59,732 nucleotides of DNA from positions 1 through 59,732 of IMG/VR virus record IMGVR_UViG_3300025813_000004, one strand, 5' to 3'. A model generated the notes under the pieces. The model was not told the origin of the DNA, ran no database searches, and worked only from the letters and a program-made list of their open reading frames with translations. Source of the stretch: a virus. Lineage: Duplodnaviria > Caudoviricetes. The translations under genes were made by a program, and so were the position numbers. Each line of letters begins with the position of its first letter. Within the stretch, counting starts at the first letter, position 1. This document shows, in pieces, positions 1-59,732 of the stretch.

Positions 1-198
1 TGCTGCAACTAATACTGGTGGCCAAAGTGCTGCAACTAATACTGGTTACCAAAGTGCTGCAACTAATACTGGTGGCCGAAGTGCTGCAACTAATACTGGT
101 GGCCGAAGTGCTGCAACTAATACTGGTTACCAAAGTGCTGCAACTAATACTGGTGGCCAAAGTGCTGCAACTAATACTGGTTACCAAAGTGCTGCAAC
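1..198 (+). repeat. 27-bp coding tandem repeat (AGTGCTGCAACTAATACTGGT[TAC/GGC]C[A/G]A), continuing at 59590-59732
   Basis: Directly visible; encodes a 9-aa repeat. Confidence 0.95.
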
Positions 199-424
199 AG
201 TAGAAGGTAAAGAATCGGTAGCTATGGCAATTGGTTTAAAATCAAAAGCCAAAGGCGCCTTAGGTTGCTGGTTAGTGTTAGCAGAATGGTTTAAAGATGA
301 CAACTATAATTGGCACATTAAAGACGTACAAAGTATTAAAGTTGATGGCAATAAAATTAAAATTGATACGTTTTATATGTTAGTTGACGGTGATTTTGTT
401 GAAGCCGATAGCGTAGAGGATTAA
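2..424 (+). CDS. C-terminal part of the repeat-containing phage protein (DUF7666-like) that starts at 59247 and crosses the circular join
   Basis: Frame starting at base 2 reads (SAATNTG[Y/G][Q/R])n then VEGKESVAMAIG...; in frame with ORF 224-424. Confidence 0.85.
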   Translation, partial: AATNTGGQSAATNTGYQSAATNTGGRSAATNTGGRSAATNTGYQSAATNTGGQSAATNTGYQSAATVEGKESVAMAIGLKSKAKGALGCWLVLAEWFKDDNYNWHIKDVQSIKVDGNKIKIDTFYMLVDGDFVEADSVED

Positions 425-435
425 GAGGTTGGTTT

Positions 436-633
436 ATGAAACCAACCGTAAAATATAAAAATTCGCTTAAAAACATGGACAATTTTACAATATACGCATT
501 AGCACGAAACGCATTGATAGACAGCAATAACCAAAGACAACTTGATAAAATGATTGAGCACATAAAAACATCGAAAAGCAACGCAGATACGCTGAAAATA
601 ATACAGATGTATGTGACGTTTGAGAGACATTAA
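436..633 (+). CDS. hypothetical protein
   Basis: ORF with RBS (GAGG) in co-directional operon. Confidence 0.6.
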   Translation: MKPTVKYKNSLKNMDNFTIYALARNALIDSNNQRQLDKMIEHIKTSKSNADTLKIIQMYVTFERH

Positions 634-650
634 TTAAGGAAGTGTAAATA

Positions 651-1352
651 ATGAAAGTAAGTTGGTTTTCAGCAGGTGTATCTAGTTTTGTAGCAGCATA
701 TTTAGAACGTGAAACATTAGATAAAATTATGTATTGTCATATTGAAGATCAGCACGAAGACACATTGAGATTCTTAAATGATTGTCAGAAGGTACTGGGT
801 AAAGAGATTGAACCATTACAATCAAAATATAAGTCAGTAGAAAACGTTGTAAGACAATTTAGATTTATCAATTCGCCATATGGAGCTAAATGCACTCAAA
901 TTCTAAAAAAGCGTGTTCGTAAGGAATGGGAATATGGGAAGACTGATTTAACTTATGTATGGGGATTTGATTATGCAGAAAAACATAGAGCTGAAAGAAC
1001 ATTGGAGTTAATGCCAGAATATAAGCACATATTTCCTTTAATAGATAGACAAATAACAAAAGAAGAATGTCATGGGATGGCTTTAAAACTAGGATTAAAA
1101 AGACCTGCTATGTATGACCTAGGATACCATAATAACAATTGCATTGGTTGTGTAAAAGGTGGCATGGGGTACTGGAATAAAATAAGAGTTGATTTTCCAG
1201 ATGTATTTGCTAGTAGGGCAAAGTTAGAAAGAGAAATAGGAGCATCATGCATAAAAGGCGTTTACTTAGACGAATTAGAACCAGATCGCGGTAGAATTGA
1301 AGATGAAATTTTAGAAGATTGTAGTTTTGTATGCCAGTTGAATATTGATTAA
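651..1352 (+). CDS. Phosphoadenosine phosphosulfate (PAPS) reductase-family / PP-loop protein
   Basis: N-terminal SWFSAGVSS PP-loop-like motif; C-terminal HNNNCIGC and CSFVC cysteine motifs typical of phage members. Confidence 0.75.
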   Translation: MKVSWFSAGVSSFVAAYLERETLDKIMYCHIEDQHEDTLRFLNDCQKVLGKEIEPLQSKYKSVENVVRQFRFINSPYGAKCTQILKKRVRKEWEYGKTDLTYVWGFDYAEKHRAERTLELMPEYKHIFPLIDRQITKEECHGMALKLGLKRPAMYDLGYHNNNCIGCVKGGMGYWNKIRVDFPDVFASRAKLEREIGASCIKGVYLDELEPDRGRIEDEILEDCSFVCQLNID

Positions 1353-1381
1353 AAACACAAGTTTGAAAGTGTGGTGATAAA

Positions 1382-2218
1382 GTGGATGAAAATTCTGGAT
1401 GGATAAAACTACATAGATGCTTAATTGATAAAGCAATTTGGACTTGTTCAACACCAGAACATTGCAAAATATTGATTAATTTATTGATAATGGCTAATCA
1501 CGAAGTAAAAGAGTGGATTTGGCAGGGTGAAAAATTTAAAGCTAATTCAGGTCAATTTGTTACCAGCTTAGAATCAATAAGAAAAAAATGTGGCAAAGGT
1601 ATCACAATACAAAATATAAGAAGTGCGCTAGAAAAATTTAAAAAACTTGAATTTTTAACATACGAATCAACAAAGACAGGGCGACTTATAACAATAGTAA
1701 ATTGGCAGGCTTATCAATCAATAAATGAATATAGTAACAAAGATAGTAACAAAGAACCAACAAACGACCAACAAACAGGTAACAAAGAACCAACAACTAA
1801 CAAGAATGATAAGAATAATAAGAATGTAAGAAGTAATATATATACTCCCGAATTCGAAAAATTTTATTCAGAGTATCCACGATCAGAAAATAAGAGCCAA
1901 ACGTTTATTAACTGGAAAAGTAAACTAAAAAATGGTTTGACTGTTGATCTGATTATGAAAGCAGTAGAAAATTATAAAATTAAATGTGAAGACGAGGAAA
2001 AAGAAAAACGATATTGCTTTAATTCATCAAACTTTCTAGGCAAGGCAAATTATGTTAATGATTACCTACCAAAAAATTTCGACCCAAGCAAAATAAAAAG
2101 TAAGGGAGGGACAAGTTACGGAGCAGATAAGAAATTCACTGGAACGAATGAAACTAAAAATTACACAAGCGGCAAATACGGAAATTTCTTTAAACGAGAT
2201 ATTGAAAGTGGTTCCTGA
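1382..2218 (+). CDS. Phage replication initiator (replisome organiser-like)
   Basis: GWIKLHR N-terminus, winged-helix GQFVTS segment, low-complexity linker, FEKFYSEYPR C-domain; directly upstream of a DnaC-like ATPase. Confidence 0.8.
   Translation: MDENSGWIKLHRCLIDKAIWTCSTPEHCKILINLLIMANHEVKEWIWQGEKFKANSGQFVTSLESIRKKCGKGITIQNIRSALEKFKKLEFLTYESTKTGRLITIVNWQAYQSINEYSNKDSNKEPTNDQQTGNKEPTTNKNDKNNKNVRSNIYTPEFEKFYSEYPRSENKSQTFINWKSKLKNGLTVDLIMKAVENYKIKCEDEEKEKRYCFNSSNFLGKANYVNDYLPKNFDPSKIKSKGGTSYGADKKFTGTNETKNYTSGKYGNFFKRDIESGS
1731..1826. repeat. Iteron-like repeats within the initiator gene; probable replication origin
   Basis: GTAACAAAGA x3, ACCAACAA x3, AAGAAT x3 in the linker-coding region, as in lambdoid/Firmicutes phage origins. 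Confidence 0.6.
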
Positions 2219-3005
2219 ACTCAAAGAAGTACCCAAAAAAGTATTGATTAATTACAAACTAGAAGCAATGCAACTTTACAAAAACCGTATTCAGTGCCAT
2301 AAATGCACTAAGCAAGGAGAAAGTTTGTTTGATTGTTGGCAACTCACACCAATGATTATAGATAATACTATTGGTTTTAGCGCAGGGCAATGCGACAAAC
2401 AACGAAAAGCATACATAAGCAAAAGAACAGCGCGAATCATGGAGCAATCAAGAATAGGTGAAAGGTTTAAAAATCGGCGTTTTGAAACCTTTAAAACTAA
2501 TGCATCTAATCGCAAAGCATATGAAACGTGCTTGTCCTATACTAGATCATTTAATAAAAAAAGCAACGGACTGTTATTGGTCGGCGAATACGGTACAGGG
2601 AAAACACATTTAGCAGTAGCAATGATACATGAACTAGCTAAAAAAAGTGTATACGGCGTGTTTATTACAACACCGGAACTATTGCAAAAGATACGAACAA
2701 GTTTTAATAACGAAGATTACAACCAAAATGAAATCATGGACATTGTTAAGACTACAGAGTTTTTGGTGCTTGATGATTTAGGAGCCGAGAAAGTTACGGA
2801 TTGGGTCAGAGAACAATTTTACATGATTATTAACGCGCGGTATGAAAATATGTTACCTACGGTAATAACAACTAACTTGTCATTCAATGAGCTAGAAAAA
2901 CAAATAGGTAAGCGCATTGTTAGCCGGATTATCGAAATGACGGACGGTGTTTTATTTGAGGGGGAAGATTACCGAATGCGCAAATTAGGCGGTGATAAAA
3001 AATGA
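2148..3005 (+). CDS. DnaC/IstB-like helicase loader ATPase
   Basis: Walker A GEYGTGKT, Walker B LVLDDLG, TVITTN and RIVSRI motifs. Confidence 0.9.
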   Translation: MKLKITQAANTEISLNEILKVVPELKEVPKKVLINYKLEAMQLYKNRIQCHKCTKQGESLFDCWQLTPMIIDNTIGFSAGQCDKQRKAYISKRTARIMEQSRIGERFKNRRFETFKTNASNRKAYETCLSYTRSFNKKSNGLLLVGEYGTGKTHLAVAMIHELAKKSVYGVFITTPELLQKIRTSFNNEDYNQNEIMDIVKTTEFLVLDDLGAEKVTDWVREQFYMIINARYENMLPTVITTNLSFNELEKQIGKRIVSRIIEMTDGVLFEGEDYRMRKLGGDKK

Positions 3006-3454
3006 AATACCTAAACTCACAAGGCATCAACGATTTAGGAATTATCGGTTATATGTCTGGCAATCTTAACGAAATGCGAAAACGTATAGACAAAAGTTGG
3101 TCAACAGAAACAAAGCGAGCTGTAAGTATGGCAGCTACATACACGGATAAAGCGTATAGATCAATTTGCAGTGAACTTGATAAACAACAAGGTAAATTAT
3201 TGGTTAACAGGTTAAATTCGTGGAAAACTGCAAAAATGGACATTATTCGCAAAGGTGAAGTCAGACACATAGCACAAACAATTGAACTTGATAAAGAGGA
3301 TTTTTATGAATTAGTTGAGCATTGCGTAGACGGTTGCTGTAAAGGATGCAAACAACCAGACTTATGTGGATTGAAATCAGTATTTTTAAGATATGATGTT
3401 CCGATAAGTAGAGATGAAGGTAAATGCCCATATTGGAATGATGGAGGTAAATAA
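3002..3454 (+). CDS. hypothetical protein with C-terminal Cys cluster (DUF5651-like)
   Basis: CxxC...C...CPY motif; ATGA coupling to upstream gene. Confidence 0.65.
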   Translation: MKYLNSQGINDLGIIGYMSGNLNEMRKRIDKSWSTETKRAVSMAATYTDKAYRSICSELDKQQGKLLVNRLNSWKTAKMDIIRKGEVRHIAQTIELDKEDFYELVEHCVDGCCKGCKQPDLCGLKSVFLRYDVPISRDEGKCPYWNDGGK

Positions 3455-3455
3455 A

Positions 3456-3701
3456 ATGGAGTTAGAAAGAGAAGATATTCTAAAAATATTTTTAGAGTGG
3501 AGAAATATAGAAACTCCATGCGAAAAATGTGGTGGTTCAGGTGTAACAACGTATAACAATACAAGTACCTATATGCACAGTATTGGTGGTTGTACAATAA
3601 CTACAGATATATGCGATAGATGCTGGGGGACTGGTGATAAAAATAAAAAAGGAATTAATCTTAGAACATACAGTCATTTATTTTTAAATGGAGGCAAATA
3701 A
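3456..3701 (+). CDS. small zinc-finger protein (CxxCxGxG repeats)
   Basis: CEKCGGSG and CDRCWGTG; start at ATG after GGAGG. Confidence 0.65.
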   Translation: MELEREDILKIFLEWRNIETPCEKCGGSGVTTYNNTSTYMHSIGGCTITTDICDRCWGTGDKNKKGINLRTYSHLFLNGGK

Positions 3702-3992
3702 ATGATAGATAAAGACCTAAAAACAATAGCAGATTATTTTAAATTTGATAGTCAAAAAGATAAACTAGTCGAAGAAACAGGAGAAATGTTGCAGGCGTTA
3801 ATTAAATTTATAAAATGTAAAAAATATGAAAACAGAATGCATTTAGACGAAGAAATAGCAGATGTAAAAATTTGCTTAGAACAAATTGAATATTTAATAT
3901 CTGTAGATTTTGAAGTACAAGAAGTTAAACAAGAAAAAATCAATCGTACATTGCAACGTATCGAAAACGGATATTACAAACCATCAAAATAA
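3702..3992 (+). CDS. MazG-like nucleoside triphosphate pyrophosphohydrolase
   Basis: KLVEETGE...EEIADV motif. Confidence 0.75.
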   Translation: MIDKDLKTIADYFKFDSQKDKLVEETGEMLQALIKFIKCKKYENRMHLDEEIADVKICLEQIEYLISVDFEVQEVKQEKINRTLQRIENGYYKPSK

Positions 3993-4142
3993 AACATACC
4001 CCGCCTAATTTGCCCAACATTAAACAAAATATACACGACTAATATACTTATATAGGCAAGTGTAAAATAACGAGCTTAAAACTAAAATATCATTTTCTTG
4101 ACATTACGAAAATGATATTAATAAAGAAAGTAGAGTGATAAC

Positions 4143-4337
4143 GTGAATGAATTAAAAAAATGCCCATTTTGTGGTAGAGAAGTAGAATTAGATGAAAATA
4201 AAGCATATGGAATTAGCTATATATTATGTGATTGCGGAATGTGTACTAGCTTTAGAGGATTTGAAAGTGCTGGACAAGCAATACATATGTGGAATACAAG
4301 GAAAAGAGAGGTAAAAGTAAATGGAAGAAATACTTAA
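4143..4337 (+). CDS. Lar-family restriction alleviation protein
   Basis: ELKKCPFCG...CDCG...AIHMWNTR pattern. Confidence 0.8.
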   Translation: MNELKKCPFCGREVELDENKAYGISYILCDCGMCTSFRGFESAGQAIHMWNTRKREVKVNGRNT

Positions 4338-4484
4338 AGTAATACTATATTCCCTAACAATACTTACAACAACAATATTAATAGCATATCTGTATTGCGT
4401 ATACGGGCGGTGGCAAGAGCGGAGAAAGTATAGAAAATTTGATAGTGAAACGAAAGATAGAATTATGCGAACAATTGTTAAGAG

Positions 4485-4778
4485 GTGAGTAAATTGAGAA
4501 GACCGGATATAGAAAACGCTAAAAAAATACTAGAAAGTGCAAACAATCCCAAACAATATTATCCAAACCAAGGATTTTACAATACGTGGATGATTAAAGC
4601 AGTACCAGAACTGATTGAGTACATAGAACAACTAGAAAAAGATATAAAAATGTTTAGATTTGATACAGAAAACTTTGCAGATTATTTATTGGAAGACCAA
4701 ATTATAAAAAATGCAAGTGAAGCGTTTGAACATCAAGACAGAGATTTATTGATTAGTGTTTTAAAACGCTGGGGTTAA
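4485..4778 (+). CDS. hypothetical protein
   Basis: ORF in early operon. Confidence 0.55.
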   Translation: MSKLRRPDIENAKKILESANNPKQYYPNQGFYNTWMIKAVPELIEYIEQLEKDIKMFRFDTENFADYLLEDQIIKNASEAFEHQDRDLLISVLKRWG

Positions 4779-4791
4779 GGGGTGATAAACA

Positions 4792-4980
4792 TTGAAATGC
4801 AATGATGAAGCGGTAGAAAAGTTAATTAAATATATTATTGATGGTGGTTGTACGGACTTTTGCCCATCGGAAGCAGGATTACACGATATCAATAACGGCA
4901 GATGTATGGGAATGCCGATTAATCCAGAATTTTGCAATGAATGTGAAGAAAAAATATTCGGAAAGGCATGTCTAAAATGA
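4792..4980 (+). CDS. hypothetical Cys-rich protein
   Basis: ORF with AGGGGTG RBS. Confidence 0.55.
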   Translation: MKCNDEAVEKLIKYIIDGGCTDFCPSEAGLHDINNGRCMGMPINPEFCNECEEKIFGKACLK

Positions 4981-5116
4981 AACAACGATATACAGCCTTT
5001 GACCTCAATCACAAGCAAGCCAAGGATTGCAGTAAATTAAGGAAGTTGCTAAATAAGCCAAGTACGGTAAGAAATCGGAAGAAGGTAGAGAAGTTACGGA
5101 AAAGGTTGGGGATAGA

Positions 5117-5353
5117 ATGATGGAAAACGGAATTACAAGATTAGAAGTTTTTAATACGAATGGTGTGTATGTTTATGAAGTTGGCGATATTGAATGTGTT
5201 TCGAATAGGGTTATAGCTGAAATTAAAGATCTTTGCAAGGAATTTGATGGTCATATGTATGTTGGTTATGAATTAGTCGATAAAGATGGTTATATGCTTG
5301 CAAGGTTTGAGAACGGAACTTATGCTACGTGGTTTGATAAGCCTGATGTGTAA
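5117..5353 (+). CDS. hypothetical protein
   Basis: ORF with RBS. Confidence 0.55.
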   Translation: MMENGITRLEVFNTNGVYVYEVGDIECVSNRVIAEIKDLCKEFDGHMYVGYELVDKDGYMLARFENGTYATWFDKPDV

Positions 5354-5503
5354 TGGACAAAAAATAACAAGACCAGCACTAGTGGTCTTGTTGAGAAAGG
5401 AGAAAATAAATTATATACGGATGGAGTAGTTAAGCCGTATCGATTTTAGTATATCCAGTAGTTTTGAAATTATACGGTAAATTAGGGGTGAAGGGGTGAT
5501 AAC

Positions 5504-5644
5504 GTGAGTAATTTAAAACCGTGTCCGTTTTGCGATAATACTGCTGCAGAAAAATTAAATATTAGCAGAAGCACATTAAACAATAGATTATTTAGAAGTA
5601 AATGGACAATAGAAAAATCATTAACAAGGAGCGTAAACAAATGA
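5504..5644 (+). pseudogene. 46-aa chimeric remnant: Lar-like N-terminus fused to HNH-endonuclease-type C-terminal HTH tail
   Basis: Reads MSNLKPCPFCDNTAAEKLNISRSTLNNRLFRSKWTIEKSLTRSVNK*; AGGGGTG RBS; stop overlaps the ssb ATG. Confidence 0.5.
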
Positions 5645-6036
5645 ATAAATTTATAGGTGTCGGAAGATTGGCAAAGGATCCAGAAATAAGATATTCTCAA
5701 ACAGGTACAGCAGTTGCGAATTTTAATGTAGCAATATCAAGTGGATATGGAGAGCATAAACAAACTGATTTTATCCCAATAGTAGTATTCCAAAAACTTG
5801 CAGAAATATGCGGTAATAACCTAACGAAAGGTAGTCAAATTTTAGTCGAAGGTCGTATACAAGTTCGTAATTACGAAACACAAGACGGTCAAAAACGTTA
5901 TGTAACAGAGGTTATTGCGCAAAATATTGAGTTTATGGGCAGTAAACAATCGAAACCAAGTGATGGACAAGCAGATAATAGCGGTGCGAATTCTTTCGGT
6001 AGTGAAGTAGATGTTGACCAAGAAATACCATTTTAG
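5641..6036 (+). CDS. ssb: Single-stranded DNA-binding protein
   Basis: MNKFIGVGRLAKDPE...VEGRIQVRNY...acidic DQEIPF tail. Confidence 0.95.
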   Translation: MNKFIGVGRLAKDPEIRYSQTGTAVANFNVAISSGYGEHKQTDFIPIVVFQKLAEICGNNLTKGSQILVEGRIQVRNYETQDGQKRYVTEVIAQNIEFMGSKQSKPSDGQADNSGANSFGSEVDVDQEIPF

Positions 6037-6094
6037 TAAATAATGTTAATTAAAATAAACGCAGGGATTAATTCCCTGTAAAGGTGGGAGAAAA

Positions 6095-6316
6095 ATGATA
6101 GATCAAAGCAAATATGTAATGTCAAAATACGCAACAAGAGAAGAACTACTTAAAGATAAATGCGAGGCATATAAAGAAGAATTAGAAAAAAGCAACAAAC
6201 TTCTAACTAAAGCACACAATATAATGCAAGACGTATTGTACAATAAAGGCATTTACCACGCAGAAACATATATGTTATTTGAAGATATAAGCAATTATTT
6301 AAACGAAAGCAGGTGA
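6095..6316 (+). CDS. hypothetical protein
   Basis: ORF with RBS. Confidence 0.55.
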   Translation: MIDQSKYVMSKYATREELLKDKCEAYKEELEKSNKLLTKAHNIMQDVLYNKGIYHAETYMLFEDISNYLNESR

Positions 6317-6320
6317 ATAA

Positions 6321-6677
6321 GTGGGTAAAATTAATTCAAAAGCCAAAGGTGCAAAAGGCGAAAGAGAATTAGCAATCAAACTTAGAGAATATGGTTTTAA
6401 AGATGCTAAAAGATCGCAACAATATTGTGGATTGGGTGAAAATGCTGCCGATATTGTAGATGCATTACCAAACATACACATAGAGTGTAAAAGAGTCCAA
6501 AGACTTAATATATCGGATGCAATAGCACAGGCAAAACGTGATGCAAAAAACGGCAATATGCCTACTGTATTTCATCGTAGGAATAATGAAAAATGGCTTG
6601 TAACAATGCCACTTGATAACTGGATTGATATTTATAGAGAGTATTATAGTGGATTAATACTAAAAGTGGAGGAATAA
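6321..6677 (+). CDS. Holliday junction resolvase-like PD-(D/E)xK nuclease
   Basis: SKAKGAKGERE...ADIV...IECKR motif. Confidence 0.8.
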   Translation: MGKINSKAKGAKGERELAIKLREYGFKDAKRSQQYCGLGENAADIVDALPNIHIECKRVQRLNISDAIAQAKRDAKNGNMPTVFHRRNNEKWLVTMPLDNWIDIYREYYSGLILKVEE

Positions 6678-6679
6678 AC

Positions 6680-7381
6680 ATGAATACCAAACTATTAGAA
6701 CAATTTAAAAAAGGTGAGGTAATATTATATACACCGACATTTGGAGATTTTAAGGCGTTGATGGAATGGTGCGATAAGCAAAATATAAAGTGGAGGGATG
6801 GCGATTATCCAAGCGAAGACATGAACGTGTCATTTAATAAATATAATTCAACATGCGAAGGGATAGCTTGGGATAATTTTCATGATGATTTATTTTATGT
6901 TGATTTAAGATTATGTGAAGATCGTTATAAAAATATGGCTAAAAATAAAGTTACTTTTACAACAAAAGATTTAGAACCAGACAAACAAACATTTAAAAAA
7001 GATGATTTAAAAATCGGAATGATTGTTGAGTTAATAAATCAAGAAAAAGCATTAGTAATGAAAACAGGATATTGGTTGCTTGAAAAATTATATGTATTAG
7101 AACCTAAAAGTTATGATGATAATTTTTATAGATTTATTGGTAATGATAGCGAAGACATAGTAAAAGTATATACAACAAACAACCTAATAGAAGTACTAGA
7201 AGGTAATTATGATTCACTAGAGTTAGTTTGGGAACGTGAGCAAGAAGAATTTTTAAAACAAAAGAAAAAAATTGAAGAATGCAAAGTGGCAGTAGAACAA
7301 GTTGAACATATTTTAAAAATAAAGCAAGAAGATTTAAATAAGGAAATAGAAAAATTGGCAATAATGAAAAGAGTTGAATAA
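6680..7381 (+). CDS. hypothetical protein
   Basis: 233-aa ORF with GGAGG RBS. Confidence 0.7.
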   Translation: MNTKLLEQFKKGEVILYTPTFGDFKALMEWCDKQNIKWRDGDYPSEDMNVSFNKYNSTCEGIAWDNFHDDLFYVDLRLCEDRYKNMAKNKVTFTTKDLEPDKQTFKKDDLKIGMIVELINQEKALVMKTGYWLLEKLYVLEPKSYDDNFYRFIGNDSEDIVKVYTTNNLIEVLEGNYDSLELVWEREQEEFLKQKKKIEECKVAVEQVEHILKIKQEDLNKEIEKLAIMKRVE

Positions 7382-8001
7382 AAATAAGAAAATGTATTAA
7401 TATAATTGGAATCAAATTTGGAAAACTTACCGTTATTAGAGAAGCAAGTAGCAACGAAATAACAAATACAAAACAAAGATGTAAAATGTGGGTATGTAAA
7501 TGCGATTGTGGTAAAGAAATAATAGCAAGAGGAACTAATTTAAGAGCTAAAGTTACTAAATCATGTGGATGTTATGCTAAAGAATTAAAAAAATTACCTA
7601 AAAAAGAAAAACCATATAGCAAATATAAAGCATATAAATCATGGAATAGTATGAAAGTTCGTTGCCTTAATAAAGACAATGAACATTATAAATTTTACGG
7701 TGCTAGAGGGATTAAAATATGTGAAAGATGGTTAAATTTTAAAAACTTTTTAGAAGATATGGGAGAAAGACCGGAAGGGAAAACATTAGATAGAATTAAT
7801 GTTAATGGTAATTACACTAAAGAAAATTGTCGTTGGGCGACTCCGGAAGAACAATCTAACAACACAAGGAAAAATGTTAAAATAATGTATGATGGGAAAT
7901 TAAAAACTTTTTATGAATTAGAAAAAATTACAGGCATAAAACGAAAAAAGTTAAAAAATAGATATTATAAAGGGAAAAGAGGAAATGATTTATTTATTTA
8001 G
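7378..8001 (+). CDS. HNH homing endonuclease (start uncertain; reading frame open from 7378)
   Basis: IGIKFGKLTV...WVCKCDCG...SCGC, YGARGIKICERW, TLDRINVNGNY...NCRWAT motifs. Confidence 0.85.
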   Translation: MKIRKCINIIGIKFGKLTVIREASSNEITNTKQRCKMWVCKCDCGKEIIARGTNLRAKVTKSCGCYAKELKKLPKKEKPYSKYKAYKSWNSMKVRCLNKDNEHYKFYGARGIKICERWLNFKNFLEDMGERPEGKTLDRINVNGNYTKENCRWATPEEQSNNTRKNVKIMYDGKLKTFYELEKITGIKRKKLKNRYYKGKRGNDLFI

Positions 8002-8181
8002 TAAAGCAAAACTATACAAAGAAGGTGAATGTTAAAATGAAATTAATATATAACAATGAAATCTACGAAATAATGTCTATTACTGAGTTTGGTTATATAG
8101 TAGTGGATAGTAATTGTTTGCTTGGATATATATCTAAAAAATATTGCGAATTAGCAGCATAATGAAGGATCGTGAATAACA

Positions 8182-8388
8182 ATGATATTTGAAATAAGCA
8201 AAACAAGCGACTGGTACGGAAAACAAAAACCGTGCAAAAAAGCTAAAATGGTCAATAATGATGGAGAAAATAAAAAATGGCAAATTAACATTAATACACT
8301 TAAAGAATTACTGAAACTACGTGAAGAAGTGGGAAAATTAATTATTAATAGCGATAGTATTGAGATTTATGATAGTTATAGAGAATAA
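8182..8388 (+). CDS. hypothetical protein
   Basis: ORF ending IEIYDSYRE, a common phage small protein. Confidence 0.6.
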   Translation: MIFEISKTSDWYGKQKPCKKAKMVNNDGENKKWQININTLKELLKLREEVGKLIINSDSIEIYDSYRE

Positions 8389-8424
8389 ACAGCAGAATTT
8401 AATTATTGATTTGGGAGTGATTAA

Positions 8425-8877
8425 ATGGCAATAAAAAAAGAAATTAAAGCATATGTTGAGTGCGAGTTACGCGATTATTTACAAACAATACGCGATCTAG
8501 GCGAAGAACGACAACATATTATTGATAGTTTGCCAACCTTTGATGATAGCGGAATAAGAGGTGCAGGCATTAGTAGGACTTGTGAGAAAAAAGCGTTACA
8601 ACTTATCACTAGTAAAAGAATACTATATATAAACAGAACGATAGAGGCTATACAATCGGTTTTAGATTCATTGCCAGAAGAAAAGTATAAACTTGTGCAA
8701 TTAAAGTATTGGGCAAAAACACAAACTAAAGCGGATGAAGGAATCGCTAGAGAGTTGCATATTGAAAAAACAACATATTATAAATGGGTTAACGGCATAA
8801 TTCTAGCGGTTGCGGTTGAACTAGGTATGATTAATGGAGTAAAAGAGGAAAAAGTGCGGAGTTTTAGGGGTGCATAA
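8425..8877 (+). CDS. ArpU/RinA-family late transcriptional activator
   Basis: AYVECELRDY N-terminus; LPEEKYKLVQLKYW...IARELHIEKTTYY HTH; end of the early region. Confidence 0.85.
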   Translation: MAIKKEIKAYVECELRDYLQTIRDLGEERQHIIDSLPTFDDSGIRGAGISRTCEKKALQLITSKRILYINRTIEAIQSVLDSLPEEKYKLVQLKYWAKTQTKADEGIARELHIEKTTYYKWVNGIILAVAVELGMINGVKEEKVRSFRGA

Positions 8878-8895
8878 CGATTTATAATAGTAGTG
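8848..8895 (+). promoter_or_regulatory. Probable activator-dependent late promoter (-10 TATAAT at 8883-8888)
   Basis: Consensus -10 with no clear -35, directly after the RinA/ArpU gene. Confidence 0.55.
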
Positions 8896-8899
8896 TGAA

Positions 8900-9442
8900 G
8901 AGTTATATTAATACGCTTTTTACATAGCGAAAGCGAGTCTTAAGGGGCGAATGTCAAGCTGGACGTAAAACGTAGCCGTTGCCGATTAGTTAATATCGGA
9001 TGCTTGGCGGTGATGCTTAAACCGCCAACTATACCGTAACCTGTTAAACCCATACAAACGCTTAATTATCTTATGATAATACGGACTAGTTGTATGATGA
9101 GATGAAGCAGGAGCGCATTACGGTAAAATTAGCTAGATTGATCGCTAGCAAGGGCGTGACGGTAGTCACATGTACGTGAAAGCGTGGACGGGGCAATCAC
9201 GACTTTAAAAACACTGGGGTAACTAGAGTTTTGATAAAGGATATGGTTATGAATAATAATTATGTCGCTTAATTTTTAAATGGTTATCAAATATATTGCT
9301 TTTCGGTGGCGGGAAAACGAGAACCGAGCGAGTGTGAAATGTTGGACAAGAGCACAGACTTCTTATGTTAGTCATAAAACATAAATTAGCTGACGAGTAA
9401 GGCTACTTGTTGCGTGCCACAAGCGAAAGTAGACACGCCCTA
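8900..9442 (+). ncRNA. Large structured ncRNA candidate (ROOL/GOLLD class; ROOL-like by size)
   Basis: ~540 nt without a >=60-aa ORF, GC-richer than flanks. Many nested helices (9004-11/9021-28, 9032-39/9118-25, 9051-57/9090-96, 9151-58/9434-41, 9230-37/9284-91) and GNRA loops. Confidence 0.65.
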
Positions 9443-9490
9443 AATATAAAATAATTAAATTAATATAAATAAAATTAAGGATGTGTTTTT

Positions 9491-9661
9491 ATGGATGCTC
9501 AAGAATGTAAAATTAGATCAGAAGAACTACAAAAAGCGTCTTTACCTTTGTTAGAATTTTTGAATAAATACTATAACCCTCATACTTATGCGGTAGTTAC
9601 AGAGGGAAGTGTTGAAATTGTTTGCGGCGAAATGTCGGCTGGTTTACCAGTTAGGGACTAA
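9491..9661 (+). CDS. 56-aa hypothetical protein
   Basis: MDAQECKIRSEELQKASLPLLEFLNKYYNPH...; AAGGA RBS; followed by terminator. Confidence 0.6.
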   Translation: MDAQECKIRSEELQKASLPLLEFLNKYYNPHTYAVVTEGSVEIVCGEMSAGLPVRD

Positions 9662-9676
9662 ACATATAAATACAAC

Positions 9677-9705
9677 AAAAGCACTCTTTATAGAGTGCTT
9701 TTTTA
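9677..9705 (+). terminator. Rho-independent terminator
   Basis: AAAAGCACTCT-TAT-AGAGTGCTTTTTT. Confidence 0.8.
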
Positions 9706-10027
9706 ATGCGTAAATAAGAAAGGAGCTAAGTAATGCAACACAGACAATGTAGCGGATGTTTTCACTACGACCAAAAAAATGATACATGCAAAAGTCAATC
9801 ACCATGCTTGAGATGTTCTGGATTCGACCCTATTAATGTTTGCTATAGTGAGTTTAGCAAACGAGGGAAAAAAGAGATTAGAGGAATAGTTTAGATGAAA
9901 GATAAAGAAACGCAAGAAGCTGAATTTGAAAGCAACTGCAAGAAAATAAGTAAAAAAGATGCTTATAGAAAACATGTTTTAAGAATGACAGGATGCAGAA
10001 AAAATAAATACAATTAAATAAATAATT

Positions 10028-10053
10028 AAGTCACCTTAATTGGTGGCTTTTTT
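10028..10053 (+). terminator. Rho-independent terminator (UUAAUU loop)
   Basis: AAGTCACC-TTAATT-GGTGGCTT + T tract. Confidence 0.8.
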
Positions 10054-10074
10054 ATTTGAGAGAAGGTGTAATTT

Positions 10075-10287
10075 GTGGTAACGTTTAAAAAATATAATTA
10101 TAAGATTGAAATTTTAGATAGTGTTTTCGATAAGATGCTTGAGTATTGCGATTACGATAAAGATACTCTTATAAATAAAATATTACAATCTAATGTATAT
10201 ATAGGAGCAATAGAGCAAAAACATAAAATAAAAAATAGTGATTTAATATACAAAAAAATGGAGGTAATTAGATGCCTGTATGGATAG
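10075..10287 (+). CDS. hypothetical protein
   Basis: ORF with RBS. Confidence 0.55.
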   Translation: MVTFKKYNYKIEILDSVFDKMLEYCDYDKDTLINKILQSNVYIGAIEQKHKIKNSDLIYKKMEVIRCLYG

Positions 10288-10478
10288 AATTAAAACCGAA
10301 TAGCGTTATATTTAACAATAATATTCAAACTTTAGAGTATGGACTTAAAAAAATATTAAAGGACTGTGAAGTTGTTGAGTGCATTGATTATGGATATAAG
10401 AAAGTCTGGAAAGTAGATAAAGAACCGCACCAAAATAATATATATGGACTTAAATTTAATACTATTTTATCGGAATGA
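10272..10478 (+). CDS. hypothetical protein
   Basis: GGAGG RBS; coupled to neighbours. Confidence 0.55.
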   Translation: MPVWIELKPNSVIFNNNIQTLEYGLKKILKDCEVVECIDYGYKKVWKVDKEPHQNNIYGLKFNTILSE

Positions 10479-10717
10479 GGAGAAAAATGCAGATTAATGA
10501 CGAAACGATAATTATTTTATTATCTATGGCTATTGTGCTCCTTTTTATTTTAATAGTTTGTAAAATACTGAATAATAAAAAAGAAAAACAATTTTTAGAT
10601 AATCATAATATTTATAAGCAAATAGTTGCCGAGCTACAAGATTTTCAGAAAGAAATAGATAGAATAAAAAAAGAGTTTCAAAAAGACGTAGATAAAATAA
10701 AAAATAAAGGACTGTAA
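10475..10717 (+). CDS. small membrane protein
   Basis: One hydrophobic segment then coiled coil. Confidence 0.6.
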   Translation: MRRKMQINDETIIILLSMAIVLLFILIVCKILNNKKEKQFLDNHNIYKQIVAELQDFQKEIDRIKKEFQKDVDKIKNKGL

Positions 10718-10722
10718 AAAAT

Positions 10723-10962
10723 ATGTTTGGAATAGAAGTAATGCCAATAAGTAATTTTACATTTACTACATGGATGATTGATAAAATAAATTTAACCTTT
10801 GGACAATTTGCTATTAAATATTTATTTTTTAATTTAACAGTTGTATTGCCAATAGGATTAGCTATTATTGGTACATATCTGTATTTTGCAATGCATAGGA
10901 AAAACGAATTAGAAATGAAGCCAAATGATGGCAGATGGAGGGAAATGAGGAGATTTAAATAA
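10723..10962 (+). CDS. small membrane protein
   Basis: Hydrophobic segment; RBS. Confidence 0.55.
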   Translation: MFGIEVMPISNFTFTTWMIDKINLTFGQFAIKYLFFNLTVVLPIGLAIIGTYLYFAMHRKNELEMKPNDGRWREMRRFK

Positions 10963-11351
10963 TGAAAAGTTTGATATTTAGGGATATTAAAATAACTTAT
11001 CCTGACAATTGGGAAAAAGGAGAAGCATTAGGCTACGCAATGAAAGAAGCACATAATAGAGAAAACGGTATTATCAAAGAACTTATTTTCACAGAAACAG
11101 AAGAATATATTAATACCGAAGTAACGTATTTGGATCGTAAAGAAACCATTAAACCACAAATTGGTAATATTTTAAATAAAAAATGTATAATTTGCAATAA
11201 AAATATTAATGGTAAAGGAATTTTTATTGCAAATATACATGAAAAGATCATTTATTGCCATGAAGAATGTTTTAAAATAGCCGTTAAAAATAATGATAAA
11301 CCAATTATAAAAAAGCGTGTTTTTGGAAGTGCATATGGGAATACAAAATAA
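10962..11351 (+). CDS. hypothetical protein with C-terminal Cys/His zinc-like motif
   Basis: CIIC...CHEEC; followed by terminator 11369-11400. Confidence 0.6.
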   Translation: MKSLIFRDIKITYPDNWEKGEALGYAMKEAHNRENGIIKELIFTETEEYINTEVTYLDRKETIKPQIGNILNKKCIICNKNINGKGIFIANIHEKIIYCHEECFKIAVKNNDKPIIKKRVFGSAYGNTK

Positions 11352-11415
11352 TATAATTCAAGCAATTTAGCCGATATTTTTATATATCGGTATTTTTTAT
11401 GACTAAAAATTATAA

Positions 11416-11916
11416 GTGGAGCGTGATTTTATGATAATTGATATTGAAAAGCAAAATAAAACAGCTATGAAATGGATACTTAATTATTACGAGTTAAAAA
11501 AGGCTTACATAGAACGATCAGCAAACTTTAGCACATTAGGTGCAACGCAATATGATGGTATGCCACATGGAACTAGTGTTGGCAATCCATGTGCTAATAA
11601 AACAATGACATTATTAGATTTAGAAGAATCACGTAAATGGATTATGGTTATTGAAAAAATGGAACAAACATTATCTGAAAAAAGTAGAAAATATCTTGAA
11701 ATTAGAAGAGATGCTGCAAGCCAAATAAAGAGCAATAAGGGAATTGGTAGACCTGGATGGGTTGATTATGCCCAAGTAAAATACATAGATTGGTTTAAGT
11801 ATAGATATGGCAAGGAAATTGATGCACCAACCAAACAATGTATGACAGGATGGATGAATAAAATTTTAGATGTAACAATTAGAATTGCATTTAACGATAA
11901 AGTTTTAAAAATATAA
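11416..11916 (+). CDS. Second ArpU/RinA-like transcriptional regulator
   Basis: WILNYYE...QYDGMPHGTSVGNP...WIMVIEKM pattern; followed by TATAAT at 11951. Confidence 0.65.
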   Translation: MERDFMIIDIEKQNKTAMKWILNYYELKKAYIERSANFSTLGATQYDGMPHGTSVGNPCANKTMTLLDLEESRKWIMVIEKMEQTLSEKSRKYLEIRRDAASQIKSNKGIGRPGWVDYAQVKYIDWFKYRYGKEIDAPTKQCMTGWMNKILDVTIRIAFNDKVLKI

Positions 11917-12009
11917 TTTAGTCAATGACCAAAGTCAACGAAAACGGTAGTATAATTACATTATCGAAAGTATGCGAAACAGGACTTATAATTTTATAAG
12001 CATAATATT

Positions 12010-12045
12010 AAGCACTTACATCTTAATTGGTGTAGGTGCTTTTTA
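12010..12045. terminator. Hairpin terminator (UUAAUU loop), probably bidirectional
   Basis: AAGCACTTACATC-TTAATT-GGTGTAGGTGCTTTTT between convergent units. Confidence 0.8.
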
Positions 12046-12062
12046 GTTTGCAGAAAAAAGAG

Positions 12063-12218
12063 CTACTTTGCGGTAGCCCTCAGTTGTTGAATATATTCTT
12101 TTACTAATACAAGTTCATCTGGTGTAACTAATATAAAATGCCTAGTTGCATCGGGTGGAGCTTGTTTTTTTCTGCCTGAGTTGGCGCGTTTACCGCCATG
12201 AGTTGATTTAGTTTGCAT
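12063..12218 (-). CDS. small basic DNA-binding protein (HGGKRxNSGRK motif)
   Basis: MQTKSTHGGKRANSGRKK...; AAGGAG RBS. Confidence 0.7.
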   Translation of the reverse strand: MQTKSTHGGKRANSGRKKQAPPDATRHFILVTPDELVLVKEYIQQLRATAK

Positions 12219-12231
12219 ATAGGTAATCTCC

Positions 12232-12429
12232 TTAGTTGTTAATATAAATGTCTTTTTTACCGTTATATTCGTTTGAAATAAACACTTCGCAATCTCCATC
12301 ATTATAAACGATGATGTTTTCAGGGTATTCATTTTCTTCTAACTCAATTTCACAATCAGGAGATAAAGTAAAATCATTGTCGCTGACCTCAAATGAAATT
12401 TTAAAATTTGTTTTATTTACATATCTCAT
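12232..12429 (-). CDS. hypothetical acidic protein (moron cassette)
   Basis: AAGGAG RBS; opposite strand to the late operon. Confidence 0.6.
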   Translation of the reverse strand: MRYVNKTNFKISFEVSDNDFTLSPDCEIELEENEYPENIIVYNDGDCEVFISNEYNGKKDIYINN

Positions 12430-12568
12430 TTTTAAAAAACTCCTTTTATCAGCCGCTTCTTTTCAAGCTGTCGCTGTATCTTTTAACTTGATTTAAGTAT
12501 AACATATCAAAACAATAATGTCAACATGATTTTATAAACTTTTTTCAAAAAATAAAAAGAGGTTAAAT

Positions 12569-12883
12569 ATGCTACAAAAGTTAAATATCACAAGATTAAA
12601 AGGCAAAGCAATATCAATACTTAATGATGAAATACACGAAAGAGATAACTATAAATGTATTATTGATGGTTGTTATAATAATATAGATGATGATGAAAAG
12701 TTTCATCATGAAAAACGTAATGGATTAAAGAACGATGTGATACAAGAAGGAATATCATTATGTTACAAGCACCATCAAGACAGGCATTTTGGCGATAATA
12801 GTAAAGAAATAAAGCGACAATGCGTTACATATTTAAGCAAGATATATCCTGATTATTGGAAGGATGCTGATATAGATGGATAA
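12569..12883 (+). CDS. HNH-like small nuclease
   Basis: ERDNYKCII.GC...FHHE...LCYKHHQDRH. Confidence 0.65.
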   Translation: MLQKLNITRLKGKAISILNDEIHERDNYKCIIDGCYNNIDDDEKFHHEKRNGLKNDVIQEGISLCYKHHQDRHFGDNSKEIKRQCVTYLSKIYPDYWKDADIDG

Positions 12884-13265
12884 ATTTGAAATACCAGAAA
12901 ACCCTACACAATTACAATTAAATCAATCATTGTCAACATGCGCTAACAATATTTCAAAGATAATAGATATAGTAGCCAAATACAAAGCCAACGCATCAAT
13001 AGCACAGACCAAATACAAAAGGTTACTAGCAAAAGCTAAAATAAAGAATGCAAGCGCAAAGACAGCGACAATGCAAAATGCTTTAGCAGAAATAGATGAA
13101 AGTGTAATAACGGCACAGGATGAGCTAGAACAAGCAAATGCGATATTTTTAGTAGCAGAAGCGGAGCTGGAAGGCTGGCAAGCACAGTTTGTAGCAGTAC
13201 GTAAGATGTGCTCGTTAAAAGAAACAGAAGTTAAGAACGGATTAGATAGATATACAGGTGGATAA
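12876..13265 (+). CDS. hypothetical coiled-coil protein
   Basis: Helical Ala/Lys-rich ORF coupled to upstream gene. Confidence 0.65.
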   Translation: MDKFEIPENPTQLQLNQSLSTCANNISKIIDIVAKYKANASIAQTKYKRLLAKAKIKNASAKTATMQNALAEIDESVITAQDELEQANAIFLVAEAELEGWQAQFVAVRKMCSLKETEVKNGLDRYTGG

Positions 13266-13361
13266 TGGATATAGATAATATAATTGGATTTACAATAGTA
13301 CTAGTATTTACAACGATAACAATTAATATAAAGTAACAAAAGTAACATAGGAGTAAAGTAG

Positions 13362-13955
13362 GTGGGGGATGTGTCAAGAGATGAATTTTGCGATAAATGC
13401 GAACTAATCGAAGAATGCAATCGATTAAAAATAGAATGTAATGCCCTGAATGCTTTATGCAAAATAGGCATAACAGAAGATAGACAGCGCAAAAGAGAAT
13501 TAATTATTGAATATGCTAAACAACTAGATATTATAGAATATGAACCTTCTAAAGAAATGCAAGAGCTAGGAGAAAAGGTTATTTCACATGTTCAGGAATT
13601 AAACTTTATAGATGAATTTGAAATAAGAATTGGATATGTCATTAGTTATGAAGCTAAAAAGAAAGATGGTAGAACGGTAGCAGCAGATTGTAGGAAAGTA
13701 ACAAGTTCTTATATGGCATATTTACCATTTGATTTTATAGTAACTTTTTATGAACCTAATATGTCTTACATGACTGAAAATCAAAAGAAAATTTTGATGA
13801 TACATGAATTAAAGCATATAGAAATTGGTTATAGGGGATTAAAAATAAAACCACATGATATAGAAGACTTTGAAATAATATTAAAAGAATATGGTATAAA
13901 TTGGAATGATTTTAATAAAGATGTTCCAGATATATTTAAGTTAAAAAGCGAGTAG
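13362..13955 (+). CDS. Putative phage metallopeptidase
   Basis: FDFIVTFYE...LMIHELKHI...PHDIEDF (HExxH); just upstream of terS. Confidence 0.75.
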   Translation: MGDVSRDEFCDKCELIEECNRLKIECNALNALCKIGITEDRQRKRELIIEYAKQLDIIEYEPSKEMQELGEKVISHVQELNFIDEFEIRIGYVISYEAKKKDGRTVAADCRKVTSSYMAYLPFDFIVTFYEPNMSYMTENQKKILMIHELKHIEIGYRGLKIKPHDIEDFEIILKEYGINWNDFNKDVPDIFKLKSE

Positions 13956-13963
13956 GTGGTGTT

Positions 13964-14500
13964 ATGGAAAAGAAAAAGAAAACCACTAAAAAGAAAACAA
14001 AAAAGAGTGCACAAACCGTCAGAGAATGGATGCCTAGCGCGCAATTAATAGCAATGGCAGAGATGCTTGCCGATCCTGCTGATAGAAGAACTAAAGGCGA
14101 AAAGATTAAAGATGCAGGACTGACGGAGAGGAATTTTTATCGGTGGATGAAAGATGAACGATATATAAATTACATAAACAACATTGTTGATAAATATACT
14201 AACTCAGATTTGCCGGATGTATGGAAAGCCTTAATGCGTAAATGTAAGATAGGCGATACTACAGCGATTAAGTTACTGTTTGATATAAAAGGAATGTTTC
14301 CTGAGTTTAAAAATAAGAAATGGTATCAAGAGCAATGTTTGGAAATTGAACGGAAAAAACTTTCTATTATAGAAGTTAAAAATGGTAATGGTGTTAATGT
14401 AATAGAAGAAACAAACAAAAAGATGCTTATATTGGCTGATATGCTAAATAATCCTTCAAAAGATAGATTGATGCAAGATTTTAGAAGCGAGGATGATTAA
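13964..14500 (+). CDS. terS: Terminase small subunit (HTH, phBC6A51-like)
   Basis: HTH with TERNFYRWMKDERY...GDTTAIKL; position upstream of terL. Confidence 0.7.
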   Translation: MEKKKKTTKKKTKKSAQTVREWMPSAQLIAMAEMLADPADRRTKGEKIKDAGLTERNFYRWMKDERYINYINNIVDKYTNSDLPDVWKALMRKCKIGDTTAIKLLFDIKGMFPEFKNKKWYQEQCLEIERKKLSIIEVKNGNGVNVIEETNKKMLILADMLNNPSKDRLMQDFRSEDD

Positions 14501-14640
14501 TATGGAATTGTTTTTTTATAACGCTATACATATGACGAGAATGGAATGGATTATCGAATACTGGTACGTACATTTAGCATTAGTAATTATTGCTGTTACT
14601 TGTTGGGAATTTATCGAAAAAAAGTTAAGAGGTAATACAG

Positions 14641-14826
14641 ATGAAAATAGTTAAGTTTATTACAGTAGAAGATAACAAAGAAAGATACTTTAATATAGAA
14701 CATATAGTTGAGTTTGTAGCAACCAAAGGAAATGAGCAAACACAAACGTGTATTACTTTAGTTAATGGTAATTTTTACAATATTCTTTGTAATGTAGAAG
14801 AAGTAGCTTGGCAACTGCAAAGTTAG
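14641..14826 (+). CDS. hypothetical protein
   Basis: GAGGT RBS. Confidence 0.55.
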   Translation: MKIVKFITVEDNKERYFNIEHIVEFVATKGNEQTQTCITLVNGNFYNILCNVEEVAWQLQS

Positions 14827-14929
14827 CTATTAAATAAAAATACAATATTAATGCATAATATACATAAAAGTGCTAAAATAAACGGGTTTTAATAAAAATG
14901 TGTGAATAAATATTTAGGATGGTGTAAAT

Positions 14930-15202
14930 ATGTTTACATTAGATGATTTACCGAAGCATAAATGCTCTTTGACTTTATCTCATAATGAGCATAAAGATAG
15001 TTATATTACAGTTAAAGAATGGCTGGATTTTATTTCTTGTTATGATGATGAATGGAAGAATGAAGAACAAAAACAACGAGCAATAGATACTAATGAAATA
15101 TGGGAGCTGCATTGGTATCCAAATACGCCAACAGGTTTTTGCCGATTGCTTGCACCGACATTAGAAGAATTATTAAAGCTAATGAAAGAACGCAAGGAAT
15201 AG
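14930..15202 (+). CDS. hypothetical protein
   Basis: ORF with WELHWYPNTPTGF motif. Confidence 0.65.
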   Translation: MFTLDDLPKHKCSLTLSHNEHKDSYITVKEWLDFISCYDDEWKNEEQKQRAIDTNEIWELHWYPNTPTGFCRLLAPTLEELLKLMKERKE

Positions 15203-15220
15203 ATATTGAAAGGTGATAAC

Positions 15221-15507
15221 ATGCTTTGGTTTACAAGAGATAAAGAAATAGAAATGTGTGAATAAATATTTAAAGTAGGCGATTTAATGGGCGTTATAGT
15301 TGCAAAATGGACATGCGATAAATGCGGCAAGCAAATGTCGGTAATAGATTATAATTATAGTGCAGTTGATTTATGTGTGAGATGTGGTAATCCTAGAAAG
15401 ATTCCACCAAGACCACCAATGCCTAAAATCATGTATGATACACAGAATATAAATAATGTTAAAGTAGGCGATAATATGCTTTGGTTTACAAGAGATAAAG
15501 AAATAGA
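15221..15507 (+). repeat. 32-bp direct repeat ATGCTTTGGTTTACAAGAGATAAAGAAATAGA (15221-15252 and 15476-15507)
   Basis: Exact match. Additional repeats at 14896-14916/15252-15272 (21 bp) and 15270-15283/15459-15472 (14 bp). Confidence 0.95.
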
Positions 15508-15733
15508 GTTGTTAAAACTAGAGAATAAGCAGTTAGCAAAAGAATATACAGAGATACAAAACGCAGCAATAAATAGACTGAATCGTGCATCTAAATGTAT
15601 GGAAGAACAAAATTTAGTCATATCTAATTTAAGATCAGCAAACAAAGGTTTGCTTTATCATATTAAAGATCAAGAATCGTGGATTGAACGTCAAGAAGAC
15701 ACGATAAGAAAATTAGAAGAACAAAAGGGATAG
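15287..15733 (+). CDS. Fusion ORF: zinc-ribbon gene read through into a coiled-coil gene (internal start 15476)
   Basis: CDKC...CVRC N-part; second RBS+ATG at 15476. Confidence 0.6.
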   Translation: MGVIVAKWTCDKCGKQMSVIDYNYSAVDLCVRCGNPRKIPPRPPMPKIMYDTQNINNVKVGDNMLWFTRDKEIELLKLENKQLAKEYTEIQNAAINRLNRASKCMEEQNLVISNLRSANKGLLYHIKDQESWIERQEDTIRKLEEQKG

Positions 15734-15934
15734 GTGTTATTGTGAGCACAGAAACTATGAATTATATAATACTTTATAGTAATACAATTACTGGAATTGC
15801 TAATACAATTAGTATTATACTTCTAGTTAAAATACTAATGCATAAATAACGCATAATACCTCTAAATATACAATTTGTATTTAAAATATAATACAAAAAG
15901 AGTAGTAATCATCTAAAACCTTATAAACTCTATA

Positions 15935-15975
15935 AAAATAAGTTCTGATAAGAATAATTTATCGGAACTTATTTT
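15935..15975. other. Inverted repeat with dif/tyrosine-recombinase-site-like 11-7-11 core
   Basis: AGTTCTGATAA-GAATAAT-TTATCGGAACT within a 17-bp stem. Confidence 0.45.
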
Positions 15976-15996
15976 ATTTTAAAGGCAGTGATTTAA

Positions 15997-16755
15997 ATGA
16001 GCAGATTAATTAATATAAATAATTATATTGGAAATAAATATGGCAGATTAAAAGTCATGTATGAAGTTCCAATAAAAAACAAAGGCAAGCGTAGAGTTCA
16101 TTGCAAGTGCGATTGTGGTAATGAGATGGATGCAGATTTATATTCATTGCGAAGATCATTTACTCGTTCTTGTGGTTGTTACAATAATGAAATTAGAAAA
16201 GTAACATGCAGCAGTAATTTTTATAAAGGTTCAAATACAATTATTAAATATGCTGAACATGCAGAAGTTGTAATTGTTGATAATAACAATAATGAAAAAT
16301 GCCGTACCATTATAGATTTAGATGATGTTGATAAGATAATAGAATATAGATGGGTTTTTAATGGCGATTATATAATGACAAATAAAACAAATGATGGTAA
16401 TCCAATTTTGATGCATCGTTTTATTTTGCCTGTTGAAAATTTTGTTGACCATATTAATCACAATAAACTAGATAATAGAAAATGTAATTTACGAGAAGCA
16501 ACCAATCAGCAAAACATTATGAATTCTCGTATAAAATCAACAAACAAATCAGGATTTAAAGGCGTAAGCCGTGATAATAAACGAAATAAATGGTCTGCTA
16601 CTATTGGCTTTAATTATAAAACAATTCATTTAGGACGTTTTAATAATAAAGAAGATGCAATAAAAGCTAGACAAGAAGCTGAACTTTTATATTTTGGGGA
16701 ATTTTCACCACTTCATAGTGTTGATAATTCTGGAGGTGATTTCGCCCTTGGCTAA
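15997..16755 (+). CDS. HNH homing endonuclease with C-terminal AP2 domain
   Basis: CKCDCG, VDHINHNKLDNRKCNLR, SGFKGV...KWSATI...HLGRF...EDAIKARQEAE. Confidence 0.92.
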   Translation: MSRLININNYIGNKYGRLKVMYEVPIKNKGKRRVHCKCDCGNEMDADLYSLRRSFTRSCGCYNNEIRKVTCSSNFYKGSNTIIKYAEHAEVVIVDNNNNEKCRTIIDLDDVDKIIEYRWVFNGDYIMTNKTNDGNPILMHRFILPVENFVDHINHNKLDNRKCNLREATNQQNIMNSRIKSTNKSGFKGVSRDNKRNKWSATIGFNYKTIHLGRFNNKEDAIKARQEAELLYFGEFSPLHSVDNSGGDFALG

Positions 16756-18051
16756 TTATGCACCATTCACAGAAACACAATCTACATACATAAAAGAGTC
16801 TTTAAAACATAATAACTGGTGTAATGTGCTCGAGGGCGGTTAAGCAAAAGATCGGGCAAAAATGTACTGAATGTTATTGCGTTTTGTGCAAATCTAGAAA
16901 CACATCCAGATAAATTACATCTAGCAGCAGGCGTTAGTAATGCAATGGCACGATTAAACTTGCTAGATAGTAACGATTTTGGCATTAAAGCATATTTCAA
17001 AGGCAAATGCCGAGAAGGTAAATATAACGATAAAGATGCACTTTACGTTCAAACGAAAACAGGCGAAAAGATAGTATTGATTGCAGGGGGAGCCAAGGCC
17101 GGAAGTGCCAAAATGATTAAAGGACTTTCGATAGGCATGGTAGCTTGCTCAGAAGTTAATGAATGTGATGAAGAATTTGTTAAAGAAATGTTTGATAGAA
17201 CAATGGCAAGTTCACGTAGAAAGTTGTTTTTTGATTTAAATCCTAAAGGTGAATTACATTGGTGGTATGAAATCCAAAATCTACAAGAACAAAATAAAAT
17301 AAAGAATCCTCAATATGGTTACAATTACGCACATTTAACTATATTTAATAACTTGTCATTATCAGATGAAAAAGTAAAACAGATATTAAGTACATACAAT
17401 AAAAAATCAATATGGTATCAACGTGATATACTAGGCCTTCGCAAAAATGCAGAAGGTCTTATTTATGATATGTTTGGTGCTGATAATCAATATGAAGATG
17501 GACAAGGCGGCCCTGATTACAATTTATTGTACAAACGGTATTATTCAATAGATTATGGTACAGTTAATCCTTTCTCTTGTCATGAATATATTGAGCAGAC
17601 GATTGAGCGAAACACTATCTATTATGTCGAAGATGAATTTTATTATGATTCTAAAAAAGAAAAGAAACAAAAAGCTGATAGAGAATATGCCGATGATTTA
17701 CATAACTTTATTGATAACAAAAGATATTTAGGTATAATCATTGATCCAAGTGCATCAAGTTTTAAAGCTGAATTGAGAAAGAGAAGTTTAAAACCACGCG
17801 AAGCAGATGACCTAATTAATGCAGACAATGAAGTACTAAACGGAATTAGACTTGTTGCTACAATGTTTCAAGCTGGTAAGTTATTTATAAATAAAACAAA
17901 ATGCCCTAATTTAATTAGAGAATTAAACTCTTACCTTTGGGATGAAAAAGCATCTGAGCGCGGAGTTGAAAAACCTATTAAAGAAAATGACCACGGGCCA
18001 GATGATTTGCGTTATTTCTGCAAAACAGTCGTTAAGTCATACAGAATATAA
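16748..18051 (+). CDS. terL: Terminase large subunit (PBSX-like), reading frame interrupted by a stop plus 5 extra nt at 16841-16845
   Basis: GGAGGTGA RBS, TTG start; ...WCNVLEGG*|KRSGKNV. Downstream frame has Walker B (SEVNE), DLNP coupling motif and nuclease IDYG/DPSA/DHGPDDLRY. Confidence 0.88.
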
Positions 18052-18065
18052 AGGAGTGTTACATT

Positions 18066-18551
18066 ATGGATAATCGTGATTTTAAATTAATGTTTGCCGA
18101 TAAGATAATAGTTGATGGTGTTTGCTATATGCAGGTTGCGACAGGATCAGATAAAGAAAAGAAAATAACTACTACTACGTTTATGAACGAAGAACAATTT
18201 AAAAATACATTCAATCATACCTATGATGGTAAAGTTGATATGATTGAAATTAATCAACCATATTATGATATGAAAAATTTAAAATATAAACCAACAAAAA
18301 TAACCGAAGTATTAAATACTGAAACAAATAAATGGGAACGTGTTAATAGTCTTGCTGATGTTAATAAAGATGATATTTATAGAATATTTGAACTTGATAG
18401 GATTACTCCTGTATTAGACGACATGACAAAAGAACATATAATGTATGCTATTAAAAATCCCTATATTGCTGATAACGGAAGAAATTGCGTAGAATCATAT
18501 ACACTACGTGAAGTTAGAGATTATTTTACCGAAATATTAAACAATAATTAA
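18066..18551 (+). CDS. hypothetical protein inserted between terL and portal
   Basis: AAGGAG RBS; 161-aa ORF. Confidence 0.65.
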   Translation: MDNRDFKLMFADKIIVDGVCYMQVATGSDKEKKITTTTFMNEEQFKNTFNHTYDGKVDMIEINQPYYDMKNLKYKPTKITEVLNTETNKWERVNSLADVNKDDIYRIFELDRITPVLDDMTKEHIMYAIKNPYIADNGRNCVESYTLREVRDYFTEILNNN

Positions 18552-18568
18552 AACAGGAGGACTGCCTA

Positions 18569-20044
18569 ATGAGCAAGAAAAAGCAAGCTGTCAAAAGGCA
18601 GCCTACTACGAAACAATCTACCGAAAGAAGAAAATCTACACAAGATTCATTTTCTAACGTCTTAGGGCGATTGGGCATGGACCAGCCGGGAATGATGGGC
18701 GCAACGGATTACACACTAACCCGACTCACGAGAAATTATAATTTGCTTAACACACTTTATCGTAATTCTTGGATAGGTAAAAAGATAATTGAAACAATCC
18801 CGGGCGATATGGTTAAGAACTGGTTTTCAATTACAGCAGACCTAAAACCTGAAATTACTGACCGATATAATGACCTAGAACAGCGAACCTGCACAAAAGA
18901 CAAAATCAATGAAGGTTTGTGCTGGGGCGATTTATACGGCGGTGCTGCTGCTATTATAATGATTGCTGGCGAAGAGGATTTATTAGATCAGCCACTTGAA
19001 CTTGATAATATAATGCCAAATAGCTATTGTGGATTGTTAATTGTTGATAGATGGTCTGGTGTATGTCCGGGAATTGAACGCATTGAAGATATTAGAGACC
19101 CTGAATTTGGATTACCTATATGGTATGAAGTGCGTGATGTTACTAAAGACAATGCAACGGTTAGAGTACATCATAGCCGTGTATTGCGATTTTGTGGACG
19201 TAGATTGCCATACTGGGAAAACATGTCGGAAATTGGTTGGGGTGCATCACAATTAGAGCATGTATTTGATGAACTTGCAAAACGTGACAATACATCTTGG
19301 AATATTGCAAGCCTAGTATTCCAAGCGAATTTGATTGTTAATAAGGTTAGTGACTTTGACCAAATAATAGCGGCAACTGATCCAGACGTGCAACGAGACT
19401 TTTATGCTGTAAAATCAGCGCAAAACCAAATGCGTAATAATAATGGCATGATGATTATAGGTAATAACGATGAAGTAACTGCAATGAATTATACTTTTGC
19501 AGGGCTTAATGATATATATGAAAGTCAAATGCTAGATATAGCAGGAGCAGCAGAAATTCCAGTAACTAAACTATTTGGGCGAGCACCAGCCGGAATGAAT
19601 GCAACTGGCGAATCAGACTTGCAAAACTATTATGATATGGTATCACAACGCCAAGAATCACAATTAAAACCAATAATAAATAAATTACTACCTGTTATGT
19701 TTATGTCTGAGTTTGGACAAGTTCCAGATGATTTAGGGATTAGATTTAATGCAATACAAACACCTACAGAGGATAAAATGGCCGATATTGTAGCAAAGAA
19801 AACAACTTGTATATATCAAGCATATGATTCTGGTATAATAAGTCAGCAAATGGCATTAAAAGAATTACAAGAATTGTCGTATACTACTAATATGTTTAGT
19901 AGCGTAACTAATGAAATAGTTGAAGCTGCAAGCAATGATATTACTTTAAAACCGGAAACAGAATTAGTAGGTGAAGATTATGGATTGGAAACCCCAACGC
20001 AGAATAGAAACGGACTACCAGAAATTACTAACGAACCTATTTAA
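18569..20044 (+). CDS. Portal protein (DUF1073-type)
   Basis: LYRNSWI..., VHHSRVLRF, IPVTKLFGRAPAGMNATGESDLQNYYD. Confidence 0.92.
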   Translation: MSKKKQAVKRQPTTKQSTERRKSTQDSFSNVLGRLGMDQPGMMGATDYTLTRLTRNYNLLNTLYRNSWIGKKIIETIPGDMVKNWFSITADLKPEITDRYNDLEQRTCTKDKINEGLCWGDLYGGAAAIIMIAGEEDLLDQPLELDNIMPNSYCGLLIVDRWSGVCPGIERIEDIRDPEFGLPIWYEVRDVTKDNATVRVHHSRVLRFCGRRLPYWENMSEIGWGASQLEHVFDELAKRDNTSWNIASLVFQANLIVNKVSDFDQIIAATDPDVQRDFYAVKSAQNQMRNNNGMMIIGNNDEVTAMNYTFAGLNDIYESQMLDIAGAAEIPVTKLFGRAPAGMNATGESDLQNYYDMVSQRQESQLKPIINKLLPVMFMSEFGQVPDDLGIRFNAIQTPTEDKMADIVAKKTTCIYQAYDSGIISQQMALKELQELSYTTNMFSSVTNEIVEAASNDITLKPETELVGEDYGLETPTQNRNGLPEITNEPI

Positions 20045-20795
20045 TCAATTTAGTACTCAAATAATAACCTCTCGTAAACGTGATGTAATTATAAGATTAA
20101 CAAATAAAATAATTAAATCAGATTGGTTTAAAGATTTTGCTACAACAGCAGCTTATAAAATGATAACGATGACTAGAAAAGATACTGGCAAATCATGGCG
20201 GCAAGCTGCGCAAAAATCATCACATGGCAGAAAAATATTTGAACTATTAAAAAATGAAACAGATAACGATAAAACATTTCAAAGTTTACTTGATAGGAAT
20301 GTACATTATATTAAATCAGCACCTATTGATATGGCTGAACGAATGGTTAAACATGTGTCTAGCGCGCAAATCGCAGGCAGAAGACCTGAGGAGATAGCTG
20401 ACGAGCTAAAAAAGTTATTTCCACATATGACTAAGGCTAAGGCTCAATTGATAGCTAGAACAGAATCTGCTAAAGCATCATCAGAATTAGTACAGTCTAG
20501 AGCAGAACGATTAGGCTTTAATTGGTATATATGGTCTAGTGTTCAAGATCAACGTGTAAGAAGTTCTCACAAGCACATGCAAGGGGTTCTAGTTAATTAC
20601 AATGATCCGCCTGATCCTGAGAAATTAGCAGGTGAAAAAAAGTCATACGGACACTACAACGCAGGCGAAATATTTAACTGTAGGTGTTTTGCATCCGTAG
20701 TATTTGATATTAACGAAATATCTTGGCCACACAAAGTATATTACAATAATAAAATTGTAATGATGACAAAAGCGGAATTTAAGCGTATAATGTAA
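19980..20795 (+). CDS. Minor head morphogenesis protein (Mu gpF / SPP1 gp7 family)
   Basis: AQLIARTE, YIWSSVQDQRVRSSH, GEIFNCRC. Confidence 0.92.
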   Translation: MDWKPQRRIETDYQKLLTNLFNQFSTQIITSRKRDVIIRLTNKIIKSDWFKDFATTAAYKMITMTRKDTGKSWRQAAQKSSHGRKIFELLKNETDNDKTFQSLLDRNVHYIKSAPIDMAERMVKHVSSAQIAGRRPEEIADELKKLFPHMTKAKAQLIARTESAKASSELVQSRAERLGFNWYIWSSVQDQRVRSSHKHMQGVLVNYNDPPDPEKLAGEKKSYGHYNAGEIFNCRCFASVVFDINEISWPHKVYYNNKIVMMTKAEFKRIM

Positions 20796-20797
20796 AT

Positions 20798-20905
20798 ATG
20801 GGATAGCCCCGGAGTAATTGCCCGGCGCGACAAGACGAACTCTGAACGTCTTCCCATTTAAAATAACAATTTAATATTCAGAGAAAAATACTACTGACAG
20901 AGGAG
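20798..20905 (+). promoter_or_regulatory. Structured, pseudoknot-capable RNA leader upstream of HNH gene
   Basis: Closing stem 20798-802/20853-57; hairpins 20809-25 and 20832-52; loop CTCTGAA (20840-46) complementary to TTCAGAG (20877-83). Confidence 0.55.
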
Positions 20906-20915
20906 TGGTTTTGTT

Positions 20916-21533
20916 ATGGAACAATTTAAAAGATGTGTTCAATGTAAGAAAATAAAAGGTATATCTTTATTTTATAAAAATAAAAGCAAACCTGATGGAT
21001 TACAAAATATGTGTAAAGATTGTACAAAAGAAAACGATACAAAAAGAAATAAATCAGGTAAAAGAGCAAAATATTATATTGAATATTATAGATTGAGAAT
21101 TAAAACCGATGAAAAATTTCATGAAAAAGAAAAGATAAGGGCAAAAGAGTATTACAAAAGAAAATCGTTAGAAAATCCTGAAATTTATAAAGAAAATCGT
21201 AAAGAAAATCGTAAAAGGGAATATCAGAAAAACAGAGAAAAATACATATTAAAAGCTTATAAGCGATTAAAAAAATATAAAAATACAAAAGGTAGTTTTA
21301 ATCGTAAACAGTTAGAAGCTAAATTTTCTCTTTATGGGAATAGATGTGCTTATTGTGGAAGTGCCGAAAAAATAACTATAGATCATGTAATACCTTTAAA
21401 TAGAAATGGAACTCATTTCCCAGCAAATTTAGTTCCTTGTTGCCAAAAATGTAATTCTGCTAAAAGAGACAGAAAAGGATGGATACCTCATTTACCACAT
21501 AGTAATATTTCTACTATTTTTCATATAATATGA
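20916..21533 (+). CDS. HNH endonuclease with N-terminal zinc finger
   Basis: KRCVQCK...CKDC; CAYCG...TIDHVIP...NLVPCCQKCNSAK. Confidence 0.9.
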   Translation: MEQFKRCVQCKKIKGISLFYKNKSKPDGLQNMCKDCTKENDTKRNKSGKRAKYYIEYYRLRIKTDEKFHEKEKIRAKEYYKRKSLENPEIYKENRKENRKREYQKNREKYILKAYKRLKKYKNTKGSFNRKQLEAKFSLYGNRCAYCGSAEKITIDHVIPLNRNGTHFPANLVPCCQKCNSAKRDRKGWIPHLPHSNISTIFHII

Positions 21534-21584
21534 TAGCCTGTCTCCTGCCACATTATATAAGGCAAATAATACTAAGGCGGTGTT

Positions 21585-21767
21585 ATGATGTACAAATACC
21601 ACGATTGTAAAGAACGCAAATATGTTGATGATACCGAACCAGAATGGGATAACATTAAACAAGAATGGTTTATTCGTAGTGATAGTGATGACAATGAGGG
21701 CATTCATGGTATTAAATATTGTCCATTTTGCGGTGAGAAATTAGATTATGACAAGGCAGTGTTATAA
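21585..21767 (+). CDS. cassette mini-gene (CPFCG zinc motif, ends DKAVL)
   Basis: Bounded by junction repeats. Confidence 0.7.
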   Translation: MMYKYHDCKERKYVDDTEPEWDNIKQEWFIRSDSDDNEGIHGIKYCPFCGEKLDYDKAVL

Positions 21768-21795
21768 ATGTTTAATAGAAAGGGGAGACAAGTAA

Positions 21796-22182
21796 ATGGG
21801 TTGCGACATAGAAATGTATGCAGAAGTAAATAAAAACGATAAGTGGGAACTTGTTAAAGATGGACAATTTGAATATTGCGTATATGATGGTCGTAATTAC
21901 GACCTATTTGCTTTACTAGCTGACGTTAGAAATAAAAATAATATAAAACCTATTGTAGAATGCAGATATTTGCCAGATGATTGTTGCGAATATGTTCGAG
22001 ACGCTTTCTATAACGATTGTAATATTCATTCTATTAATTGGTATACACTAGATGAATTATTTAAATATAAAAAAGAGATTGAATTTATTAGTGACTGTTT
22101 TTGGAATAATATATGTAAATTATTAAACTACGTTAAGGAAGATGAGAAAAATATAAGAATTATATTTGGATTTGGTAATTAA
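21796..22182 (+). CDS. hypothetical phage protein (MGCDI...RNYDLFALLADVRN...RIIFGF)
   Basis: Strong RBS; recognisable conserved phage pattern. Confidence 0.75.
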   Translation: MGCDIEMYAEVNKNDKWELVKDGQFEYCVYDGRNYDLFALLADVRNKNNIKPIVECRYLPDDCCEYVRDAFYNDCNIHSINWYTLDELFKYKKEIEFISDCFWNNICKLLNYVKEDEKNIRIIFGFGN

Positions 22183-22198
22183 AGGTGGTGCAATCATA

Positions 22199-22399
22199 AT
22201 GGATTGGATTAGCATAACAGATCGTGGCGATTATATAGAAATACAAACAAAAAGAAAAAACAATAATGATGAAGATATTAAACATTTGCAATTTAATCTA
22301 CGCCAAAAATATAAGTCAATTAATAAATATGTAATAGTAGATAATTATGGAAACATTATGCAGATTACACCAAAGCGTATTGACAAGGCGGTGTTATAA
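22199..22399 (+). CDS. cassette mini-gene (starts MDWIS, ends DKAVL)
   Basis: Start shares 20 bp with the 23288 gene start. Confidence 0.65.
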   Translation: MDWISITDRGDYIEIQTKRKNNNDEDIKHLQFNLRQKYKSINKYVIVDNYGNIMQITPKRIDKAVL

Positions 22400-22606
22400 A
22401 TGGATAAAAAACCATATTTTAGATTAAATGAAGAAGAATTTGGAATAAAATTCAGAGAAGAATATAAAAAGTTTATGAAAAATATTACACTTTCACCTTC
22501 CGATCAAACAATACAAAGAATGTTTGATTTAGCTGATGGTTATAATAAACCATATTTTTATGATAGAGCAATTGATTTGATTGTTTTACCAAAGGCGGTG
22601 TTATGA
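22400..22606 (+). CDS. cassette mini-gene (ends PKAVL)
   Basis: Bounded by junction repeats. Confidence 0.7.
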   Translation: MDKKPYFRLNEEEFGIKFREEYKKFMKNITLSPSDQTIQRMFDLADGYNKPYFYDRAIDLIVLPKAVL

Positions 22607-22609
22607 ATA

Positions 22610-22819
22610 ATGAGATTTATTAAATCATTGTTTTGTTTACATCAATGGGATAAAGCAGAAAATAATTTAATTTATTGCTCCAATCAATATAAAATACTAT
22701 ATAATATATATGGTGAAACAAGAGAATATTGGTTTTGTAAAAAATGCAATAAAATTATAGCGCAAAATATACATAATACGCCTATAAGTTATGTATCTGC
22801 TGATAAGGCGGTGTTGTGA
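22610..22819 (+). CDS. cassette mini-gene (FCLHQW...CKKC, ends DKAVL)
   Basis: Bounded by junction repeats. Confidence 0.7.
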   Translation: MRFIKSLFCLHQWDKAENNLIYCSNQYKILYNIYGETREYWFCKKCNKIIAQNIHNTPISYVSADKAVL

Positions 22820-23031
22820 TGTTTAATGCTTTAAAAACAAATAGAAAATTGCGAAAAGAAATTGAAGAAATGGAATTAGATCATCTAGTTAGGTTAAATA
22901 GATTAATAGATGAAAGAGACTTGGCATATAAAATTATTGAAAATGATAAACAGCGCATAAACGAATTAGAAGACGCTTTATTTGAAATACGTATGAATAA
23001 CAAACTAACTGCTGATAAGGCGGTGTTATGA
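22816..23031 (+). CDS. cassette mini-gene (coiled coil, ends DKAVL)
   Basis: Bounded by junction repeats. Confidence 0.7.
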   Translation: MMFNALKTNRKLRKEIEEMELDHLVRLNRLIDERDLAYKIIENDKQRINELEDALFEIRMNNKLTADKAVL

Positions 23032-23288
23032 TGGATGATTTAGCAAATATATATATACAACTAAACGATCAACTAAACAAGCAAATAAACAAAGTAGTAA
23101 GTAAAAAAAACAAAAACTCAGCAACTACTATAGAAGATATAAAAATAGAAGTAAAAAAAGTATTAGATAAATTTGAAGTAAAAAAAAGATACAAAACAAA
23201 AACTTATATTAATGATAGGAAAGAAGTTACTATAGAATTTATGCCATTACCTCAACATATTAAAATATCTTTGGAGGTAACAAAATAA
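23028..23288 (+). CDS. hypothetical protein
   Basis: Starts in the last junction repeat. Confidence 0.65.
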   Translation: MMDDLANIYIQLNDQLNKQINKVVSKKNKNSATTIEDIKIEVKKVLDKFEVKKRYKTKTYINDRKEVTIEFMPLPQHIKISLEVTK

Positions 23289-23677
23289 TGGATTGGATTA
23301 GCATGAAGGATAGATTACCAGAAGATAGTCAACGAGTAATTATATGTGATGATGATTATAAAAATATATGGATATGTTTTTTTATAAAAGATAAACAAAA
23401 ATTTATGCTTAGTGCAATATCAGATTGCCCAGCAGAATTTAGTGTAAATCGTGTAACTCACTGGATGCCACTACCAGAATCGCCACAAGATAGTTTTAGA
23501 ACTAAATTTGCTGATGACTATAAAAACTATAAATATGTAACCGACATATCTTTTTATGGTAAAGAAAATGCAGATATATTTTTGGAATATTGGAGCGCAG
23601 TAGATAAAAAAGATTTTGATAAAATTAAAGAATTATCATTAATGATTGACTCCATAATTGCGGATCGTAAATCATGA
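23288..23677 (+). CDS. DUF551-like protein
   Basis: MDWISMKDRLP...VTHWMPLPESP. Confidence 0.85.
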   Translation: MDWISMKDRLPEDSQRVIICDDDYKNIWICFFIKDKQKFMLSAISDCPAEFSVNRVTHWMPLPESPQDSFRTKFADDYKNYKYVTDISFYGKENADIFLEYWSAVDKKDFDKIKELSLMIDSIIADRKS

Positions 23678-23711
23678 AATACTGCAAATATTGTCAAAAG
23701 AGGTGCTATAG

Positions 23712-24017
23712 ATGATTGAAATATCAAGGAACGATAAATGGATACCTATTAATCCAAGCATTGGAGATATACTAAAACCTAATGATATTTATAGATACGA
23801 TAGTAACCCGAAACTTTTATATAGATGTACTGATTTTCGACAAACCTCAACTACCACTTACGAAATAACTTGTATCCCTGAGTGTTGTCCTACTATAAAT
23901 TCCAAAGGGGAAATAGATAGGATACATTGCAATAAATGCACTTTAGATGATAAAGGATTACATAAATGCGAAAAATATTCTATAGATAGTAATAAATGCA
24001 AATGGTATGAATCATGA
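23712..24017 (+). CDS. hypothetical Cys-rich protein
   Basis: GAGGTG RBS; flanked by a 28-bp imperfect direct repeat. Confidence 0.6.
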   Translation: MIEISRNDKWIPINPSIGDILKPNDIYRYDSNPKLLYRCTDFRQTSTTTYEITCIPECCPTINSKGEIDRIHCNKCTLDDKGLHKCEKYSIDSNKCKWYES

Positions 24018-24211
24018 AATACTGCCCATACTGTCAACGACAAGTTAGACCTATATCGCGACGCAAAGGTGTAAACTGGTTGCTAGTAATAGCACTAACG
24101 TTATTAAGTGGTGGTATATTCCTTGTTATTTATTTAGCATACAAACTATTATGTGGCATGTTTAGAAGTAGTGAAGATTGCGTATGTCCTATATGTAACG
24201 CAAAACTTTAA
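24014..24211 (+). CDS. LITAF-like zinc-ribbon membrane protein
   Basis: CPYC - hydrophobic hairpin - CPIC. Confidence 0.7.
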   Translation: MKYCPYCQRQVRPISRRKGVNWLLVIALTLLSGGIFLVIYLAYKLLCGMFRSSEDCVCPICNAKL

Positions 24212-24226
24212 TTTAATACGATACCA

Positions 24227-24256
24227 AAGAACACTTATATTTAGGTGTTCTTTTTA
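24227..24256 (+). terminator. Rho-independent terminator
   Basis: AAAGAACACTTA-TATT-TAGGTGTTCTTTTT. Confidence 0.75.
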
Positions 24257-24280
24257 TTTTGCCCAAAAGGAGATTATGTG

Positions 24281-24712
24281 ATGACACGATATACACAAGC
24301 AATAACAGTTGATAGTAATTTCATGTATACATTATTGATTAAACGTAATAATGAGCCAAGCAAAGGATTATTATCTGGGGTTGGTGGACATATTGAAAAA
24401 AACGAATCTCCTGAGAATTGTATGATTCGCGAATGGGCAGAAGAAGTTGGATCACCATTACTGAAAGATACACGTATGATTAAATTAATGACGCAGATCC
24501 TTCCAGATTGTGAAAATCATATATTTGGTATTATATTGCCACAAGTCGATATTTACTTTATGCATAAAGATGATACTGACAACGAAGGTTTAATAAGATG
24601 GCATCATATAGCAGGTGAAAATATTATGGATATTAACAATAAAAATGTTGCATGGGATGGACTTATTCCGTTGTGTTTAAATTTGCTATGCAAGGAGATG
24701 TCAAAGGTATGA
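24281..24712 (+). CDS. NUDIX hydrolase
   Basis: Nudix box GGHIEKNESPENCMIREWAEEVG. Confidence 0.85.
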   Translation: MTRYTQAITVDSNFMYTLLIKRNNEPSKGLLSGVGGHIEKNESPENCMIREWAEEVGSPLLKDTRMIKLMTQILPDCENHIFGIILPQVDIYFMHKDDTDNEGLIRWHHIAGENIMDINNKNVAWDGLIPLCLNLLCKEMSKV

Positions 24713-24942
24713 AATGCCCACAATGTGAAACAGACGTTACCCCAATCTACAAACAATCAATACAACTTAGTTATATAGCATTATTTATTATCTCTGCAAT
24801 CACGCAGGGATATTTTTTATTTATATATGTTCCATTTAGATTATTTGCAATATTTATGACAGGAGAACATCATTGTCCAATATGTAATCATAATTTTGGA
24901 AGAGCAACAAAGTATTTTAATAACTACATAAGGAGGGATTAA
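24709..24942 (+). CDS. Second LITAF-like zinc-ribbon membrane protein
   Basis: MKCPQC - hydrophobic segment - HHCPIC. Confidence 0.7.
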
Positions 24943-24943
24943 G

Positions 24944-25108
24944 ATGCCGTTGGAAAAAGGTTCTTCACAAAAAGTAATTTCTGAGAATATATCAGAGCTA
25001 GTTAAGTCTGGTCATTCTCAAAAACAAGCAGTTACTATTGCAATGAAGTCTGCTGGCAAGTCGTGGCATACAGATAAAGCAATTGATAATTATCATATTC
25101 CTAAATAA
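24944..25108 (+). CDS. small conserved phage head-module protein
   Basis: [33 protein letters not shown]...; AGGAGG RBS. Confidence 0.75.
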
Positions 25109-25168
25109 AGGAGGTGATCCAATCTACAGCAGGTTAATGTCCTGTTAATTTAATAGAAAGGAGAAACT

Positions 25169-26260
25169 ATGACGATAAATATAAACAATTATGAGCCCAT
25201 GACTGGACAAATGATTAGAAATGATGGTGGTGTAGTGAATATCGCAGAAATACTTGCATATATGGCAAGTGGTGCAGGAATGGTAAAACCAGACAATTAT
25301 TTATATGTCGGTAAAAATGGTAATGACACTACTGGTGATGGTAGCGCAAATTTACCTTATTTAACTATTAGTAAAGCTATTACTGTAGCAAGTTCAGGAA
25401 CAACAATTTTTGCTTTTCCGGGTACATATGTAGAAAATATTACATTTAAAGCAGGCGTATATATTACATCACCTGTAAAGTTTGGGGTATATATTACCGG
25501 TAATCATGTTGCTAATTTTTCGGGTACAGTTATTGTTGACGGAATTATTTTGCAATCTACGGCAGGAACTACATTATCGTTTTCCGGTACAGGAGCACAG
25601 AATTTACAGATACTTGGCGGTTCTAGTGTTAATTCTGGTTCTGGTGATGCAATAAATTGGACAAACACAAATACAAGTTCAAAACTTTATTTTGAAGATG
25701 GTACTTGTAATGTTTCTACTAGTGGAGCTAGTGCAAGATGTTTTTATAGCACTACAGGAGCAGCAGGCAGTTTTATTGCAAATAGAGTTAGCTTTAAAGT
25801 CAATAATCCTGACAATGTTTGCTTAGCTATTGGCGGATCTATTTCGTTTACTCACACGTCAGATCAAATCATTGGCCAAGTAACAGTTGCAAATACAGCA
25901 AGTGCCACTATTGCAATGGTGAGTATGGTAACATCTACCGTGCCAGCTTTAAATACTACATCATCTGGAACAGTAACAGTTGTTAATGCTACAGTTACTA
26001 CTACAGCATCACCAGCATTTACAGGTGCAGGAATACTTGTACATGTTGCTATTTTATACACAAGTACAGGCGTTGGTGGTGCATCTACGTTAAATGGTGG
26101 ATTAGGACCTATTGGTTTACCTATGGGTAGCATAAAACTTAGATCATCGGCTTTAGTTCCGGCTGGACAAGTTGCCGCAGGGCAAAATACAGGGGCATTT
26201 GAATTCGATGGTACACATTTATATTTTACAATTGGGACTACAAGAAATGTAGTAATTTAG
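25169..26260 (+). CDS. Putative virion-associated beta-helix/decoration protein
   Basis: YVGKNGNDTTGDGSANLPYLTISKA motif; Gly/Thr/Ser-rich; in head module. Confidence 0.6.
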   Translation: MTININNYEPMTGQMIRNDGGVVNIAEILAYMASGAGMVKPDNYLYVGKNGNDTTGDGSANLPYLTISKAITVASSGTTIFAFPGTYVENITFKAGVYITSPVKFGVYITGNHVANFSGTVIVDGIILQSTAGTTLSFSGTGAQNLQILGGSSVNSGSGDAINWTNTNTSSKLYFEDGTCNVSTSGASARCFYSTTGAAGSFIANRVSFKVNNPDNVCLAIGGSISFTHTSDQIIGQVTVANTASATIAMVSMVTSTVPALNTTSSGTVTVVNATVTTTASPAFTGAGILVHVAILYTSTGVGGASTLNGGLGPIGLPMGSIKLRSSALVPAGQVAAGQNTGAFEFDGTHLYFTIGTTRNVVI

Positions 26261-26273
26261 AGGAGGAAAGAAA

Positions 26274-26816
26274 ATGGCAATAGATTTAAACGTAATGACT
26301 TCGGCTGGTAGTAAAACTAGCACGGAGGGAATTTATGCAACATATGGAGTAGCTGGTGTGGCAAATACCCCGGCAGCAACACCAACCGATGTTGTAATTT
26401 TAAATGGTTCAGCAACAAAAACAGTAAAAATTAAAAGGGTAACAGTATCAGGACTTGCAACAACAGCAGGCAGCATGAACGTATCACTTATTAAACGTAC
26501 AGCAGTAAATACAACAGGAACTTCAACAGCTCCTAGTATTGCACAGTTTGATAGTTTAGATGCGGCAGCAACAGCAGTACCTAAATTATATACCGCAAAC
26601 CCATCTGCTTTAGGTGCAGGAGTAGCGTTATCTTCACAAACATTAAATTTTGGTGTAGCTGGAGCGGCAGGAACAGTTGTTTTTGATTTTGCAAATCGTA
26701 ATGATAAAGCAATTTACTTGCATGGTGTAGCGGAAGGTTTAGCAATTAATTTAAATGGTGAAGCAGTTCCAACCGGTGGTACATTTGGTTACACTATTGA
26801 ATTTGAAGAAATCTAA
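26274..26816 (+). CDS. Putative virion structural protein
   Basis: Ala/Thr/Gly-rich beta protein with strong RBS. Confidence 0.6.
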   Translation: MAIDLNVMTSAGSKTSTEGIYATYGVAGVANTPAATPTDVVILNGSATKTVKIKRVTVSGLATTAGSMNVSLIKRTAVNTTGTSTAPSIAQFDSLDAAATAVPKLYTANPSALGAGVALSSQTLNFGVAGAAGTVVFDFANRNDKAIYLHGVAEGLAINLNGEAVPTGGTFGYTIEFEEI

Positions 26817-26829
26817 TAGGGGTGATTAA

Positions 26830-28092
26830 ATGCTGCTATATTATGGCGATAAAATATCTCCTAACATGGTTAAAACTCCCGAAGGATATTTGATATGTAA
26901 GAATGTAAACCTAGGGCGTACTGGAACAATGGATTATCTAGGCAGTGAGTTGCCACAAGAATTTAATTTACCAGCAAATGACATTATTCATGTGTTTAGA
27001 ACTGCTGACAATTTATTTTCAAAAGAAACTATTGCAAGTTTCGAAGGTAAACCAATTACAGATAATCATCCAACTAACAATTTAACAGTTGATACAGCGT
27101 CAGTTGTAGGGCGTGGACATGTACAAAATGTTCATCCCGCTGGCGTTTTTTTAGTTGGAGACTTATATATAACCGATAACGGACTAATTAATCAGATTGA
27201 AAACAACAATAAACGTGAGGTTTCGTGCGGATATGATGCAGGTTGGCGTATGAATGAAGACGGTAAGGTTGAACAAATAAATATTGTTGGTAACCATGTT
27301 GCTGTCGTAAGTTCAGGGCGAGCAGGCCATTCAGTCGCAATTAAAGATTCTAGTCCGGAAATTAAAAAAAATATTGGAGGAAAGAAAATGACAATTACAA
27401 AGAAAATGTTAACGGCATTAGGATTTAAACATTTTGCCGCTGATGCCGAACCAGACGAAATTGCTAAAGCAATGGACGCTATGGGTGGTGAAGAAGCACC
27501 ACAAAAAACTACAGTTGTAAAGGATAACGATATGGATATTCAAAATCAAGAACCTGAGCAGAAAGTTGACCCATTGGTAGAGGTTAATGCAAAAATCGAC
27601 AAATTAGCTACAATTATTCAAGCTCTTGTAGAATCCGACAAAAAAGTACACGAAGAAGCCGGGGCTAAAGAGATAATGGATGAATTGGAAGAAGATTTAG
27701 GAAAACCAGAAAAAGAAGAAACTTTGGAAGATGAAATTAACGAAACTCCAGAAGTACAAGAAGCTGAAAAAGAAAATAAAACAGAAGAACATGTTTTTGC
27801 TAATGATGAAGAAGCAGTTAAAAAAATTGTCAAAGATATGAAACCTATTATTATGAATATTAAAGATAAAATTGTGCGTGATGCAGTCGCTAAAGAATTT
27901 GTAAAAACAGTTCGCGATAGTCGTACTACAGGACAAAATGGTTATTCTCAAATTATTAAAAACGCAAATGCATCACGTAAAGCAGCGCAAGATAAAGCAA
28001 CAATGCCAGTAGCAAGTAATTTATATAAAGCAACTGATGCCGCAACAGCATGGGCAAATTACGGTAAAACATTATCAAAGGGGGATAAATAA
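26830..28092 (+). CDS. Capsid maturation protease/scaffold (DUF2213)
   Basis: TPEGYLIC..., SFEGKPITDNHP, REVSCGY, NHVAVVSSGRAG; acidic scaffold tail. Confidence 0.9.
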   Translation: MLLYYGDKISPNMVKTPEGYLICKNVNLGRTGTMDYLGSELPQEFNLPANDIIHVFRTADNLFSKETIASFEGKPITDNHPTNNLTVDTASVVGRGHVQNVHPAGVFLVGDLYITDNGLINQIENNNKREVSCGYDAGWRMNEDGKVEQINIVGNHVAVVSSGRAGHSVAIKDSSPEIKKNIGGKKMTITKKMLTALGFKHFAADAEPDEIAKAMDAMGGEEAPQKTTVVKDNDMDIQNQEPEQKVDPLVEVNAKIDKLATIIQALVESDKKVHEEAGAKEIMDELEEDLGKPEKEETLEDEINETPEVQEAEKENKTEEHVFANDEEAVKKIVKDMKPIIMNIKDKIVRDAVAKEFVKTVRDSRTTGQNGYSQIIKNANASRKAAQDKATMPVASNLYKATDAATAWANYGKTLSKGDK

Positions 28093-28094
28093 TT

Positions 28095-28670
28095 ATGCCA
28101 GTAAGTGTAATTGGAAGAAATTTAGGGCTAGGATTTGCAGGTAAGGTATCTCGTAATCCGTACAATAAAATTAATGCTCGTATGGTAAAGTCAATTTTAG
28201 ATGGTAACGGAGCCGAAACACAACCAGTGATTCCATTTGGTACTGCCGTGTTGACAAATACAGATAATACATATTCAAAATTTGGTGCAAGTGGTTCAGG
28301 AGTATCCGCGTCTACTATGGCAAATTTTGCAGGTATCGCAGTGTCCGAAGTTAAACAAGGCATGACTTATGGCTACGGAGCAAATACAACGACTGGTAGT
28401 TATGAACCGGGGCGTCCTTGTGATGTATTACAAATGGGGACAACTACAGTTATTGTACAATCTGGTACACCTGTAGCAAATGGTCAACTAGGTATTGTTA
28501 CTGTAGCAGGTACTGCGCTTGCAGTCGGTGACTTTACGGCAGAAGCAGCAGGCACAGCAACTGATGGAGCAACTGTTATTGCTGTAACTGGTGCAAAATT
28601 TACATCTGGCAAAATTGATTCCGCGACAGGGATTGCCGAAGTAGTATTGTTAACGCAGTTAAACGCGTAA
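28095..28670 (+). CDS. Capsid cement/decoration protein
   Basis: Between protease and major capsid; IPFGTAV, FAGIAV motifs. Confidence 0.75.
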   Translation: MPVSVIGRNLGLGFAGKVSRNPYNKINARMVKSILDGNGAETQPVIPFGTAVLTNTDNTYSKFGASGSGVSASTMANFAGIAVSEVKQGMTYGYGANTTTGSYEPGRPCDVLQMGTTTVIVQSGTPVANGQLGIVTVAGTALAVGDFTAEAAGTATDGATVIAVTGAKFTSGKIDSATGIAEVVLLTQLNA

Positions 28671-28685
28671 GAGGAGGATAAATAA

Positions 28686-29753
28686 ATGGGTAAAGTTACA
28701 CAATCACAAGTTATGGATGCAATCGCAGCAGCAAAAAGCCAAGGTATTATCGTCCCTTCAATGGGCGCATTTAGCCAAGTTCATGATGCTAGTGGCGGTA
28801 CTGGTACAGGTATGGCGTTTTTAGTAGGTGAACTCGAAAAGCAAGACCCTAGATTATTAGCACCAATGACAAACATTACAGCACCACGTGATATTGATAT
28901 GATTGCAGGTGGCGGATGGGTTGATATTACATCAAACGTATTTGTTCATTATGCAACCACTGGTTCTGACGAGGACGCTATCGGTGCAGGCGAAACAAAC
29001 AATATTCCAGTTTCTACGGCAAATATCAGTAAAGATGTATTTAAAGTGCATACATTCATGGAAAATCTTAAAATTCCAATTTATGACGATTTAAAATTAC
29101 AACAAATTGGTAAATCATTAAGTCAACTCCTTGACGATGGTATACGTTTAAATTTTAATAAAATGCTTGATCGTAACGTATATGTTGGTATTTCTAAAAC
29201 AGGGACATATGGACTTGTAAATAATCCATTAATAACTGCAACAAACGCAGCATTAAATCAAGCCGGTACTTCTCGCTTATGGACACAAAAAACCCCGTTA
29301 GAAATTATGGCAGATATTAATACAGCTATTAATACTACATGGGCGCAAAGTGAATATGATTTAGATGGTATGGCAAATCACGTTTTGATTGACCCTCAAA
29401 ACTTTATGTATATTACAAATGCACCAGCTACTATTGCAGGTTGTAGCAGCATTTTAGAATATGTTCTTAAATATAATGTTGCAACGGCACAAGGAAGAAA
29501 ATTTGAAATTTTTCCTTCAAGATGGTGCGGAGATAATACCGGCGTAACTAAACCGGGTGTTGGTGGTACAAATCGTATGGTAGCATATGTAAAACTACCT
29601 AAACGCGTTAATATTGATTTGCCTGTACCTTTAAGTCGCGTTACGCAAGGCACTAATACTTCTCAAGGAAGTTACGAAACACTATACGCTGGGCAGTTCT
29701 CACAAACTAAAATTCTCGCACCTACAGCGTGTGCTTACTACGATGGAATTTAA
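28686..29753 (+). CDS. Major capsid protein (DUF2184-type)
   Basis: AFLVGELEKQDP, YGLVNNP, WTQKTPLEIMADIN, YYDGI end. Confidence 0.9.
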   Translation: MGKVTQSQVMDAIAAAKSQGIIVPSMGAFSQVHDASGGTGTGMAFLVGELEKQDPRLLAPMTNITAPRDIDMIAGGGWVDITSNVFVHYATTGSDEDAIGAGETNNIPVSTANISKDVFKVHTFMENLKIPIYDDLKLQQIGKSLSQLLDDGIRLNFNKMLDRNVYVGISKTGTYGLVNNPLITATNAALNQAGTSRLWTQKTPLEIMADINTAINTTWAQSEYDLDGMANHVLIDPQNFMYITNAPATIAGCSSILEYVLKYNVATAQGRKFEIFPSRWCGDNTGVTKPGVGGTNRMVAYVKLPKRVNIDLPVPLSRVTQGTNTSQGSYETLYAGQFSQTKILAPTACAYYDGI

Positions 29754-29787
29754 TGTAAATAATTAAAATAGAATAAATGATTGTTAT

Positions 29788-29819
29788 AAGGATGGCTTAA
29801 TTGTCATCCTTAATTTTTT
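29788..29819 (+). terminator. Terminator/attenuator after capsid gene (UUAAUU loop)
   Basis: AAGGATGGC-TTAATT-GTCATCCTT. Confidence 0.7.
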
Positions 29820-29832
29820 AGGAGGAAAATAT

Positions 29833-30153
29833 ATGATTAGTGTTTTAGCAGATAGATGTTTAGCGTTTGACCGTGGAGAAAAAAATAGTCACGGCGTATT
29901 ACAAAAGGTTAATGTAAATATTGGATTTAATGATGTGCCTGATTGGGTTGAAAAAACAGATTATTTCCAAGCGGCATTAAAAGATGGAATTATTCATGTT
30001 GCTAGCAAACATAAAGATGAAGATGCTGTAAAGGCATTAGAAGAAAATCAAAAGCTACAATTAAAAGTAAAAGAGTTAGAGGAAGAATTAGAAAAACAGA
30101 AAACAATTGATGAAGTTACTCGTAAAGCAGGACGCCCTAAAAAAGGAGAATAA
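29833..30153 (+). CDS. hypothetical head-completion-region protein
   Basis: VPDWVEKTDYF; GRPKK tail; synteny. Confidence 0.7.
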   Translation: MISVLADRCLAFDRGEKNSHGVLQKVNVNIGFNDVPDWVEKTDYFQAALKDGIIHVASKHKDEDAVKALEENQKLQLKVKELEEELEKQKTIDEVTRKAGRPKKGE

Positions 30154-30156
30154 ATT

Positions 30157-30672
30157 ATGGCTTCATATTACGGAACGCCTGACGCTTCACAAAATCAAAA
30201 TATTATCACAACAGCATCAAATATCATTGACGGTACTAACCCAACATATGAATTAACAGATTTTTATGCTAGTTATCCAGCATATGCTCCTCGGACAGTA
30301 AATATTACAACAACATATCTAGTTGATCCATTGGTTATTCAAATGTATATAGATTTAGCAACAGCATGTGTTAAACAAGCAAGATATCATAGCTATTGGA
30401 AAAACTGTATGGGTTGGTTTGTAGCTCACTTTGTTACGTTATATTTACAATCAGTAACAAATGCGAATAGTACAGCAGCACAAGTTATAGCGGCAGGAAA
30501 AGCAAAAGGTCTTGCTACAAGTAAAAGTGTTGGGGATGTATCTGCTGGATATGACCACGGTTTGATTGGCAATGATTTAGATGGATGGTGCCAATGGAAG
30601 TTAACTATATTTGGCACTCAGTTTGCTTCAATTAGTAAATTGTTAGGTCGTGGCGGTAGCTACATATGGTAA
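30157..30672 (+). CDS. Head-tail adaptor (DUF4054-like)
   Basis: FVAHFVTL, SKSVGDVSAGYD, WKLTIFGTQF. Confidence 0.85.
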   Translation: MASYYGTPDASQNQNIITTASNIIDGTNPTYELTDFYASYPAYAPRTVNITTTYLVDPLVIQMYIDLATACVKQARYHSYWKNCMGWFVAHFVTLYLQSVTNANSTAAQVIAAGKAKGLATSKSVGDVSAGYDHGLIGNDLDGWCQWKLTIFGTQFASISKLLGRGGSYIW

Positions 30673-31232
30673 ATGTAACTTCATCTGGCCCCGGATTAGA
30701 AAAAATAAAATCAGATATGGCTAAATTGATGAAAACAGACGTATACGTTGGCATACCACAAGAAAAATCATCACGCCAAGGCGATAAAATAAATAATGCT
30801 GAACTTGCATTTATACATACAAATGGTGCCCGGGCAGTTAGTATGCGTCAAGAAATGCAACCTAATTTAAATAGCGGCATGGCATACTCACAAGCGCATC
30901 AATTATATGTTCAAGAGCATGGTTCTGAATTATGGCAAATACCACCACGACCAATTATTGAACCAGTCATCAAAAAAAATAAAGATTTAATTGGTGATTA
31001 TATGAAAGAAGCTAGTCAATTAATACTAAGCGGTAATCCTGAAACAGGAAAAGCAAAACTTGAAGAATTAGGCTTACGAATGGCAACAAAAGTTAAAGAG
31101 AACTTTATTAGTCCTGAAAATGGTTGGGCACCAAATGCGCCATCTACAATTGCAGCTAAGGGATCAGATAAACCGTTAATTGATACGACAAGCCTAATGA
31201 ATTCTATAACAAGTGTGGTGGCTGACAAATGA
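30666..31232 (+). CDS. Neck/tail completion protein
   Basis: IPPRPII, PNAPSTIAAKGSDKPLIDT. Confidence 0.8.
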   Translation: MVNVTSSGPGLEKIKSDMAKLMKTDVYVGIPQEKSSRQGDKINNAELAFIHTNGARAVSMRQEMQPNLNSGMAYSQAHQLYVQEHGSELWQIPPRPIIEPVIKKNKDLIGDYMKEASQLILSGNPETGKAKLEELGLRMATKVKENFISPENGWAPNAPSTIAAKGSDKPLIDTTSLMNSITSVVADK

Positions 31233-31618
31233 TAAATGTAGAAGAATTAATTTATGATGAAGATTTTAGCCAAACATATACAGTCTATCGTGAAACATGT
31301 ACATGGTCAGGCGGTCGCCCTGTCACGGTAGAAAACACATTAACTTATACTGGAGTAATTACAGCAGCAACGCCAGAAGAATTAATTATACTACCAGAAG
31401 CTGATAGAATAAGTGGTGCAACGACATTTTATAGCGGTTCGGAATATCCATTATATACAACTCGTTTATCATCAACAACAAATACAGATTCAGATGGTCA
31501 AGATGGTACAAGCGATCAATTAGAATGGCATGGAATGAGATATAAAATTGTTAAAGTATGGGCTTATGTTGATTATGGATATTGGAAAGCACTTGCAACA
31601 CGGATGGAGGGGGCTTAG
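31229..31618 (+). CDS. Head-closure protein
   Basis: LPEADR, DQLEWHGMRYKI; synteny. Confidence 0.7.
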   Translation: MINVEELIYDEDFSQTYTVYRETCTWSGGRPVTVENTLTYTGVITAATPEELIILPEADRISGATTFYSGSEYPLYTTRLSSTTNTDSDGQDGTSDQLEWHGMRYKIVKVWAYVDYGYWKALATRMEGA

Positions 31619-32170
31619 TTGGCTGATATATTTCTAAAACGAACTGAATTAGAAGATTTATTTTGGAATGTAACTGAAAAGTTGATTAGTTTTGATCCAA
31701 CACTCCAAGCAAATGCAAATAAAGTTAGGATTGCATGGCCTACTGGTGGTGCTCCTGCGTGGAAGATTAACGATGATGTTACTTTTATTCGGATTGGGGA
31801 TGCTGATGATCCATTAAATATTCCTAGAGATACAACATCTACACCAATTAATAGTTTAACTACAACATTATCAACGACTTATACGAGAGTATTAACGGTA
31901 CATTGGTCTTTATACGGTCCTAATTCATACGATAATGCATTTCTAATAAGAAATAATTTATATAATCAATCCATACATGACCAGTTAGCAAATAGTAACA
32001 TTTATATTATAACCGAAATATCAACCCCTATTCGCTCTCCTGAATTACGCGCAGACCAATGGTGGGAACATACTTCAATGCAAGCGACATTCAACGAATA
32101 TATCAAAATTGATAATGTGGCTAATTTAATTACAACGCCTGTTATTATAACGAAAACTACAACAATTTAG
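31619..32170 (+). CDS. Tail terminator/neck protein
   Basis: Synteny before sheath; YGPNSYDNA motif. Confidence 0.7.
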   Translation: MADIFLKRTELEDLFWNVTEKLISFDPTLQANANKVRIAWPTGGAPAWKINDDVTFIRIGDADDPLNIPRDTTSTPINSLTTTLSTTYTRVLTVHWSLYGPNSYDNAFLIRNNLYNQSIHDQLANSNIYIITEISTPIRSPELRADQWWEHTSMQATFNEYIKIDNVANLITTPVIITKTTTI

Positions 32171-32184
32171 AAAGAGGTGATATC

Positions 32185-33672
32185 TTGTCTACTTTAAGTT
32201 TAAACGAAATCGTCAAAGTAACGATTAACTTATCTCCATTATCGGCGGTAAGAAATGCCTTTAACCTCGGATTAATTATCGGAACATCAACAGTTATTCC
32301 GGCTTTAGAAAGAGTACGCAAATATACAAGTACTACAGAAATGATAGAAGATGGTTTTCCGCTATCTAGTCCTGAGTATATTGCGGCAAGTATATTTTTA
32401 TCGCAAAGTTTAGTACCAACTTATGTTTATATTGGCCGTCAAGATTTAACTGCATCAGAAACGCCACTACAAGCCGTAGAAGCGTGCAGATTAGCGAACT
32501 CAGATTGGTATTTATTAAATTTTGCAAACGTAATCCCCAAAGCAGACATTTTAGCAATTGCTGGATACATTGAATCGACAACACCTTCAAGCGCATTTTT
32601 TTATACGACGCATGACGCTGATGCTCTTAGTGGAGCGGCTGGAAATGTAGGTATTTCACTGAAAGCACTTAGTTACAAACGTTCTCTTGGCCAATATTCT
32701 ACATATGCAAACGCTACGGCAGGATATGAAACCGGTGACGTTAACGCAGCTATTGATATTAGTGGAGGTACAGCTTCAACATTTAAAATCGCGGTTGATG
32801 GTGATGTAACACCAAAAACAATTGTATTAACATTAGCTAATTGTACGTCTGGTGTAAATATTGCTACTGAAATGCAATACCAAATACGTAGTATTGGTGA
32901 TGGATATTCGGCTGTAAGCGTGGTATTTAACCCAACTACAGTAAATTATATTATTACGTCTGGCACTACTGGCGCGTCATCTTCTGTAGTTGTTACGGAT
33001 GGGGCGACAAATAATGTTGCGACAACGCTTAAAATCGGCGTAGCAAATGGAGCGACCGACACAACAGGTACTACAACTTATGTTCCTTCCACTGTATCAA
33101 TTGCTGGTTATGCCATGGGTGCAAATGATGGCACTGCAAACAGTACCTATACTCTTGCATATAAGCAAGAAGTTGGGATAACTACTGAATCACTCACAAC
33201 TACTCAAGTAGCTACACTTAAGGAAAATAATTTAAATGTGTATATAAATCGTGGTAGCCAATACAACTTGTTTGAACAAGGTCACATGGCTAATGGGACT
33301 AGTTTTGATGAATTAATTAATTTAGATAAATTACAAAACGATATTCAGCTTACTGTTATGGACTTGTTAGTTCAAAACCGTAAAATTGCACAAACTGACG
33401 CAGGAGTAAACCAAATTGTGCATGCACTTAACGTTGTATGCGAAAGCAATGTAACGATTGGATTTATTGCACCGGGCATCTGGAATGCAGCACCAGTTAA
33501 AAATTTAGCTACAGGTGATGTTTTACCTAAGGGCTATTTAATTCAAGCTGATACAGTAGCTAGTCAATCACAAGCAGATCGTGACGCAAGAAAATCACCA
33601 AATATTTATATTGCGATTAAACTTGCTGGGGCTATAGAATTTGTGTTAATTACGGTAGATGTAAATCGTTAA
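32185..33672 (+). CDS. Tail sheath protein (DUF3383-type)
   Basis: SPEYIAA, YKQEVGI, GFIAPGIW, QSQADRDARKSP, KLAGAI. Confidence 0.9.
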   Translation: MSTLSLNEIVKVTINLSPLSAVRNAFNLGLIIGTSTVIPALERVRKYTSTTEMIEDGFPLSSPEYIAASIFLSQSLVPTYVYIGRQDLTASETPLQAVEACRLANSDWYLLNFANVIPKADILAIAGYIESTTPSSAFFYTTHDADALSGAAGNVGISLKALSYKRSLGQYSTYANATAGYETGDVNAAIDISGGTASTFKIAVDGDVTPKTIVLTLANCTSGVNIATEMQYQIRSIGDGYSAVSVVFNPTTVNYIITSGTTGASSSVVVTDGATNNVATTLKIGVANGATDTTGTTTYVPSTVSIAGYAMGANDGTANSTYTLAYKQEVGITTESLTTTQVATLKENNLNVYINRGSQYNLFEQGHMANGTSFDELINLDKLQNDIQLTVMDLLVQNRKIAQTDAGVNQIVHALNVVCESNVTIGFIAPGIWNAAPVKNLATGDVLPKGYLIQADTVASQSQADRDARKSPNIYIAIKLAGAIEFVLITVDVNR

Positions 33673-33700
33673 TTACAATTAGAAATATAATTTTGCAAAG

Positions 33701-33729
33701 CAAGAGCGTTAAAATACGTTCTTTTTTTA
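33701..33729 (+). terminator. Terminator-like hairpin
   Basis: AAGAGCGT-TAAAAT-ACGTTCTTTTTTT. Confidence 0.6.
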
Positions 33730-33754
33730 TGCATTAAATTAAGGAGGTAAATAA

Positions 33755-34192
33755 ATGGGAAAATCTACATATTCGTTTAGCGATATTGTAGGGACAATGT
33801 CTGAGCCAAGCATAGGAGCATATACATTCACTGGACAAGGCATTGGTGAAATGTCAATTACTTATGCTGCAGAACGTACCGTGCATAACGTTGCCGCCGA
33901 TGGTTCACCTATGGTTAGTAAAATAGCTGATAATACAGGAACTTGTACAATTCAAGTACAACAAACATCTGATTTACAAAAATATTTAATTGATTGGTTT
34001 AATTATTTAGTATCGGCCAGTACATCGAGTTGGGCAGATACTACAATCACTATTAAATCTTTGACTATGAATCGTACTCATATTTTGACAGGCGTTTCAC
34101 CTCAAAAAATCGGGGATCAGCCATATCAAGCACAAGGTCAACGTGTTACTTGGGTACTAATGGCTGCAGATGTCCAGACGTTAACATCATAA
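33755..34192 (+). CDS. Tail tube protein (DUF3277-type)
   Basis: TYSFSD, VAADG, IQVQQTS; follows sheath. Confidence 0.85.
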   Translation: MGKSTYSFSDIVGTMSEPSIGAYTFTGQGIGEMSITYAAERTVHNVAADGSPMVSKIADNTGTCTIQVQQTSDLQKYLIDWFNYLVSASTSSWADTTITIKSLTMNRTHILTGVSPQKIGDQPYQAQGQRVTWVLMAADVQTLTS

Positions 34193-34241
34193 TTTTAAGG
34201 GCGGCTTATGTCGCTCTTATTTAATATAAGGAGAATATAAA

Positions 34242-34703
34242 ATGATTCGTGAAGAATGTAAAGAACTTACACTTTCTGATAGGAAGTTTTTAATTGAAAA
34301 ATTTGATGCAATGACTGCTTTATATATAACTTATCAAATTGCGAGCCAAATGCTTCCATGGGGACTTGACAAACAAGTTTCAGGCATGATGCCAAGCGGA
34401 ACACAAGACAATAGAAAAATGATGACAGAAAATGAATTTAAGTCATTAATGAAAAAATGTCTTAGCGTTTGTTATGAAGATTTGCCAGCAGGGCCAGCAC
34501 AAGTAATTCGTAGTAATGGTGGTTGGGGCGTTATGAATATCGAAAAAAATCTAGGGATTGTTTTACCACTAGTAATTAATGCAATTATGTTTAATGTACA
34601 AGGTTTTTTCGAAGGAGGGGCGTTGACGGAATTAAAAGCGAGCCTTGCGGATATCAACCTGCCCGGTGTGTCTATGTCAACGAATTCCTCTACGCCCCTG
34701 TAA
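34242..34703 (+). CDS. Tail assembly chaperone
   Basis: Between tube and tape measure; contains slippery T TTT TTC. Confidence 0.8.
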   Translation: MIREECKELTLSDRKFLIEKFDAMTALYITYQIASQMLPWGLDKQVSGMMPSGTQDNRKMMTENEFKSLMKKCLSVCYEDLPAGPAQVIRSNGGWGVMNIEKNLGIVLPLVINAIMFNVQGFFEGGALTELKASLADINLPGVSMSTNSSTPL

Positions 34704-34840
34704 TGGCTAAAGATTGGGCACAACATGAAGTGTGGGATAGAACATATAGTTTAGATGATTTATTAGATTGGCATGAAATGGCAACAGTTAAAGCAGAAAA
34801 TCAAAAACGATTTAATGCAAGCCAACAGCAGGGGGTGTGA
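34604..34840 (+). CDS. -1 frameshift extension of tail assembly chaperone (G-T type)
   Basis: T TTT TTC at 34604-34610; -1 frame open to 34840 reading ...EFLYAPVMAKDWAQHEVWDRTYSLDDLLDWHEM... Confidence 0.75.
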   Translation, partial: FFRRRGVDGIKSEPCGYQPARCVYVNEFLYAPVMAKDWAQHEVWDRTYSLDDLLDWHEMATVKAENQKRFNASQQQGV

Positions 34841-34843
34841 TAA

Positions 34844-35401
34844 TTGAGTTTTACATCTGTTTTAGGTGGTTTATATTACAAGTTAAAAACATTAGGCTTA
34901 ATTGGAATAACCCCAACAGTATACAGCTTTAGCAATATTAAAGCGTCAATTTCACACCCGTCCACTGGCGCAATATCTACAGATAATGGCGGTATCGGAT
35001 CAATTGGTATATCTATGCTTACAGAACGAACAACACATGATACAGCGGCAGATGGCGGTATATTTATTTTGAAGGTAGATGGAAATAACGGAATAGTTAA
35101 CTTGCAAGTACAGCAAACATCTGAATTACATAGATGGTTGTTACAACTTGCAAGTTTTTTAATGACTCCTACTATTGACCAAAAAGTTTGGACTGAAATA
35201 AATATGTCAATCCAAGATAACAACATGACAACTTTATATAGTTGTACTGGTGGCAGTTTATTAAAGATTCCTGATTTAGTTTTTGCTACAGAAGGACAAT
35301 CCGTAAACTGGATTATTTATTTTGCTGATATTACATTAACGACTACATCTGCATCAACTGATTTATCAAATATCCAAGGAGTCATACGCTCTATATTGTA
35401 A
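34844..35401 (+). CDS. Second tail-tube-like protein
   Basis: VYSFSNI...ERTTHDTAADG...LQVQQTSELHRWL, clearly paralogous to 33755-34192. Confidence 0.8.
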   Translation: MSFTSVLGGLYYKLKTLGLIGITPTVYSFSNIKASISHPSTGAISTDNGGIGSIGISMLTERTTHDTAADGGIFILKVDGNNGIVNLQVQQTSELHRWLLQLASFLMTPTIDQKVWTEINMSIQDNNMTTLYSCTGGSLLKIPDLVFATEGQSVNWIIYFADITLTTTSASTDLSNIQGVIRSIL

Positions 35402-35417
35402 GGAAGGAGGTAAATTT

Positions 35418-37484
35418 ATGTTAGATGTAATAAAAAGTTATTTGGTGTCATTAGGTTTTACGGTTAATGATGCCGAATTTAATAGAGCCACTCAATCGAT
35501 GAATGATTTAAGGAGAACAGTAACCGAGACAACTTCTGGGATGTCAAAACAGTTTGCAGTCGCAGGAGCAGAAATTGTGGGCGTATTAACTGCAATAACA
35601 GGAGCTACAGGAGCACTTATAAAAGAAACTGCCGAACTAGATATGCAGTATCAAAAATTTGCACTTCGTATGTGGATGGCTAAAGACTCAGCAAAAGACT
35701 TACAGGTCACATTAAAAGCCATGGGTGAGTCGGTTGAAGATGTTGCATGGATACCTGAACTTAGACAACAATATTTTCAATTGATCAATCAAGGGAATCA
35801 AATAAAAACCCCGGGTGATGCTGGCGAACAACTTAAATATATAAGAAGTATTATATTTGAGTTTACACGGCTTAAATTAGAAGTTAGTTATGCGGCTGAA
35901 TGGATTAGTTATTACTTGATTAAATATTTATCTGAACCACTTGCCAAAATAAAATTAAGCATGCAAGGATTTAATGAGTGGATAGTTCAAAAAATGCCAG
36001 AATGGACTAATAAAGTAGCAAAAGTATTATCTATGATTGTTACTTTATTTATCAATGTAGGAAGATTTATTTACGATGCATTTACAGGCGTAGAAAGATT
36101 TTTTATGGCATTCCCAAAAGGTTTGCGACTTGTCTTAGGTGCCATCACAGCATTGACATTAGCATTTAAAATGAACCCAATATTATTAGCTCTAACAACA
36201 GCTGTATTATTAATTGATGATTTTTACGCCTATTTAGATGGACGTAAAAGTTTAAGATCATTACAGCCAATATGGGCTAAACTTATTGAATGGTCAAAAG
36301 AATTTAATAAATTAATTTTAACAAGCAAAGATAATTTAAGTATTTTTTGGCAAGAATTTTCAAAATCTCCTATATATCAAAGTATGATCGATTCATTGAA
36401 AAATTCGTTTGATGCTTTAAAAGAAGGAATATTAGGACTAAAAGAAATTTTTGGCGAATTTATGGTCGATTTAAGGAAAAGTATTGAAAAAAAAGGCTTA
36501 ATCCCTGAATTTATTATATTTATGCAAACTGCATTTAAAACTGTCGATGATGTTACAAGCTCAATTAAAAAATTAATGACTCAATTACATATTTTATCTA
36601 AAGATACTCAAACTAAAACTTTTATGCAATGGTTTTCAGACGAAATTGCAAAAATAGCTAAAAACACAATGATTTTAGGCGAAGTTTTAGGACATGTATT
36701 TTCTGCAGTAGCAAAGGCCGCAGTAGGTGATGTTAAAGGCGCAACAAAAGAAATGACTCAAGCTATGGTAGGGGTAGTTAGAGGTATAGGCGAGAACAAA
36801 AATTCTATGTTTTTGCTTAGTACCGACAACGGAAAAATAACAAATGATGTTGCTGGACGTGATTTACTTCGCAGGAAAATTGCAATGAAAGAATCCGGTG
36901 GCAATCCACAAGCATATAATGAAAGCGGACAAGCGTTTGGGAAATATCAATTCCAACAGGGAACTTGGAATAGTGCTGCTATTGATGCAGGAAGACCAGA
37001 TTTAGCAGGTATAGACCCAAGAAACGTAGCAGAAGAATATCAAGATTTTGTCGCAATGAATTACATTAATAACCTTATGGATAAATACAATGGAGACGCT
37101 TCGAAAGTTGCAGGTGCATGGTACGCTGGTGAAGGTTCTGCTAATTGGTCAGATGAAGCTAGAAATAGACCGCAAGGAGAATACCCTAGTGTTAATGAGT
37201 ATGCTTATGGCGTTATTCATGGTGGAGCTACAAACGTATCTTATACAGGCATGGCGCAAAACGGCATGAACGCTTTAGCCGGTTCATATGCTCAACCTGT
37301 GCAAAATATTTATAATACTTCTGCTGGCGAAGGTAACGTTATTATTGAAAGTATAAACTTATCATTTGGTGGTACTAATGCAACAGTAGCAGAAATACAA
37401 CAAGCAACAATAGCAGGGGTGCAACAAGCAACTGGTAAAAAAGTAGCTAGACAAACACGCGATATGCAAGGGGTGTTCGCATGA
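35418..37484 (+). CDS. Tape measure protein with C-terminal lytic transglycosylase-like domain
   Basis: IKSYLVSLGF start; KESGGNPQAYN...GKYQF...TW...AWYAG. Confidence 0.88.
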   Translation: MLDVIKSYLVSLGFTVNDAEFNRATQSMNDLRRTVTETTSGMSKQFAVAGAEIVGVLTAITGATGALIKETAELDMQYQKFALRMWMAKDSAKDLQVTLKAMGESVEDVAWIPELRQQYFQLINQGNQIKTPGDAGEQLKYIRSIIFEFTRLKLEVSYAAEWISYYLIKYLSEPLAKIKLSMQGFNEWIVQKMPEWTNKVAKVLSMIVTLFINVGRFIYDAFTGVERFFMAFPKGLRLVLGAITALTLAFKMNPILLALTTAVLLIDDFYAYLDGRKSLRSLQPIWAKLIEWSKEFNKLILTSKDNLSIFWQEFSKSPIYQSMIDSLKNSFDALKEGILGLKEIFGEFMVDLRKSIEKKGLIPEFIIFMQTAFKTVDDVTSSIKKLMTQLHILSKDTQTKTFMQWFSDEIAKIAKNTMILGEVLGHVFSAVAKAAVGDVKGATKEMTQAMVGVVRGIGENKNSMFLLSTDNGKITNDVAGRDLLRRKIAMKESGGNPQAYNESGQAFGKYQFQQGTWNSAAIDAGRPDLAGIDPRNVAEEYQDFVAMNYINNLMDKYNGDASKVAGAWYAGEGSANWSDEARNRPQGEYPSVNEYAYGVIHGGATNVSYTGMAQNGMNALAGSYAQPVQNIYNTSAGEGNVIIESINLSFGGTNATVAEIQQATIAGVQQATGKKVARQTRDMQGVFA

Positions 37485-38143
37485 ATTTAGCTAATGTATG
37501 GACACTATATAATAATATTCGTAGTATTACATCGTCTACTAGCTTAGTAGCAGGAGCAACGCAACCATGGACACCTACGCAATGGGCGCAATTATCATCT
37601 AAGAACCTTGTTTATTTAAAAACCAACAAATCTAACATTGGTGGTTTATTTTTTGATGCAGTTTTCCACGAGGAAACAGTAAATAGCATTAAAATTACAG
37701 ATCATCCAGTACAAAATGGCAACAATATTGTTGATAATTCATATATTCAGCCAACAACTTTAACAATGGATATTGGTGTTTCTGACTCTATGGGTAGTAT
37801 CCTTGATGGACAGTTTTCAGGAAGTTATACTAAATCTGTTTCAGCATATCAGATGCTGCTAGCTTTACAACAATCAAGAATACCTATTGAAGTACACACA
37901 CGATTAAACCATTATTATAATATGCTGATTGAACAAATAACTGCACCAGACGATTACAAAACGCTTCACGGGTTAAAATGTTCTGTGCAAATGAAAGAAA
38001 TATTTGTAGTTGAAGTCAGTACAACAACTGTTTCAGCAAGAGCACAGACAAGCGGCAGTTCATCGGGTGGAACAGCTCAACCAACAGAAGCTACTGGCTC
38101 TATATTAGCCGAAGCAAGCGAAGCGGCAACGGGGAGTAATTAA
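37481..38143 (+). CDS. Baseplate/tube initiator protein
   Basis: ITDHPVQNG, YYNMLIEQI; synteny. Confidence 0.8.
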   Translation: MNLANVWTLYNNIRSITSSTSLVAGATQPWTPTQWAQLSSKNLVYLKTNKSNIGGLFFDAVFHEETVNSIKITDHPVQNGNNIVDNSYIQPTTLTMDIGVSDSMGSILDGQFSGSYTKSVSAYQMLLALQQSRIPIEVHTRLNHYYNMLIEQITAPDDYKTLHGLKCSVQMKEIFVVEVSTTTVSARAQTSGSSSGGTAQPTEATGSILAEASEAATGSN

Positions 38144-38145
38144 TT

Positions 38146-38475
38146 ATGTATCAAGTAATACCATTAACAAACGACCCTAATAAAACAATACAGACAACAG
38201 TTGAAGTTAATAATACTAATATTACCTTAAAATTATTTTTTCATTATAACGAAATGGCAAACTATTGGTGTATGAGTATAACAAATTTGGATAATAGATT
38301 GTTAATTGACTCATTGCCGCTTATGACTGATGTTTATCCTTCTGCTAATCTTTTAGGTCAATATAGTTATCTTGGTATTGGTAGCGCATATCTGATAAAA
38401 ACAACTCAAAGTACTTTAGATTATGCAGATGATAACACTTTAGGGACTACTTTTCAGTTAGTGTGGTCATCATGA
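38146..38475 (+). CDS. Baseplate plug-like protein
   Basis: IPLTNDPN...NLLGQYSYLGIG; synteny. Confidence 0.75.
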   Translation: MYQVIPLTNDPNKTIQTTVEVNNTNITLKLFFHYNEMANYWCMSITNLDNRLLIDSLPLMTDVYPSANLLGQYSYLGIGSAYLIKTTQSTLDYADDNTLGTTFQLVWSS

Positions 38476-39407
38476 GTAACTTTTTATATGGTCGTAAATA
38501 TCAAATACTAGTTGTTAAATCAGATGGCACTGCTTTAGATGTTTCAAATTTAAGATGTACATTTAGAATAGAAAAAACATATCATTCAGTTGCAAATTAT
38601 TCTGAAATAACTATTTATAATCTTTCAGCAGAAACCGAAGGAACTATTATTAATGAATACAATCGTGTAATTGTCAATGCAGGCTATCAAGGCACAGATG
38701 CAAACGATAACCCTAAGCAATATGGAAAAATATTTGATGGCAATATAATTCAAGTATTAAGAGATAAAGATGATAATAACGTTGATTATCGTCTTACTTT
38801 ACATTGTGGTGATGGTGATAATTTTTTAAATAGTAATTTTATTAAAATGACCATGAATGCAGGAGCAACACATAGGCAGGCAATAGAAAATATTGCAACA
38901 GTAGCAACAGTTCCAACCGAAATTGGTAAAATAACACCTGATTTAAATCCTATAACCCTTCCACGCGGTAAAGTATTTTTTGGAGCACCTAAAAAATATT
39001 TGCGCGAAATAGCATCTGACAATAATGCAAGTTTTTGGGTTGATAATGGAGAAATATATATTGGAAAAACTACCGATACAGCAGGACAGGCTATTGTGAT
39101 TACTCCTGAAACTGGATTGATTGGGACTCCTCAAATGGTACAAGATGGTATAATAATTAAAATGTTGTTAAACGCAAACATAGGGTTAATGAGCATGATT
39201 AAACTAGATAATTCTAATATTCGCCAAATAAAACAACAAATAGGGCAAGTACCTGTCATGTTAGATCAAGATGGACAATATCAAGCATATAAAATAGTCC
39301 ACGAAGGTGATACTAGAGGACAGAATTGGTATACTCAAATAACTGGCGTTTCAAGATATGGGAAAATTCCAATTATGCTTGCGACGGGCAATCAAAATCC
39401 ACATTAA
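38472..39407 (+). CDS. Baseplate hub protein
   Basis: ITIYNLS, LPRGKVFFG, TGLIGTP, GDTRGQNWY. Confidence 0.82.
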   Translation: MSNFLYGRKYQILVVKSDGTALDVSNLRCTFRIEKTYHSVANYSEITIYNLSAETEGTIINEYNRVIVNAGYQGTDANDNPKQYGKIFDGNIIQVLRDKDDNNVDYRLTLHCGDGDNFLNSNFIKMTMNAGATHRQAIENIATVATVPTEIGKITPDLNPITLPRGKVFFGAPKKYLREIASDNNASFWVDNGEIYIGKTTDTAGQAIVITPETGLIGTPQMVQDGIIIKMLLNANIGLMSMIKLDNSNIRQIKQQIGQVPVMLDQDGQYQAYKIVHEGDTRGQNWYTQITGVSRYGKIPIMLATGNQNPH

Positions 39408-39419
39408 GAAGGTGTTAAA

Positions 39420-40022
39420 ATGTTAACAATAGCACAGCGATTAGAAAACGAAGATGAAATGCAAAGGTTGGCTATTGAAGATTATTTGAAAAATCTTCGT
39501 GTATCCTGCCCGGGTATTATACAAAGTTACAACGAATCTGCACAAACTGTTACGGTGTTACCAGCAATTAAAGAAAAAATAAAAATTAATGGAAATGTAT
39601 CAAATGAAACGTTGCCATTACTGATTGATGTTCCTGTTTATTTTCCTAGTGGTGGTGGTTATTCGTTAACTTTTCCTATTACTGCAGGAGATGAATGCCT
39701 GGTAATATTTTCCGATTTTTGCATTGATGGCTGGTGGCAGTCTGGAGGAGTTCAAAGCCAACTTGATCGGCGTAGGCATGATTTGTCAGATGGATTTGCA
39801 TTTGTAGGATTTAAAAGTAAACCCAATGCAGTACCAGCAGGTGCAGGAACAACATTACAAGGCGGATCTGGAAATATAAATTTAAATAGTGGAACAATTA
39901 CTATAACTGGCGGTAATGTTGTTGTTAATTCAAGCAATGTAACAATTGCAGGCAAGGACTTTCTTTCGCATACTCACGGCGGCGTACAAACTGGTGGCGG
40001 AACTACCGGAGGTGTGGCATGA
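39420..40022 (+). CDS. Baseplate spike (Gp138/gpV-like)
   Basis: PGIIQSY, GDECLVIF, RRHDLSDG, HTHGGVQTGGGTTG. Confidence 0.88.
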   Translation: MLTIAQRLENEDEMQRLAIEDYLKNLRVSCPGIIQSYNESAQTVTVLPAIKEKIKINGNVSNETLPLLIDVPVYFPSGGGYSLTFPITAGDECLVIFSDFCIDGWWQSGGVQSQLDRRRHDLSDGFAFVGFKSKPNAVPAGAGTTLQGGSGNINLNSGTITITGGNVVVNSSNVTIAGKDFLSHTHGGVQTGGGTTGGVA

Positions 40023-40390
40023 TTTATCGAATGTTAGCTCCAACGTTGGAAGGAGGAAGTGGCGATTATTCATTTGGAAACGGCAATACAAATTTTTTAA
40101 ATGGATCTGAAGCAGTAATTCAAGCTGTATATACTAGATTATATCTATTGTACGGTGAATGGTGGGAAAATACAGAAGATGGTACACCATTTTGGCAGAA
40201 AATTATTGGTGTGTCTGGCAAACCACAAAACATTGCGGCAATTGATTTAATTTTTCAAACTAGAATATCAGAAACAAAAGGCGTTAAAAACATTGTTAAT
40301 TATAGCAGTACTTGGGATTCACAAGCAAGAAAATATAGCTTTACATGCACAATTGATACAGATTACAGCACAATCACATTAACAATTTAA
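40019..40390 (+). CDS. Baseplate wedge protein (gp25/gp46-like)
   Basis: GDYSFG...QAVYTRL..GEWW...GTPFWQ. Confidence 0.78.
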   Translation: MIYRMLAPTLEGGSGDYSFGNGNTNFLNGSEAVIQAVYTRLYLLYGEWWENTEDGTPFWQKIIGVSGKPQNIAAIDLIFQTRISETKGVKNIVNYSSTWDSQARKYSFTCTIDTDYSTITLTI

Positions 40391-40454
40391 TTTATATATT
40401 TTAAAACTGGTTAAATAGACCAGTTTATTTTTATGCCCTAAGGAGGTGTAAATT

Positions 40455-41633
40455 TTGGCGTATACAGCACCTACAATAACAGCCGCAGGACTAACAATAC
40501 CATTGTATAGCGATGTGTTAGCAGATTTAATCGAATTAGCAAAAAGTATTTACGGTGATGATATTTACTTAGGTACTGATAGTCTTGATTATCAATTTAT
40601 TAGTATTTTTGCTCTTAAACTAACGGATGCATATAATACAGCTCAATTAATTTATAATAATCGAAGCCCGGCAACTGCAATTGGTAGCGCACTTGATGCA
40701 ATTGTAAAAATAAATGGATTAAAACGCAAGCCAGCCTCATATTCAACTTGTCAAGTTACATTGACAGGATTATATGGAACTATTATAACGGGCGGTATAG
40801 TTGCTGATGTAGCAGGTAACTTATGGTCATTACCAACCCCAATAACAATTCCAATTGGCGGCACATTAACAGTATCGGCTACATGCCAAACTTTAGGCGC
40901 AATTACAGCAACTATTGGTCAAATAGCAACAATTTCAACGCCAACGCAAGGTTGGACTTCTGTTACAAATTCAGTCCCAGCAGCGGCAGGACAAGCTACA
41001 GAAGTTGACTCACAATTACGATCAAGGCAAGCGATTAGCACTCAATTACCATCACGAAGTTTACTAGGCGGAACAATAGCAGGAATAGCAAGCGTAGCCG
41101 ATGTAGTACGGTATAAAGTTTATGAAAATGATACAAGTTTAACAGATTCAGATGGTATACCTTCACATTCAATTTGTGCTGTAGTTGAGGGCGGAACAGA
41201 TAATGATATTGCAAATGAAATATATTATCGTAAAAACGGTGGTTGTGGGACATATGGCACAACTTCTGTGAGTATTGCCGACCCTATATATGAAACAACG
41301 ACAGTAATAAGTTTTTATCATCCTACATATGTACCTATTTTTACAACATTAGGTGTACATCCTTTGGCAGGTTATACAACAGCTAATACGGCGGCAATTC
41401 AAACAGCTATTACTAATTATTTAAATAGTTTAGCTATTGGCGAAGAGCTAACTATTTCTGCATTATGGGGTATAGCAATGGCTACGATGTCAGATTTAAC
41501 CAATCCAATTTTCTCATTAAAAACAGTAGTCGCAGGTACTGCAATTGGGGCACAGACAACAGATGATATTACAATTGCGTTTAACGAAGTTACACAAGGA
41601 ATAACTGCTAATGTTGTGGTGAATTTAGTATGA
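40455..41633 (+). CDS. Baseplate J/gp47-family protein
   Basis: ATAIGSALD, EVDSQLRSR, YENDT, PSHSICAVVEGG. Confidence 0.9.
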   Translation: MAYTAPTITAAGLTIPLYSDVLADLIELAKSIYGDDIYLGTDSLDYQFISIFALKLTDAYNTAQLIYNNRSPATAIGSALDAIVKINGLKRKPASYSTCQVTLTGLYGTIITGGIVADVAGNLWSLPTPITIPIGGTLTVSATCQTLGAITATIGQIATISTPTQGWTSVTNSVPAAAGQATEVDSQLRSRQAISTQLPSRSLLGGTIAGIASVADVVRYKVYENDTSLTDSDGIPSHSICAVVEGGTDNDIANEIYYRKNGGCGTYGTTSVSIADPIYETTTVISFYHPTYVPIFTTLGVHPLAGYTTANTAAIQTAITNYLNSLAIGEELTISALWGIAMATMSDLTNPIFSLKTVVAGTAIGAQTTDDITIAFNEVTQGITANVVVNLV

Positions 41634-42280
41634 GTAAATCATTAGATTATTATTTAGGTTTAGTTACTTCTGAATATCAAAATTCGCCAAAATTTTTATC
41701 ATGGTTACAAGGATTTGTAGAACATATATCTGCCGCATCAACAGTTCTAGAAAGCATGGACGCTTGTTTTGATATTGATATAGCTATAGGTAAACAACTT
41801 GACATATTGGGAGTTATTATCGGGCAAGAAAGACAAGTGAATTTTAATCCTACAAACGGTGGTTCACCTATACTTGATGACGATAACTACAGAATTTTAT
41901 TAAAAGCAAAAATATTAAAAAATCAATGGAATGGTTTAAATCAATCTATTGCAGAGTTGTGGAAAATATTATTACCGGAAACTACGATTTTGGTACAAGA
42001 CAATTTAGATATGACTGAAAATGTCTATATTGGTGGAACCTTAAATCAAACCATACGTGACTTAATCCGCAATGGGTATATAGTGCCTAAACCGCAAGGC
42101 GTATTAATAAATTATTTTTATTTTGGCGGTGCTCCATTTTTTGGATTTGATTTAGACAATGGATATATTGCTGGTTTTGATAAAGGTTCATGGGTTCATG
42201 ATAATGATTCTAAAGCATTTGGATTTGATTTAGATAATAATGTTGTATCTGGTTTTGATACAGGTACATGGTCAGATTAA
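41630..42280 (+). CDS. Baseplate protein (DUF2612-type)
   Basis: AIGKQLDILG, LDDDNYRILLKAKI, PKPQGV; duplicated FGFD motif. Confidence 0.85.
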   Translation: MSKSLDYYLGLVTSEYQNSPKFLSWLQGFVEHISAASTVLESMDACFDIDIAIGKQLDILGVIIGQERQVNFNPTNGGSPILDDDNYRILLKAKILKNQWNGLNQSIAELWKILLPETTILVQDNLDMTENVYIGGTLNQTIRDLIRNGYIVPKPQGVLINYFYFGGAPFFGFDLDNGYIAGFDKGSWVHDNDSKAFGFDLDNNVVSGFDTGTWSD

Positions 42281-42295
42281 TAAAGGAGGTATATT

Positions 42296-43555
42296 ATGGC
42301 AGGAACTAATAATTTTTTACAATGGAATCCAGCAGAAAATAATATGTTGACAGATGTACAATATTTAGGTGATTCTATGAGGTTAAATGGCGCAACAGCG
42401 CAAATTTATCCAAGTAATGTACATAATAAATTTGCATATCAAACAACAACATTTATAACCGCAATGGCTCAAATGTTAGCAAATAGAGGTTATACGGTAA
42501 GCGATTCAAGTTTGCCTGCATTAATTTCAGTGTTTGATGAATTAGTTGATAAATCTGGTGCAACAATGACAGGTAATTTAATTTTAAATGGCGATCCTAC
42601 ATTGGCATTACAAGCAACAACAAAACAATATGTAGACACGTTTTCACGTGGAGTAAAGCGAAGTACAGCATATTTAATTGGGGATATTGCTTATAGTGTT
42701 AATTTACCAACGTGGGCAAGATTACAATGTGTAGTTGCAGGTACTACAAATTCAACCGAACCGTCATGGGGAACAACAGCAGGAGTATTAATTGCAGATG
42801 GAACAGCAACATGGATTATAGATGATATTAGAGATGGTTTAGTAGTAGGAAGTTTTGATTTTTCACATATTTTAAAAGTTGGTAGAATTAAAGCTAACGG
42901 CTCATTAATTTCAAGGGATTTATATCCTAGGTTATGGAAATATGTTAACGATAATAGTTTAGCTATAACAGAATCTAGTTGGTCAAACGGTATGAGTGGT
43001 ATGTTTAGTGTTGGAGATGGCAGCACAACATTTAGAGTACCAGATTTGCGCGGAGAATTTTTGCGTGGCTATGACGATGATAGAAATTTGGATACTACGA
43101 GTTTTAAAGGAACAACTGCAAATGGTAGTGCAACTATTACAACAATTAATATCCCCGGTGGATTAACTACAAACATTTTATATGTTGGGCAATCAATTAG
43201 CGGTACAGGAATACCATCCGGTGCTACAATAGCTAGTATTGTTAGTGATACAAGTATTACAATATCGGCAAACGCAACAGCTAGTGCAACAGTTGTAATT
43301 ACTGTAACTAATAGGCGTATCGGTAGTATGCAAAGTGATGCTATTAGAAATATAACTGGTTTAGTTGGTGGTAGAGGTGCTTCTGATGTTACTAGCTCAG
43401 GAGCATTTGCGCAGTTAGCAGATTCAAGCACATACTACAATGCTACTGCTGTAGGTGCAGGGTATGGAGCATTTTTAGATGTATCAACTACTGTTTCTAC
43501 TGCTCCAGAAAATAGACCGCAAAATATTGCATTAATAGCTCAAATTAAATATTAG
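42296..43555 (+). CDS. Tail fibre protein with collar domain
   Basis: GDGSTTFRVPDLRGEFLRGYD, QSDAIRNITG, ENRPQNIAL..IKY. Confidence 0.88.
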   Translation: MAGTNNFLQWNPAENNMLTDVQYLGDSMRLNGATAQIYPSNVHNKFAYQTTTFITAMAQMLANRGYTVSDSSLPALISVFDELVDKSGATMTGNLILNGDPTLALQATTKQYVDTFSRGVKRSTAYLIGDIAYSVNLPTWARLQCVVAGTTNSTEPSWGTTAGVLIADGTATWIIDDIRDGLVVGSFDFSHILKVGRIKANGSLISRDLYPRLWKYVNDNSLAITESSWSNGMSGMFSVGDGSTTFRVPDLRGEFLRGYDDDRNLDTTSFKGTTANGSATITTINIPGGLTTNILYVGQSISGTGIPSGATIASIVSDTSITISANATASATVVITVTNRRIGSMQSDAIRNITGLVGGRGASDVTSSGAFAQLADSSTYYNATAVGAGYGAFLDVSTTVSTAPENRPQNIALIAQIKY

Positions 43556-43564
43556 GAGGTAATT

Positions 43565-44422
43565 ATGGATACAAAAACAGTATATTCATGTAATTCTACA
43601 GGATTATTAATTGGAATTGTTACTTTAAATAGCACAGATAAAGATCCTTTAGGTAACTGGAATATTCCATCCGGATGTACAGAATTAGTGCCACCGGATT
43701 ATAAGGATGGGTATAATATTTATTTTATTAATGGTGCGTGGGCATATGTTGCTATTGCAGTAAAACAATATATAATTCGAAATGGCGTTTACATGTATGA
43801 TTATTATCAATCAGGCGACATTGTAGTAACAGAGCAACCAACGCCACCAAATACATATACATCATATAAATGGGACACTATTTCAGCAATACTAGGTAAA
43901 CAAACATATACAATAACAACAAATTTTACTGAAAATGATACATTAACCTTATGTGGTGTTACATTAACAATTGGAACTGACGTAATTGGTACAGATACAG
44001 TAACTACGGCAACAAATTTACAAACTGTATTATCTGCAAATACAACAATTAACGTATTATATACAGTTACAGTTAACGAATCAACAATTACACTAACTGA
44101 AATTGTCGCAGGTGGTGGTAATACTCCTAGCGAATCAACAACTACAGGCACAGGAAAAATCATAAACGGCACAGCAATAACTAGTACTCCATCAACTACA
44201 GGCTGGAAAATTGATTTAGCTACATCATTAGATGCATTAAATTCCTCTTATGACACTGCAAAGAAAAGACTTCATGAAGCACATTCAACAGTTTTAATTG
44301 CATTAGCACTTGGCAAAATAACACAAGAGCAAGCTACAGAACGAATAAATGTTGTTGCAAGCGATTACAGTGTAATGTGGGATGATATTTTAGCAAAACA
44401 GGAGGTACTTAAAAATGGCTGA
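43565..44422 (+). CDS. Tail fibre assembly-like protein
   Basis: DPLGNWNIPSGCTELVPP N-terminus; follows fibre. Confidence 0.65.
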   Translation: MDTKTVYSCNSTGLLIGIVTLNSTDKDPLGNWNIPSGCTELVPPDYKDGYNIYFINGAWAYVAIAVKQYIIRNGVYMYDYYQSGDIVVTEQPTPPNTYTSYKWDTISAILGKQTYTITTNFTENDTLTLCGVTLTIGTDVIGTDTVTTATNLQTVLSANTTINVLYTVTVNESTITLTEIVAGGGNTPSESTTTGTGKIINGTAITSTPSTTGWKIDLATSLDALNSSYDTAKKRLHEAHSTVLIALALGKITQEQATERINVVASDYSVMWDDILAKQEVLKNG

Positions 44423-44570
44423 TATAAGACAATGTCCAATGGATAGACAAACTATGATAGCTATTATTATTGATGGTCATGAATATTGTCAATGTCCTGA
44501 ATGTGGCTATATTGAAAATAATGAAGTTTTATCATACAATACAAATATTACAGATATAACGGAAGATTAA
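44415..44570 (+). CDS. small Cys-containing protein
   Basis: MADIRQCP...CQCPECGY; GGAGGT RBS. Confidence 0.55.
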   Translation: MADIRQCPMDRQTMIAIIIDGHEYCQCPECGYIENNEVLSYNTNITDITED

Positions 44571-44574
44571 TTTT

Positions 44575-44841
44575 ATGTATACTGCAAAATATTTAATATA
44601 TGCTTATATACTTATTACATTTTTATTATTAATGCTAAGTTTTATTTTAACTTTAATAATTATTAGTATGAGAACAAAAATTAAAGCAAAAATACCAATT
44701 ATAAATATAACATCTGATAATATATCCAAAGAAGTATACAGTACGTTAAAAATAGTTGGTGTTACACTAACAGCAGAGCAACAAAGAGCTTTTGAATTAA
44801 ATGTAAAACAAATACATAAAGAAATGGGGTTTAAGCTGTGA
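44575..44841 (+). CDS. small membrane protein
   Basis: N-terminal TM segment. Confidence 0.5.
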   Translation: MYTAKYLIYAYILITFLLLMLSFILTLIIISMRTKIKAKIPIINITSDNISKEVYSTLKIVGVTLTAEQQRAFELNVKQIHKEMGFKL

Positions 44842-45212
44842 ACCAAGAAATAACAAGTATGATAACAGCATTAGTAGAAGCACCACCAAGCGTTGTAACA
44901 ATAATTTGTGTTGTTATTACCATACTTCCAATCATGGCATTAATTGCATATTGGGGCAGAGAAATGCCAAAAGCATTTATGGCAATAAGTAAATCAATGA
45001 ATTCATTAGAAATATTGGCAACAGCACATCAAGACGAATCAAAACACCAAGGGGATCAAATTACAGCAGTTCGTCACGATGTAAAAGAAATTAGGTCTGA
45101 TTTAACAGAAGTACAACAAAACATGGTAACAAAACAAGAGTTACAAGGATTAAATGGACGGGTTGACAGCGTGGTTAATAGTGTTAATAGAATTGAAGGG
45201 AGAATAATATAA
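44838..45212 (+). CDS. TM + coiled-coil lysis-module protein (holin/XhlA-like)
   Basis: One TM then coiled coil; upstream of holin/endolysin. Confidence 0.55.
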   Translation: MNQEITSMITALVEAPPSVVTIICVVITILPIMALIAYWGREMPKAFMAISKSMNSLEILATAHQDESKHQGDQITAVRHDVKEIRSDLTEVQQNMVTKQELQGLNGRVDSVVNSVNRIEGRII

Positions 45213-45245
45213 TATTGGTTTTCCTTAAAAAGAGGTGTTTGGGTA

Positions 45246-45500
45246 ATGAAATATATTAAAATGCTTTTATATGAAAATAATGAATTATCTTTAACAAGAA
45301 CGCTGGCTATCATTGGATGGCTGGCGTTTTTAATTGTTAGCTTTTATTTAGTATGGAAAGGTTCTGGTTGGCAAAATTATGAAACTTTTGCAAGCCTTAC
45401 AGGTGGCGGTGGAGCCGCTACACAAGTAGCAAATAAGTTTATTAATAGCAAATATAATAGTCAGTCTGGTAGCTATAAAGAAAAGGATGGTAATCAATAA
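45246..45500 (+). CDS. Putative holin
   Basis: LSLTR + TM segment, charged C-terminus; adjacent to endolysin. Confidence 0.7.
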   Translation: MKYIKMLLYENNELSLTRTLAIIGWLAFLIVSFYLVWKGSGWQNYETFASLTGGGGAATQVANKFINSKYNSQSGSYKEKDGNQ

Positions 45501-46084
45501 TGACAAAAGAAGAGTTAGGTAAAGAAATTGCATTAGGTATTATCAATACTGGTGTAGAGGGTGGCTATGATAGTGTATCATGTTCTACTGCAGGCGATTA
45601 TCCATCTATGGGCGTGTCGCAGTGGGAAGGCCTTAACGGTGGTCGTGGAGATACATTATTAAGTTATATCGATGGTGGTCAGCAGTTTATTGGCAGATCA
45701 TACTCGGATATTTGCGATAGCGGCGAGTTGGATGCCTTAACTGAAGTGCTTGGATCAGAGCAAGGACAAGCAGCACAGGTGCAAATTTTAGCGCAAGATT
45801 GCACCGAAATGTATGTTGACTCTTTGCAACAAGTAGAAAACTTAGACGACAGCCGTTGTTGTATATACGCCGGCATTTGGTGTCCAACATCACATTATGT
45901 TGTAAGAAAATTTTTGCAAAATAGGCAATATGATTATGATATCCGTAATTTAGAAACACTGAGAGACATCTTTAGAGATCAATATTATATTGCTGCAAGT
46001 GTCGGTAAACGTTACGCTTTAGGTTACGCAAATAGAGCTAATAATACATATGATTATGTTGCTAACCTTAAGTTGGAGGGGTGA
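45500..46084 (+). CDS. Putative endolysin (lysozyme-like fold)
   Basis: EGGYDSV...SMGVSQW motif, YANR near C-terminus; between holin and spanin-like genes. Confidence 0.65.
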   Translation: MTKEELGKEIALGIINTGVEGGYDSVSCSTAGDYPSMGVSQWEGLNGGRGDTLLSYIDGGQQFIGRSYSDICDSGELDALTEVLGSEQGQAAQVQILAQDCTEMYVDSLQQVENLDDSRCCIYAGIWCPTSHYVVRKFLQNRQYDYDIRNLETLRDIFRDQYYIAASVGKRYALGYANRANNTYDYVANLKLEG

Positions 46085-46086
46085 CT

Positions 46087-46503
46087 ATGAATGCAAATAC
46101 TAAGAAATGTGTTATTGGTATTGGCGTTGTGGCTATTTGTGTCGCCTTGTGGTTATTGTTCAGAGGTGTATCAGATAACAGAAACACAGCTGACGACGTT
46201 AGAAAACAACTTAACAGCGTTGCAAGAGAACAACAATCAACTGCAAGAACTCTTGAGTCAATCCAATCAGAACTTGACGACAGCCAGCGAACAGTCAGAG
46301 AACTTGAGCAGTCAAATATCAACGCTCAAAGCACAACTGACTCAATCGCAAGAACTAACGAATCAATTAACGAGTCGATTAGCGGTACTCAAAGCACAAA
46401 CAACGACTGCACAGCAATCCTTGCAGATAGCCAACGAAGAATTAGCGAAAGCCAGTCAATCATTCAAGAAATACGTGCAGGAACAGGAGAAAATTCAAAG
46501 TAA
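46087..46503 (+). CDS. i-spanin-like protein (N-terminal TM + coiled coil)
   Basis: VIGIGVVAICVALWLLF TM followed by long helical region; after endolysin. Confidence 0.6.
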   Translation: MNANTKKCVIGIGVVAICVALWLLFRGVSDNRNTADDVRKQLNSVAREQQSTARTLESIQSELDDSQRTVRELEQSNINAQSTTDSIARTNESINESISGTQSTNNDCTAILADSQRRISESQSIIQEIRAGTGENSK

Positions 46504-46573
46504 GCTAAAAACACAAAAGAATATTTGGCAGGCTATTGCATGTCTATCTATAGGGTATGCAGTGACTAAATAA
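46091..46573 (+). CDS. Overlapping spanin-like protein (signal peptide + coiled coil + hydrophobic C-terminus)
   Basis: 160-aa ORF in +1 frame overlapping the previous gene by ~410 nt; heptad Leu/Gln pattern. Confidence 0.65.
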   Translation: MQILRNVLLVLALWLFVSPCGYCSEVYQITETQLTTLENNLTALQENNNQLQELLSQSNQNLTTASEQSENLSSQISTLKAQLTQSQELTNQLTSRLAVLKAQTTTAQQSLQIANEELAKASQSFKKYVQEQEKIQSKLKTQKNIWQAIACLSIGYAVTK

Positions 46574-46612
46574 AAAAGGGCCCTATCTCTTAATTGAGGT
46601 AGGGCCTTTTTT
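46572..46612. terminator. Bidirectional terminator ending the late operon (UUAAUU loop)
   Basis: A-tract GGCCCTATCTC-TTAATT-GAGGTAGGGCC T-tract. Confidence 0.85.
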
Positions 46613-46614
46613 AT

Positions 46615-46713
46615 TTACCACAAATACCATATTACAAAAACTACTAGCCAAAATAAAGCTCCTAAAAACAGAGCATTAACTATTCCTCTAGCAGTATTTA
46701 ATTCGCTTTTCAT
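46615..46713 (-). CDS. 32-aa hydrophobic peptide
   Basis: MKSELNTARGIVNALFLGALFWLVVFVIWYLW*; GAGAGGA RBS upstream. Confidence 0.55.
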   Translation of the reverse strand: MKSELNTARGIVNALFLGALFWLVVFVIWYLW

Positions 46714-46779
46714 AACCACAAACACATCCTCTCATTAGTCTAATTTGCTTATCTCGCATAGTCAAACAAGAAAAATAAA

Positions 46780-48222
46780 CTATACTATAATCCTATACTT
46801 TAACTCTTGTCCTTTTTTCTTATATACTACCACAGTTATACCATATTCGCATAGTAATTTATTCCTTTTTTTTGTTGTATTTGCTGCAAGCACATCGGCT
46901 AATTCAATTTTTACTTTTCTATTTAAACTTTCTTGTGATATTTTTAGTTCACTAATTTGAGTTTCGATACTATTTATTTCATTAGTCAATTGTCTTAGCT
47001 TTTTTCTTGCTTTAACATTATCTATTAATCCTTCTAAAACCAAGTTTGTAATATTATCTTTATTCTTTTCCAATTCGATATATTTTTCTTTTAATTTATT
47101 TATTTTTTGATCGTTATTTGGACTATTATTTTCACTTGGCAAATACCCCGTTCCTTTAGCGATATTGACTATATATTCCCAAACGGCAGTTTCTAATTCA
47201 TCAACATGCACATAACCGGTATCCGGACATATTTTTAACTGTCTCTTTCCATAACAAACGTAATATTTTAATAATCGTGGTTTTCTATTGTAAGATATCG
47301 CAAGCATCCCATATCCGCAATACCCGCATTTTAGTAATCCTGTTAACATATATTCTCTTTGCTTGTTCCTTCTAGCAAATTCTATATTTTCAGAGAATTG
47401 TTTTTTTACTTTAATTTGGTCTTCCAACGTAACAATGGCTGGTACGGCAATTGGTATCCAATCTGATTTATCGTTTTTAGTAACTTCAACTTCACGTTGT
47501 CCAGTTTTACGCCAATTAGTTTTCATTTCATATAAAGTTCCTGAATAAGTTGTGTCTTTTAATATTGTGTGGATGTATTTAATTTTAAATGGTCTTCCAA
47601 ACTTGTTTAATATCTTTTTATCATTTAAATGCTTTGCTATTCTCTCTAGTCCCATTTTTTTATCAATACACATGGAATATATCTCTTTTACTATTTTCGA
47701 CTCATTAGGATTAATCTCGTAAACACCATCTATAATATCGTAACCGAGTTTAGGTTTGGGAGTTACTATTTTACCGGATAATGCTTTTTCCTTTTTGCCG
47801 TGCATTACTCGTTCACGGATTTTTGCTTTTTCAAAAGCCGCTACAGCACCACGAATACTAAAGAACAATTTTCCTTCTGGGCTTGATTCGTATTCGGCAG
47901 TAACAAATATTAATTTAGTCCCAGCTCGTTCAAATTCATCTGATAATAATAATGTGTTTGTTAAATTACGACTCAATCTGTCGGGGTCTAAGATTGATAT
48001 GTAACCAGTTATTTTTTTATTACGGATATCTTGACGCAACTTATCTAACGCTGGACGGTCTAGAAACTCACCAGAATAGCCGTCATCGACATATTCTATT
48101 ACGTCCTTAGTGTTTATACCTAAAGATGATAATTTTTGCTTGTTGGCTCGTATTTGATTTGCTAACGAGTAACCAGACTTGGCTTGTTCTTCTGTCGAAA
48201 CTCTTGTGTAAATTGCATGCAT
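46780..48222 (-). CDS. Large serine recombinase (phage integrase)
   Basis: AIYTRVSTEEQ, DDGYSG, DRLSR, recombinase domain, LTGLLKCGYCG zinc ribbon, coiled coil. Confidence 0.95.
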   Translation of the reverse strand: MHAIYTRVSTEEQAKSGYSLANQIRANKQKLSSLGINTKDVIEYVDDGYSGEFLDRPALDKLRQDIRNKKITGYISILDPDRLSRNLTNTLLLSDEFERAGTKLIFVTAEYESSPEGKLFFSIRGAVAAFEKAKIRERVMHGKKEKALSGKIVTPKPKLGYDIIDGVYEINPNESKIVKEIYSMCIDKKMGLERIAKHLNDKKILNKFGRPFKIKYIHTILKDTTYSGTLYEMKTNWRKTGQREVEVTKNDKSDWIPIAVPAIVTLEDQIKVKKQFSENIEFARRNKQREYMLTGLLKCGYCGYGMLAISYNRKPRLLKYYVCYGKRQLKICPDTGYVHVDELETAVWEYIVNIAKGTGYLPSENNSPNNDQKINKLKEKYIELEKNKDNITNLVLEGLIDNVKARKKLRQLTNEINSIETQISELKISQESLNRKVKIELADVLAANTTKKRNKLLCEYGITVVVYKKKGQELKYRIIV

Positions 48223-48248
48223 ATTATTATTCCTTTCTAAATAAAATA

Positions 48249-48698
48249 TTAATTATATATATTTTTAATTCTTTTTTTATCAATTGTTTTTATTTTACCA
48301 TCCATATATTCGATTTTAAAATCAACTAATTCATGATTTTCTGGTGATATTTTAATATAATAATTTTTAACAAATTCATTTGAATTATCTTGCCAAATAC
48401 CGCTAAAATCTAACCATATTGCATTACTATCATTATTTGTATATAAATTTATTTTGCTTACAATTGAGTAAATATTTTCTTCTTTTGTGTTTTTATCATT
48501 TATTTTTAAAATTTCTCCCATTCCACGATTAGTTAATATTGTCAAAACAAATGATGTTGTAACAATTAAAAATCCTAATATGGTTAATTCCATAAGTTTA
48601 GATTGTAATATGTTTATTTTCCCGCGTTTTATTAACCACATAATTATTGCAACTAATACAATTAATAACGATATTAATATAAATAAAATATTATACAT
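48249..48698 (-). CDS. Membrane protein in lysogeny module (possible superinfection exclusion)
   Basis: Two TM segments; between integrase and repressor. Confidence 0.6.
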   Translation of the reverse strand: MYNILFILISLLIVLVAIIMWLIKRGKINILQSKLMELTILGFLIVTTSFVLTILTNRGMGEILKINDKNTKEENIYSIVSKINLYTNNDSNAIWLDFSGIWQDNSNEFVKNYYIKISPENHELVDFKIEYMDGKIKTIDKKRIKNIYN

Positions 48699-48780
48699 TT
48701 AAATATCTCCTAAATAAAATTTATTGTCGAACTTTACACGGTTTTGCTTGTTGAAACTTAATTTTGTTATGATATACTAA

Positions 48781-48812
48781 AGACAAGTTAATCATAAGAC
48801 AAGTTAATCATA
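48781..48812. repeat. 16-bp tandem direct repeat AGACAAGTTAATCATA x2
   Basis: Exact; immediately after TTGAAA-N16-TATACT promoter-like sequence. Confidence 0.9.
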
Positions 48813-48844
48813 ATTTGATAAAAAAATGATTGGAGATGCTTATT

Positions 48845-48970
48845 TTGATTAAATACATACTTATTGATTCTGGTGGCGAAATTTTTTGGTGCGATTTAGG
48901 TGGTAACGTATATGTTGTTGATTGTAAATATTTGGAATTGTTTAAAAATATTATTACAAAAAACATTTAA
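48845..48970 (+). CDS. 41-aa hypothetical protein
   Basis: GGAG RBS, TTG start, own promoter-like sequence and terminator (48984-49014). Confidence 0.45.
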   Translation: MIKYILIDSGGEIFWCDLGGNVYVVDCKYLELFKNIITKNI

Positions 48971-49002
48971 ATTAAAATTAATAAAAAGGATAGCAAAATT
49001 AG

Positions 49003-49356
49003 CTATCCTTTTTTATTTTGCTCTGTAAATATATCAATTAATTGTTTTAATGTTTTTGATGATAATCCTTTTTCTTTTGCTTCTGCACTAATTAAAATAT
49101 ACGGGATATTGTCTGGGTTGGATATAACTTTCATTATTTGTTCAGTTTCATTATTTGGTTCAATAACAAAAGTTTTTCCTAATAAAGAATCAATTGACAC
49201 TTTAAAATAATCTGCTATTTTTTTAATACTATCAACTTTCGGAGAACTTTTATGCCATTTATATATAGCCCCTCTACTAAACCCTAATTTAGATTCTAAT
49301 GCTGAAAGTGGCATTTTTCTTTCATCACATAGCTTTTGAATGCTTTCCACAATCAT
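49003..49356 (-). CDS. CI-like XRE-family repressor
   Basis: LSALESKLGFSRGAIYKW...IADYFKVSIDSLLG. Confidence 0.88.
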   Translation of the reverse strand: MIVESIQKLCDERKMPLSALESKLGFSRGAIYKWHKSSPKVDSIKKIADYFKVSIDSLLGKTFVIEPNNETEQIMKVISNPDNIPYILISAEAKEKGLSSKTLKQLIDIFTEQNKKG

Positions 49357-49411
49357 ATAAACAACTCCTTAAAATACGTAAAAACAATGCGTAAAACTTT
49401 CTAAAAATATA

Positions 49412-49440
49412 TTGACTTACATAAAACTTTCCGCTATACT
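49412..49440 (+). promoter_or_regulatory. Lytic early promoter with operator-like TAAAACTTTC repeats
   Basis: TTGACT-N17-TATACT; TAAAACTTTC at 49392 and 49422. Confidence 0.7.
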
Positions 49441-49630
49441 GATATCAACAGCTGAATTATTAAGCTAAAAGGCAACAAAAAACCAGAGGTTTTAATAAAC
49501 CTTTTAAAAAATCGCTGGGGAGCGGTAGAAAAATTTCTGTTGTTTGCGTATTAAATATTATCATATTTGATACTAATTGTAAATGGTTTAAGCTGAGATA
49601 TTAAACTAATTTTTTGAAAGGAGATAAATT

Positions 49631-49813
49631 ATGGCAAAGTACACGCCTTTTGGATTGAAAGTAAAAATAGCAATGGTTGAACAAGACACAACTATTCCAA
49701 AACTAGCAAAGCAAATCGGCATATCGACGCAATACCTTGACGATATTCTGAAAGGCAATAGACTTGGTGAAAAGTATATTAACACAATTGCAAAAATAAT
49801 GAAAATTAATTAA
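49631..49813 (+). CDS. Cro-like HTH regulator
   Basis: LAKQIGISTQYLDDILKGNR; divergent from CI. Confidence 0.85.
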   Translation: MAKYTPFGLKVKIAMVEQDTTIPKLAKQIGISTQYLDDILKGNRLGEKYINTIAKIMKIN

Positions 49814-49829
49814 GAAAGGAGAATAAGTA

Positions 49830-50141
49830 GTGAAATATCAGATATTGATAACTTACTACAATAAAATAGCTGAAATTCTAAAAGATAGACTTCCTTTTAT
49901 ACCAGCACTTCAACTAAGCAATGCAAAAACATACTACGGTAGCTACTGGAAGAAAGGTGATAGATCATCAATAACGTTATCTACTAAAACTTGTTACCCT
50001 GTAGATCATGACGAATTGGTAGATACAGTATGTCATGAGTTAGCACACGCTATTTTTTGTAATCATGGTAAGTCTCACACTACAACAACAGAGCATTTTG
50101 TAAATATTGTAAATGAAAATTTAAAAGGAACGATTATATGA
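49830..50141 (+). CDS. SprT/ImmA-like zinc metalloprotease
   Basis: DTVCHELAH...NHG motif. Confidence 0.7.
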   Translation: MKYQILITYYNKIAEILKDRLPFIPALQLSNAKTYYGSYWKKGDRSSITLSTKTCYPVDHDELVDTVCHELAHAIFCNHGKSHTTTTEHFVNIVNENLKGTII

Positions 50142-50887
50142 ACGGCTTAATCAATATTCAAAACGGGCAAGCGGTAACAACTAGCAGACAGGTAGCAGAC
50201 AGTTTCGGGAAATTACACAAGGATGTGTTGGTAAGTACAAGATCAATAATTGGCTCGGCGGGAAATTCCGCTCAGTGGTTTTTTGAATCAACATATAAAG
50301 ATTCTACTGGAAGAAGTTTACCTGAGTTTATTATGAATCGCGACGGTTTCACACTCCTAGCAATGGGGTTCACTGGTTCAGAAGCAATGCAATGGAAAAT
50401 TAAATATATTCAAGCATTCAACGAGATGGAAAAACAGATCAATAAACCACTACCGCAAATGTCGCAACTTGAAATTTTAGCACAAATCGCAAGATCGGCC
50501 GCAGATCAAGAAAAGAAAATGCTTCAACTAGAACAGACACAAATTAAGCAAACAGAAACATTGCAAAGTATGCGTGATGTAGTTGCACTTAGTAGTACGA
50601 GCTGGCGCGGTGATTCTTCAATGCTAATTAGCAAAATGGCTAGAGTGTTAGGCGGCAATGAGCACATTCAAGATTTACGCAATGAAAGTTATAAACTATT
50701 AAATGATCGTATGGGCGTAGATTTAAAATGTCGTTTGACCAATAAGCGTAGACGTATGGCAGATGAAGGAATTTGCAAATCTAAAAGGGATAATCTTAAT
50801 CACTTAGATGTTATTGCTGACGACAAGAAACTAATTGAGGGCTATGTAGCTATCGTTAAAGAAATGGCTATTAAATACGGGATATAA
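50138..50887 (+). CDS. Rha-family regulator/antirepressor
   Basis: VTTSRQVADSFGKLHKDVL, MNRDGFTLLAMGFTG..A..WKIKYIQAFNEME. Confidence 0.92.
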   Translation: MNGLINIQNGQAVTTSRQVADSFGKLHKDVLVSTRSIIGSAGNSAQWFFESTYKDSTGRSLPEFIMNRDGFTLLAMGFTGSEAMQWKIKYIQAFNEMEKQINKPLPQMSQLEILAQIARSAADQEKKMLQLEQTQIKQTETLQSMRDVVALSSTSWRGDSSMLISKMARVLGGNEHIQDLRNESYKLLNDRMGVDLKCRLTNKRRRMADEGICKSKRDNLNHLDVIADDKKLIEGYVAIVKEMAIKYGI

Positions 50888-51247
50888 ACGTATCAGACAA
50901 TCCCATATTCTCATAAATTATTTTAGGATGGTGATTGTAAATGAAACAAAGAAAAAAGCCACAATGTATAGGAATAAATTTTAATGGTGTCGAGTACCCA
51001 ATCAAAACCGGAATTGAAGATTTACCAGAAGACATAAGAAAACAAATGGCTCAAAAACTTCTAAAGTGTCAATTAAAAATTAACCAAATGGATATTTGAA
51101 AATTTAAAATCAGAGGACAAATCGGGGTGTTAATCATGATACCCAAAATACAGCCAATCACAAGAATTCAGGATAAAAAGCAATATAAAAATAGAAAGCA
51201 ATCTGAGTTTGAAAAAATTTTAGAAACTGAGAAAAGGAAGTGTAATT

Positions 51248-51901
51248 ATGGACAATCAAAGATTACAAGAAATAATTAAATCTCATGGTAGATGGTTAAC
51301 AGATAGTAATAATGGTAGTCGTGCTGACTTGTGTGGTGCTGACTTGTGTGGTGCTAACTTGTGTGGTGCTGACTTGTATGGTGCTAACTTGTGTGATGCT
51401 AACTTGTGTGGTGCTAACTTGTGTGATACTAACTTGTGTCGTGCTGGCTTGTATGGTGCTAACTTGCGTGATACTAACTTGTGTCGTGCTGACTTGTATG
51501 ATACTAACTTGTGCCGTGCTGACTTGTATGGTGCTAACTTGTGTGATGCTGACTTGTGTGATGCTAACTTGTATGGTGCTAACTTGTGTGATGCTAACTT
51601 GTATGGTGCTAACTTGTGTGATGCTGACTTGTGTGGTGCTAACTTGCGTGGTGCTAACTTGCCAAATAAAATAATTCAAGTTGGCCCGATTGGTAGTCGC
51701 AAATCATACACAATTTACAATGTTGATAATAACGTAGTGCAATGCGGTTGTTGGAATGATTGGAAAGGCGGAAGTTTGGAAGATTTTATTAAGCGCATTG
51801 ATAATGTTTATAAACCAGATACGGTATATGGAAAAGAATACAGGGCGGCAATTGAGCTATTTAAAGCAATGCGTGCAATGCAAAACGAGATTAAATCATG
51901 A
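51248..51901 (+). CDS. Pentapeptide repeat protein
   Basis: About 23 A[D/N]Lxx repeats followed by QVGPIGSR...VQCGCW domain. Confidence 0.92.
   Translation: MDNQRLQEIIKSHGRWLTDSNNGSRADLCGADLCGANLCGADLYGANLCDANLCGANLCDTNLCRAGLYGANLRDTNLCRADLYDTNLCRADLYGANLCDADLCDANLYGANLCDANLYGANLCDADLCGANLRGANLPNKIIQVGPIGSRKSYTIYNVDNNVVQCGCWNDWKGGSLEDFIKRIDNVYKPDTVYGKEYRAAIELFKAMRAMQNEIKS
51320..51661 (+). repeat. 15-bp coding tandem repeat (GCT[A/G]ACTTGT[G/A]TG[G/A]T)
   Basis: Directly visible. Confidence 0.95.
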
Positions 51902-52086
51902 AACAAATTGACAGAATCAAAAGCATGACTACTAGTGAAATGGCTGAATATTTAGATAATATTAGCGGTGAATTTAGAAATTGTAAACTTTGTATCGCTA
52001 AAACATATTGCATTAATAGCACTCTCAGTTACAACCTATGCAAACAAACAATCGAGGATTACTTAGAAAGCGAGGTAACACAATGA
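51898..52086 (+). CDS. hypothetical protein
   Basis: DRIKSMTTSEMAEYL...C..C...YLESEV, a common phage small protein. Confidence 0.7.
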   Translation: MKQIDRIKSMTTSEMAEYLDNISGEFRNCKLCIAKTYCINSTLSYNLCKQTIEDYLESEVTQ

Positions 52087-52724
52087 AATGTTGTAAAAAA
52101 ACAGCGGTTGTCGAAGCATATCGTTTCACCAAGGCAACATTTAACCGTGAAAGCTATCCATTATGGTTAAAAGAATCTATGGAAGGAGATTGGGAAAACG
52201 CCAAAGTGAAATTATGGTCACAATATGGCGGCAAGATTATCGCTGGGGAAATAAACACATCTGATGGCGAAATTGAATTTGCTGAAGGCGATTACATCGT
52301 TCGAGAAATAAGTGGAGAAATCTACTCATATGAACCAGATATATTCCATGAAATTTATGATGAAGTTCTAGTATATGAATCAAACAAACAGCACGCAAAC
52401 CAAATAATGTCACTTTTAAAAACTGTACTATATATCATCTTAGGACTAGCGATTATACTTACACTTGCTGGCTTTAATACAATCCCTGCCGATGACAGTA
52501 AAAATTACGAACTTAAAACCGAAACTTACATAGTCCAACGCGGTGATATCCTTGACGAAATAACAGATAAATACATGTTAAAAAATACATATGATGAGCG
52601 CGGTCATGATGAATTTAAACAGGGTATTAAAGAGCTGAACATGGACAATTACCCGTACATTCGATATGGAGAGATTAAAGCAGGAGATAGGCTACAAATT
52701 CACTATTGGATTAGAAAGGACTGA
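52083..52724 (+). CDS. Multi-domain protein: conserved phage domain + TM + LysM-like domain
   Basis: AEGDYIVRE..GEIYSYEPDIF..YD; TM; YIVQRGDIL...IKAGDRLQI. Confidence 0.65.
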   Translation: MKCCKKTAVVEAYRFTKATFNRESYPLWLKESMEGDWENAKVKLWSQYGGKIIAGEINTSDGEIEFAEGDYIVREISGEIYSYEPDIFHEIYDEVLVYESNKQHANQIMSLLKTVLYIILGLAIILTLAGFNTIPADDSKNYELKTETYIVQRGDILDEITDKYMLKNTYDERGHDEFKQGIKELNMDNYPYIRYGEIKAGDRLQIHYWIRKD

Positions 52725-52729
52725 TTAAA

Positions 52730-53125
52730 ATGTTAGCGTCGTTAAACAGATATCTTACAACTAAAAAATCAAGACTACCAGCAAATTGTTTTGGAGTTAC
52801 TAAAGTAAGCAACCTTAAAAAATATTTAACATTAAAAGATTTACGCATATCGAAAGGGTTTAAAACATCTATATCATTTTCTGATGCTTGCGGGATAAAT
52901 GTATCCACATACAGCCAAATAGAAACAGGAGTACATACACCTAACCTAATGCATAAAAAAGCGATTGCAGAAGTTTTAGACATGGATATAGAAGATGTAT
53001 TTCCGACAAAGCAAGAACCAAAAATTAATTTAGTTGTAATTCATGAACATCCTGACAAATTAGAAGCAATGTTACAGAGTCGATACGGCGATAAATTAAT
53101 GCCAAGAAAGGCGGTAACGCAATGA
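52730..53125 (+). CDS. XRE-family HTH protein
   Basis: LKDLRISKG...GINVSTYSQIETG...IAEVL...EDVF. Confidence 0.8.
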   Translation: MLASLNRYLTTKKSRLPANCFGVTKVSNLKKYLTLKDLRISKGFKTSISFSDACGINVSTYSQIETGVHTPNLMHKKAIAEVLDMDIEDVFPTKQEPKINLVVIHEHPDKLEAMLQSRYGDKLMPRKAVTQ

Positions 53126-53316
53126 TTACATATAGTAAACCATCTAAATGTGATGTATGTATATGTGGAAACGGACCTATTATAATTGTTGATTTTACCG
53201 ACAGTTACGCACCAATTCCACTTTGCAAAAGATGTATTAATTCTTTACACATCGACTTGGATATTTTAGAAGAGCCAAACGGAATTGATGTTTTACTGAC
53301 TAAGGAAGTGAAATAA
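53122..53316 (+). CDS. small zinc-binding protein
   Basis: CDVC...LCKRC. Confidence 0.55.
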   Translation: MITYSKPSKCDVCICGNGPIIIVDFTDSYAPIPLCKRCINSLHIDLDILEEPNGIDVLLTKEVK

Positions 53317-53546
53317 AATGCCACGCGCTAAATGGTGTGCTAGATGTGGGCGTACTGATACTGAACTTATACAAGTAATGTCAACAAGTAGAAGAGAAGC
53401 GTTGCTGATGTGCCGTGATGATCGCTTATGTTATCCGCTAAAAGACATAAAAATAACCAGCTCTGCAAAAGCTGGAATTCAAAAATTATAAAAACAAATT
53501 ATAGACAGTTTACCAAGTAAATTATAAAAAGTCAAGGAGGTAAGAT

Positions 53547-53900
53547 ATGAAACCTTGGACTAACCAACAACTCCAAATATTGCATAATAATGCAGGAAAA
53601 ATAAAAACAGATGAACTTGCAAAAATGATAGGCAGAAGTACTGCATCTGTTCAGCAACGCGCTTGCAGAGAAGGAATAAGTTTAAAGGCTAGCTTTGAAC
53701 GTAAAAAAAGAAAAATAATCGTTGCAAGTGGTTGTAGCTACGAAAAAGCATTACCGTACGAGCAATGGGACAAAGCACAGGCATTATTATGCATGATGGG
53801 TAAATTAAAGCGTTCTATACCTAATAACATTAATCCTGTTTTGGATATGGAACAACTAAGAGAAGCATTTGCTATAAGGGAGGTAATTGTAAATTGTTAG
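53547..53900 (+). CDS. HTH/Myb-like DNA-binding protein
   Basis: WTNQQLQIL...ELAKMIGRSTASVQQRA. Confidence 0.7.
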   Translation: MKPWTNQQLQILHNNAGKIKTDELAKMIGRSTASVQQRACREGISLKASFERKKRKIIVASGCSYEKALPYEQWDKAQALLCMMGKLKRSIPNNINPVLDMEQLREAFAIREVIVNC

Positions 53901-54469
53901 CTTTATTTAAACATGCAAAGAATTTTGTTAGTAAGGATATGTCAAGACCAGTATTTAATTGTATATATTTTGACGGCAAACGTGCAATTGTATCAAATAC
54001 TCATGTGATGGTAATCGTTAATGACTTACCATTTAGAAAGCAACTTATTCATTACAAAACTGGCGAAGTTGTAGAGGGGATGTTTCCTAATGTTGATAAG
54101 GTTATTCCTTTGGAAACATCAACCAATATTGAAATAAATGATTTAAAAGCGTGGTTTGATGCGGTTAAAGCTATGCGCGCAGTTATCGGTAAAAGATATG
54201 ATTGTGATGTAGTTAATCTTGTTGGTAATGAATTGTCCGTGAATAGCGAAAGCATAAAATTAACGGCTATCTTACCAGTAGTAAAAATTGACCAAGTAAA
54301 TTCGAAAATTAGTTTTTCGGCAAAATATTTGCATGATATTTTAGCATTTCTAATCGATGCCGGAGTACAAAATATTGTCATTGGTATTAATGAGCCTACA
54401 GCACCTATGAAAATTACGACTGATAAAAATATAATTGCACTCTTAACACCAATAAGGACAAGCCGATGA
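53894..54469 (+). CDS. DNA polymerase III beta-clamp-like protein (partial fold)
   Basis: SRPVFNCIYF...SNTH, GMFPNVDKVIP, FSAKYL.D.L, ALLTPIR. Confidence 0.7.
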   Translation: MLALFKHAKNFVSKDMSRPVFNCIYFDGKRAIVSNTHVMVIVNDLPFRKQLIHYKTGEVVEGMFPNVDKVIPLETSTNIEINDLKAWFDAVKAMRAVIGKRYDCDVVNLVGNELSVNSESIKLTAILPVVKIDQVNSKISFSAKYLHDILAFLIDAGVQNIVIGINEPTAPMKITTDKNIIALLTPIRTSR

Positions 54470-54649
54470 AAACGGTTATTGACTATCAAAAATTATTAGA
54501 TGCATCAATTGAATTAGTACAGCACAAAGATAGTTTTGAGCTAATAGAAGCAATAAAAAAAATAGCAAAAATCATCGGTATGGATGGCGATTATTACGAC
54601 AAGGGACAAAAACCGCAAGTTAGATAAAAAATAGGACGGTGATAAATAT

Positions 54650-55666
54650 ATGGATATTATGTTAATAAAGACAGACAAATGTTGTTTTGTTAGTGATTGC
54701 TACGCTAAAAAAGAAAATAGTTATGACTATAAATATCATAATAGCGTGATTCCTAAATTGCTTTTTGATAACAAAGAACCTGAAAAGACATGGGATGATA
54801 AATGGTATAAAATTCCTAAATTTCCCGAGAAGATAGAAAAAGAATTAAAAGGGGAAAAACACAACATAAGATATGAAATTAAAGACAAAGACAATATAAC
54901 TAAAAAATTCCCCGAAGTAATAAATTATAACGATAGTAAAAATTACAGTGATGATATATTAGATAATTTATACAACTATACTTATGATGAAAAACCAAAT
55001 TATAAAGTTGATGCCGATGTAACTATTCAAACTTTGTGCGAAATAGATAATTTTATTGATTTTTGTGATTTTAATTTTAAAGCTATTGGTAAGTTTGGAT
55101 GGGATGAAAAGCAATACAGTATTACACACGCTAACATAAAACATCAAATGATTGACAGGATTATATTGCCGGATGTTTTGTTAGTAAATAAACCTTGTAG
55201 CCTATCATCTAAGCAAATGTACGACATAACCCGTCAGTATGTACGCGAACACATCAATAGTGATTTTGCAAGGATAACAAGTGATTATGATTTTTGTTTT
55301 ACTGTAGAAAAAGTTATTCCATTATTAGAACCAAAACCAATTTCTTATCAACAAATATTTGCAAAAACAAAAAAAGAAAGAAACAAAATACATTATAGAA
55401 CTGCAAAAACAAAAAAAGAAACAATATTTGAAATGACTGACGATCAATCAAGACATCAAGGATACACTGCAATAAATGGAATGTTTGCTAGTTCTGAATA
55501 CGAACTGAAAGAAAAAGTATACACATGGCTTACAGGATTGATTAATCTAATAAACAAACCATTACGGCAATGCGAACATTGTAATGGTTCAGGATATATT
55601 GACGAAGCGGAAAGAGTTAACAAAAACAATATGATCGATAAAATAAATAATGCTGAAAATATTTAG
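54650..55666 (+). CDS. hypothetical protein
   Basis: 338-aa ORF; ARITSDYDFCFTVEK and C-terminal CEHCNGSG. Confidence 0.75.
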   Translation: MDIMLIKTDKCCFVSDCYAKKENSYDYKYHNSVIPKLLFDNKEPEKTWDDKWYKIPKFPEKIEKELKGEKHNIRYEIKDKDNITKKFPEVINYNDSKNYSDDILDNLYNYTYDEKPNYKVDADVTIQTLCEIDNFIDFCDFNFKAIGKFGWDEKQYSITHANIKHQMIDRIILPDVLLVNKPCSLSSKQMYDITRQYVREHINSDFARITSDYDFCFTVEKVIPLLEPKPISYQQIFAKTKKERNKIHYRTAKTKKETIFEMTDDQSRHQGYTAINGMFASSEYELKEKVYTWLTGLINLINKPLRQCEHCNGSGYIDEAERVNKNNMIDKINNAENI

Positions 55667-55677
55667 GAGGATAAATT

Positions 55678-57327
55678 ATGAAAATAAAATCAATTAAAAT
55701 TAGCAACTTTTTAGGGGTAGATGAATTTAATTATAATCCTAGTGGTTTGACTATTTTAGAAGGTGTGAAAGGTTCTGGCAAGTCAAGTATCTTAGAGGGT
55801 ATAGAAACTGCCATTAGCAATAATAAACGCCGTACAGAGGTTATTAGACACGGCTCTGACGAAGCTACATTGTTTATTGAAACGGATACAGGTTTAGAGA
55901 TTGATCGCCGATTGCGGAATAATAAGTCCGATTATCTTAAACTTCGACAACAAGGGCAAGGAGTTAAATCTACGGAATCTGAGTTACGTAAACTTATTAC
56001 TGGTGATATTTTTAGACCACTTGATTTTATCAATATGGACGCAAAAGAGCAAACAAAAATTATTCTTGGCATGATTAATATGGATTATTCAGATGAAGAA
56101 ATTAGTTCTTGGTTTAGCAATCATGTTGAAGTTTTAAGCGGTATTAACACGGACAAGCATTTATTGCAGGTGCTTAAAGATATCGAAATGACTAACTTTA
56201 AGCAACGTGAAGAAGTGAATCGCGAGATTAAGTTACTTGAAGGACAAGTAAAAGGGATTAAATCTGAACTACCAGCCAACTATGACGGTGAAGAATGGAA
56301 GGTATTCAAAGTGCAGGATTTTTACAATAAAGTTTCCGAAGCTCATAAAACCAATAATTACATTGATGAAGCCGAAAGATTGAATGCTGGTATTGCCGAG
56401 AAAATTGAGTCGATTGAAACGGCGGCCGAAAATAATAAATCTCAAATTAAAATTAAATTCACAGAGCAACGGCAAGACTTGAAAGATATTATTGAATTGT
56501 CAAAAGGAAAGATTATAACTGCTAACAATATTATCAATTCGGCGGCCGATAAATTAAATTTTGAATATGCCGAATTAGATAAACAGTTTGAACAGGAATT
56601 GGCTGAACTTAAATTAAAATACGAAAATTTGAAAAAGCACAAAAAACAAGTTATGGATAGCGATATTGATGCTCAAAAAGCTGTAATTGATGTTCAAAAA
56701 CAAAAAATAGCTGCTAAAGAGCAAGAAATTGTATCATTGGTAGGGCTTGAAAAACAAGAATTGAAAACCGAAGATACCGCTAAAGGATCCAATATTGAGA
56801 AAGAAAAGTTAAGAGTTGGCAAGGCTGCTGAATATCTAAAATCTCATGAAAAGATTGATACTGAACCATTGCAAACAGAAGCCGACAAAGTAGCCAACAT
56901 GCAGAGTTATTTACGTGAATGGGATAGAATGCTTGATATTCGTGACGGTAAACTTGCTACCAAGAAAGCCTATTCCGACAGTTTAACCAATATCATTACA
57001 ACCGCAAGAAACAAACCTGCTGAACTACTAAAACAGCATAAACTTCCGATTGATGGTATCAGCGTAGACGAAAACAGCATGATTCGTATTAATGGCGTGT
57101 TGCTTGACGGTCTATCTGATGGTGAAAAGTTAGAGTCTGCTTTTAAAATTGCATTACAGCGCATGGGTGAATTAAAGGTGATTTGTTTGGATGGATTTGA
57201 AAAACTAAACGAATCTGAGCAAAAGAAAATTATTAAACTTTGTGAAGATAACGACATTCAAGCGTTTGTAACTATTACTAAAGATACAGAAAACAATAAT
57301 TTTGAAGTTAAGGGGTGCTTAGAATAA
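55678..57327 (+). CDS. SMC/RecN-like AAA ATPase
   Basis: IKISNFLG, GVKGSGKSS, coiled coil, LSDGE signature, ICLDGFE. Confidence 0.88.
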   Translation: MKIKSIKISNFLGVDEFNYNPSGLTILEGVKGSGKSSILEGIETAISNNKRRTEVIRHGSDEATLFIETDTGLEIDRRLRNNKSDYLKLRQQGQGVKSTESELRKLITGDIFRPLDFINMDAKEQTKIILGMINMDYSDEEISSWFSNHVEVLSGINTDKHLLQVLKDIEMTNFKQREEVNREIKLLEGQVKGIKSELPANYDGEEWKVFKVQDFYNKVSEAHKTNNYIDEAERLNAGIAEKIESIETAAENNKSQIKIKFTEQRQDLKDIIELSKGKIITANNIINSAADKLNFEYAELDKQFEQELAELKLKYENLKKHKKQVMDSDIDAQKAVIDVQKQKIAAKEQEIVSLVGLEKQELKTEDTAKGSNIEKEKLRVGKAAEYLKSHEKIDTEPLQTEADKVANMQSYLREWDRMLDIRDGKLATKKAYSDSLTNIITTARNKPAELLKQHKLPIDGISVDENSMIRINGVLLDGLSDGEKLESAFKIALQRMGELKVICLDGFEKLNESEQKKIIKLCEDNDIQAFVTITKDTENNNFEVKGCLE

Positions 57328-57395
57328 TGCCAAATAATATACCTGCCGAAATAGTAAATAGTACGGATACTAATGTTTTAAAGGACGTGTAAATA

Positions 57396-58286
57396 ATGGC
57401 TAATGAATTTATTTTAACGCGAGAAAATTATTTTTCACCAGAAGCCGAAGCATTATTTTTAGGGTCATCATCGTTCAAGGCATGGGATAGATGCCACGAT
57501 AATGGATGCGAAGCGAGAGAAGTTGCAAAAAGAGAAGGAAAATGGACTGATAAACCAAATTCAAACTTTCTTTTAGGCTCATATGTTCACGCATGGTCAG
57601 AAGGAACGCTACCGGAGTTTATAAATGAACATCCAGAATTATTTAAAAAGGGCGGTTGTGAATTACTTGCTAAATGTACTTTAGGCGACAAGATGATTGA
57701 ATGCTTTAAAAATGATTCTGCAATGATGAAAATGCGTGAAGGTGCAAAGGAGTCGATTTTTACTGGTGAAATTAACGGCGTTGATTTTAAAATACAGGTT
57801 GATATTTTAAATGTTTTAGAATGCCGATTTGCTGATATAAAAACAACTAAAGAAATTCACGGTAAATATTGGAACGATGAAGATCGTGTATATGAATCAT
57901 TCATCAAGCACTATGATTATCCATTGCAATTTTCAATTTACGCTGAAATTTTACGGCAAAACTACAAACAAATTTTAGAAGAATCGTTGAATATTTATAC
58001 AAAAAAACAATTAGAAAAATTCATTGAATTAGTTAAAAATAATCGTTATCTTGATTGCTATATTTTAGCGGTAGATAAGCAAGAAATACCAGATCATGAA
58101 ATTATTCGTATGAATATTGAAGAATTAATCAGCGATAAATTAGAAGAAATTGAAATGAAAATACCACGTATTATGGCAGTTAGAAATAAGGAAATCGAAC
58201 CTATGCGGTGCGAAAAATGCGAATATTGTCGTAGTACTAAAAAGATTATAGAACCAATTCATTGGTTAGATTTAAAAATTAAGTAG
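57396..58286 (+). CDS. PD-(D/E)xK exonuclease (DUF3799/RecE-like)
   Basis: LTRENYFS, LLGSYVHAW, KIQVD...DIKTT, Y..Q..IY, RCEKCEYC. Confidence 0.82.
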   Translation: MANEFILTRENYFSPEAEALFLGSSSFKAWDRCHDNGCEAREVAKREGKWTDKPNSNFLLGSYVHAWSEGTLPEFINEHPELFKKGGCELLAKCTLGDKMIECFKNDSAMMKMREGAKESIFTGEINGVDFKIQVDILNVLECRFADIKTTKEIHGKYWNDEDRVYESFIKHYDYPLQFSIYAEILRQNYKQILEESLNIYTKKQLEKFIELVKNNRYLDCYILAVDKQEIPDHEIIRMNIEELISDKLEEIEMKIPRIMAVRNKEIEPMRCEKCEYCRSTKKIIEPIHWLDLKIK

Positions 58287-58299
58287 GGGGATTTTACAC

Positions 58300-59190
58300 A
58301 TGCAATTTCAAGCAAAAAAGGCAATTAGAAAACAATTAAAAGTTAAAATCGCGTTAATCGGGCCAAGTGGATCAGGCAAAACATATTCAGCGTTAAAACT
58401 AGCTAAAGGTTTTGGAGGTAATATACTTCTTGGCAATACAGAAGGTGATCGCGGTTACATTTATGCAGATGAATTTGAATATGACATTGTAGATTTACAG
58501 CCACCATTTACCCCTGAACAATTTATAGAGTTGATTAATTACGCTGAAAAAAATGGTTACAATACATTAATTATTGACTCTGGTACTCACGAATGGTCTG
58601 GACGCGGTGGAATGCTAGAAATGCATAGTAAGATACCTGGCAATAGTTATGTTGCTTGGAGCAAACTCACGCCACGACATAACGATTTTGTAGACAGGCA
58701 GTTATATAGTAAATGCCATATTATCAATTGTCTTCGCGGTAAAGATCAATATGTGCTTGAAGAAAATGAAAAAGGTAAACAAGCACCTAAAAAAGTAGGG
58801 CTAGGTGCAGACCAACGAGCCAATTACGAATATGAAATGATGGCAGCATTAATGATAGACCAACAAACGCATACATTTACAGCCGTTAAAGATAATACAC
58901 ATTTATTTGAAAACAGGTTTGAGGTATTAACTGTAAAAGACGGTGAAAATCTCTTAGCGTGGGCTGAAAGCGGTATAGAAGTGCCTGAATTAATTAATGA
59001 CAAACAGCGTACTCAATTAATAGCTGTATCAAAAGAAAATGCGTTATCAAATGAAGATATGAAAAATTTATTACATTGGAAATTTAACGTTAAATCCAGT
59101 AGTGAACTTACAAATGCACAGGCGACAGAGCTAATAGAAAACTTACCTAATATTTGGACTGAATACGTATCGGAACAAAGCAAAAAGTAG
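58300..59190 (+). CDS. Sak4-like AAA ATPase (single-strand annealing recombinase family)
   Basis: GPSGSGKTYSAL, LIIDSGTHEW; adjacent to exonuclease. Confidence 0.8.
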   Translation: MQFQAKKAIRKQLKVKIALIGPSGSGKTYSALKLAKGFGGNILLGNTEGDRGYIYADEFEYDIVDLQPPFTPEQFIELINYAEKNGYNTLIIDSGTHEWSGRGGMLEMHSKIPGNSYVAWSKLTPRHNDFVDRQLYSKCHIINCLRGKDQYVLEENEKGKQAPKKVGLGADQRANYEYEMMAALMIDQQTHTFTAVKDNTHLFENRFEVLTVKDGENLLAWAESGIEVPELINDKQRTQLIAVSKENALSNEDMKNLLHWKFNVKSSSELTNAQATELIENLPNIWTEYVSEQSKK

Positions 59191-59246
59191 GCTAGTTAAC
59201 TCTAGCCTACCCATAAAATTAAAGTTTATACGGAGGATTGAGATAA

Positions 59247-59732
59247 ATGAGTAAATCAATTAAAGGATTCAAAGGGTTTGATAAAAATTTAAAATGCCGC
59301 AATTTCCAATATGAAGTAGGTAAGGAATATAAGCACGAAGGAGAAGTTAAGGCTTGCAACTCTGGATTCCACTTTTGCGAAAATCCATTAGATGTATTTG
59401 GTTATTATCCACCTACTGAAAGTCGTTATACCGAAGTTACAGGCAAAGATAAATTTGATAAAGGTGGCGATGACAGTAAGGTTTCTTGCCAACGTATTAA
59501 AATTGGTGCGGAAATTAAATTGCCGGGCATTATTGAAGCTGGCGTTAAGTTTATCCTTGAACGTATTAATTGGAAAGATGATAAAGAATCTAATACTGGT
59601 TACCGAAGTGCTGCAACTAATACTGGTGGCCAAAGTGCTGCAACTAATACTGGTTACCAAAGTGCTGCAACTAATACTGGTGGCCAAAGTGCTGCAACTA
59701 ATACTGGTTACCAAAGTGCTGCAACTAATACT
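59247..59732 (+). CDS. N-terminal part of DUF7666-like repeat protein (continues at 2-424)
   Basis: GGAGG RBS; MSKSIKGFKGFDKNLKCRNFQYEVGKEY...GFHFCENPLDVFGYY...; open to the window end. Confidence 0.88.
   Translation, partial: MSKSIKGFKGFDKNLKCRNFQYEVGKEYKHEGEVKACNSGFHFCENPLDVFGYYPPTESRYTEVTGKDKFDKGGDDSKVSCQRIKIGAEIKLPGIIEAGVKFILERINWKDDKESNTGYRSAATNTGGQSAATNTGYQSAATNTGGQSAATNTGYQSAATNT

Follow-up and report, generated by a model that had tools for sequence, protein, structure and literature searches.

A heavily paired, ORF-free stretch behind a rinA-like phage gene: a candidate modular structured RNA with a long closing duplex

What does a tightly packed phage genome keep in a stretch of more than 600 nucleotides that holds no gene? 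The stretch in question lies between a rinA-like gene and a 56-aa ORF in an IMG/VR record that is a complete virus genome of 59,732 bases; all of it was analysed, and we refer to it here as the window. A PHROG scan of its 47 larger ORFs describes a temperate tailed phage, with replication genes, terL, portal, protease, major head protein (capsid), tail sheath, baseplate, and fibre genes in addition to those listed in Table 1. An earlier note, made from the letters alone, had seen in the stretch a large structured RNA candidate, ROOL-like or new, produced as the first transcript of the late promoter together with the virion genes. Here we ask how much of that description holds, and what else the stretch could be.

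The upstream neighbour is well placed among phage activators. Its product matches two PHROG families, phrog_36 (E 1.9e-13) and phrog_248 (E 1.8e-11), and gave no match in a Pfam search at E<=0.01; tblastn against phages matched 159 records, and the best 15 of those listed show 28-36% identity over 84-91% of the length of the RinA-like protein. The matches are annotated as RinA or as transcriptional regulators, with the RinA of Geobacillus and Staphylococcus phages among them. RinA proteins activate a promoter upstream of terS, as described in PMC3152322. About 3 kb of small ORFs come before terS in this genome, and so do an HNH gene and another RinA-like gene, a weak one at 11416-11916. The phage has four HNH endonuclease genes, of which one lies 900 nt upstream, and iteron-like repeats at 1731-1838 adjoin a helicase-loader gene. 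The A+T-rich spacer ahead of the 56-aa ORF holds a 9-nt tandem repeat in 2.9 copies (9443-9470).

Table 1. Features of the structured region and its genomic surroundings, in window coordinates.
Feature	Position	Strand	Basis
RinA-family late transcriptional activator gene (150 aa), upstream neighbour	8425..8877	+	PHROG, tblastn
-10-like hexamer TATAAT, candidate promoter of the RNA	8883..8888	+	inferred function
M0, 5' hairpin	8893..8925	+	local fold z -3.07
M1, 23S rRNA domain II look-alike: GAAA-capped mini-hairpin and 4-5-pair hairpin	8926..8951	+	
P1, 5' strand (end of M1 and module M2)	8944..8994	+	fold, partition function
M3, 8-pair hairpin TTGGCGGT/ACCGCCAA with 9-nt loop	8996..9036	+	local fold
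M4, long hairpin closed by TACCGTAA/TTACGGTA	9032..9125	+	local fold z -3.68
M5, hairpin group: 9132-9149, 9156-9169, 9175-9201, 9217-9286 enclosing 9240-9266	9130..9290	+	
M6, three smaller hairpins: 9298-9329, 9330-9361, 9363-9384	9291..9382	+	MFE helices
P1, 3' strand (module M7)	9385..9441	+	fold, partition function
A+T-rich spacer with ribosome-binding site for the 56-aa ORF	9442..9490	+	
56-aa ORF	9491..9661	+	phrog_4621 (unknown function), E 4.5e-5
Intrinsic terminator-like hairpin and U run	9677..9707	+	11-pair hairpin, then TTTTTT
terS	13964		PHROG
Serine integrase	46780-48222	-	PHROG

The gap between the two genes, 8878-9490, measures 613 nt, and no other ORF-free stretch of the genome is as long; two other gaps that appear larger hold ORFs of 278 aa and 274 aa. 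From the stop at 8877 to the ATG at 9491, ORFs reach at most 34 aa on the + strand and 42 aa on the - strand. All six frames are stop-rich, with 6-23 stop codons each, so that reassigning any one stop codon would leave every frame closed; coding in a different genetic code was considered and rejected, since all three stop codons are frequent. The ORF scan thus agrees with the earlier description of about 540 nt lacking a substantial ORF directly after the ArpU/RinA gene, and the TATAAT said to precede the stretch is read where it was placed. As for extent, which had been given as 8900..9442, the structured part runs from about 8893 to 9441 (549 nt), so that its start lies slightly earlier. The G+C content of this part is 0.40-0.445, compared with 0.22-0.36 in the flanks.

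Folding of the stretch exceeds expectation on one strand. The + strand of 8890-9450 reaches a minimum free energy of -163.7 kcal/mol against -136.5 +/- 6.1 kcal/mol for 100 dinucleotide shuffles (z -4.47; 0/100 as good), and the - strand of the same interval gives z -1.16. Five + strand controls of the same length from elsewhere in the genome gave z 0.46, -1.38, -2.89, -2.29, and 0.28; the structured stretch is extreme against these, yet its margin over the best coding control (z -2.89) is narrow. A one-strand folding energy beyond that of shuffles, a generic mark of a structured RNA, is therefore found in this genome; the relatives described below are weaker. The inverted repeats catalogued for the region come to 33 pairs. 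The pairings listed in the earlier note are present, among them TTGGCGGT/ACCGCCAA at 9004/9021, TTTGATAA/TTATCAAA at 9230/9284, GCTAG/CTAGC, and TCGGT/ACCGA. A fold of 9028-9128 by itself (z -3.68) yields TACCGTAA/TTACGGTA with CCTG/CAGG inside it. To describe the region after the rinA-like gene as non-coding, heavily paired, and specific to the + strand is thus sound; the proposed ROOL-like identity fares differently, as we discuss below.

The strongest feature of the region is one that the earlier note did not contain. P1 is an imperfect long-range duplex of 42 pairs on which the minimum free energy fold and the partition function agree, with pair probabilities of 0.88-0.99 except in one 3-pair segment (0.54). 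Folded against each other, the two arms alone give -47.3 kcal/mol, compared with -22.8 +/- 3.7 kcal/mol when one arm is shuffled 1000 times (0/1000 as good); folded singly, they do no better than shuffles (z 0.21 for the 5' arm, -1.06 for the 3' arm). Of 5684 windows drawn from both genome strands, none but its own antisense pairs better with 8940-8996 than the P1 3' arm does. The equivalent duplex on the - strand gives -28.9 kcal/mol, leaving the + strand 18 kcal/mol better, and the transition mismatches between the arms are all of the G-U type (5/5, with 0 of the A-C type; 1 in 32 by chance). The fold loses 18 kcal/mol when pairs spanning over 150 nt are disallowed, so P1 accounts for a good share of the global z-score.

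P1 has competitors for its bases. A long-range helix AGGGCGTG/CACGCCCT (9151/9434) had been proposed to close a domain; the pairing does exist, but as a closing helix it loses to P1, with which it competes for the same 3' bases, and it is best regarded as a weaker alternative. M2 and M7 can also each form weak local hairpins at the expense of P1. A comparison with one relative, L004, also bears on P1: its copy of M7 comes without the M2 partner arm and folds there into two local hairpins. Relative to that copy, the window's changes at 9423-9424 give P1 two more Watson-Crick pairs (to 8958-8959), and its change at 9417 turns a G-U pair of P1 into G-C.

The relatives are few. Three contigs were found in IMG/VR—L002, L003, and L004, whose RinA proteins are 78, 73, and 70% identical to that of the window—and all of them carry an ORF-free, G+C-enriched stretch of 554-942 nt at the same site. 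The 56-aa ORF follows it in L002 and L003 and is absent from L004. Over the 942 nt compared, L003 has an exact copy in a contig of a metagenome-assembled genome (MAG; Massilibacillus sp.); as that contig has roughly the length of a phage genome, it gives only a hint of the host. No match to the stretch was found in GenBank phages by blastn with the window and L003 stretches, or in plasmids. IMG/VR, searched by protein and with four DNA patterns, yielded L002-L004 plus one chance match in a coding region (L006). No homologue came from protein alignment and pattern scans of metagenome contigs, and species genomes gave a single match, the MAG contig already mentioned. Among 401 genomes of the MAG's class, 6 further ones hold short A+T-rich matches (E 2e-4 to 5e-3) that we regard as chance. 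A separate match of L004 3811-3834 to genomes of the host class was likewise set aside as chance, lying in a coding region with no tRNA nearby.

Across these phages the region is a mosaic of modules whose borders fall between predicted hairpins. Only M0 is common to all four phages; it is 80-82% identical to its counterparts in L002, L003, and L004, and its 13 consensus pairs in the four-phage alignment show 3 one-sided changes and a single broken cell. M1 and M5 match L002: M1 is identical at 26/26 positions to L002 3871-3896, and M5 is 77-80% identical to L002 3900-4051. M3, whose local fold stands out from shuffles (z -4.45; 0/200 as good), is 97% identical to L003 3918-3953, and M7, taken as 9383-9455, is 94.5% identical to L004 3642-3714. 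M2 has no counterpart in L002-L004, and BLAST against these three contigs found no match to M4 or M6. Within M5, the local fold of 9230-9291 has z -2.89, and the hairpin at 9132-9149, which carries a palindromic GAUC loop, is identical to that of L002 in 19/19 bases. At the DNA level, identity to the relatives is no more than 71-79% in the flanking genes (rinA and the 56-aa ORF), against 100% for M1, 97% for M3, and 94.5% for M7; the high identity of such short modules could come from recent recombination rather than selection.

A further relative from soil, represented by contigs of two soil-metagenome runs, extends this pattern. Its rinA is 84% identical (73 differences in 457 nt), and 185 other letters stand in place of the M0 region. 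Next comes M1-M2-M3 (8915-9031, 117 nt) with 3 differences, and the contig also covers part of M4 (9047-9066). After that, 9067-9296 is replaced by 196 other letters, and M6-M7 (9297-9454, 158 nt) closes the region with 8 differences and one inserted base. Both P1 arms therefore occur together in this relative while the interior has been swapped.

M1 of L002 uses its identical GGGGCG to pair with a different downstream CGCCCC, closing about 360 nt with a pair probability of 0.71. Whole-region folds of the relatives, scored with 20 shuffles each, are weak and not strand-specific: z -0.41 (+) and -1.63 (-) in L002, and z -3.13 (+) and -2.74 (-) in L003. The long-range duplexes predicted in these two phages have z -2.3 to -3.4 and deserve little weight, having been chosen after folding. 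Close relatives differ so strongly in module content that a single tertiary fold common to all is unlikely.

With only two sequences available per shared module, covariation cannot be demonstrated; M5, in its window and L002 copies, is the one module that has diverged appreciably. In the consensus structure 38/38 pairs stay standard through 9 one-sided and 2 two-sided changes, a result that is non-significant (134/500 shuffles as good) for a structure derived from the same two sequences. When the structure is taken from the window only, 13 pairs have changed, of which 8 are kept and 5 broken, against a null mean of 8.9 broken (P 0.035). The hairpins 9132-9149, 9156-9169, 9175-9201, and 9240-9266 survive in L002, and the helix 9203-9239 is lost. 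A 12-nt insertion between the two copies is confined to a hairpin loop.

Two elements, one in the window and one in the relatives, recall stable RNAs. M1 matches 27/30 positions in all 8 rRNA operon copies of G005, a genome of the MAG's order (E 0.007 per genome), and when the entire phage was searched against an 8-kb rRNA locus, M1 ranked first at 38.3 bits (E 0.003), with the next match at 30.1 bits. The matched rRNA segment corresponds to about positions 670-697 of the LSU model and comprises a GAAA-capped mini-hairpin and a five-pair hairpin; the same two hairpins are predicted when M1 is folded alone. The resemblance to 23S rRNA domain II is suggestive, as a likeness of sequence and predicted fold. 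None of the relatives' other modules matched rRNA. The second element is found on the 3' side in the relatives and is absent from the window: it is tRNA-like, with acceptor, D, and T arms and an aberrant anticodon region, and it scores 26 bits, below the gathering score of 47. ARAGORN does not predict it; indeed, this program found no tRNA or tmRNA in the whole window or at the L001-L004 loci.

The signals around the stretch suggest a short transcription unit. In the alignment of the four phages the -10-like hexamer reads TATAAT or TAAAAT throughout; the -35 is weak, and promoter-like sites in the region number 8, with 10.0 expected from shuffles. The hairpin of the downstream terminator (9677-9702) has -14.5 kcal/mol and z -4.71, and judged by its sequence the element is likely to mark the end of the transcription unit. 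In a pattern scan the terminator palindrome appeared on the - strand only. No terminator was found in the window between the structured part and the 56-aa ORF; L003 has an intrinsic one between its structured region and its tRNA-like element, ahead of the ORF. The strong terminator after the 56-aa ORF argues against a long late-operon transcript, and together with the absence of the ORF from L004 and the roughly 3 kb before terS, the terminators give the region the look of a short unit by itself, not of the start of the virion operon. That the late promoter makes it as its first transcript, induced along with the virion genes, is accordingly doubtful as worded.

Known RNA families provide no assignment. 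Rfam 15 gave no match at the gathering score over the whole genome window. In 8700-9700 at E<=10 it gave two matches, both at chance level and both outside the structured part, with neither ROOL nor GOLLD among them, and in L002-L004 at E<=1 it gave nothing relevant beyond a sub-threshold tRNA-Sec-like match, the tRNA-like element. Membership in ROOL (RF03087) or GOLLD (RF01998) was rejected on the grounds that no covariance-model match came up at these thresholds in the window or in L002-L004; the cmscan check suggested for the ROOL-like reading thus went against it. Among the articles that literature searches on ROOL, GOLLD, and (from 2019 on) ornate phage RNAs brought up, none describes an RNA like the candidate after rinA.

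How, then, should the stretch be read? We tentatively favour the view that the + strand of 8893-9441 encodes a structured non-coding RNA, new and built of modules, about 550 nt long, although we give this somewhat less than an even chance. It is supported by the lack of coding capacity, the strand-specific folding excess, P1 with its arms kept together in the soil relative, the M7 changes that improve P1, the alternative closing pair of M1 in L002, and the mosaic conservation. It is weakened in that much of the folding excess comes from P1 alone, a coding control reaches z -2.89, the whole-region folds of the relatives are weak, covariation could not be demonstrated, M7 occurs in L004 without its partner arm, the relatives are very few, and the promoter is a consensus match. 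Such an RNA would be independent of the 56-aa ORF, since a terminator stands between them in L003 and L004 has the region without the ORF. In a different account, the site after the activator is a hot spot of DNA exchange among related phages, which abound in free-standing HNH endonuclease genes; it would have accreted decayed tRNAs, an rRNA fragment, old terminators, and an inverted duplication, and the folding would be accidental. A non-functional recombination mosaic of this kind fits the extreme mosaicism, with each module shared with a different phage; the four HNH genes, one of them close upstream; the degenerate tRNA-like element of the relatives and the rRNA-like fragment; and the weak global z in L002 and L003 with non-significant covariation. 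Junk, however, should decay at least at the synonymous rate, yet M1, M3, and M7 stand at 94-100% identity where the flanking genes stand at 71-79%. A neutral inverted duplication predicts neither the 5:0 bias toward G-U-type mismatches nor the 18 kcal/mol gain of the + strand, and four phages have kept 550-940 nt of ORF-free, G+C-enriched DNA despite tight genome packing. We consider this account unlikely, albeit one that deserves real weight.

The stretch might instead act in cis, as a leader of the 56-aa ORF or of a read-through late message, with alternative folds that control termination, stability, or translation. Lambda has a leader after its Q gene to which such an arrangement can be likened. 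The position of the region suits a leader: the conserved -10-like hexamer stands before it, an ORF preceded by a ribosome-binding site comes after it, and the window has no intervening terminator; the weak local hairpins of M2 and M7 could serve as the alternative to P1, and RinA-type activators are described as acting on the promoter upstream of terS (PMC3152322). Against this, L003 separates its structured region from the ORF by a terminator and the tRNA-like element, L004 retains the region without the ORF, and 600 nt is very long for the leader of a 56-aa ORF. A balanced switch is also unlikely, as P1 lies about 23 kcal/mol beyond both local folds together (-47.3 vs -24.6 kcal/mol). We rate a leader as rather improbable. 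An element acting in the DNA itself—a replication origin, packaging site, or attachment site with RNA-like inverted repeats—would explain the 33 repeat pairs and the A+T-rich repeats at 9443-9470; it is very unlikely, because the symmetry of a DNA duplex predicts equal scores on the two strands whereas the folding is strand-asymmetric, and because the iteron-like repeats, the integrase gene, and terS all lie elsewhere. That the stretch is a diverged member of ROOL or GOLLD we find barely credible: the similar size (for ROOL, PMC5737381), the phage location, and the tRNA-like neighbour in the relatives speak for it, but no covariance model matches the window or the relatives, and these share no conserved 3' core of the GOLLD type.

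If the stretch does encode a structured RNA, we infer that it is transcribed, processed, and active in trans, as follows. Transcription would start at the conserved -10-like element just past the rinA-like gene and would produce the M0 5' hairpin, then the 23S-like M1, and then a body closed by P1. P1 would be the organising element, joining the two ends around some nine hairpins and thereby clamping and stabilising the RNA. It resembles the long imperfect double strands that are cut by RNase III, and cutting here could release or stabilise a discrete RNA, separate from the message of the 56-aa ORF that would end at the downstream terminator. The probable role of P1 is to stabilise the RNA or to offer RNase III a place to process it. 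The cassettes, which related phages retain or swap whole, would be the functional pieces of the RNA—binding sites or decoys. M1, to speculate further, may bind something that normally recognises that part of the 23S rRNA.

A bolder extension treats the stretch as one representative of an undescribed class of phage RNA, in which a duplex-clamped scaffold carries interchangeable, traded cassettes such as 23S hairpins or a tRNA-like element. These would mimic host RNAs or act as decoys for what binds them, be it a ribosomal protein, an RNA-modifying enzyme, or an RNA-targeting defence nuclease. Palindromic loops such as the GAUC one could in addition let the RNA associate with itself, as ROOL and GOLLD do. 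We regard this class as a long shot. Large structured phage RNAs such as ROOL and GOLLD, whose structures are now known and whose functions are not, belong to the least understood molecules in microbiology; a third, unrelated large phage RNA, if it is one, would be a handle on what such RNAs do. The candidate offers a defined regulatory position after a late activator, a simple and testable architecture of clamp and swappable hairpins, and a recognisable rRNA-like piece. Cassette exchange, if true, would be a new route by which phage RNA function evolves. If the stretch is a recombination scar instead, it serves as a warning that folding-prone, gene-free stretches of phage genomes need not be RNA genes.

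Among known systems, ROOL and GOLLD come closest to the candidate. ROOL RNAs average 581 nt, contain many hairpins and junctions, are encoded by phages or prophages, and have no known function, according to PMC5737381; the candidate is alike in size (549 nt), in its many hairpins and junctions, and in its phage location. It differs in giving no RF03087 match, in the variable module content of its close relatives, and in that its phage has no tRNA gene. GOLLD is presented as phage-borne, with a variable part and with tRNAs in or beside it (bioRxiv 10.1101/2024.12.08.627333), and both families are often located in phages (PMC5737381; bioRxiv 10.1101/2024.12.08.627333). The candidate resembles GOLLD as a phage-borne large RNA with a variable part whose relatives have a tRNA-like element on the 3' side; it is smaller and gives no RF01998 match. 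GOLLD combines a variable 5' region with a universally conserved 3' region, whereas the four phages differ in their 3' modules and share only the short 5' hairpin M0. The frequent tRNA-gene neighbourhood of both families has no counterpart here, given that ARAGORN found no tRNA and the relatives' element scores below threshold. No defining sequence or structure feature of ROOL or GOLLD was recognised in the candidate.

Two further comparisons concern parts of the candidate. Ribosomal RNA precursors have long processing stems that join 5' and 3' sequences, and phage transcripts contain RNase III sites. The body of the candidate is not rRNA—only 26-30 nt are 23S-like—and cleavage of P1 is a prediction; by analogy with such stems, P1 would join sequences that lie hundreds of bases apart and enclose a structured body. 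Autoregulatory leaders mimic rRNA in order to bind ribosomal proteins. OLE RNA with bS21 is a case of an RNA paired with a ribosomal protein, as reported in PMC12054373. The M1 match is modest by comparison (27/30; E 0.003-0.007), its partner is putative, and the best fold of the window commits part of M1 to P1; the likeness lies in M1 copying both the sequence and the predicted two-hairpin fold of a segment of 23S rRNA.

The modules of the structured region are not confined to the phages in which we have described them. Its clamp modules, which are predicted to pair into the long closing duplex, are found around an exchanged interior in 2024 soil-metagenome contigs (coded runs X3 and X4; window 8915-9454), and one soil-metagenome contig carries a different, terminator-like sequence before the M3 hairpin. 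Clamp modules in these soil contigs and an M3 in another setting show that the modules circulate beyond the four phages studied.

A further contig, L009, was binned into a metagenome-assembled genome of Massilibacillus sp.; across the 942 nt compared, its sequence does not differ from that of the related IMG/VR phage contig L003. At 59,148 bases it has roughly the length of a phage genome. L009 is probably the phage itself—assignment of the host to Massilibacillus sp. is therefore tentative.

Several other features of the window were recorded. The RinA-family gene is followed, 2.5 kb downstream and nearer terS, by another RinA/ArpU-like ORF (11416-11916); the match of this second ORF is weaker (phrog_248, E 2.9e-4) and covers the N-terminal half only. 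Its product may be what activates the true late promoter. Of four HNH-type endonuclease genes in the window, the third (15997-16755) sits directly upstream of a terL ORF (16945-18051), which matches terminase profiles in their C-terminal part only (phrog_2 positions 338-589 of 807); together, these observations suggest that the terminase gene is split or interrupted.

Positions of the HNH-type endonuclease genes and of the tRNA-like element
Feature	Sequence	Position	Location
HNH-type endonuclease gene	window	7486-8001	
HNH-type endonuclease gene	window	12569-12883	
HNH-type endonuclease gene	window	15997-16755	
HNH-type endonuclease gene	window	20916-21533	
tRNA-like element	L003	4243-4336	3' end of structured region
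tRNA-like element	L004	3717-3810	3' end of structured region
tRNA-like element	L002	4271-4364	3' end of structured region

Tandem repeats also occur in the window. A 27-nt unit is repeated at both record ends (1-198, 7.3 copies; 59590-59732, 5.3 copies), within small ORFs; the record's "direct terminal repeat" call may reflect this coding tandem repeat rather than true genome ends. Short AACAAAGAACC-like repeats with periods of 9-18 nt cluster at 1731-1838, within ORF 1382-2218 and adjoining a DnaC-like helicase loader gene—these are iteron-like, and a replication origin here is possible. ORF 51248-51901 (phrog_7713, unknown function) contains 22.7 copies of a 15-nt unit (51321-51661), and hence encodes a pentapeptide-repeat protein.

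The tRNA-like element of the three related phage contigs is absent from the window, and ARAGORN made no tRNA call on it in any of the three. It combines an acceptor stem of 7-8 pairs, a D arm, and a canonical T arm (GGTTCGATTCC) with an aberrant anticodon region and a long extra arm; the tRNA-Sec model scores it at 26 bits, against a gathering score of 47.

Follow-up and report, generated by a model that had tools for sequence, protein, structure and literature searches.

Why should a run of small, unrelated genes in the head module of a phage be separated by one and the same short sequence, and why should five of their products end in the same residues? The DNA in which this question arises, referred to here as the window, is a whole virus record of 59732 bp with direct terminal repeats, representing a complete temperate phage genome. 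Its head genes include a Phage_portal_3 portal, a MuF-like protein and a DUF2213 protease, and an accessory unit of about ten genes, six of whose boundaries consist of the same 15-mer, separates the MuF-like gene from the prohead protease. A literature search found no description of one 15-mer at six gene boundaries. The initial annotation had described the locus as an integron-like array lying between these two head genes and directly behind an HNH gene, a location that the following gene coordinates bear out.

19971..20795, + strand: Mu-F-like head morphogenesis gene (PF04233, E 1.1e-15; phrog_324, E 5.7e-60), left border of the variable region
20916..21533, + strand: HNH endonuclease gene (PF01844, E 1.1e-10), an insertion in the window phage only
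21585..21767, + strand: c1, 60 aa, zinc-ribbon-like (HxC...CPFC), ending YDKAVL
21796..22182, + strand: c2, 128 aa, widespread phage family of unknown function (phrog_10141, E 3.7e-21)
22199..22399, + strand: c3, 66 aa from its ATG, ending IDKAVL
22400..22606, + strand: c4, 68 aa, orphan, ending LPKAVL
22610..22819, + strand: c5, 69 aa, orphan, CxH...CxxC, ending SADKAVL
22816..23031, + strand: c6, 71 aa, orphan, starting MMFN and ending TADKAVL
23028..23288, + strand: c7, 86 aa, starting at J7 and ending at an ordinary GGAGGT ribosome site
23288-23677, + strand: DUF551 gene (PF04448, E 3.1e-14), operon member with an ordinary, non-repeated ribosome site
23712-24017, + strand: 101-aa gene, operon member with an ordinary, non-repeated ribosome site
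24014..24211, + strand: LITAF-like zinc-ribbon membrane gene (PF10601), 3' anchor of the variable stretch
26830..28092, + strand: DUF2213/head maturation protease gene (PF09979, E 3.2e-47; phrog_530), right border of the head-module gap

Distribution and anatomy of the junction repeat

The sequence AAGGCRGTGTTRTRA occurs exactly at 21574, 21753, 22385, 22592, 22805 and 23017, with six of six copies on the + strand of the 59.7-kb genome; a search of the whole record gave no other exact copy, none on the reverse strand and no match to a control pattern. When up to two mismatches are permitted, the window contains seven matches, the seventh (15982, with two mismatches) lying elsewhere, and seven was reached in 0/100 dinucleotide-preserving shuffles (shuffle mean 1.05). 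The six copies first reported are therefore all present, and the motif is not a ribosome-binding site used throughout the genome. All six are packed into 1.46 kb within the head module, at spacings of 179, 632 (429 + 203 through 22182), 207, 213 and 212 bp, as originally listed. A helical-phase idea for circles of ~210 bp was dropped, since the spacings divided by 10.5 leave the patternless fractions.05,.33,.71,.29,.19,.86 and.14. The junctions are as follows.

21574..21588, + strand: J1, AAGGCGGTGTTATGA, Shine-Dalgarno and start for c1
21753..21767, + strand: J2, AAGGCAGTGTTATAA, followed by ATGTTTAAT, a remnant of an 'MMFN' gene start
22182..22198, + strand: AAGGTGGTGCAATCATA, a different junction type, whose homologues lie 5' of DUF551 genes
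22385..22399, + strand: J4, AAGGCGGTGTTATAA
22592..22606, + strand: J5, AAGGCGGTGTTATGA
22805..22819, + strand: J6, AAGGCGGTGTTGTGA, with its flanks matching the second junction of relative L008 at 32/33 bp
23017..23031, + strand: J7, AAGGCGGTGTTATGA

The 15-mer is a long Shine-Dalgarno sequence, AAGGcGGTG, joined to the stop codon of the preceding gene and the start of the following one, so that the proposal that the repeat supplies all three signals holds. Each copy lies 2-10 nt 5' of an ATG or GTG that opens an ORF of 60-86 aa. Relative to the canonical AAGGAGGTG there is one internal mismatch, and the bases unpairable with the canonical anti-Shine-Dalgarno, C5 and the TT that follows GGTG, are invariant in 10/10 copies seen. 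The ribosome sites of other genes in the genome are related (for example AAGGAGTGTT, TAGGCGGTGA and AAGGCAGTGA). Within the same operon, c2, c8, c9 and the LITAF gene do without the motif, c2 having its own Shine-Dalgarno, AAAGGGGAG, and no KAVL tail, and the remaining operon junctions differ freely.

Identity between copies extends past the functional core, and both pairwise extensions noted originally were recovered. [quoted passage not shown] This same left flank is common to J6, J7 and the second junction of L008, and the right flank TGTTTAAT to J6, the L007 junction and the second junction of L008; over window 22795-22827 and L008 11524-11556, identity is 97%. Taken as sequence, this flank identity and the gene-start remnant after J2 point to copying, and thus to a common descent of the junctions.

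A supposed degenerate seventh copy at 22182 (AAGGTGGTG) was rejected as a decayed junction. Its alignment partner is instead the junction found 5' of DUF551 genes (at 23270-23310 in the window and 11735-11769 in L007), window 22187-22222 being 91.7% identical to the L007 stretch. The gene behind it, c3, is chimeric: its opening ~9 codons (MDWISITDR) match the start of a DUF551 gene, and what follows is unrelated.

A conserved leader and a single terminator

Two further features delimit the unit.

21532..21588, + strand: surviving 3' half of a promoter/stem-loop/RBS leader module, including J1 (non-coding here)
24226..24253, + strand: intrinsic terminator-like hairpin that closes the unit and is conserved in relatives

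In the relatives, the unit opens with a conserved module of ~120 bp consisting of a TTGATA-18-TATAAT promoter (an 11/12 match in L007 and L008), a Y-shaped stem-loop leader and the junction, and in L007 and L008 it is bounded by this promoter and a single terminator (counterparts at L008 12472-12499 and L007 13227-13254; 93.8% identity). In the window, the HNH gene stands where the relatives have a 114-aa ORF and the promoter, and it has also displaced the 5' half of the leader stem-loop, with alignments diverging upstream of 21532. What survives at 21532..21588 is identical at 57/57 positions to L008, L009 and L010, though the flanking MuF gene is only ~70% identical, and matches L007 at 96.7% and L014 at 98.3%. 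Moreover, the 126-bp promoter-leader-junction module is 98.4% identical between L007 and L014 in the midst of flanks without homology, and the L014 module occupies a different genome position, 5' of the terminase genes and outside the head module. The predicted fold of the leader surpasses shuffles to a modest degree only (z -2.4, with 5/200 shuffles as good), the three leader variants available are near-identical, and an Rfam search of L008 and L014 matched the leader to no family.

Cassette content and homology breakpoints among relatives

L008, L009 and L010 represent one arrangement, which in effect reduces the comparison to three relatives (L007, the L008 type and L014), all from one series of samples. 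Homology of the window to L007-L010 ends at 20800, just past MuF, and resumes at the nucleotide level at 24014, the start of the LITAF-like gene, whose product is 92% identical in amino acids to its L007 and L008 homologues. Against L008, the ~70% identity of MuF gives way to none in the cassettes, apart from the leader and the 32/33 match at J6. The relatives carry different small genes at this locus, several homology breakpoints fall exactly at the junction, and in L008 the same junction links other, unrelated genes. For example, L008 reads leader-J-cF-J-cG and L014 reads leader-J-(cG-like), an indel of exactly one cassette and one junction. The comparison of relatives that had been proposed thus gave variable cassette content with breakpoints at the repeat, and no fixed order of the same genes.

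Other features are not common to the relatives. They have only one or two junction copies each, so the six-copy array is peculiar to the window phage, and their cassettes mostly lack the KAVL tail. Of the ~210-bp unit proposed earlier, the window part stands, with units of 203-213 bp, but the periodicity does not extend to the relatives, the junction spacing in L008 being 264 bp. Breakpoints just as sharp also occur at repeat-free gene boundaries, namely the LITAF gene start at 24014 and its stop at 24207, which argues that the repeat is not needed for exchange.

The arrangement in the window was also found in a Logan contig of 17276 nt from sequencing run X1, which covers 19500-26500 with 0 differences; X1 is a possible source sample, so this agreement is not independent. 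Four runs contain parts of the region, those of X2-X4 being short, low-depth contigs, and in the assembled Logan contigs of the four runs, mostly fragments, no junction-to-junction recombinants were seen directly. One X2 contig contains three joints (23033>23292, 23309>22898 and 23325>23452) with intervening letters.

By BLASTP the cassettes themselves are mutually unrelated, as had been claimed: a comparison among 37 ORFs gave nothing at E<0.01 except the DUF551, LITAF, NUDIX and ORF114 homologues. Orphans are prominent. Among 5.8 billion proteins c4 retrieved only itself, and tblastn against the phages collection gave 0 matches; the protein search likewise returned c5 alone for c5, with a weak match to phrog_7696, and c6 alone for c6, again with 0 tblastn matches. 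The Atlas model of c4 has a pLDDT of 0.52, whereas c2 matches Atlas viral clusters with scores of 0.95-0.96. Finally, c3-c6 are AT-rich and near-equal in size (66-71 aa), with a rough permutation P of ~0.014 against a hand-assembled length pool of the genome's other small genes.

A translational-coupling junction as a proposed recombination linker

By its anatomy, the 15-mer is a translational-coupling junction within an accessory, 'moron'-type transcription unit. Under the explanation that we favour, at somewhat better than even confidence, the junction would act as a linker for short-homology recombination rather than as part of an integron. The copies would be identical because they descend from a single sequence, and recombination, either between junction copies or within the few neighbouring codons, would have added, removed and swapped small genes. 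A 'gene plus junction' unit exchanged in this way would arrive already coupled for translation, and its product would acquire the KAVL tail. The process itself would be homologous or short-homology recombination. The phage encodes an AAA_24 (Sak4-type) protein (58300-59190), a PDDEXK/DUF3799 protein (57396-58286) and an SSB (5602-6036), and this annealase, exonuclease and single-strand-binding set might assist; phage annealases are reported to recombine short, divergent sequences (PMC5499656, PMC8093625). The cassettes may be accessory or counter-defence genes. Two points count against or escape this explanation: 15-33 bp is short for efficient homologous recombination, and the near-equal size of c3-c6 is not accounted for.

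A more ambitious version, which we regard as rather improbable, is that the junction is a minimal expression-ready linker that lets the array capture orphan genes and act as their nursery, providing an integron-like function without an integrase. Here, DNA would be recombined between two copies of 15-33 bp by annealase-driven short-homology exchange, possibly by way of small circles, and once captured would at once be transcribed from the conserved promoter and translationally coupled. Such a nursery would explain the AT-richness of c3-c6, their lack of relatives among 5.8 billion proteins and their uniform size.

Compared with the PeSLs of T4-type phages, the linker at these cassette boundaries of a temperate phage is much smaller, being no more than a ribosome site in which stop and start overlap. 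Should the junction prove to be a substrate for recombination, it would follow that translational-coupling signals can double as shuffling sites, and that orphan genes can be gained without disturbing expression.

Selection and duplication as alternatives to exchange

The identity of the copies could also have been maintained by selection. It is conceivable that the 15-mer is mainly a shared regulatory operator, through which a phage or host protein or RNA factor co-regulates translation of the cassettes, with the breakpoints incidental; we consider this unlikely. The motif is asymmetric, has one orientation, overlaps the Shine-Dalgarno and lies directly 5' of the starts of unrelated genes, much like the start-associated sequences of cluster K mycobacteriophages, for which such a role is suspected (PMC3203893), and the invariance of its unpairable bases (C5 and TT) in all ten copies would fit a bound factor. 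A c1 homologue, P0006, is 50% identical and ends IDKVVL, implying a similar junction. This retention indicates long-term selection on the junction, and function could therefore explain part of the identity between copies without recent copying. Counting against an operator are the clustering of the copies in 1.46 kb rather than over many genes, the genes of the same operon that lack the motif, the flank identity past the 15-mer that points to copying, and the failure to identify a candidate binding factor. A candidate form of the P0006 junction is AAGGTGGTGTTA.

Among the c1 family, DK[A/V]VL is confined to c1 and P0006. P0007 ends ...CPFCGEKL with no tail, and in P0007, L031, L034, L037 and L040 the frame stops 3-7 residues past CPFC with a tail that differs each time and is never DK[A/V]VL. 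The c1-alignment search of genome contigs gave five loci (L037-L041), of which L037, L040 and L041 were inspected; in L041 the match falls inside a protein of 202 aa, as an internal motif.

Tandem duplication of one mini-gene of ~210 bp, followed by divergence of the interiors while selection or gene conversion held the junction, is less likely still. Four consecutive units of 203-213 bp, the permutation result given above and the presence in c6 of both the MMFN start and the ADKAVL end speak for it. On the other hand, the interiors retain no residual similarity at the protein level or at the DNA level, where 0/15 pairs rose above codon-shuffled controls under a harsh scoring scheme that makes this a weak test. 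Moreover, c1 and c5 are rich in Cys and His whereas c6 is helical by composition, c1 has tail-less homologues elsewhere, c3 starts as a DUF551 gene and the same junction joins other, unrelated genes in L008.

Site-specific capture and the KAVL tail

The initial annotation drew an analogy with integrons, and the resemblance is real in outline: a promoter-proximal first site within a promoter-bearing leader, then promoterless, unrelated small cassettes each ending in the site, with content that varies between relatives, L008 and L014 being set apart by one clean indel of 'cassette plus site'. The common promoter is present in L007 and L008, as a resemblance only, and in the window the HNH gene stands in its place. 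As a mechanism, however, the analogy fails at several points. Searched against the whole phage record, PF00589 revealed no tyrosine recombinase (0 matches, with 14/14 control genomes positive), so that no IntI-type enzyme stands beside the array. A scan of 21500-23350 for inverted repeats gave 35 AT-rich pairs, with no recurrent inverted repeat, hairpin or attC-like imperfect palindrome at or including the junctions; the site here is instead a ribosome-binding sequence read as protein. The sole recombinase is a large serine integrase (46780-48222), 24 kb from the array and beside the repressor, as in the usual prophage integration module. Neither this enzyme nor the HNH endonuclease, both named as candidate drivers, is tied to the array by anything in the analysis, and the HNH gene is absent from this position in 4/4 relatives with MuF context (L007-L010), where the junction is still present. 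Together with the low copy number in the relatives, the equally sharp repeat-free breakpoints and the lack of similar arrays elsewhere in IMG/VR, this makes a dedicated recombinase that recognises the 15-mer and inserts or excises circular cassettes very improbable.

The tail shared by the products raises a separate possibility. As annotated, five ORFs of 60-71 aa (c1, c3, c4, c5 and c6) end in KAVL. Cargo peptides occur in HK97-fold shells and conserved terminal signals are found on T4 internal proteins, and a C-terminal [D/P]KAVL peptide could be the conserved element, as a tag for capsid packaging, degradation or localisation. The array does lie in the head module beside the MuF and protease genes, and the six copies vary at three positions, in each case synonymously. 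T4 internal proteins are diverse anti-restriction proteins with a capsid-targeting sequence alone in common (PMC3012670, PMC12373910). However, KAVL is written with the minority codons AAG, GCG and GTG (in 23 long genes they make up 17% of Lys, 10% of Ala and 9% of Val codons), AAG GCG GTG TTA being expected by chance with a probability of 8.6e-4 per copy, and this fixation of rare codons implies a constraint at the nucleotide level rather than the peptide level. Furthermore, J1 ends no gene (the frame 5' of it is open for 19 codons only and has no start), the L014 unit stands outside the head module, the relatives' cassettes are mostly tail-less and five residues are very short for a signal. 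We therefore give a peptide tag very little credence; its rare codons and the non-coding J1 identify the KAVL tail as a mere by-product of a ribosome site, and the differing ends of the c1 family identify it as an add-on to the proteins. Conserved terminal peptides of this kind can thus be by-products of nucleic-acid signals, which calls for caution in motif-based protein annotation.

Finally, independent convergence of the junctions on one optimal ribosome site, to which related Shine-Dalgarno variants elsewhere (15982, AAGGCAGTGATTTAA; TAGGCGGTGA before 3002; AAGGCGGTAA before 53122) and an analogous embedded site in the unrelated phage L034 (GGAGGTGCAGTTATGA) lend some colour, is hardly credible given six exact 15-mers with the same non-consensus C and common flanks of 4-10 bp in an operon whose other junctions vary, and the flank analysis is largely negative for it.

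Comparison with known systems

There has been a long debate on whether phage mosaics arise by exchange at special linkers or by random exchange followed by selection. To our knowledge, clean examples of linkers are rare, and the PeSLs of T4-type phages are the best documented; Comeau et al. 2014 (PMC4122927) reportedly also dealt with PeSL cassettes of these phages. Morons and a 'linker/boundary sequence' model of modular exchange are said to go back to Susskind & Botstein, Juhala et al. and Clark et al. The present locus resembles these in being a promoter-to-terminator unit inserted among late genes, two of which flank it, and in having exchange at gene boundaries marked by short conserved sequences: promoter and terminator are present in L007 and L008, the terminator is present in the window and the unit has MuF on one side and the protease module on the other. 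It differs in comprising about ten genes with the same 15-mer at six boundaries.

By analogy, the junction array may be regarded as a minimal counterpart of PeSL shuffling in T4-type phages that also resembles the start-associated sequences (SAS) of mycobacteriophages. [quoted passage not shown] 2010, PMC2839356). In both systems repeated regulatory motifs flank ORFans in a hyperplastic region (here the orphans c4, c5 and c6), and indels or replacements among relatives are bounded by the motif, as at the junction breakpoints and the cF-plus-junction indel between L008 and L014. The array head, with promoter, stem-loop and Shine-Dalgarno in ~120 bp, is PeSL-like; it is conserved far above its flanks and found at two genome positions among relatives. 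Unlike PeSLs, each of which has a sigma-70-like promoter and stem-loop, only the head module has them here; the five internal copies, of 15-33 bp, lie within coding sequence at gene ends with overlapping stop and start, so that the cassettes are expected to be co-transcribed and translationally coupled rather than transcriptionally insulated. Moreover, this phage is temperate, has a serine integrase and is not T4-type.

The SAS of cluster K mycobacteriophages are 13 bp long (consensus GGGATAGGAGCCC) and precede start codons by 3-7 bp; their 11-19 copies are dispersed among the non-structural genes, about half with a 17-bp inverted-repeat extension (Pope et al. 2011, PMC3203893). Both they and the 15-mer are short asymmetric repeats in one orientation (6/6 on the + strand here), combine a Shine-Dalgarno core with conserved bases unpairable with 16S rRNA, and lie a few bases (2-10 nt here) before the starts of unrelated genes, sometimes with the upstream stop codon inside, the rest of the genome having no copies. 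In contrast, the copies here are unrelated to SAS in sequence, lack the inverted-repeat extension and are not dispersed, being gathered in one stretch of the head module.

The internal-protein loci of T-even phages (Repoila et al. 1994, as cited in PMC12373910 and PMC3012670) carry a conserved N-terminal capsid-targeting peptide. They are also polymorphic, head-associated arrays of small, diverse, non-essential genes with nothing but a short conserved terminal sequence in common, but theirs is an N-terminal peptide under protein-level selection, whereas the C-terminal sequence here would be a ribosome-site by-product conserved at the nucleotide level.

Occurrence beyond the relatives

A blastn search of 18500-26300 against 50,697 phage records gave 0 matches, as did tblastn of c1 against the phages collection. 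A profile search of genome contigs with the c1 alignment found only distant CPFCG-motif proteins in MAGs and no prophage relative, and a metagenome scan with a leader 19-mer gave three matches, all by chance in GC-rich DNA, and no further relatives. Periodic copies of the junction, which the initial annotation suggested might be sought in other phages, were not found in IMG/VR: a scan for pairs of junction cores separated by 190-220 bp gave a single locus, L011, which was rejected as a second array, since its repeat is unrelated and lies inside the coding sequence of a structural protein of 1257 aa. In IMG/VR, the 17-mer AAGGCGGTGTTATGATG was present at nine loci, namely the five relatives and four unrelated single matches (L016-L019).

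Position of the array in the phage genome

The window, 59,732 bp long and bounded by direct terminal repeats, is a complete virus record, and the phage is temperate. Its head module runs in the order terminase, portal (PF06381), Mu-F-like head gene (MuF), a gap of ~4.3 kb, 363-aa and 180-aa proteins, DUF2213/protease, cement protein and major capsid protein. The array sits within the gap after MuF, where the neighbourhood reaches its highest AT content (25–30% G+C).

Features of the phage genome
46780-48222, minus strand: large serine integrase (Resolvase + Recombinase + Zn_ribbon_recom)
encoded in the window: CI-like repressor and anti-repressor
58300-59190: AAA_24 protein with a weak Sak4-like match, single-strand-annealing module
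57396-58286: PDDEXK/DUF3799 exonuclease, same module
5602-6036: SSB, same module
6321-6677: RusA, same module
7486-8001, 15997-16755 and 20916-21533: three HNH genes, the second directly preceding the large terminase gene
19971-20795: MuF, head module
26830-28092: DUF2213/protease, head module

The junction repeat

An exact-match search of the genome agrees with the six copies claimed in the initial annotation: AAGGCRGTGTTRTRA occurs at 21574, 21753, 22385, 22592, 22805 and 23017 (J1, J2 and J4 to J7), always on the plus strand, with no further exact copy genome-wide. The count at ≤2 mismatches in the window was matched by 0 of 100 shuffles. Five ORFs of 60–71 aa were likewise seen to end in KAVL, the next ORF starting 2–10 nt past GGTG each time, and the pairwise extensions reported for the copies proved correct when the junction flanks were compared. 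The supposed degenerate copy did not hold up: AAGGTGGTG at 22182 is ruled out as a decayed repeat, its surroundings, GGTGCAATCATAATGGATTGGATTAGCATAA, aligning with 5′ junctions that precede DUF551 genes, both in the window and in the relative L007.

The 15-mer is a classic translational-coupling junction. Apart from one internal base, its AAGGCGGTG equals AAGGAGGTG, the canonical extended Shine-Dalgarno sequence; close variants serve other genes of the phage, and the remainder of the 15-mer comprises a spacer and a TGA or TAA that overlaps or abuts the next ATG or GTG. Beyond it, similarity is patchy. TGTTTAAT (translated MMFN) lies 3′ of J6, of the L007 junction and of the second junction of L008, and a remnant persists after J2, ahead of the own ribosome site of the second cassette (c2), while CTGCTGAT stands 5′ of J6, J7 and the second L008 junction. 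A pattern of this kind would be expected from recurrent crossing-over within and beside a shared junction.

The cassettes

The seven cassettes (c1 to c7) are probably real genes, since chance open frames of this kind are improbable: at a stop probability of 0.10 per codon under local composition, a frame of 60–70 codons would stay open with a probability of ~0.002–0.0006, and seven such frames line up head to tail on the plus strand, behind ribosome sites. Compared among themselves, they have no similarity. Among 5.8 billion proteins, c4, c5 and c6 matched only themselves in a word-seeded search restricted to similar lengths; tblastn against the phage collection found no match for c1, c4 or c6. 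The Atlas model of c4 is of low confidence (pLDDT 0.52), and c2 is a member of a functionally uncharacterised family that is widespread among viruses. The context of the cassettes, a moron-type unit in a phage that carries a Gad1 homologue elsewhere, would suit an accessory or counter-defence role. The near-equal size of c3 to c6 (rough P ~0.014) is unexplained by the mechanism proposed below.

Relatives and the borders of the unit

A MuF protein-guided scan and DNA-pattern scans of IMG/VR yielded five related records, and a metagenome scan gave no further relatives. MuF identity to the window is 85% in L007 and 75–77% in L008, L009 and L010, which share one arrangement; the fifth record is L014. 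In both L007 and L008, a 114-aa ORF comes first in the gap after MuF, followed by a conserved module with the best promoter-like site of the region (TTGATA, 18 nt, TATAAT; 11/12) and, 3′ of it, a Y-shaped stem-loop of ~50 nt. The 95-nt leader folds at -28.6 kcal/mol (z -2.4), has no Rfam family match, and has AAGGCGGTGTTATGA after its stem-loop (alignment A1).

Promoter/stem-loop/ribosome-site module, ~120 bp
L007: 11140-11265
L008: 11164-11284
L014: 7725-7850, minus strand

Between L014 and L007 or L008, at two different genome positions, this module is 97.5–98.4% identical, although neither L007 nor L008 is homologous to L014 in the flanks of this site. Its stem-loop may serve as a 5′ stabiliser, an attenuator or a processing site. 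A LITAF-like zinc-ribbon gene of 65 aa, conserved at 92% aa identity, and then a terminator hairpin (window 24226-24253), also present in L007 and L008, mark the 3′ end of the unit. These borders make the array the variable centre of a moron-type accessory unit that runs from promoter to terminator. The window has two LITAF-like zinc-ribbon membrane proteins (PF10601; 24014-24211 and 24652-24942; 30% mutual identity), whose genes flank a NUDIX hydrolase gene (24281-24712), and all three genes are conserved in L007.

In the window itself, homology to the relatives restarts at 21532, inside the stem-loop, whose 5′ half has been replaced, together with the promoter and the 114-aa ORF, by the HNH gene at 20916-21533. 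Exclusive to this phage among the relatives compared, this gene looks like a free-standing homing-endonuclease insertion with its right boundary inside the leader stem-loop. The array would then be transcribed from a promoter-like site at 20763-20791 or by read-through.

Cassette differences at the repeat

The initial annotation had asked whether the cassettes of relatives vary at the repeat, and they do, in a small sample (L007, L008 to L010, and L014) drawn from one sample series, in which L008, L009 and L010 count as one arrangement. Between the window and L008, MuF is 69.6% identical and homology ends at 20800; the leader half is then identical (57/57), ending exactly at the junction stop codon. 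The cassettes have no similarity, apart from a 33-bp segment around J6 (22795-22827) that matches the second L008 junction at 32/33 positions, and homology restarts at the LITAF gene.

L007 and L014 share the 126-bp promoter-leader-junction module at 98.4% identity, with non-homologous flanks on both sides; in L014 it lies outside the head module, with early genes (homologues of window 12554-13258) on one side and terminase genes on the other. It is therefore a discrete, portable unit. The structural genes of L014 have no DNA similarity to the terminase-to-tail genes of the window, and by sequence comparison L014 is a mosaic relative whose structural module differs. Its early region has genes in common with window 4355-13258, at 75–98% identity in patches.

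While L008 has the order leader, junction, cassette cF, junction, cassette cG, L014 has leader, junction and a gene that is similar to cG in its 5′ third (71% over 119 bp; BLASTP E 0.001), a difference of exactly one cassette and one junction. Breakpoints free of the repeat are equally sharp, as seen where the LITAF gene starts (24014) and stops (24207). Moreover, c3 is a chimera: only its first ~9 codons (MDWISITDR) are common to DUF551 genes, the remainder being unrelated, which points to a crossover just inside a DUF551 coding sequence, nine codons from its start. DNA exchange in the region occurs at gene boundaries generally, weakening any special-site reading. Junction copies in the relatives number just 1–2 and are confined to the accessory unit, which makes an array of six copies peculiar to the window phage. 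Among the assembled contigs of four sequencing runs, which carry little information on this point, no direct recombinant between two junctions was seen.

Origin of the array

We lean slightly towards the view that the copies descend from one junction and that the array was built and remodelled by recombination at or near its copies. Crossovers between copies, or in adjoining codons, would add, remove or swap units, each gained unit arriving translation-coupled and picking up a KAVL tail. The annealase module of the phage is a plausible driver; according to paper abstracts, phage annealases recombine short, divergent sequences (PMC5499656, PMC8093625). The proposed mechanism follows the logic shown experimentally for the promoter-early stem-loop (PeSL) cassettes of T4-type phages. 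There, repeated promoter/stem-loop/Shine-Dalgarno motifs are described as bounding the ORFan indels that separate phi1 from RB49, and the crossovers that generate PeSL circles were mapped to the interval from the Shine-Dalgarno sequence to the -10 box (PMC2839356).

What is conserved is the nucleic acid and not the KAVL peptide, as three results show. First, the codons used for KAVL are avoided by the genome (AAG, 17% of Lys; GCG, 10% of Ala; GTG, 9% of Val), with a joint probability of 8.6e-4 per copy. Second, J1 terminates no gene, the preceding frame being open for 19 codons without a start, and its bases are part of the leader in relatives (alignment A1), where they would be transcribed. 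Third, in the family of c1, the sole cassette with detectable relatives in this comparison, the stop falls 3–7 residues past CPFC with differing tails (homologue P0007; loci L031, L034, L037 and L040), and a junction-type extra tail occurs in c1 (DYDKAVL) and in homologue P0006 (PIDKVVL). L034 has a different embedded site, GGAGGTGCAGTTATGA, read as LEVQL*, which illustrates how C-termini are dictated by embedded ribosome sites.

The main rival, which we consider unlikely, is an operator like the start-associated sequences (SAS) of cluster K mycobacteriophages (cf. PMC3203893). The invariant, non-pairing C and TT would fit selection on the sequence itself, as would the DKVVL tail kept in the 50%-identical P0006; the two readings are compatible, not exclusive. 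Tandem duplication followed by divergence, from which these mutually dissimilar cassettes would descend, appears quite improbable. Least credible are a true site-specific system, a peptide tag and convergence of the copies.

Comparison with known systems

The array works like a miniature version of PeSL cassettes, although its internal repeats have no promoter or stem-loop, and it resembles SAS in look, although its copies are clustered instead of being scattered genome-wide. The layout is also like that of an integron, yet the claimed integron-like capture finds no tyrosine recombinase in the genome and no attC-like structure at the junctions. The array is a member of none of the three, and no comparable one was found described in open-access full text. 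With few comparators and a recombination step that we infer, it offers a tidy, testable case of gene shuffling associated with a linker, here an unusually small one.

Other observations

A 338-aa protein (54650-55666) has a full-length match to Pfam Gad1 (Gabija anti-defence 1; E 9.3e-62), and its gene lies just upstream of an AAA/SbcC-like gene (549 aa) and the exonuclease/Sak4-type pair. ORF 51248-51901 (217 aa; phrog_7713, E 3.8e-51) contains at least ~22 tandem 15-bp units (51258-51737), and its product is therefore a pentapeptide-type repeat protein. A 27-bp tandem repeat occurs within the direct terminal repeats at both record ends (five copies at 9-259, three at 59536-59732). Finally, another start junction, GTGATAACGTGA and then M-N/S-x-L-K-x-CPFCG codons, is repeated at 4135-4176 and 5496-5537 (76% identity over 42 nt), and the first of these copies opens a Lar-like restriction-alleviation homologue (phrog_599).
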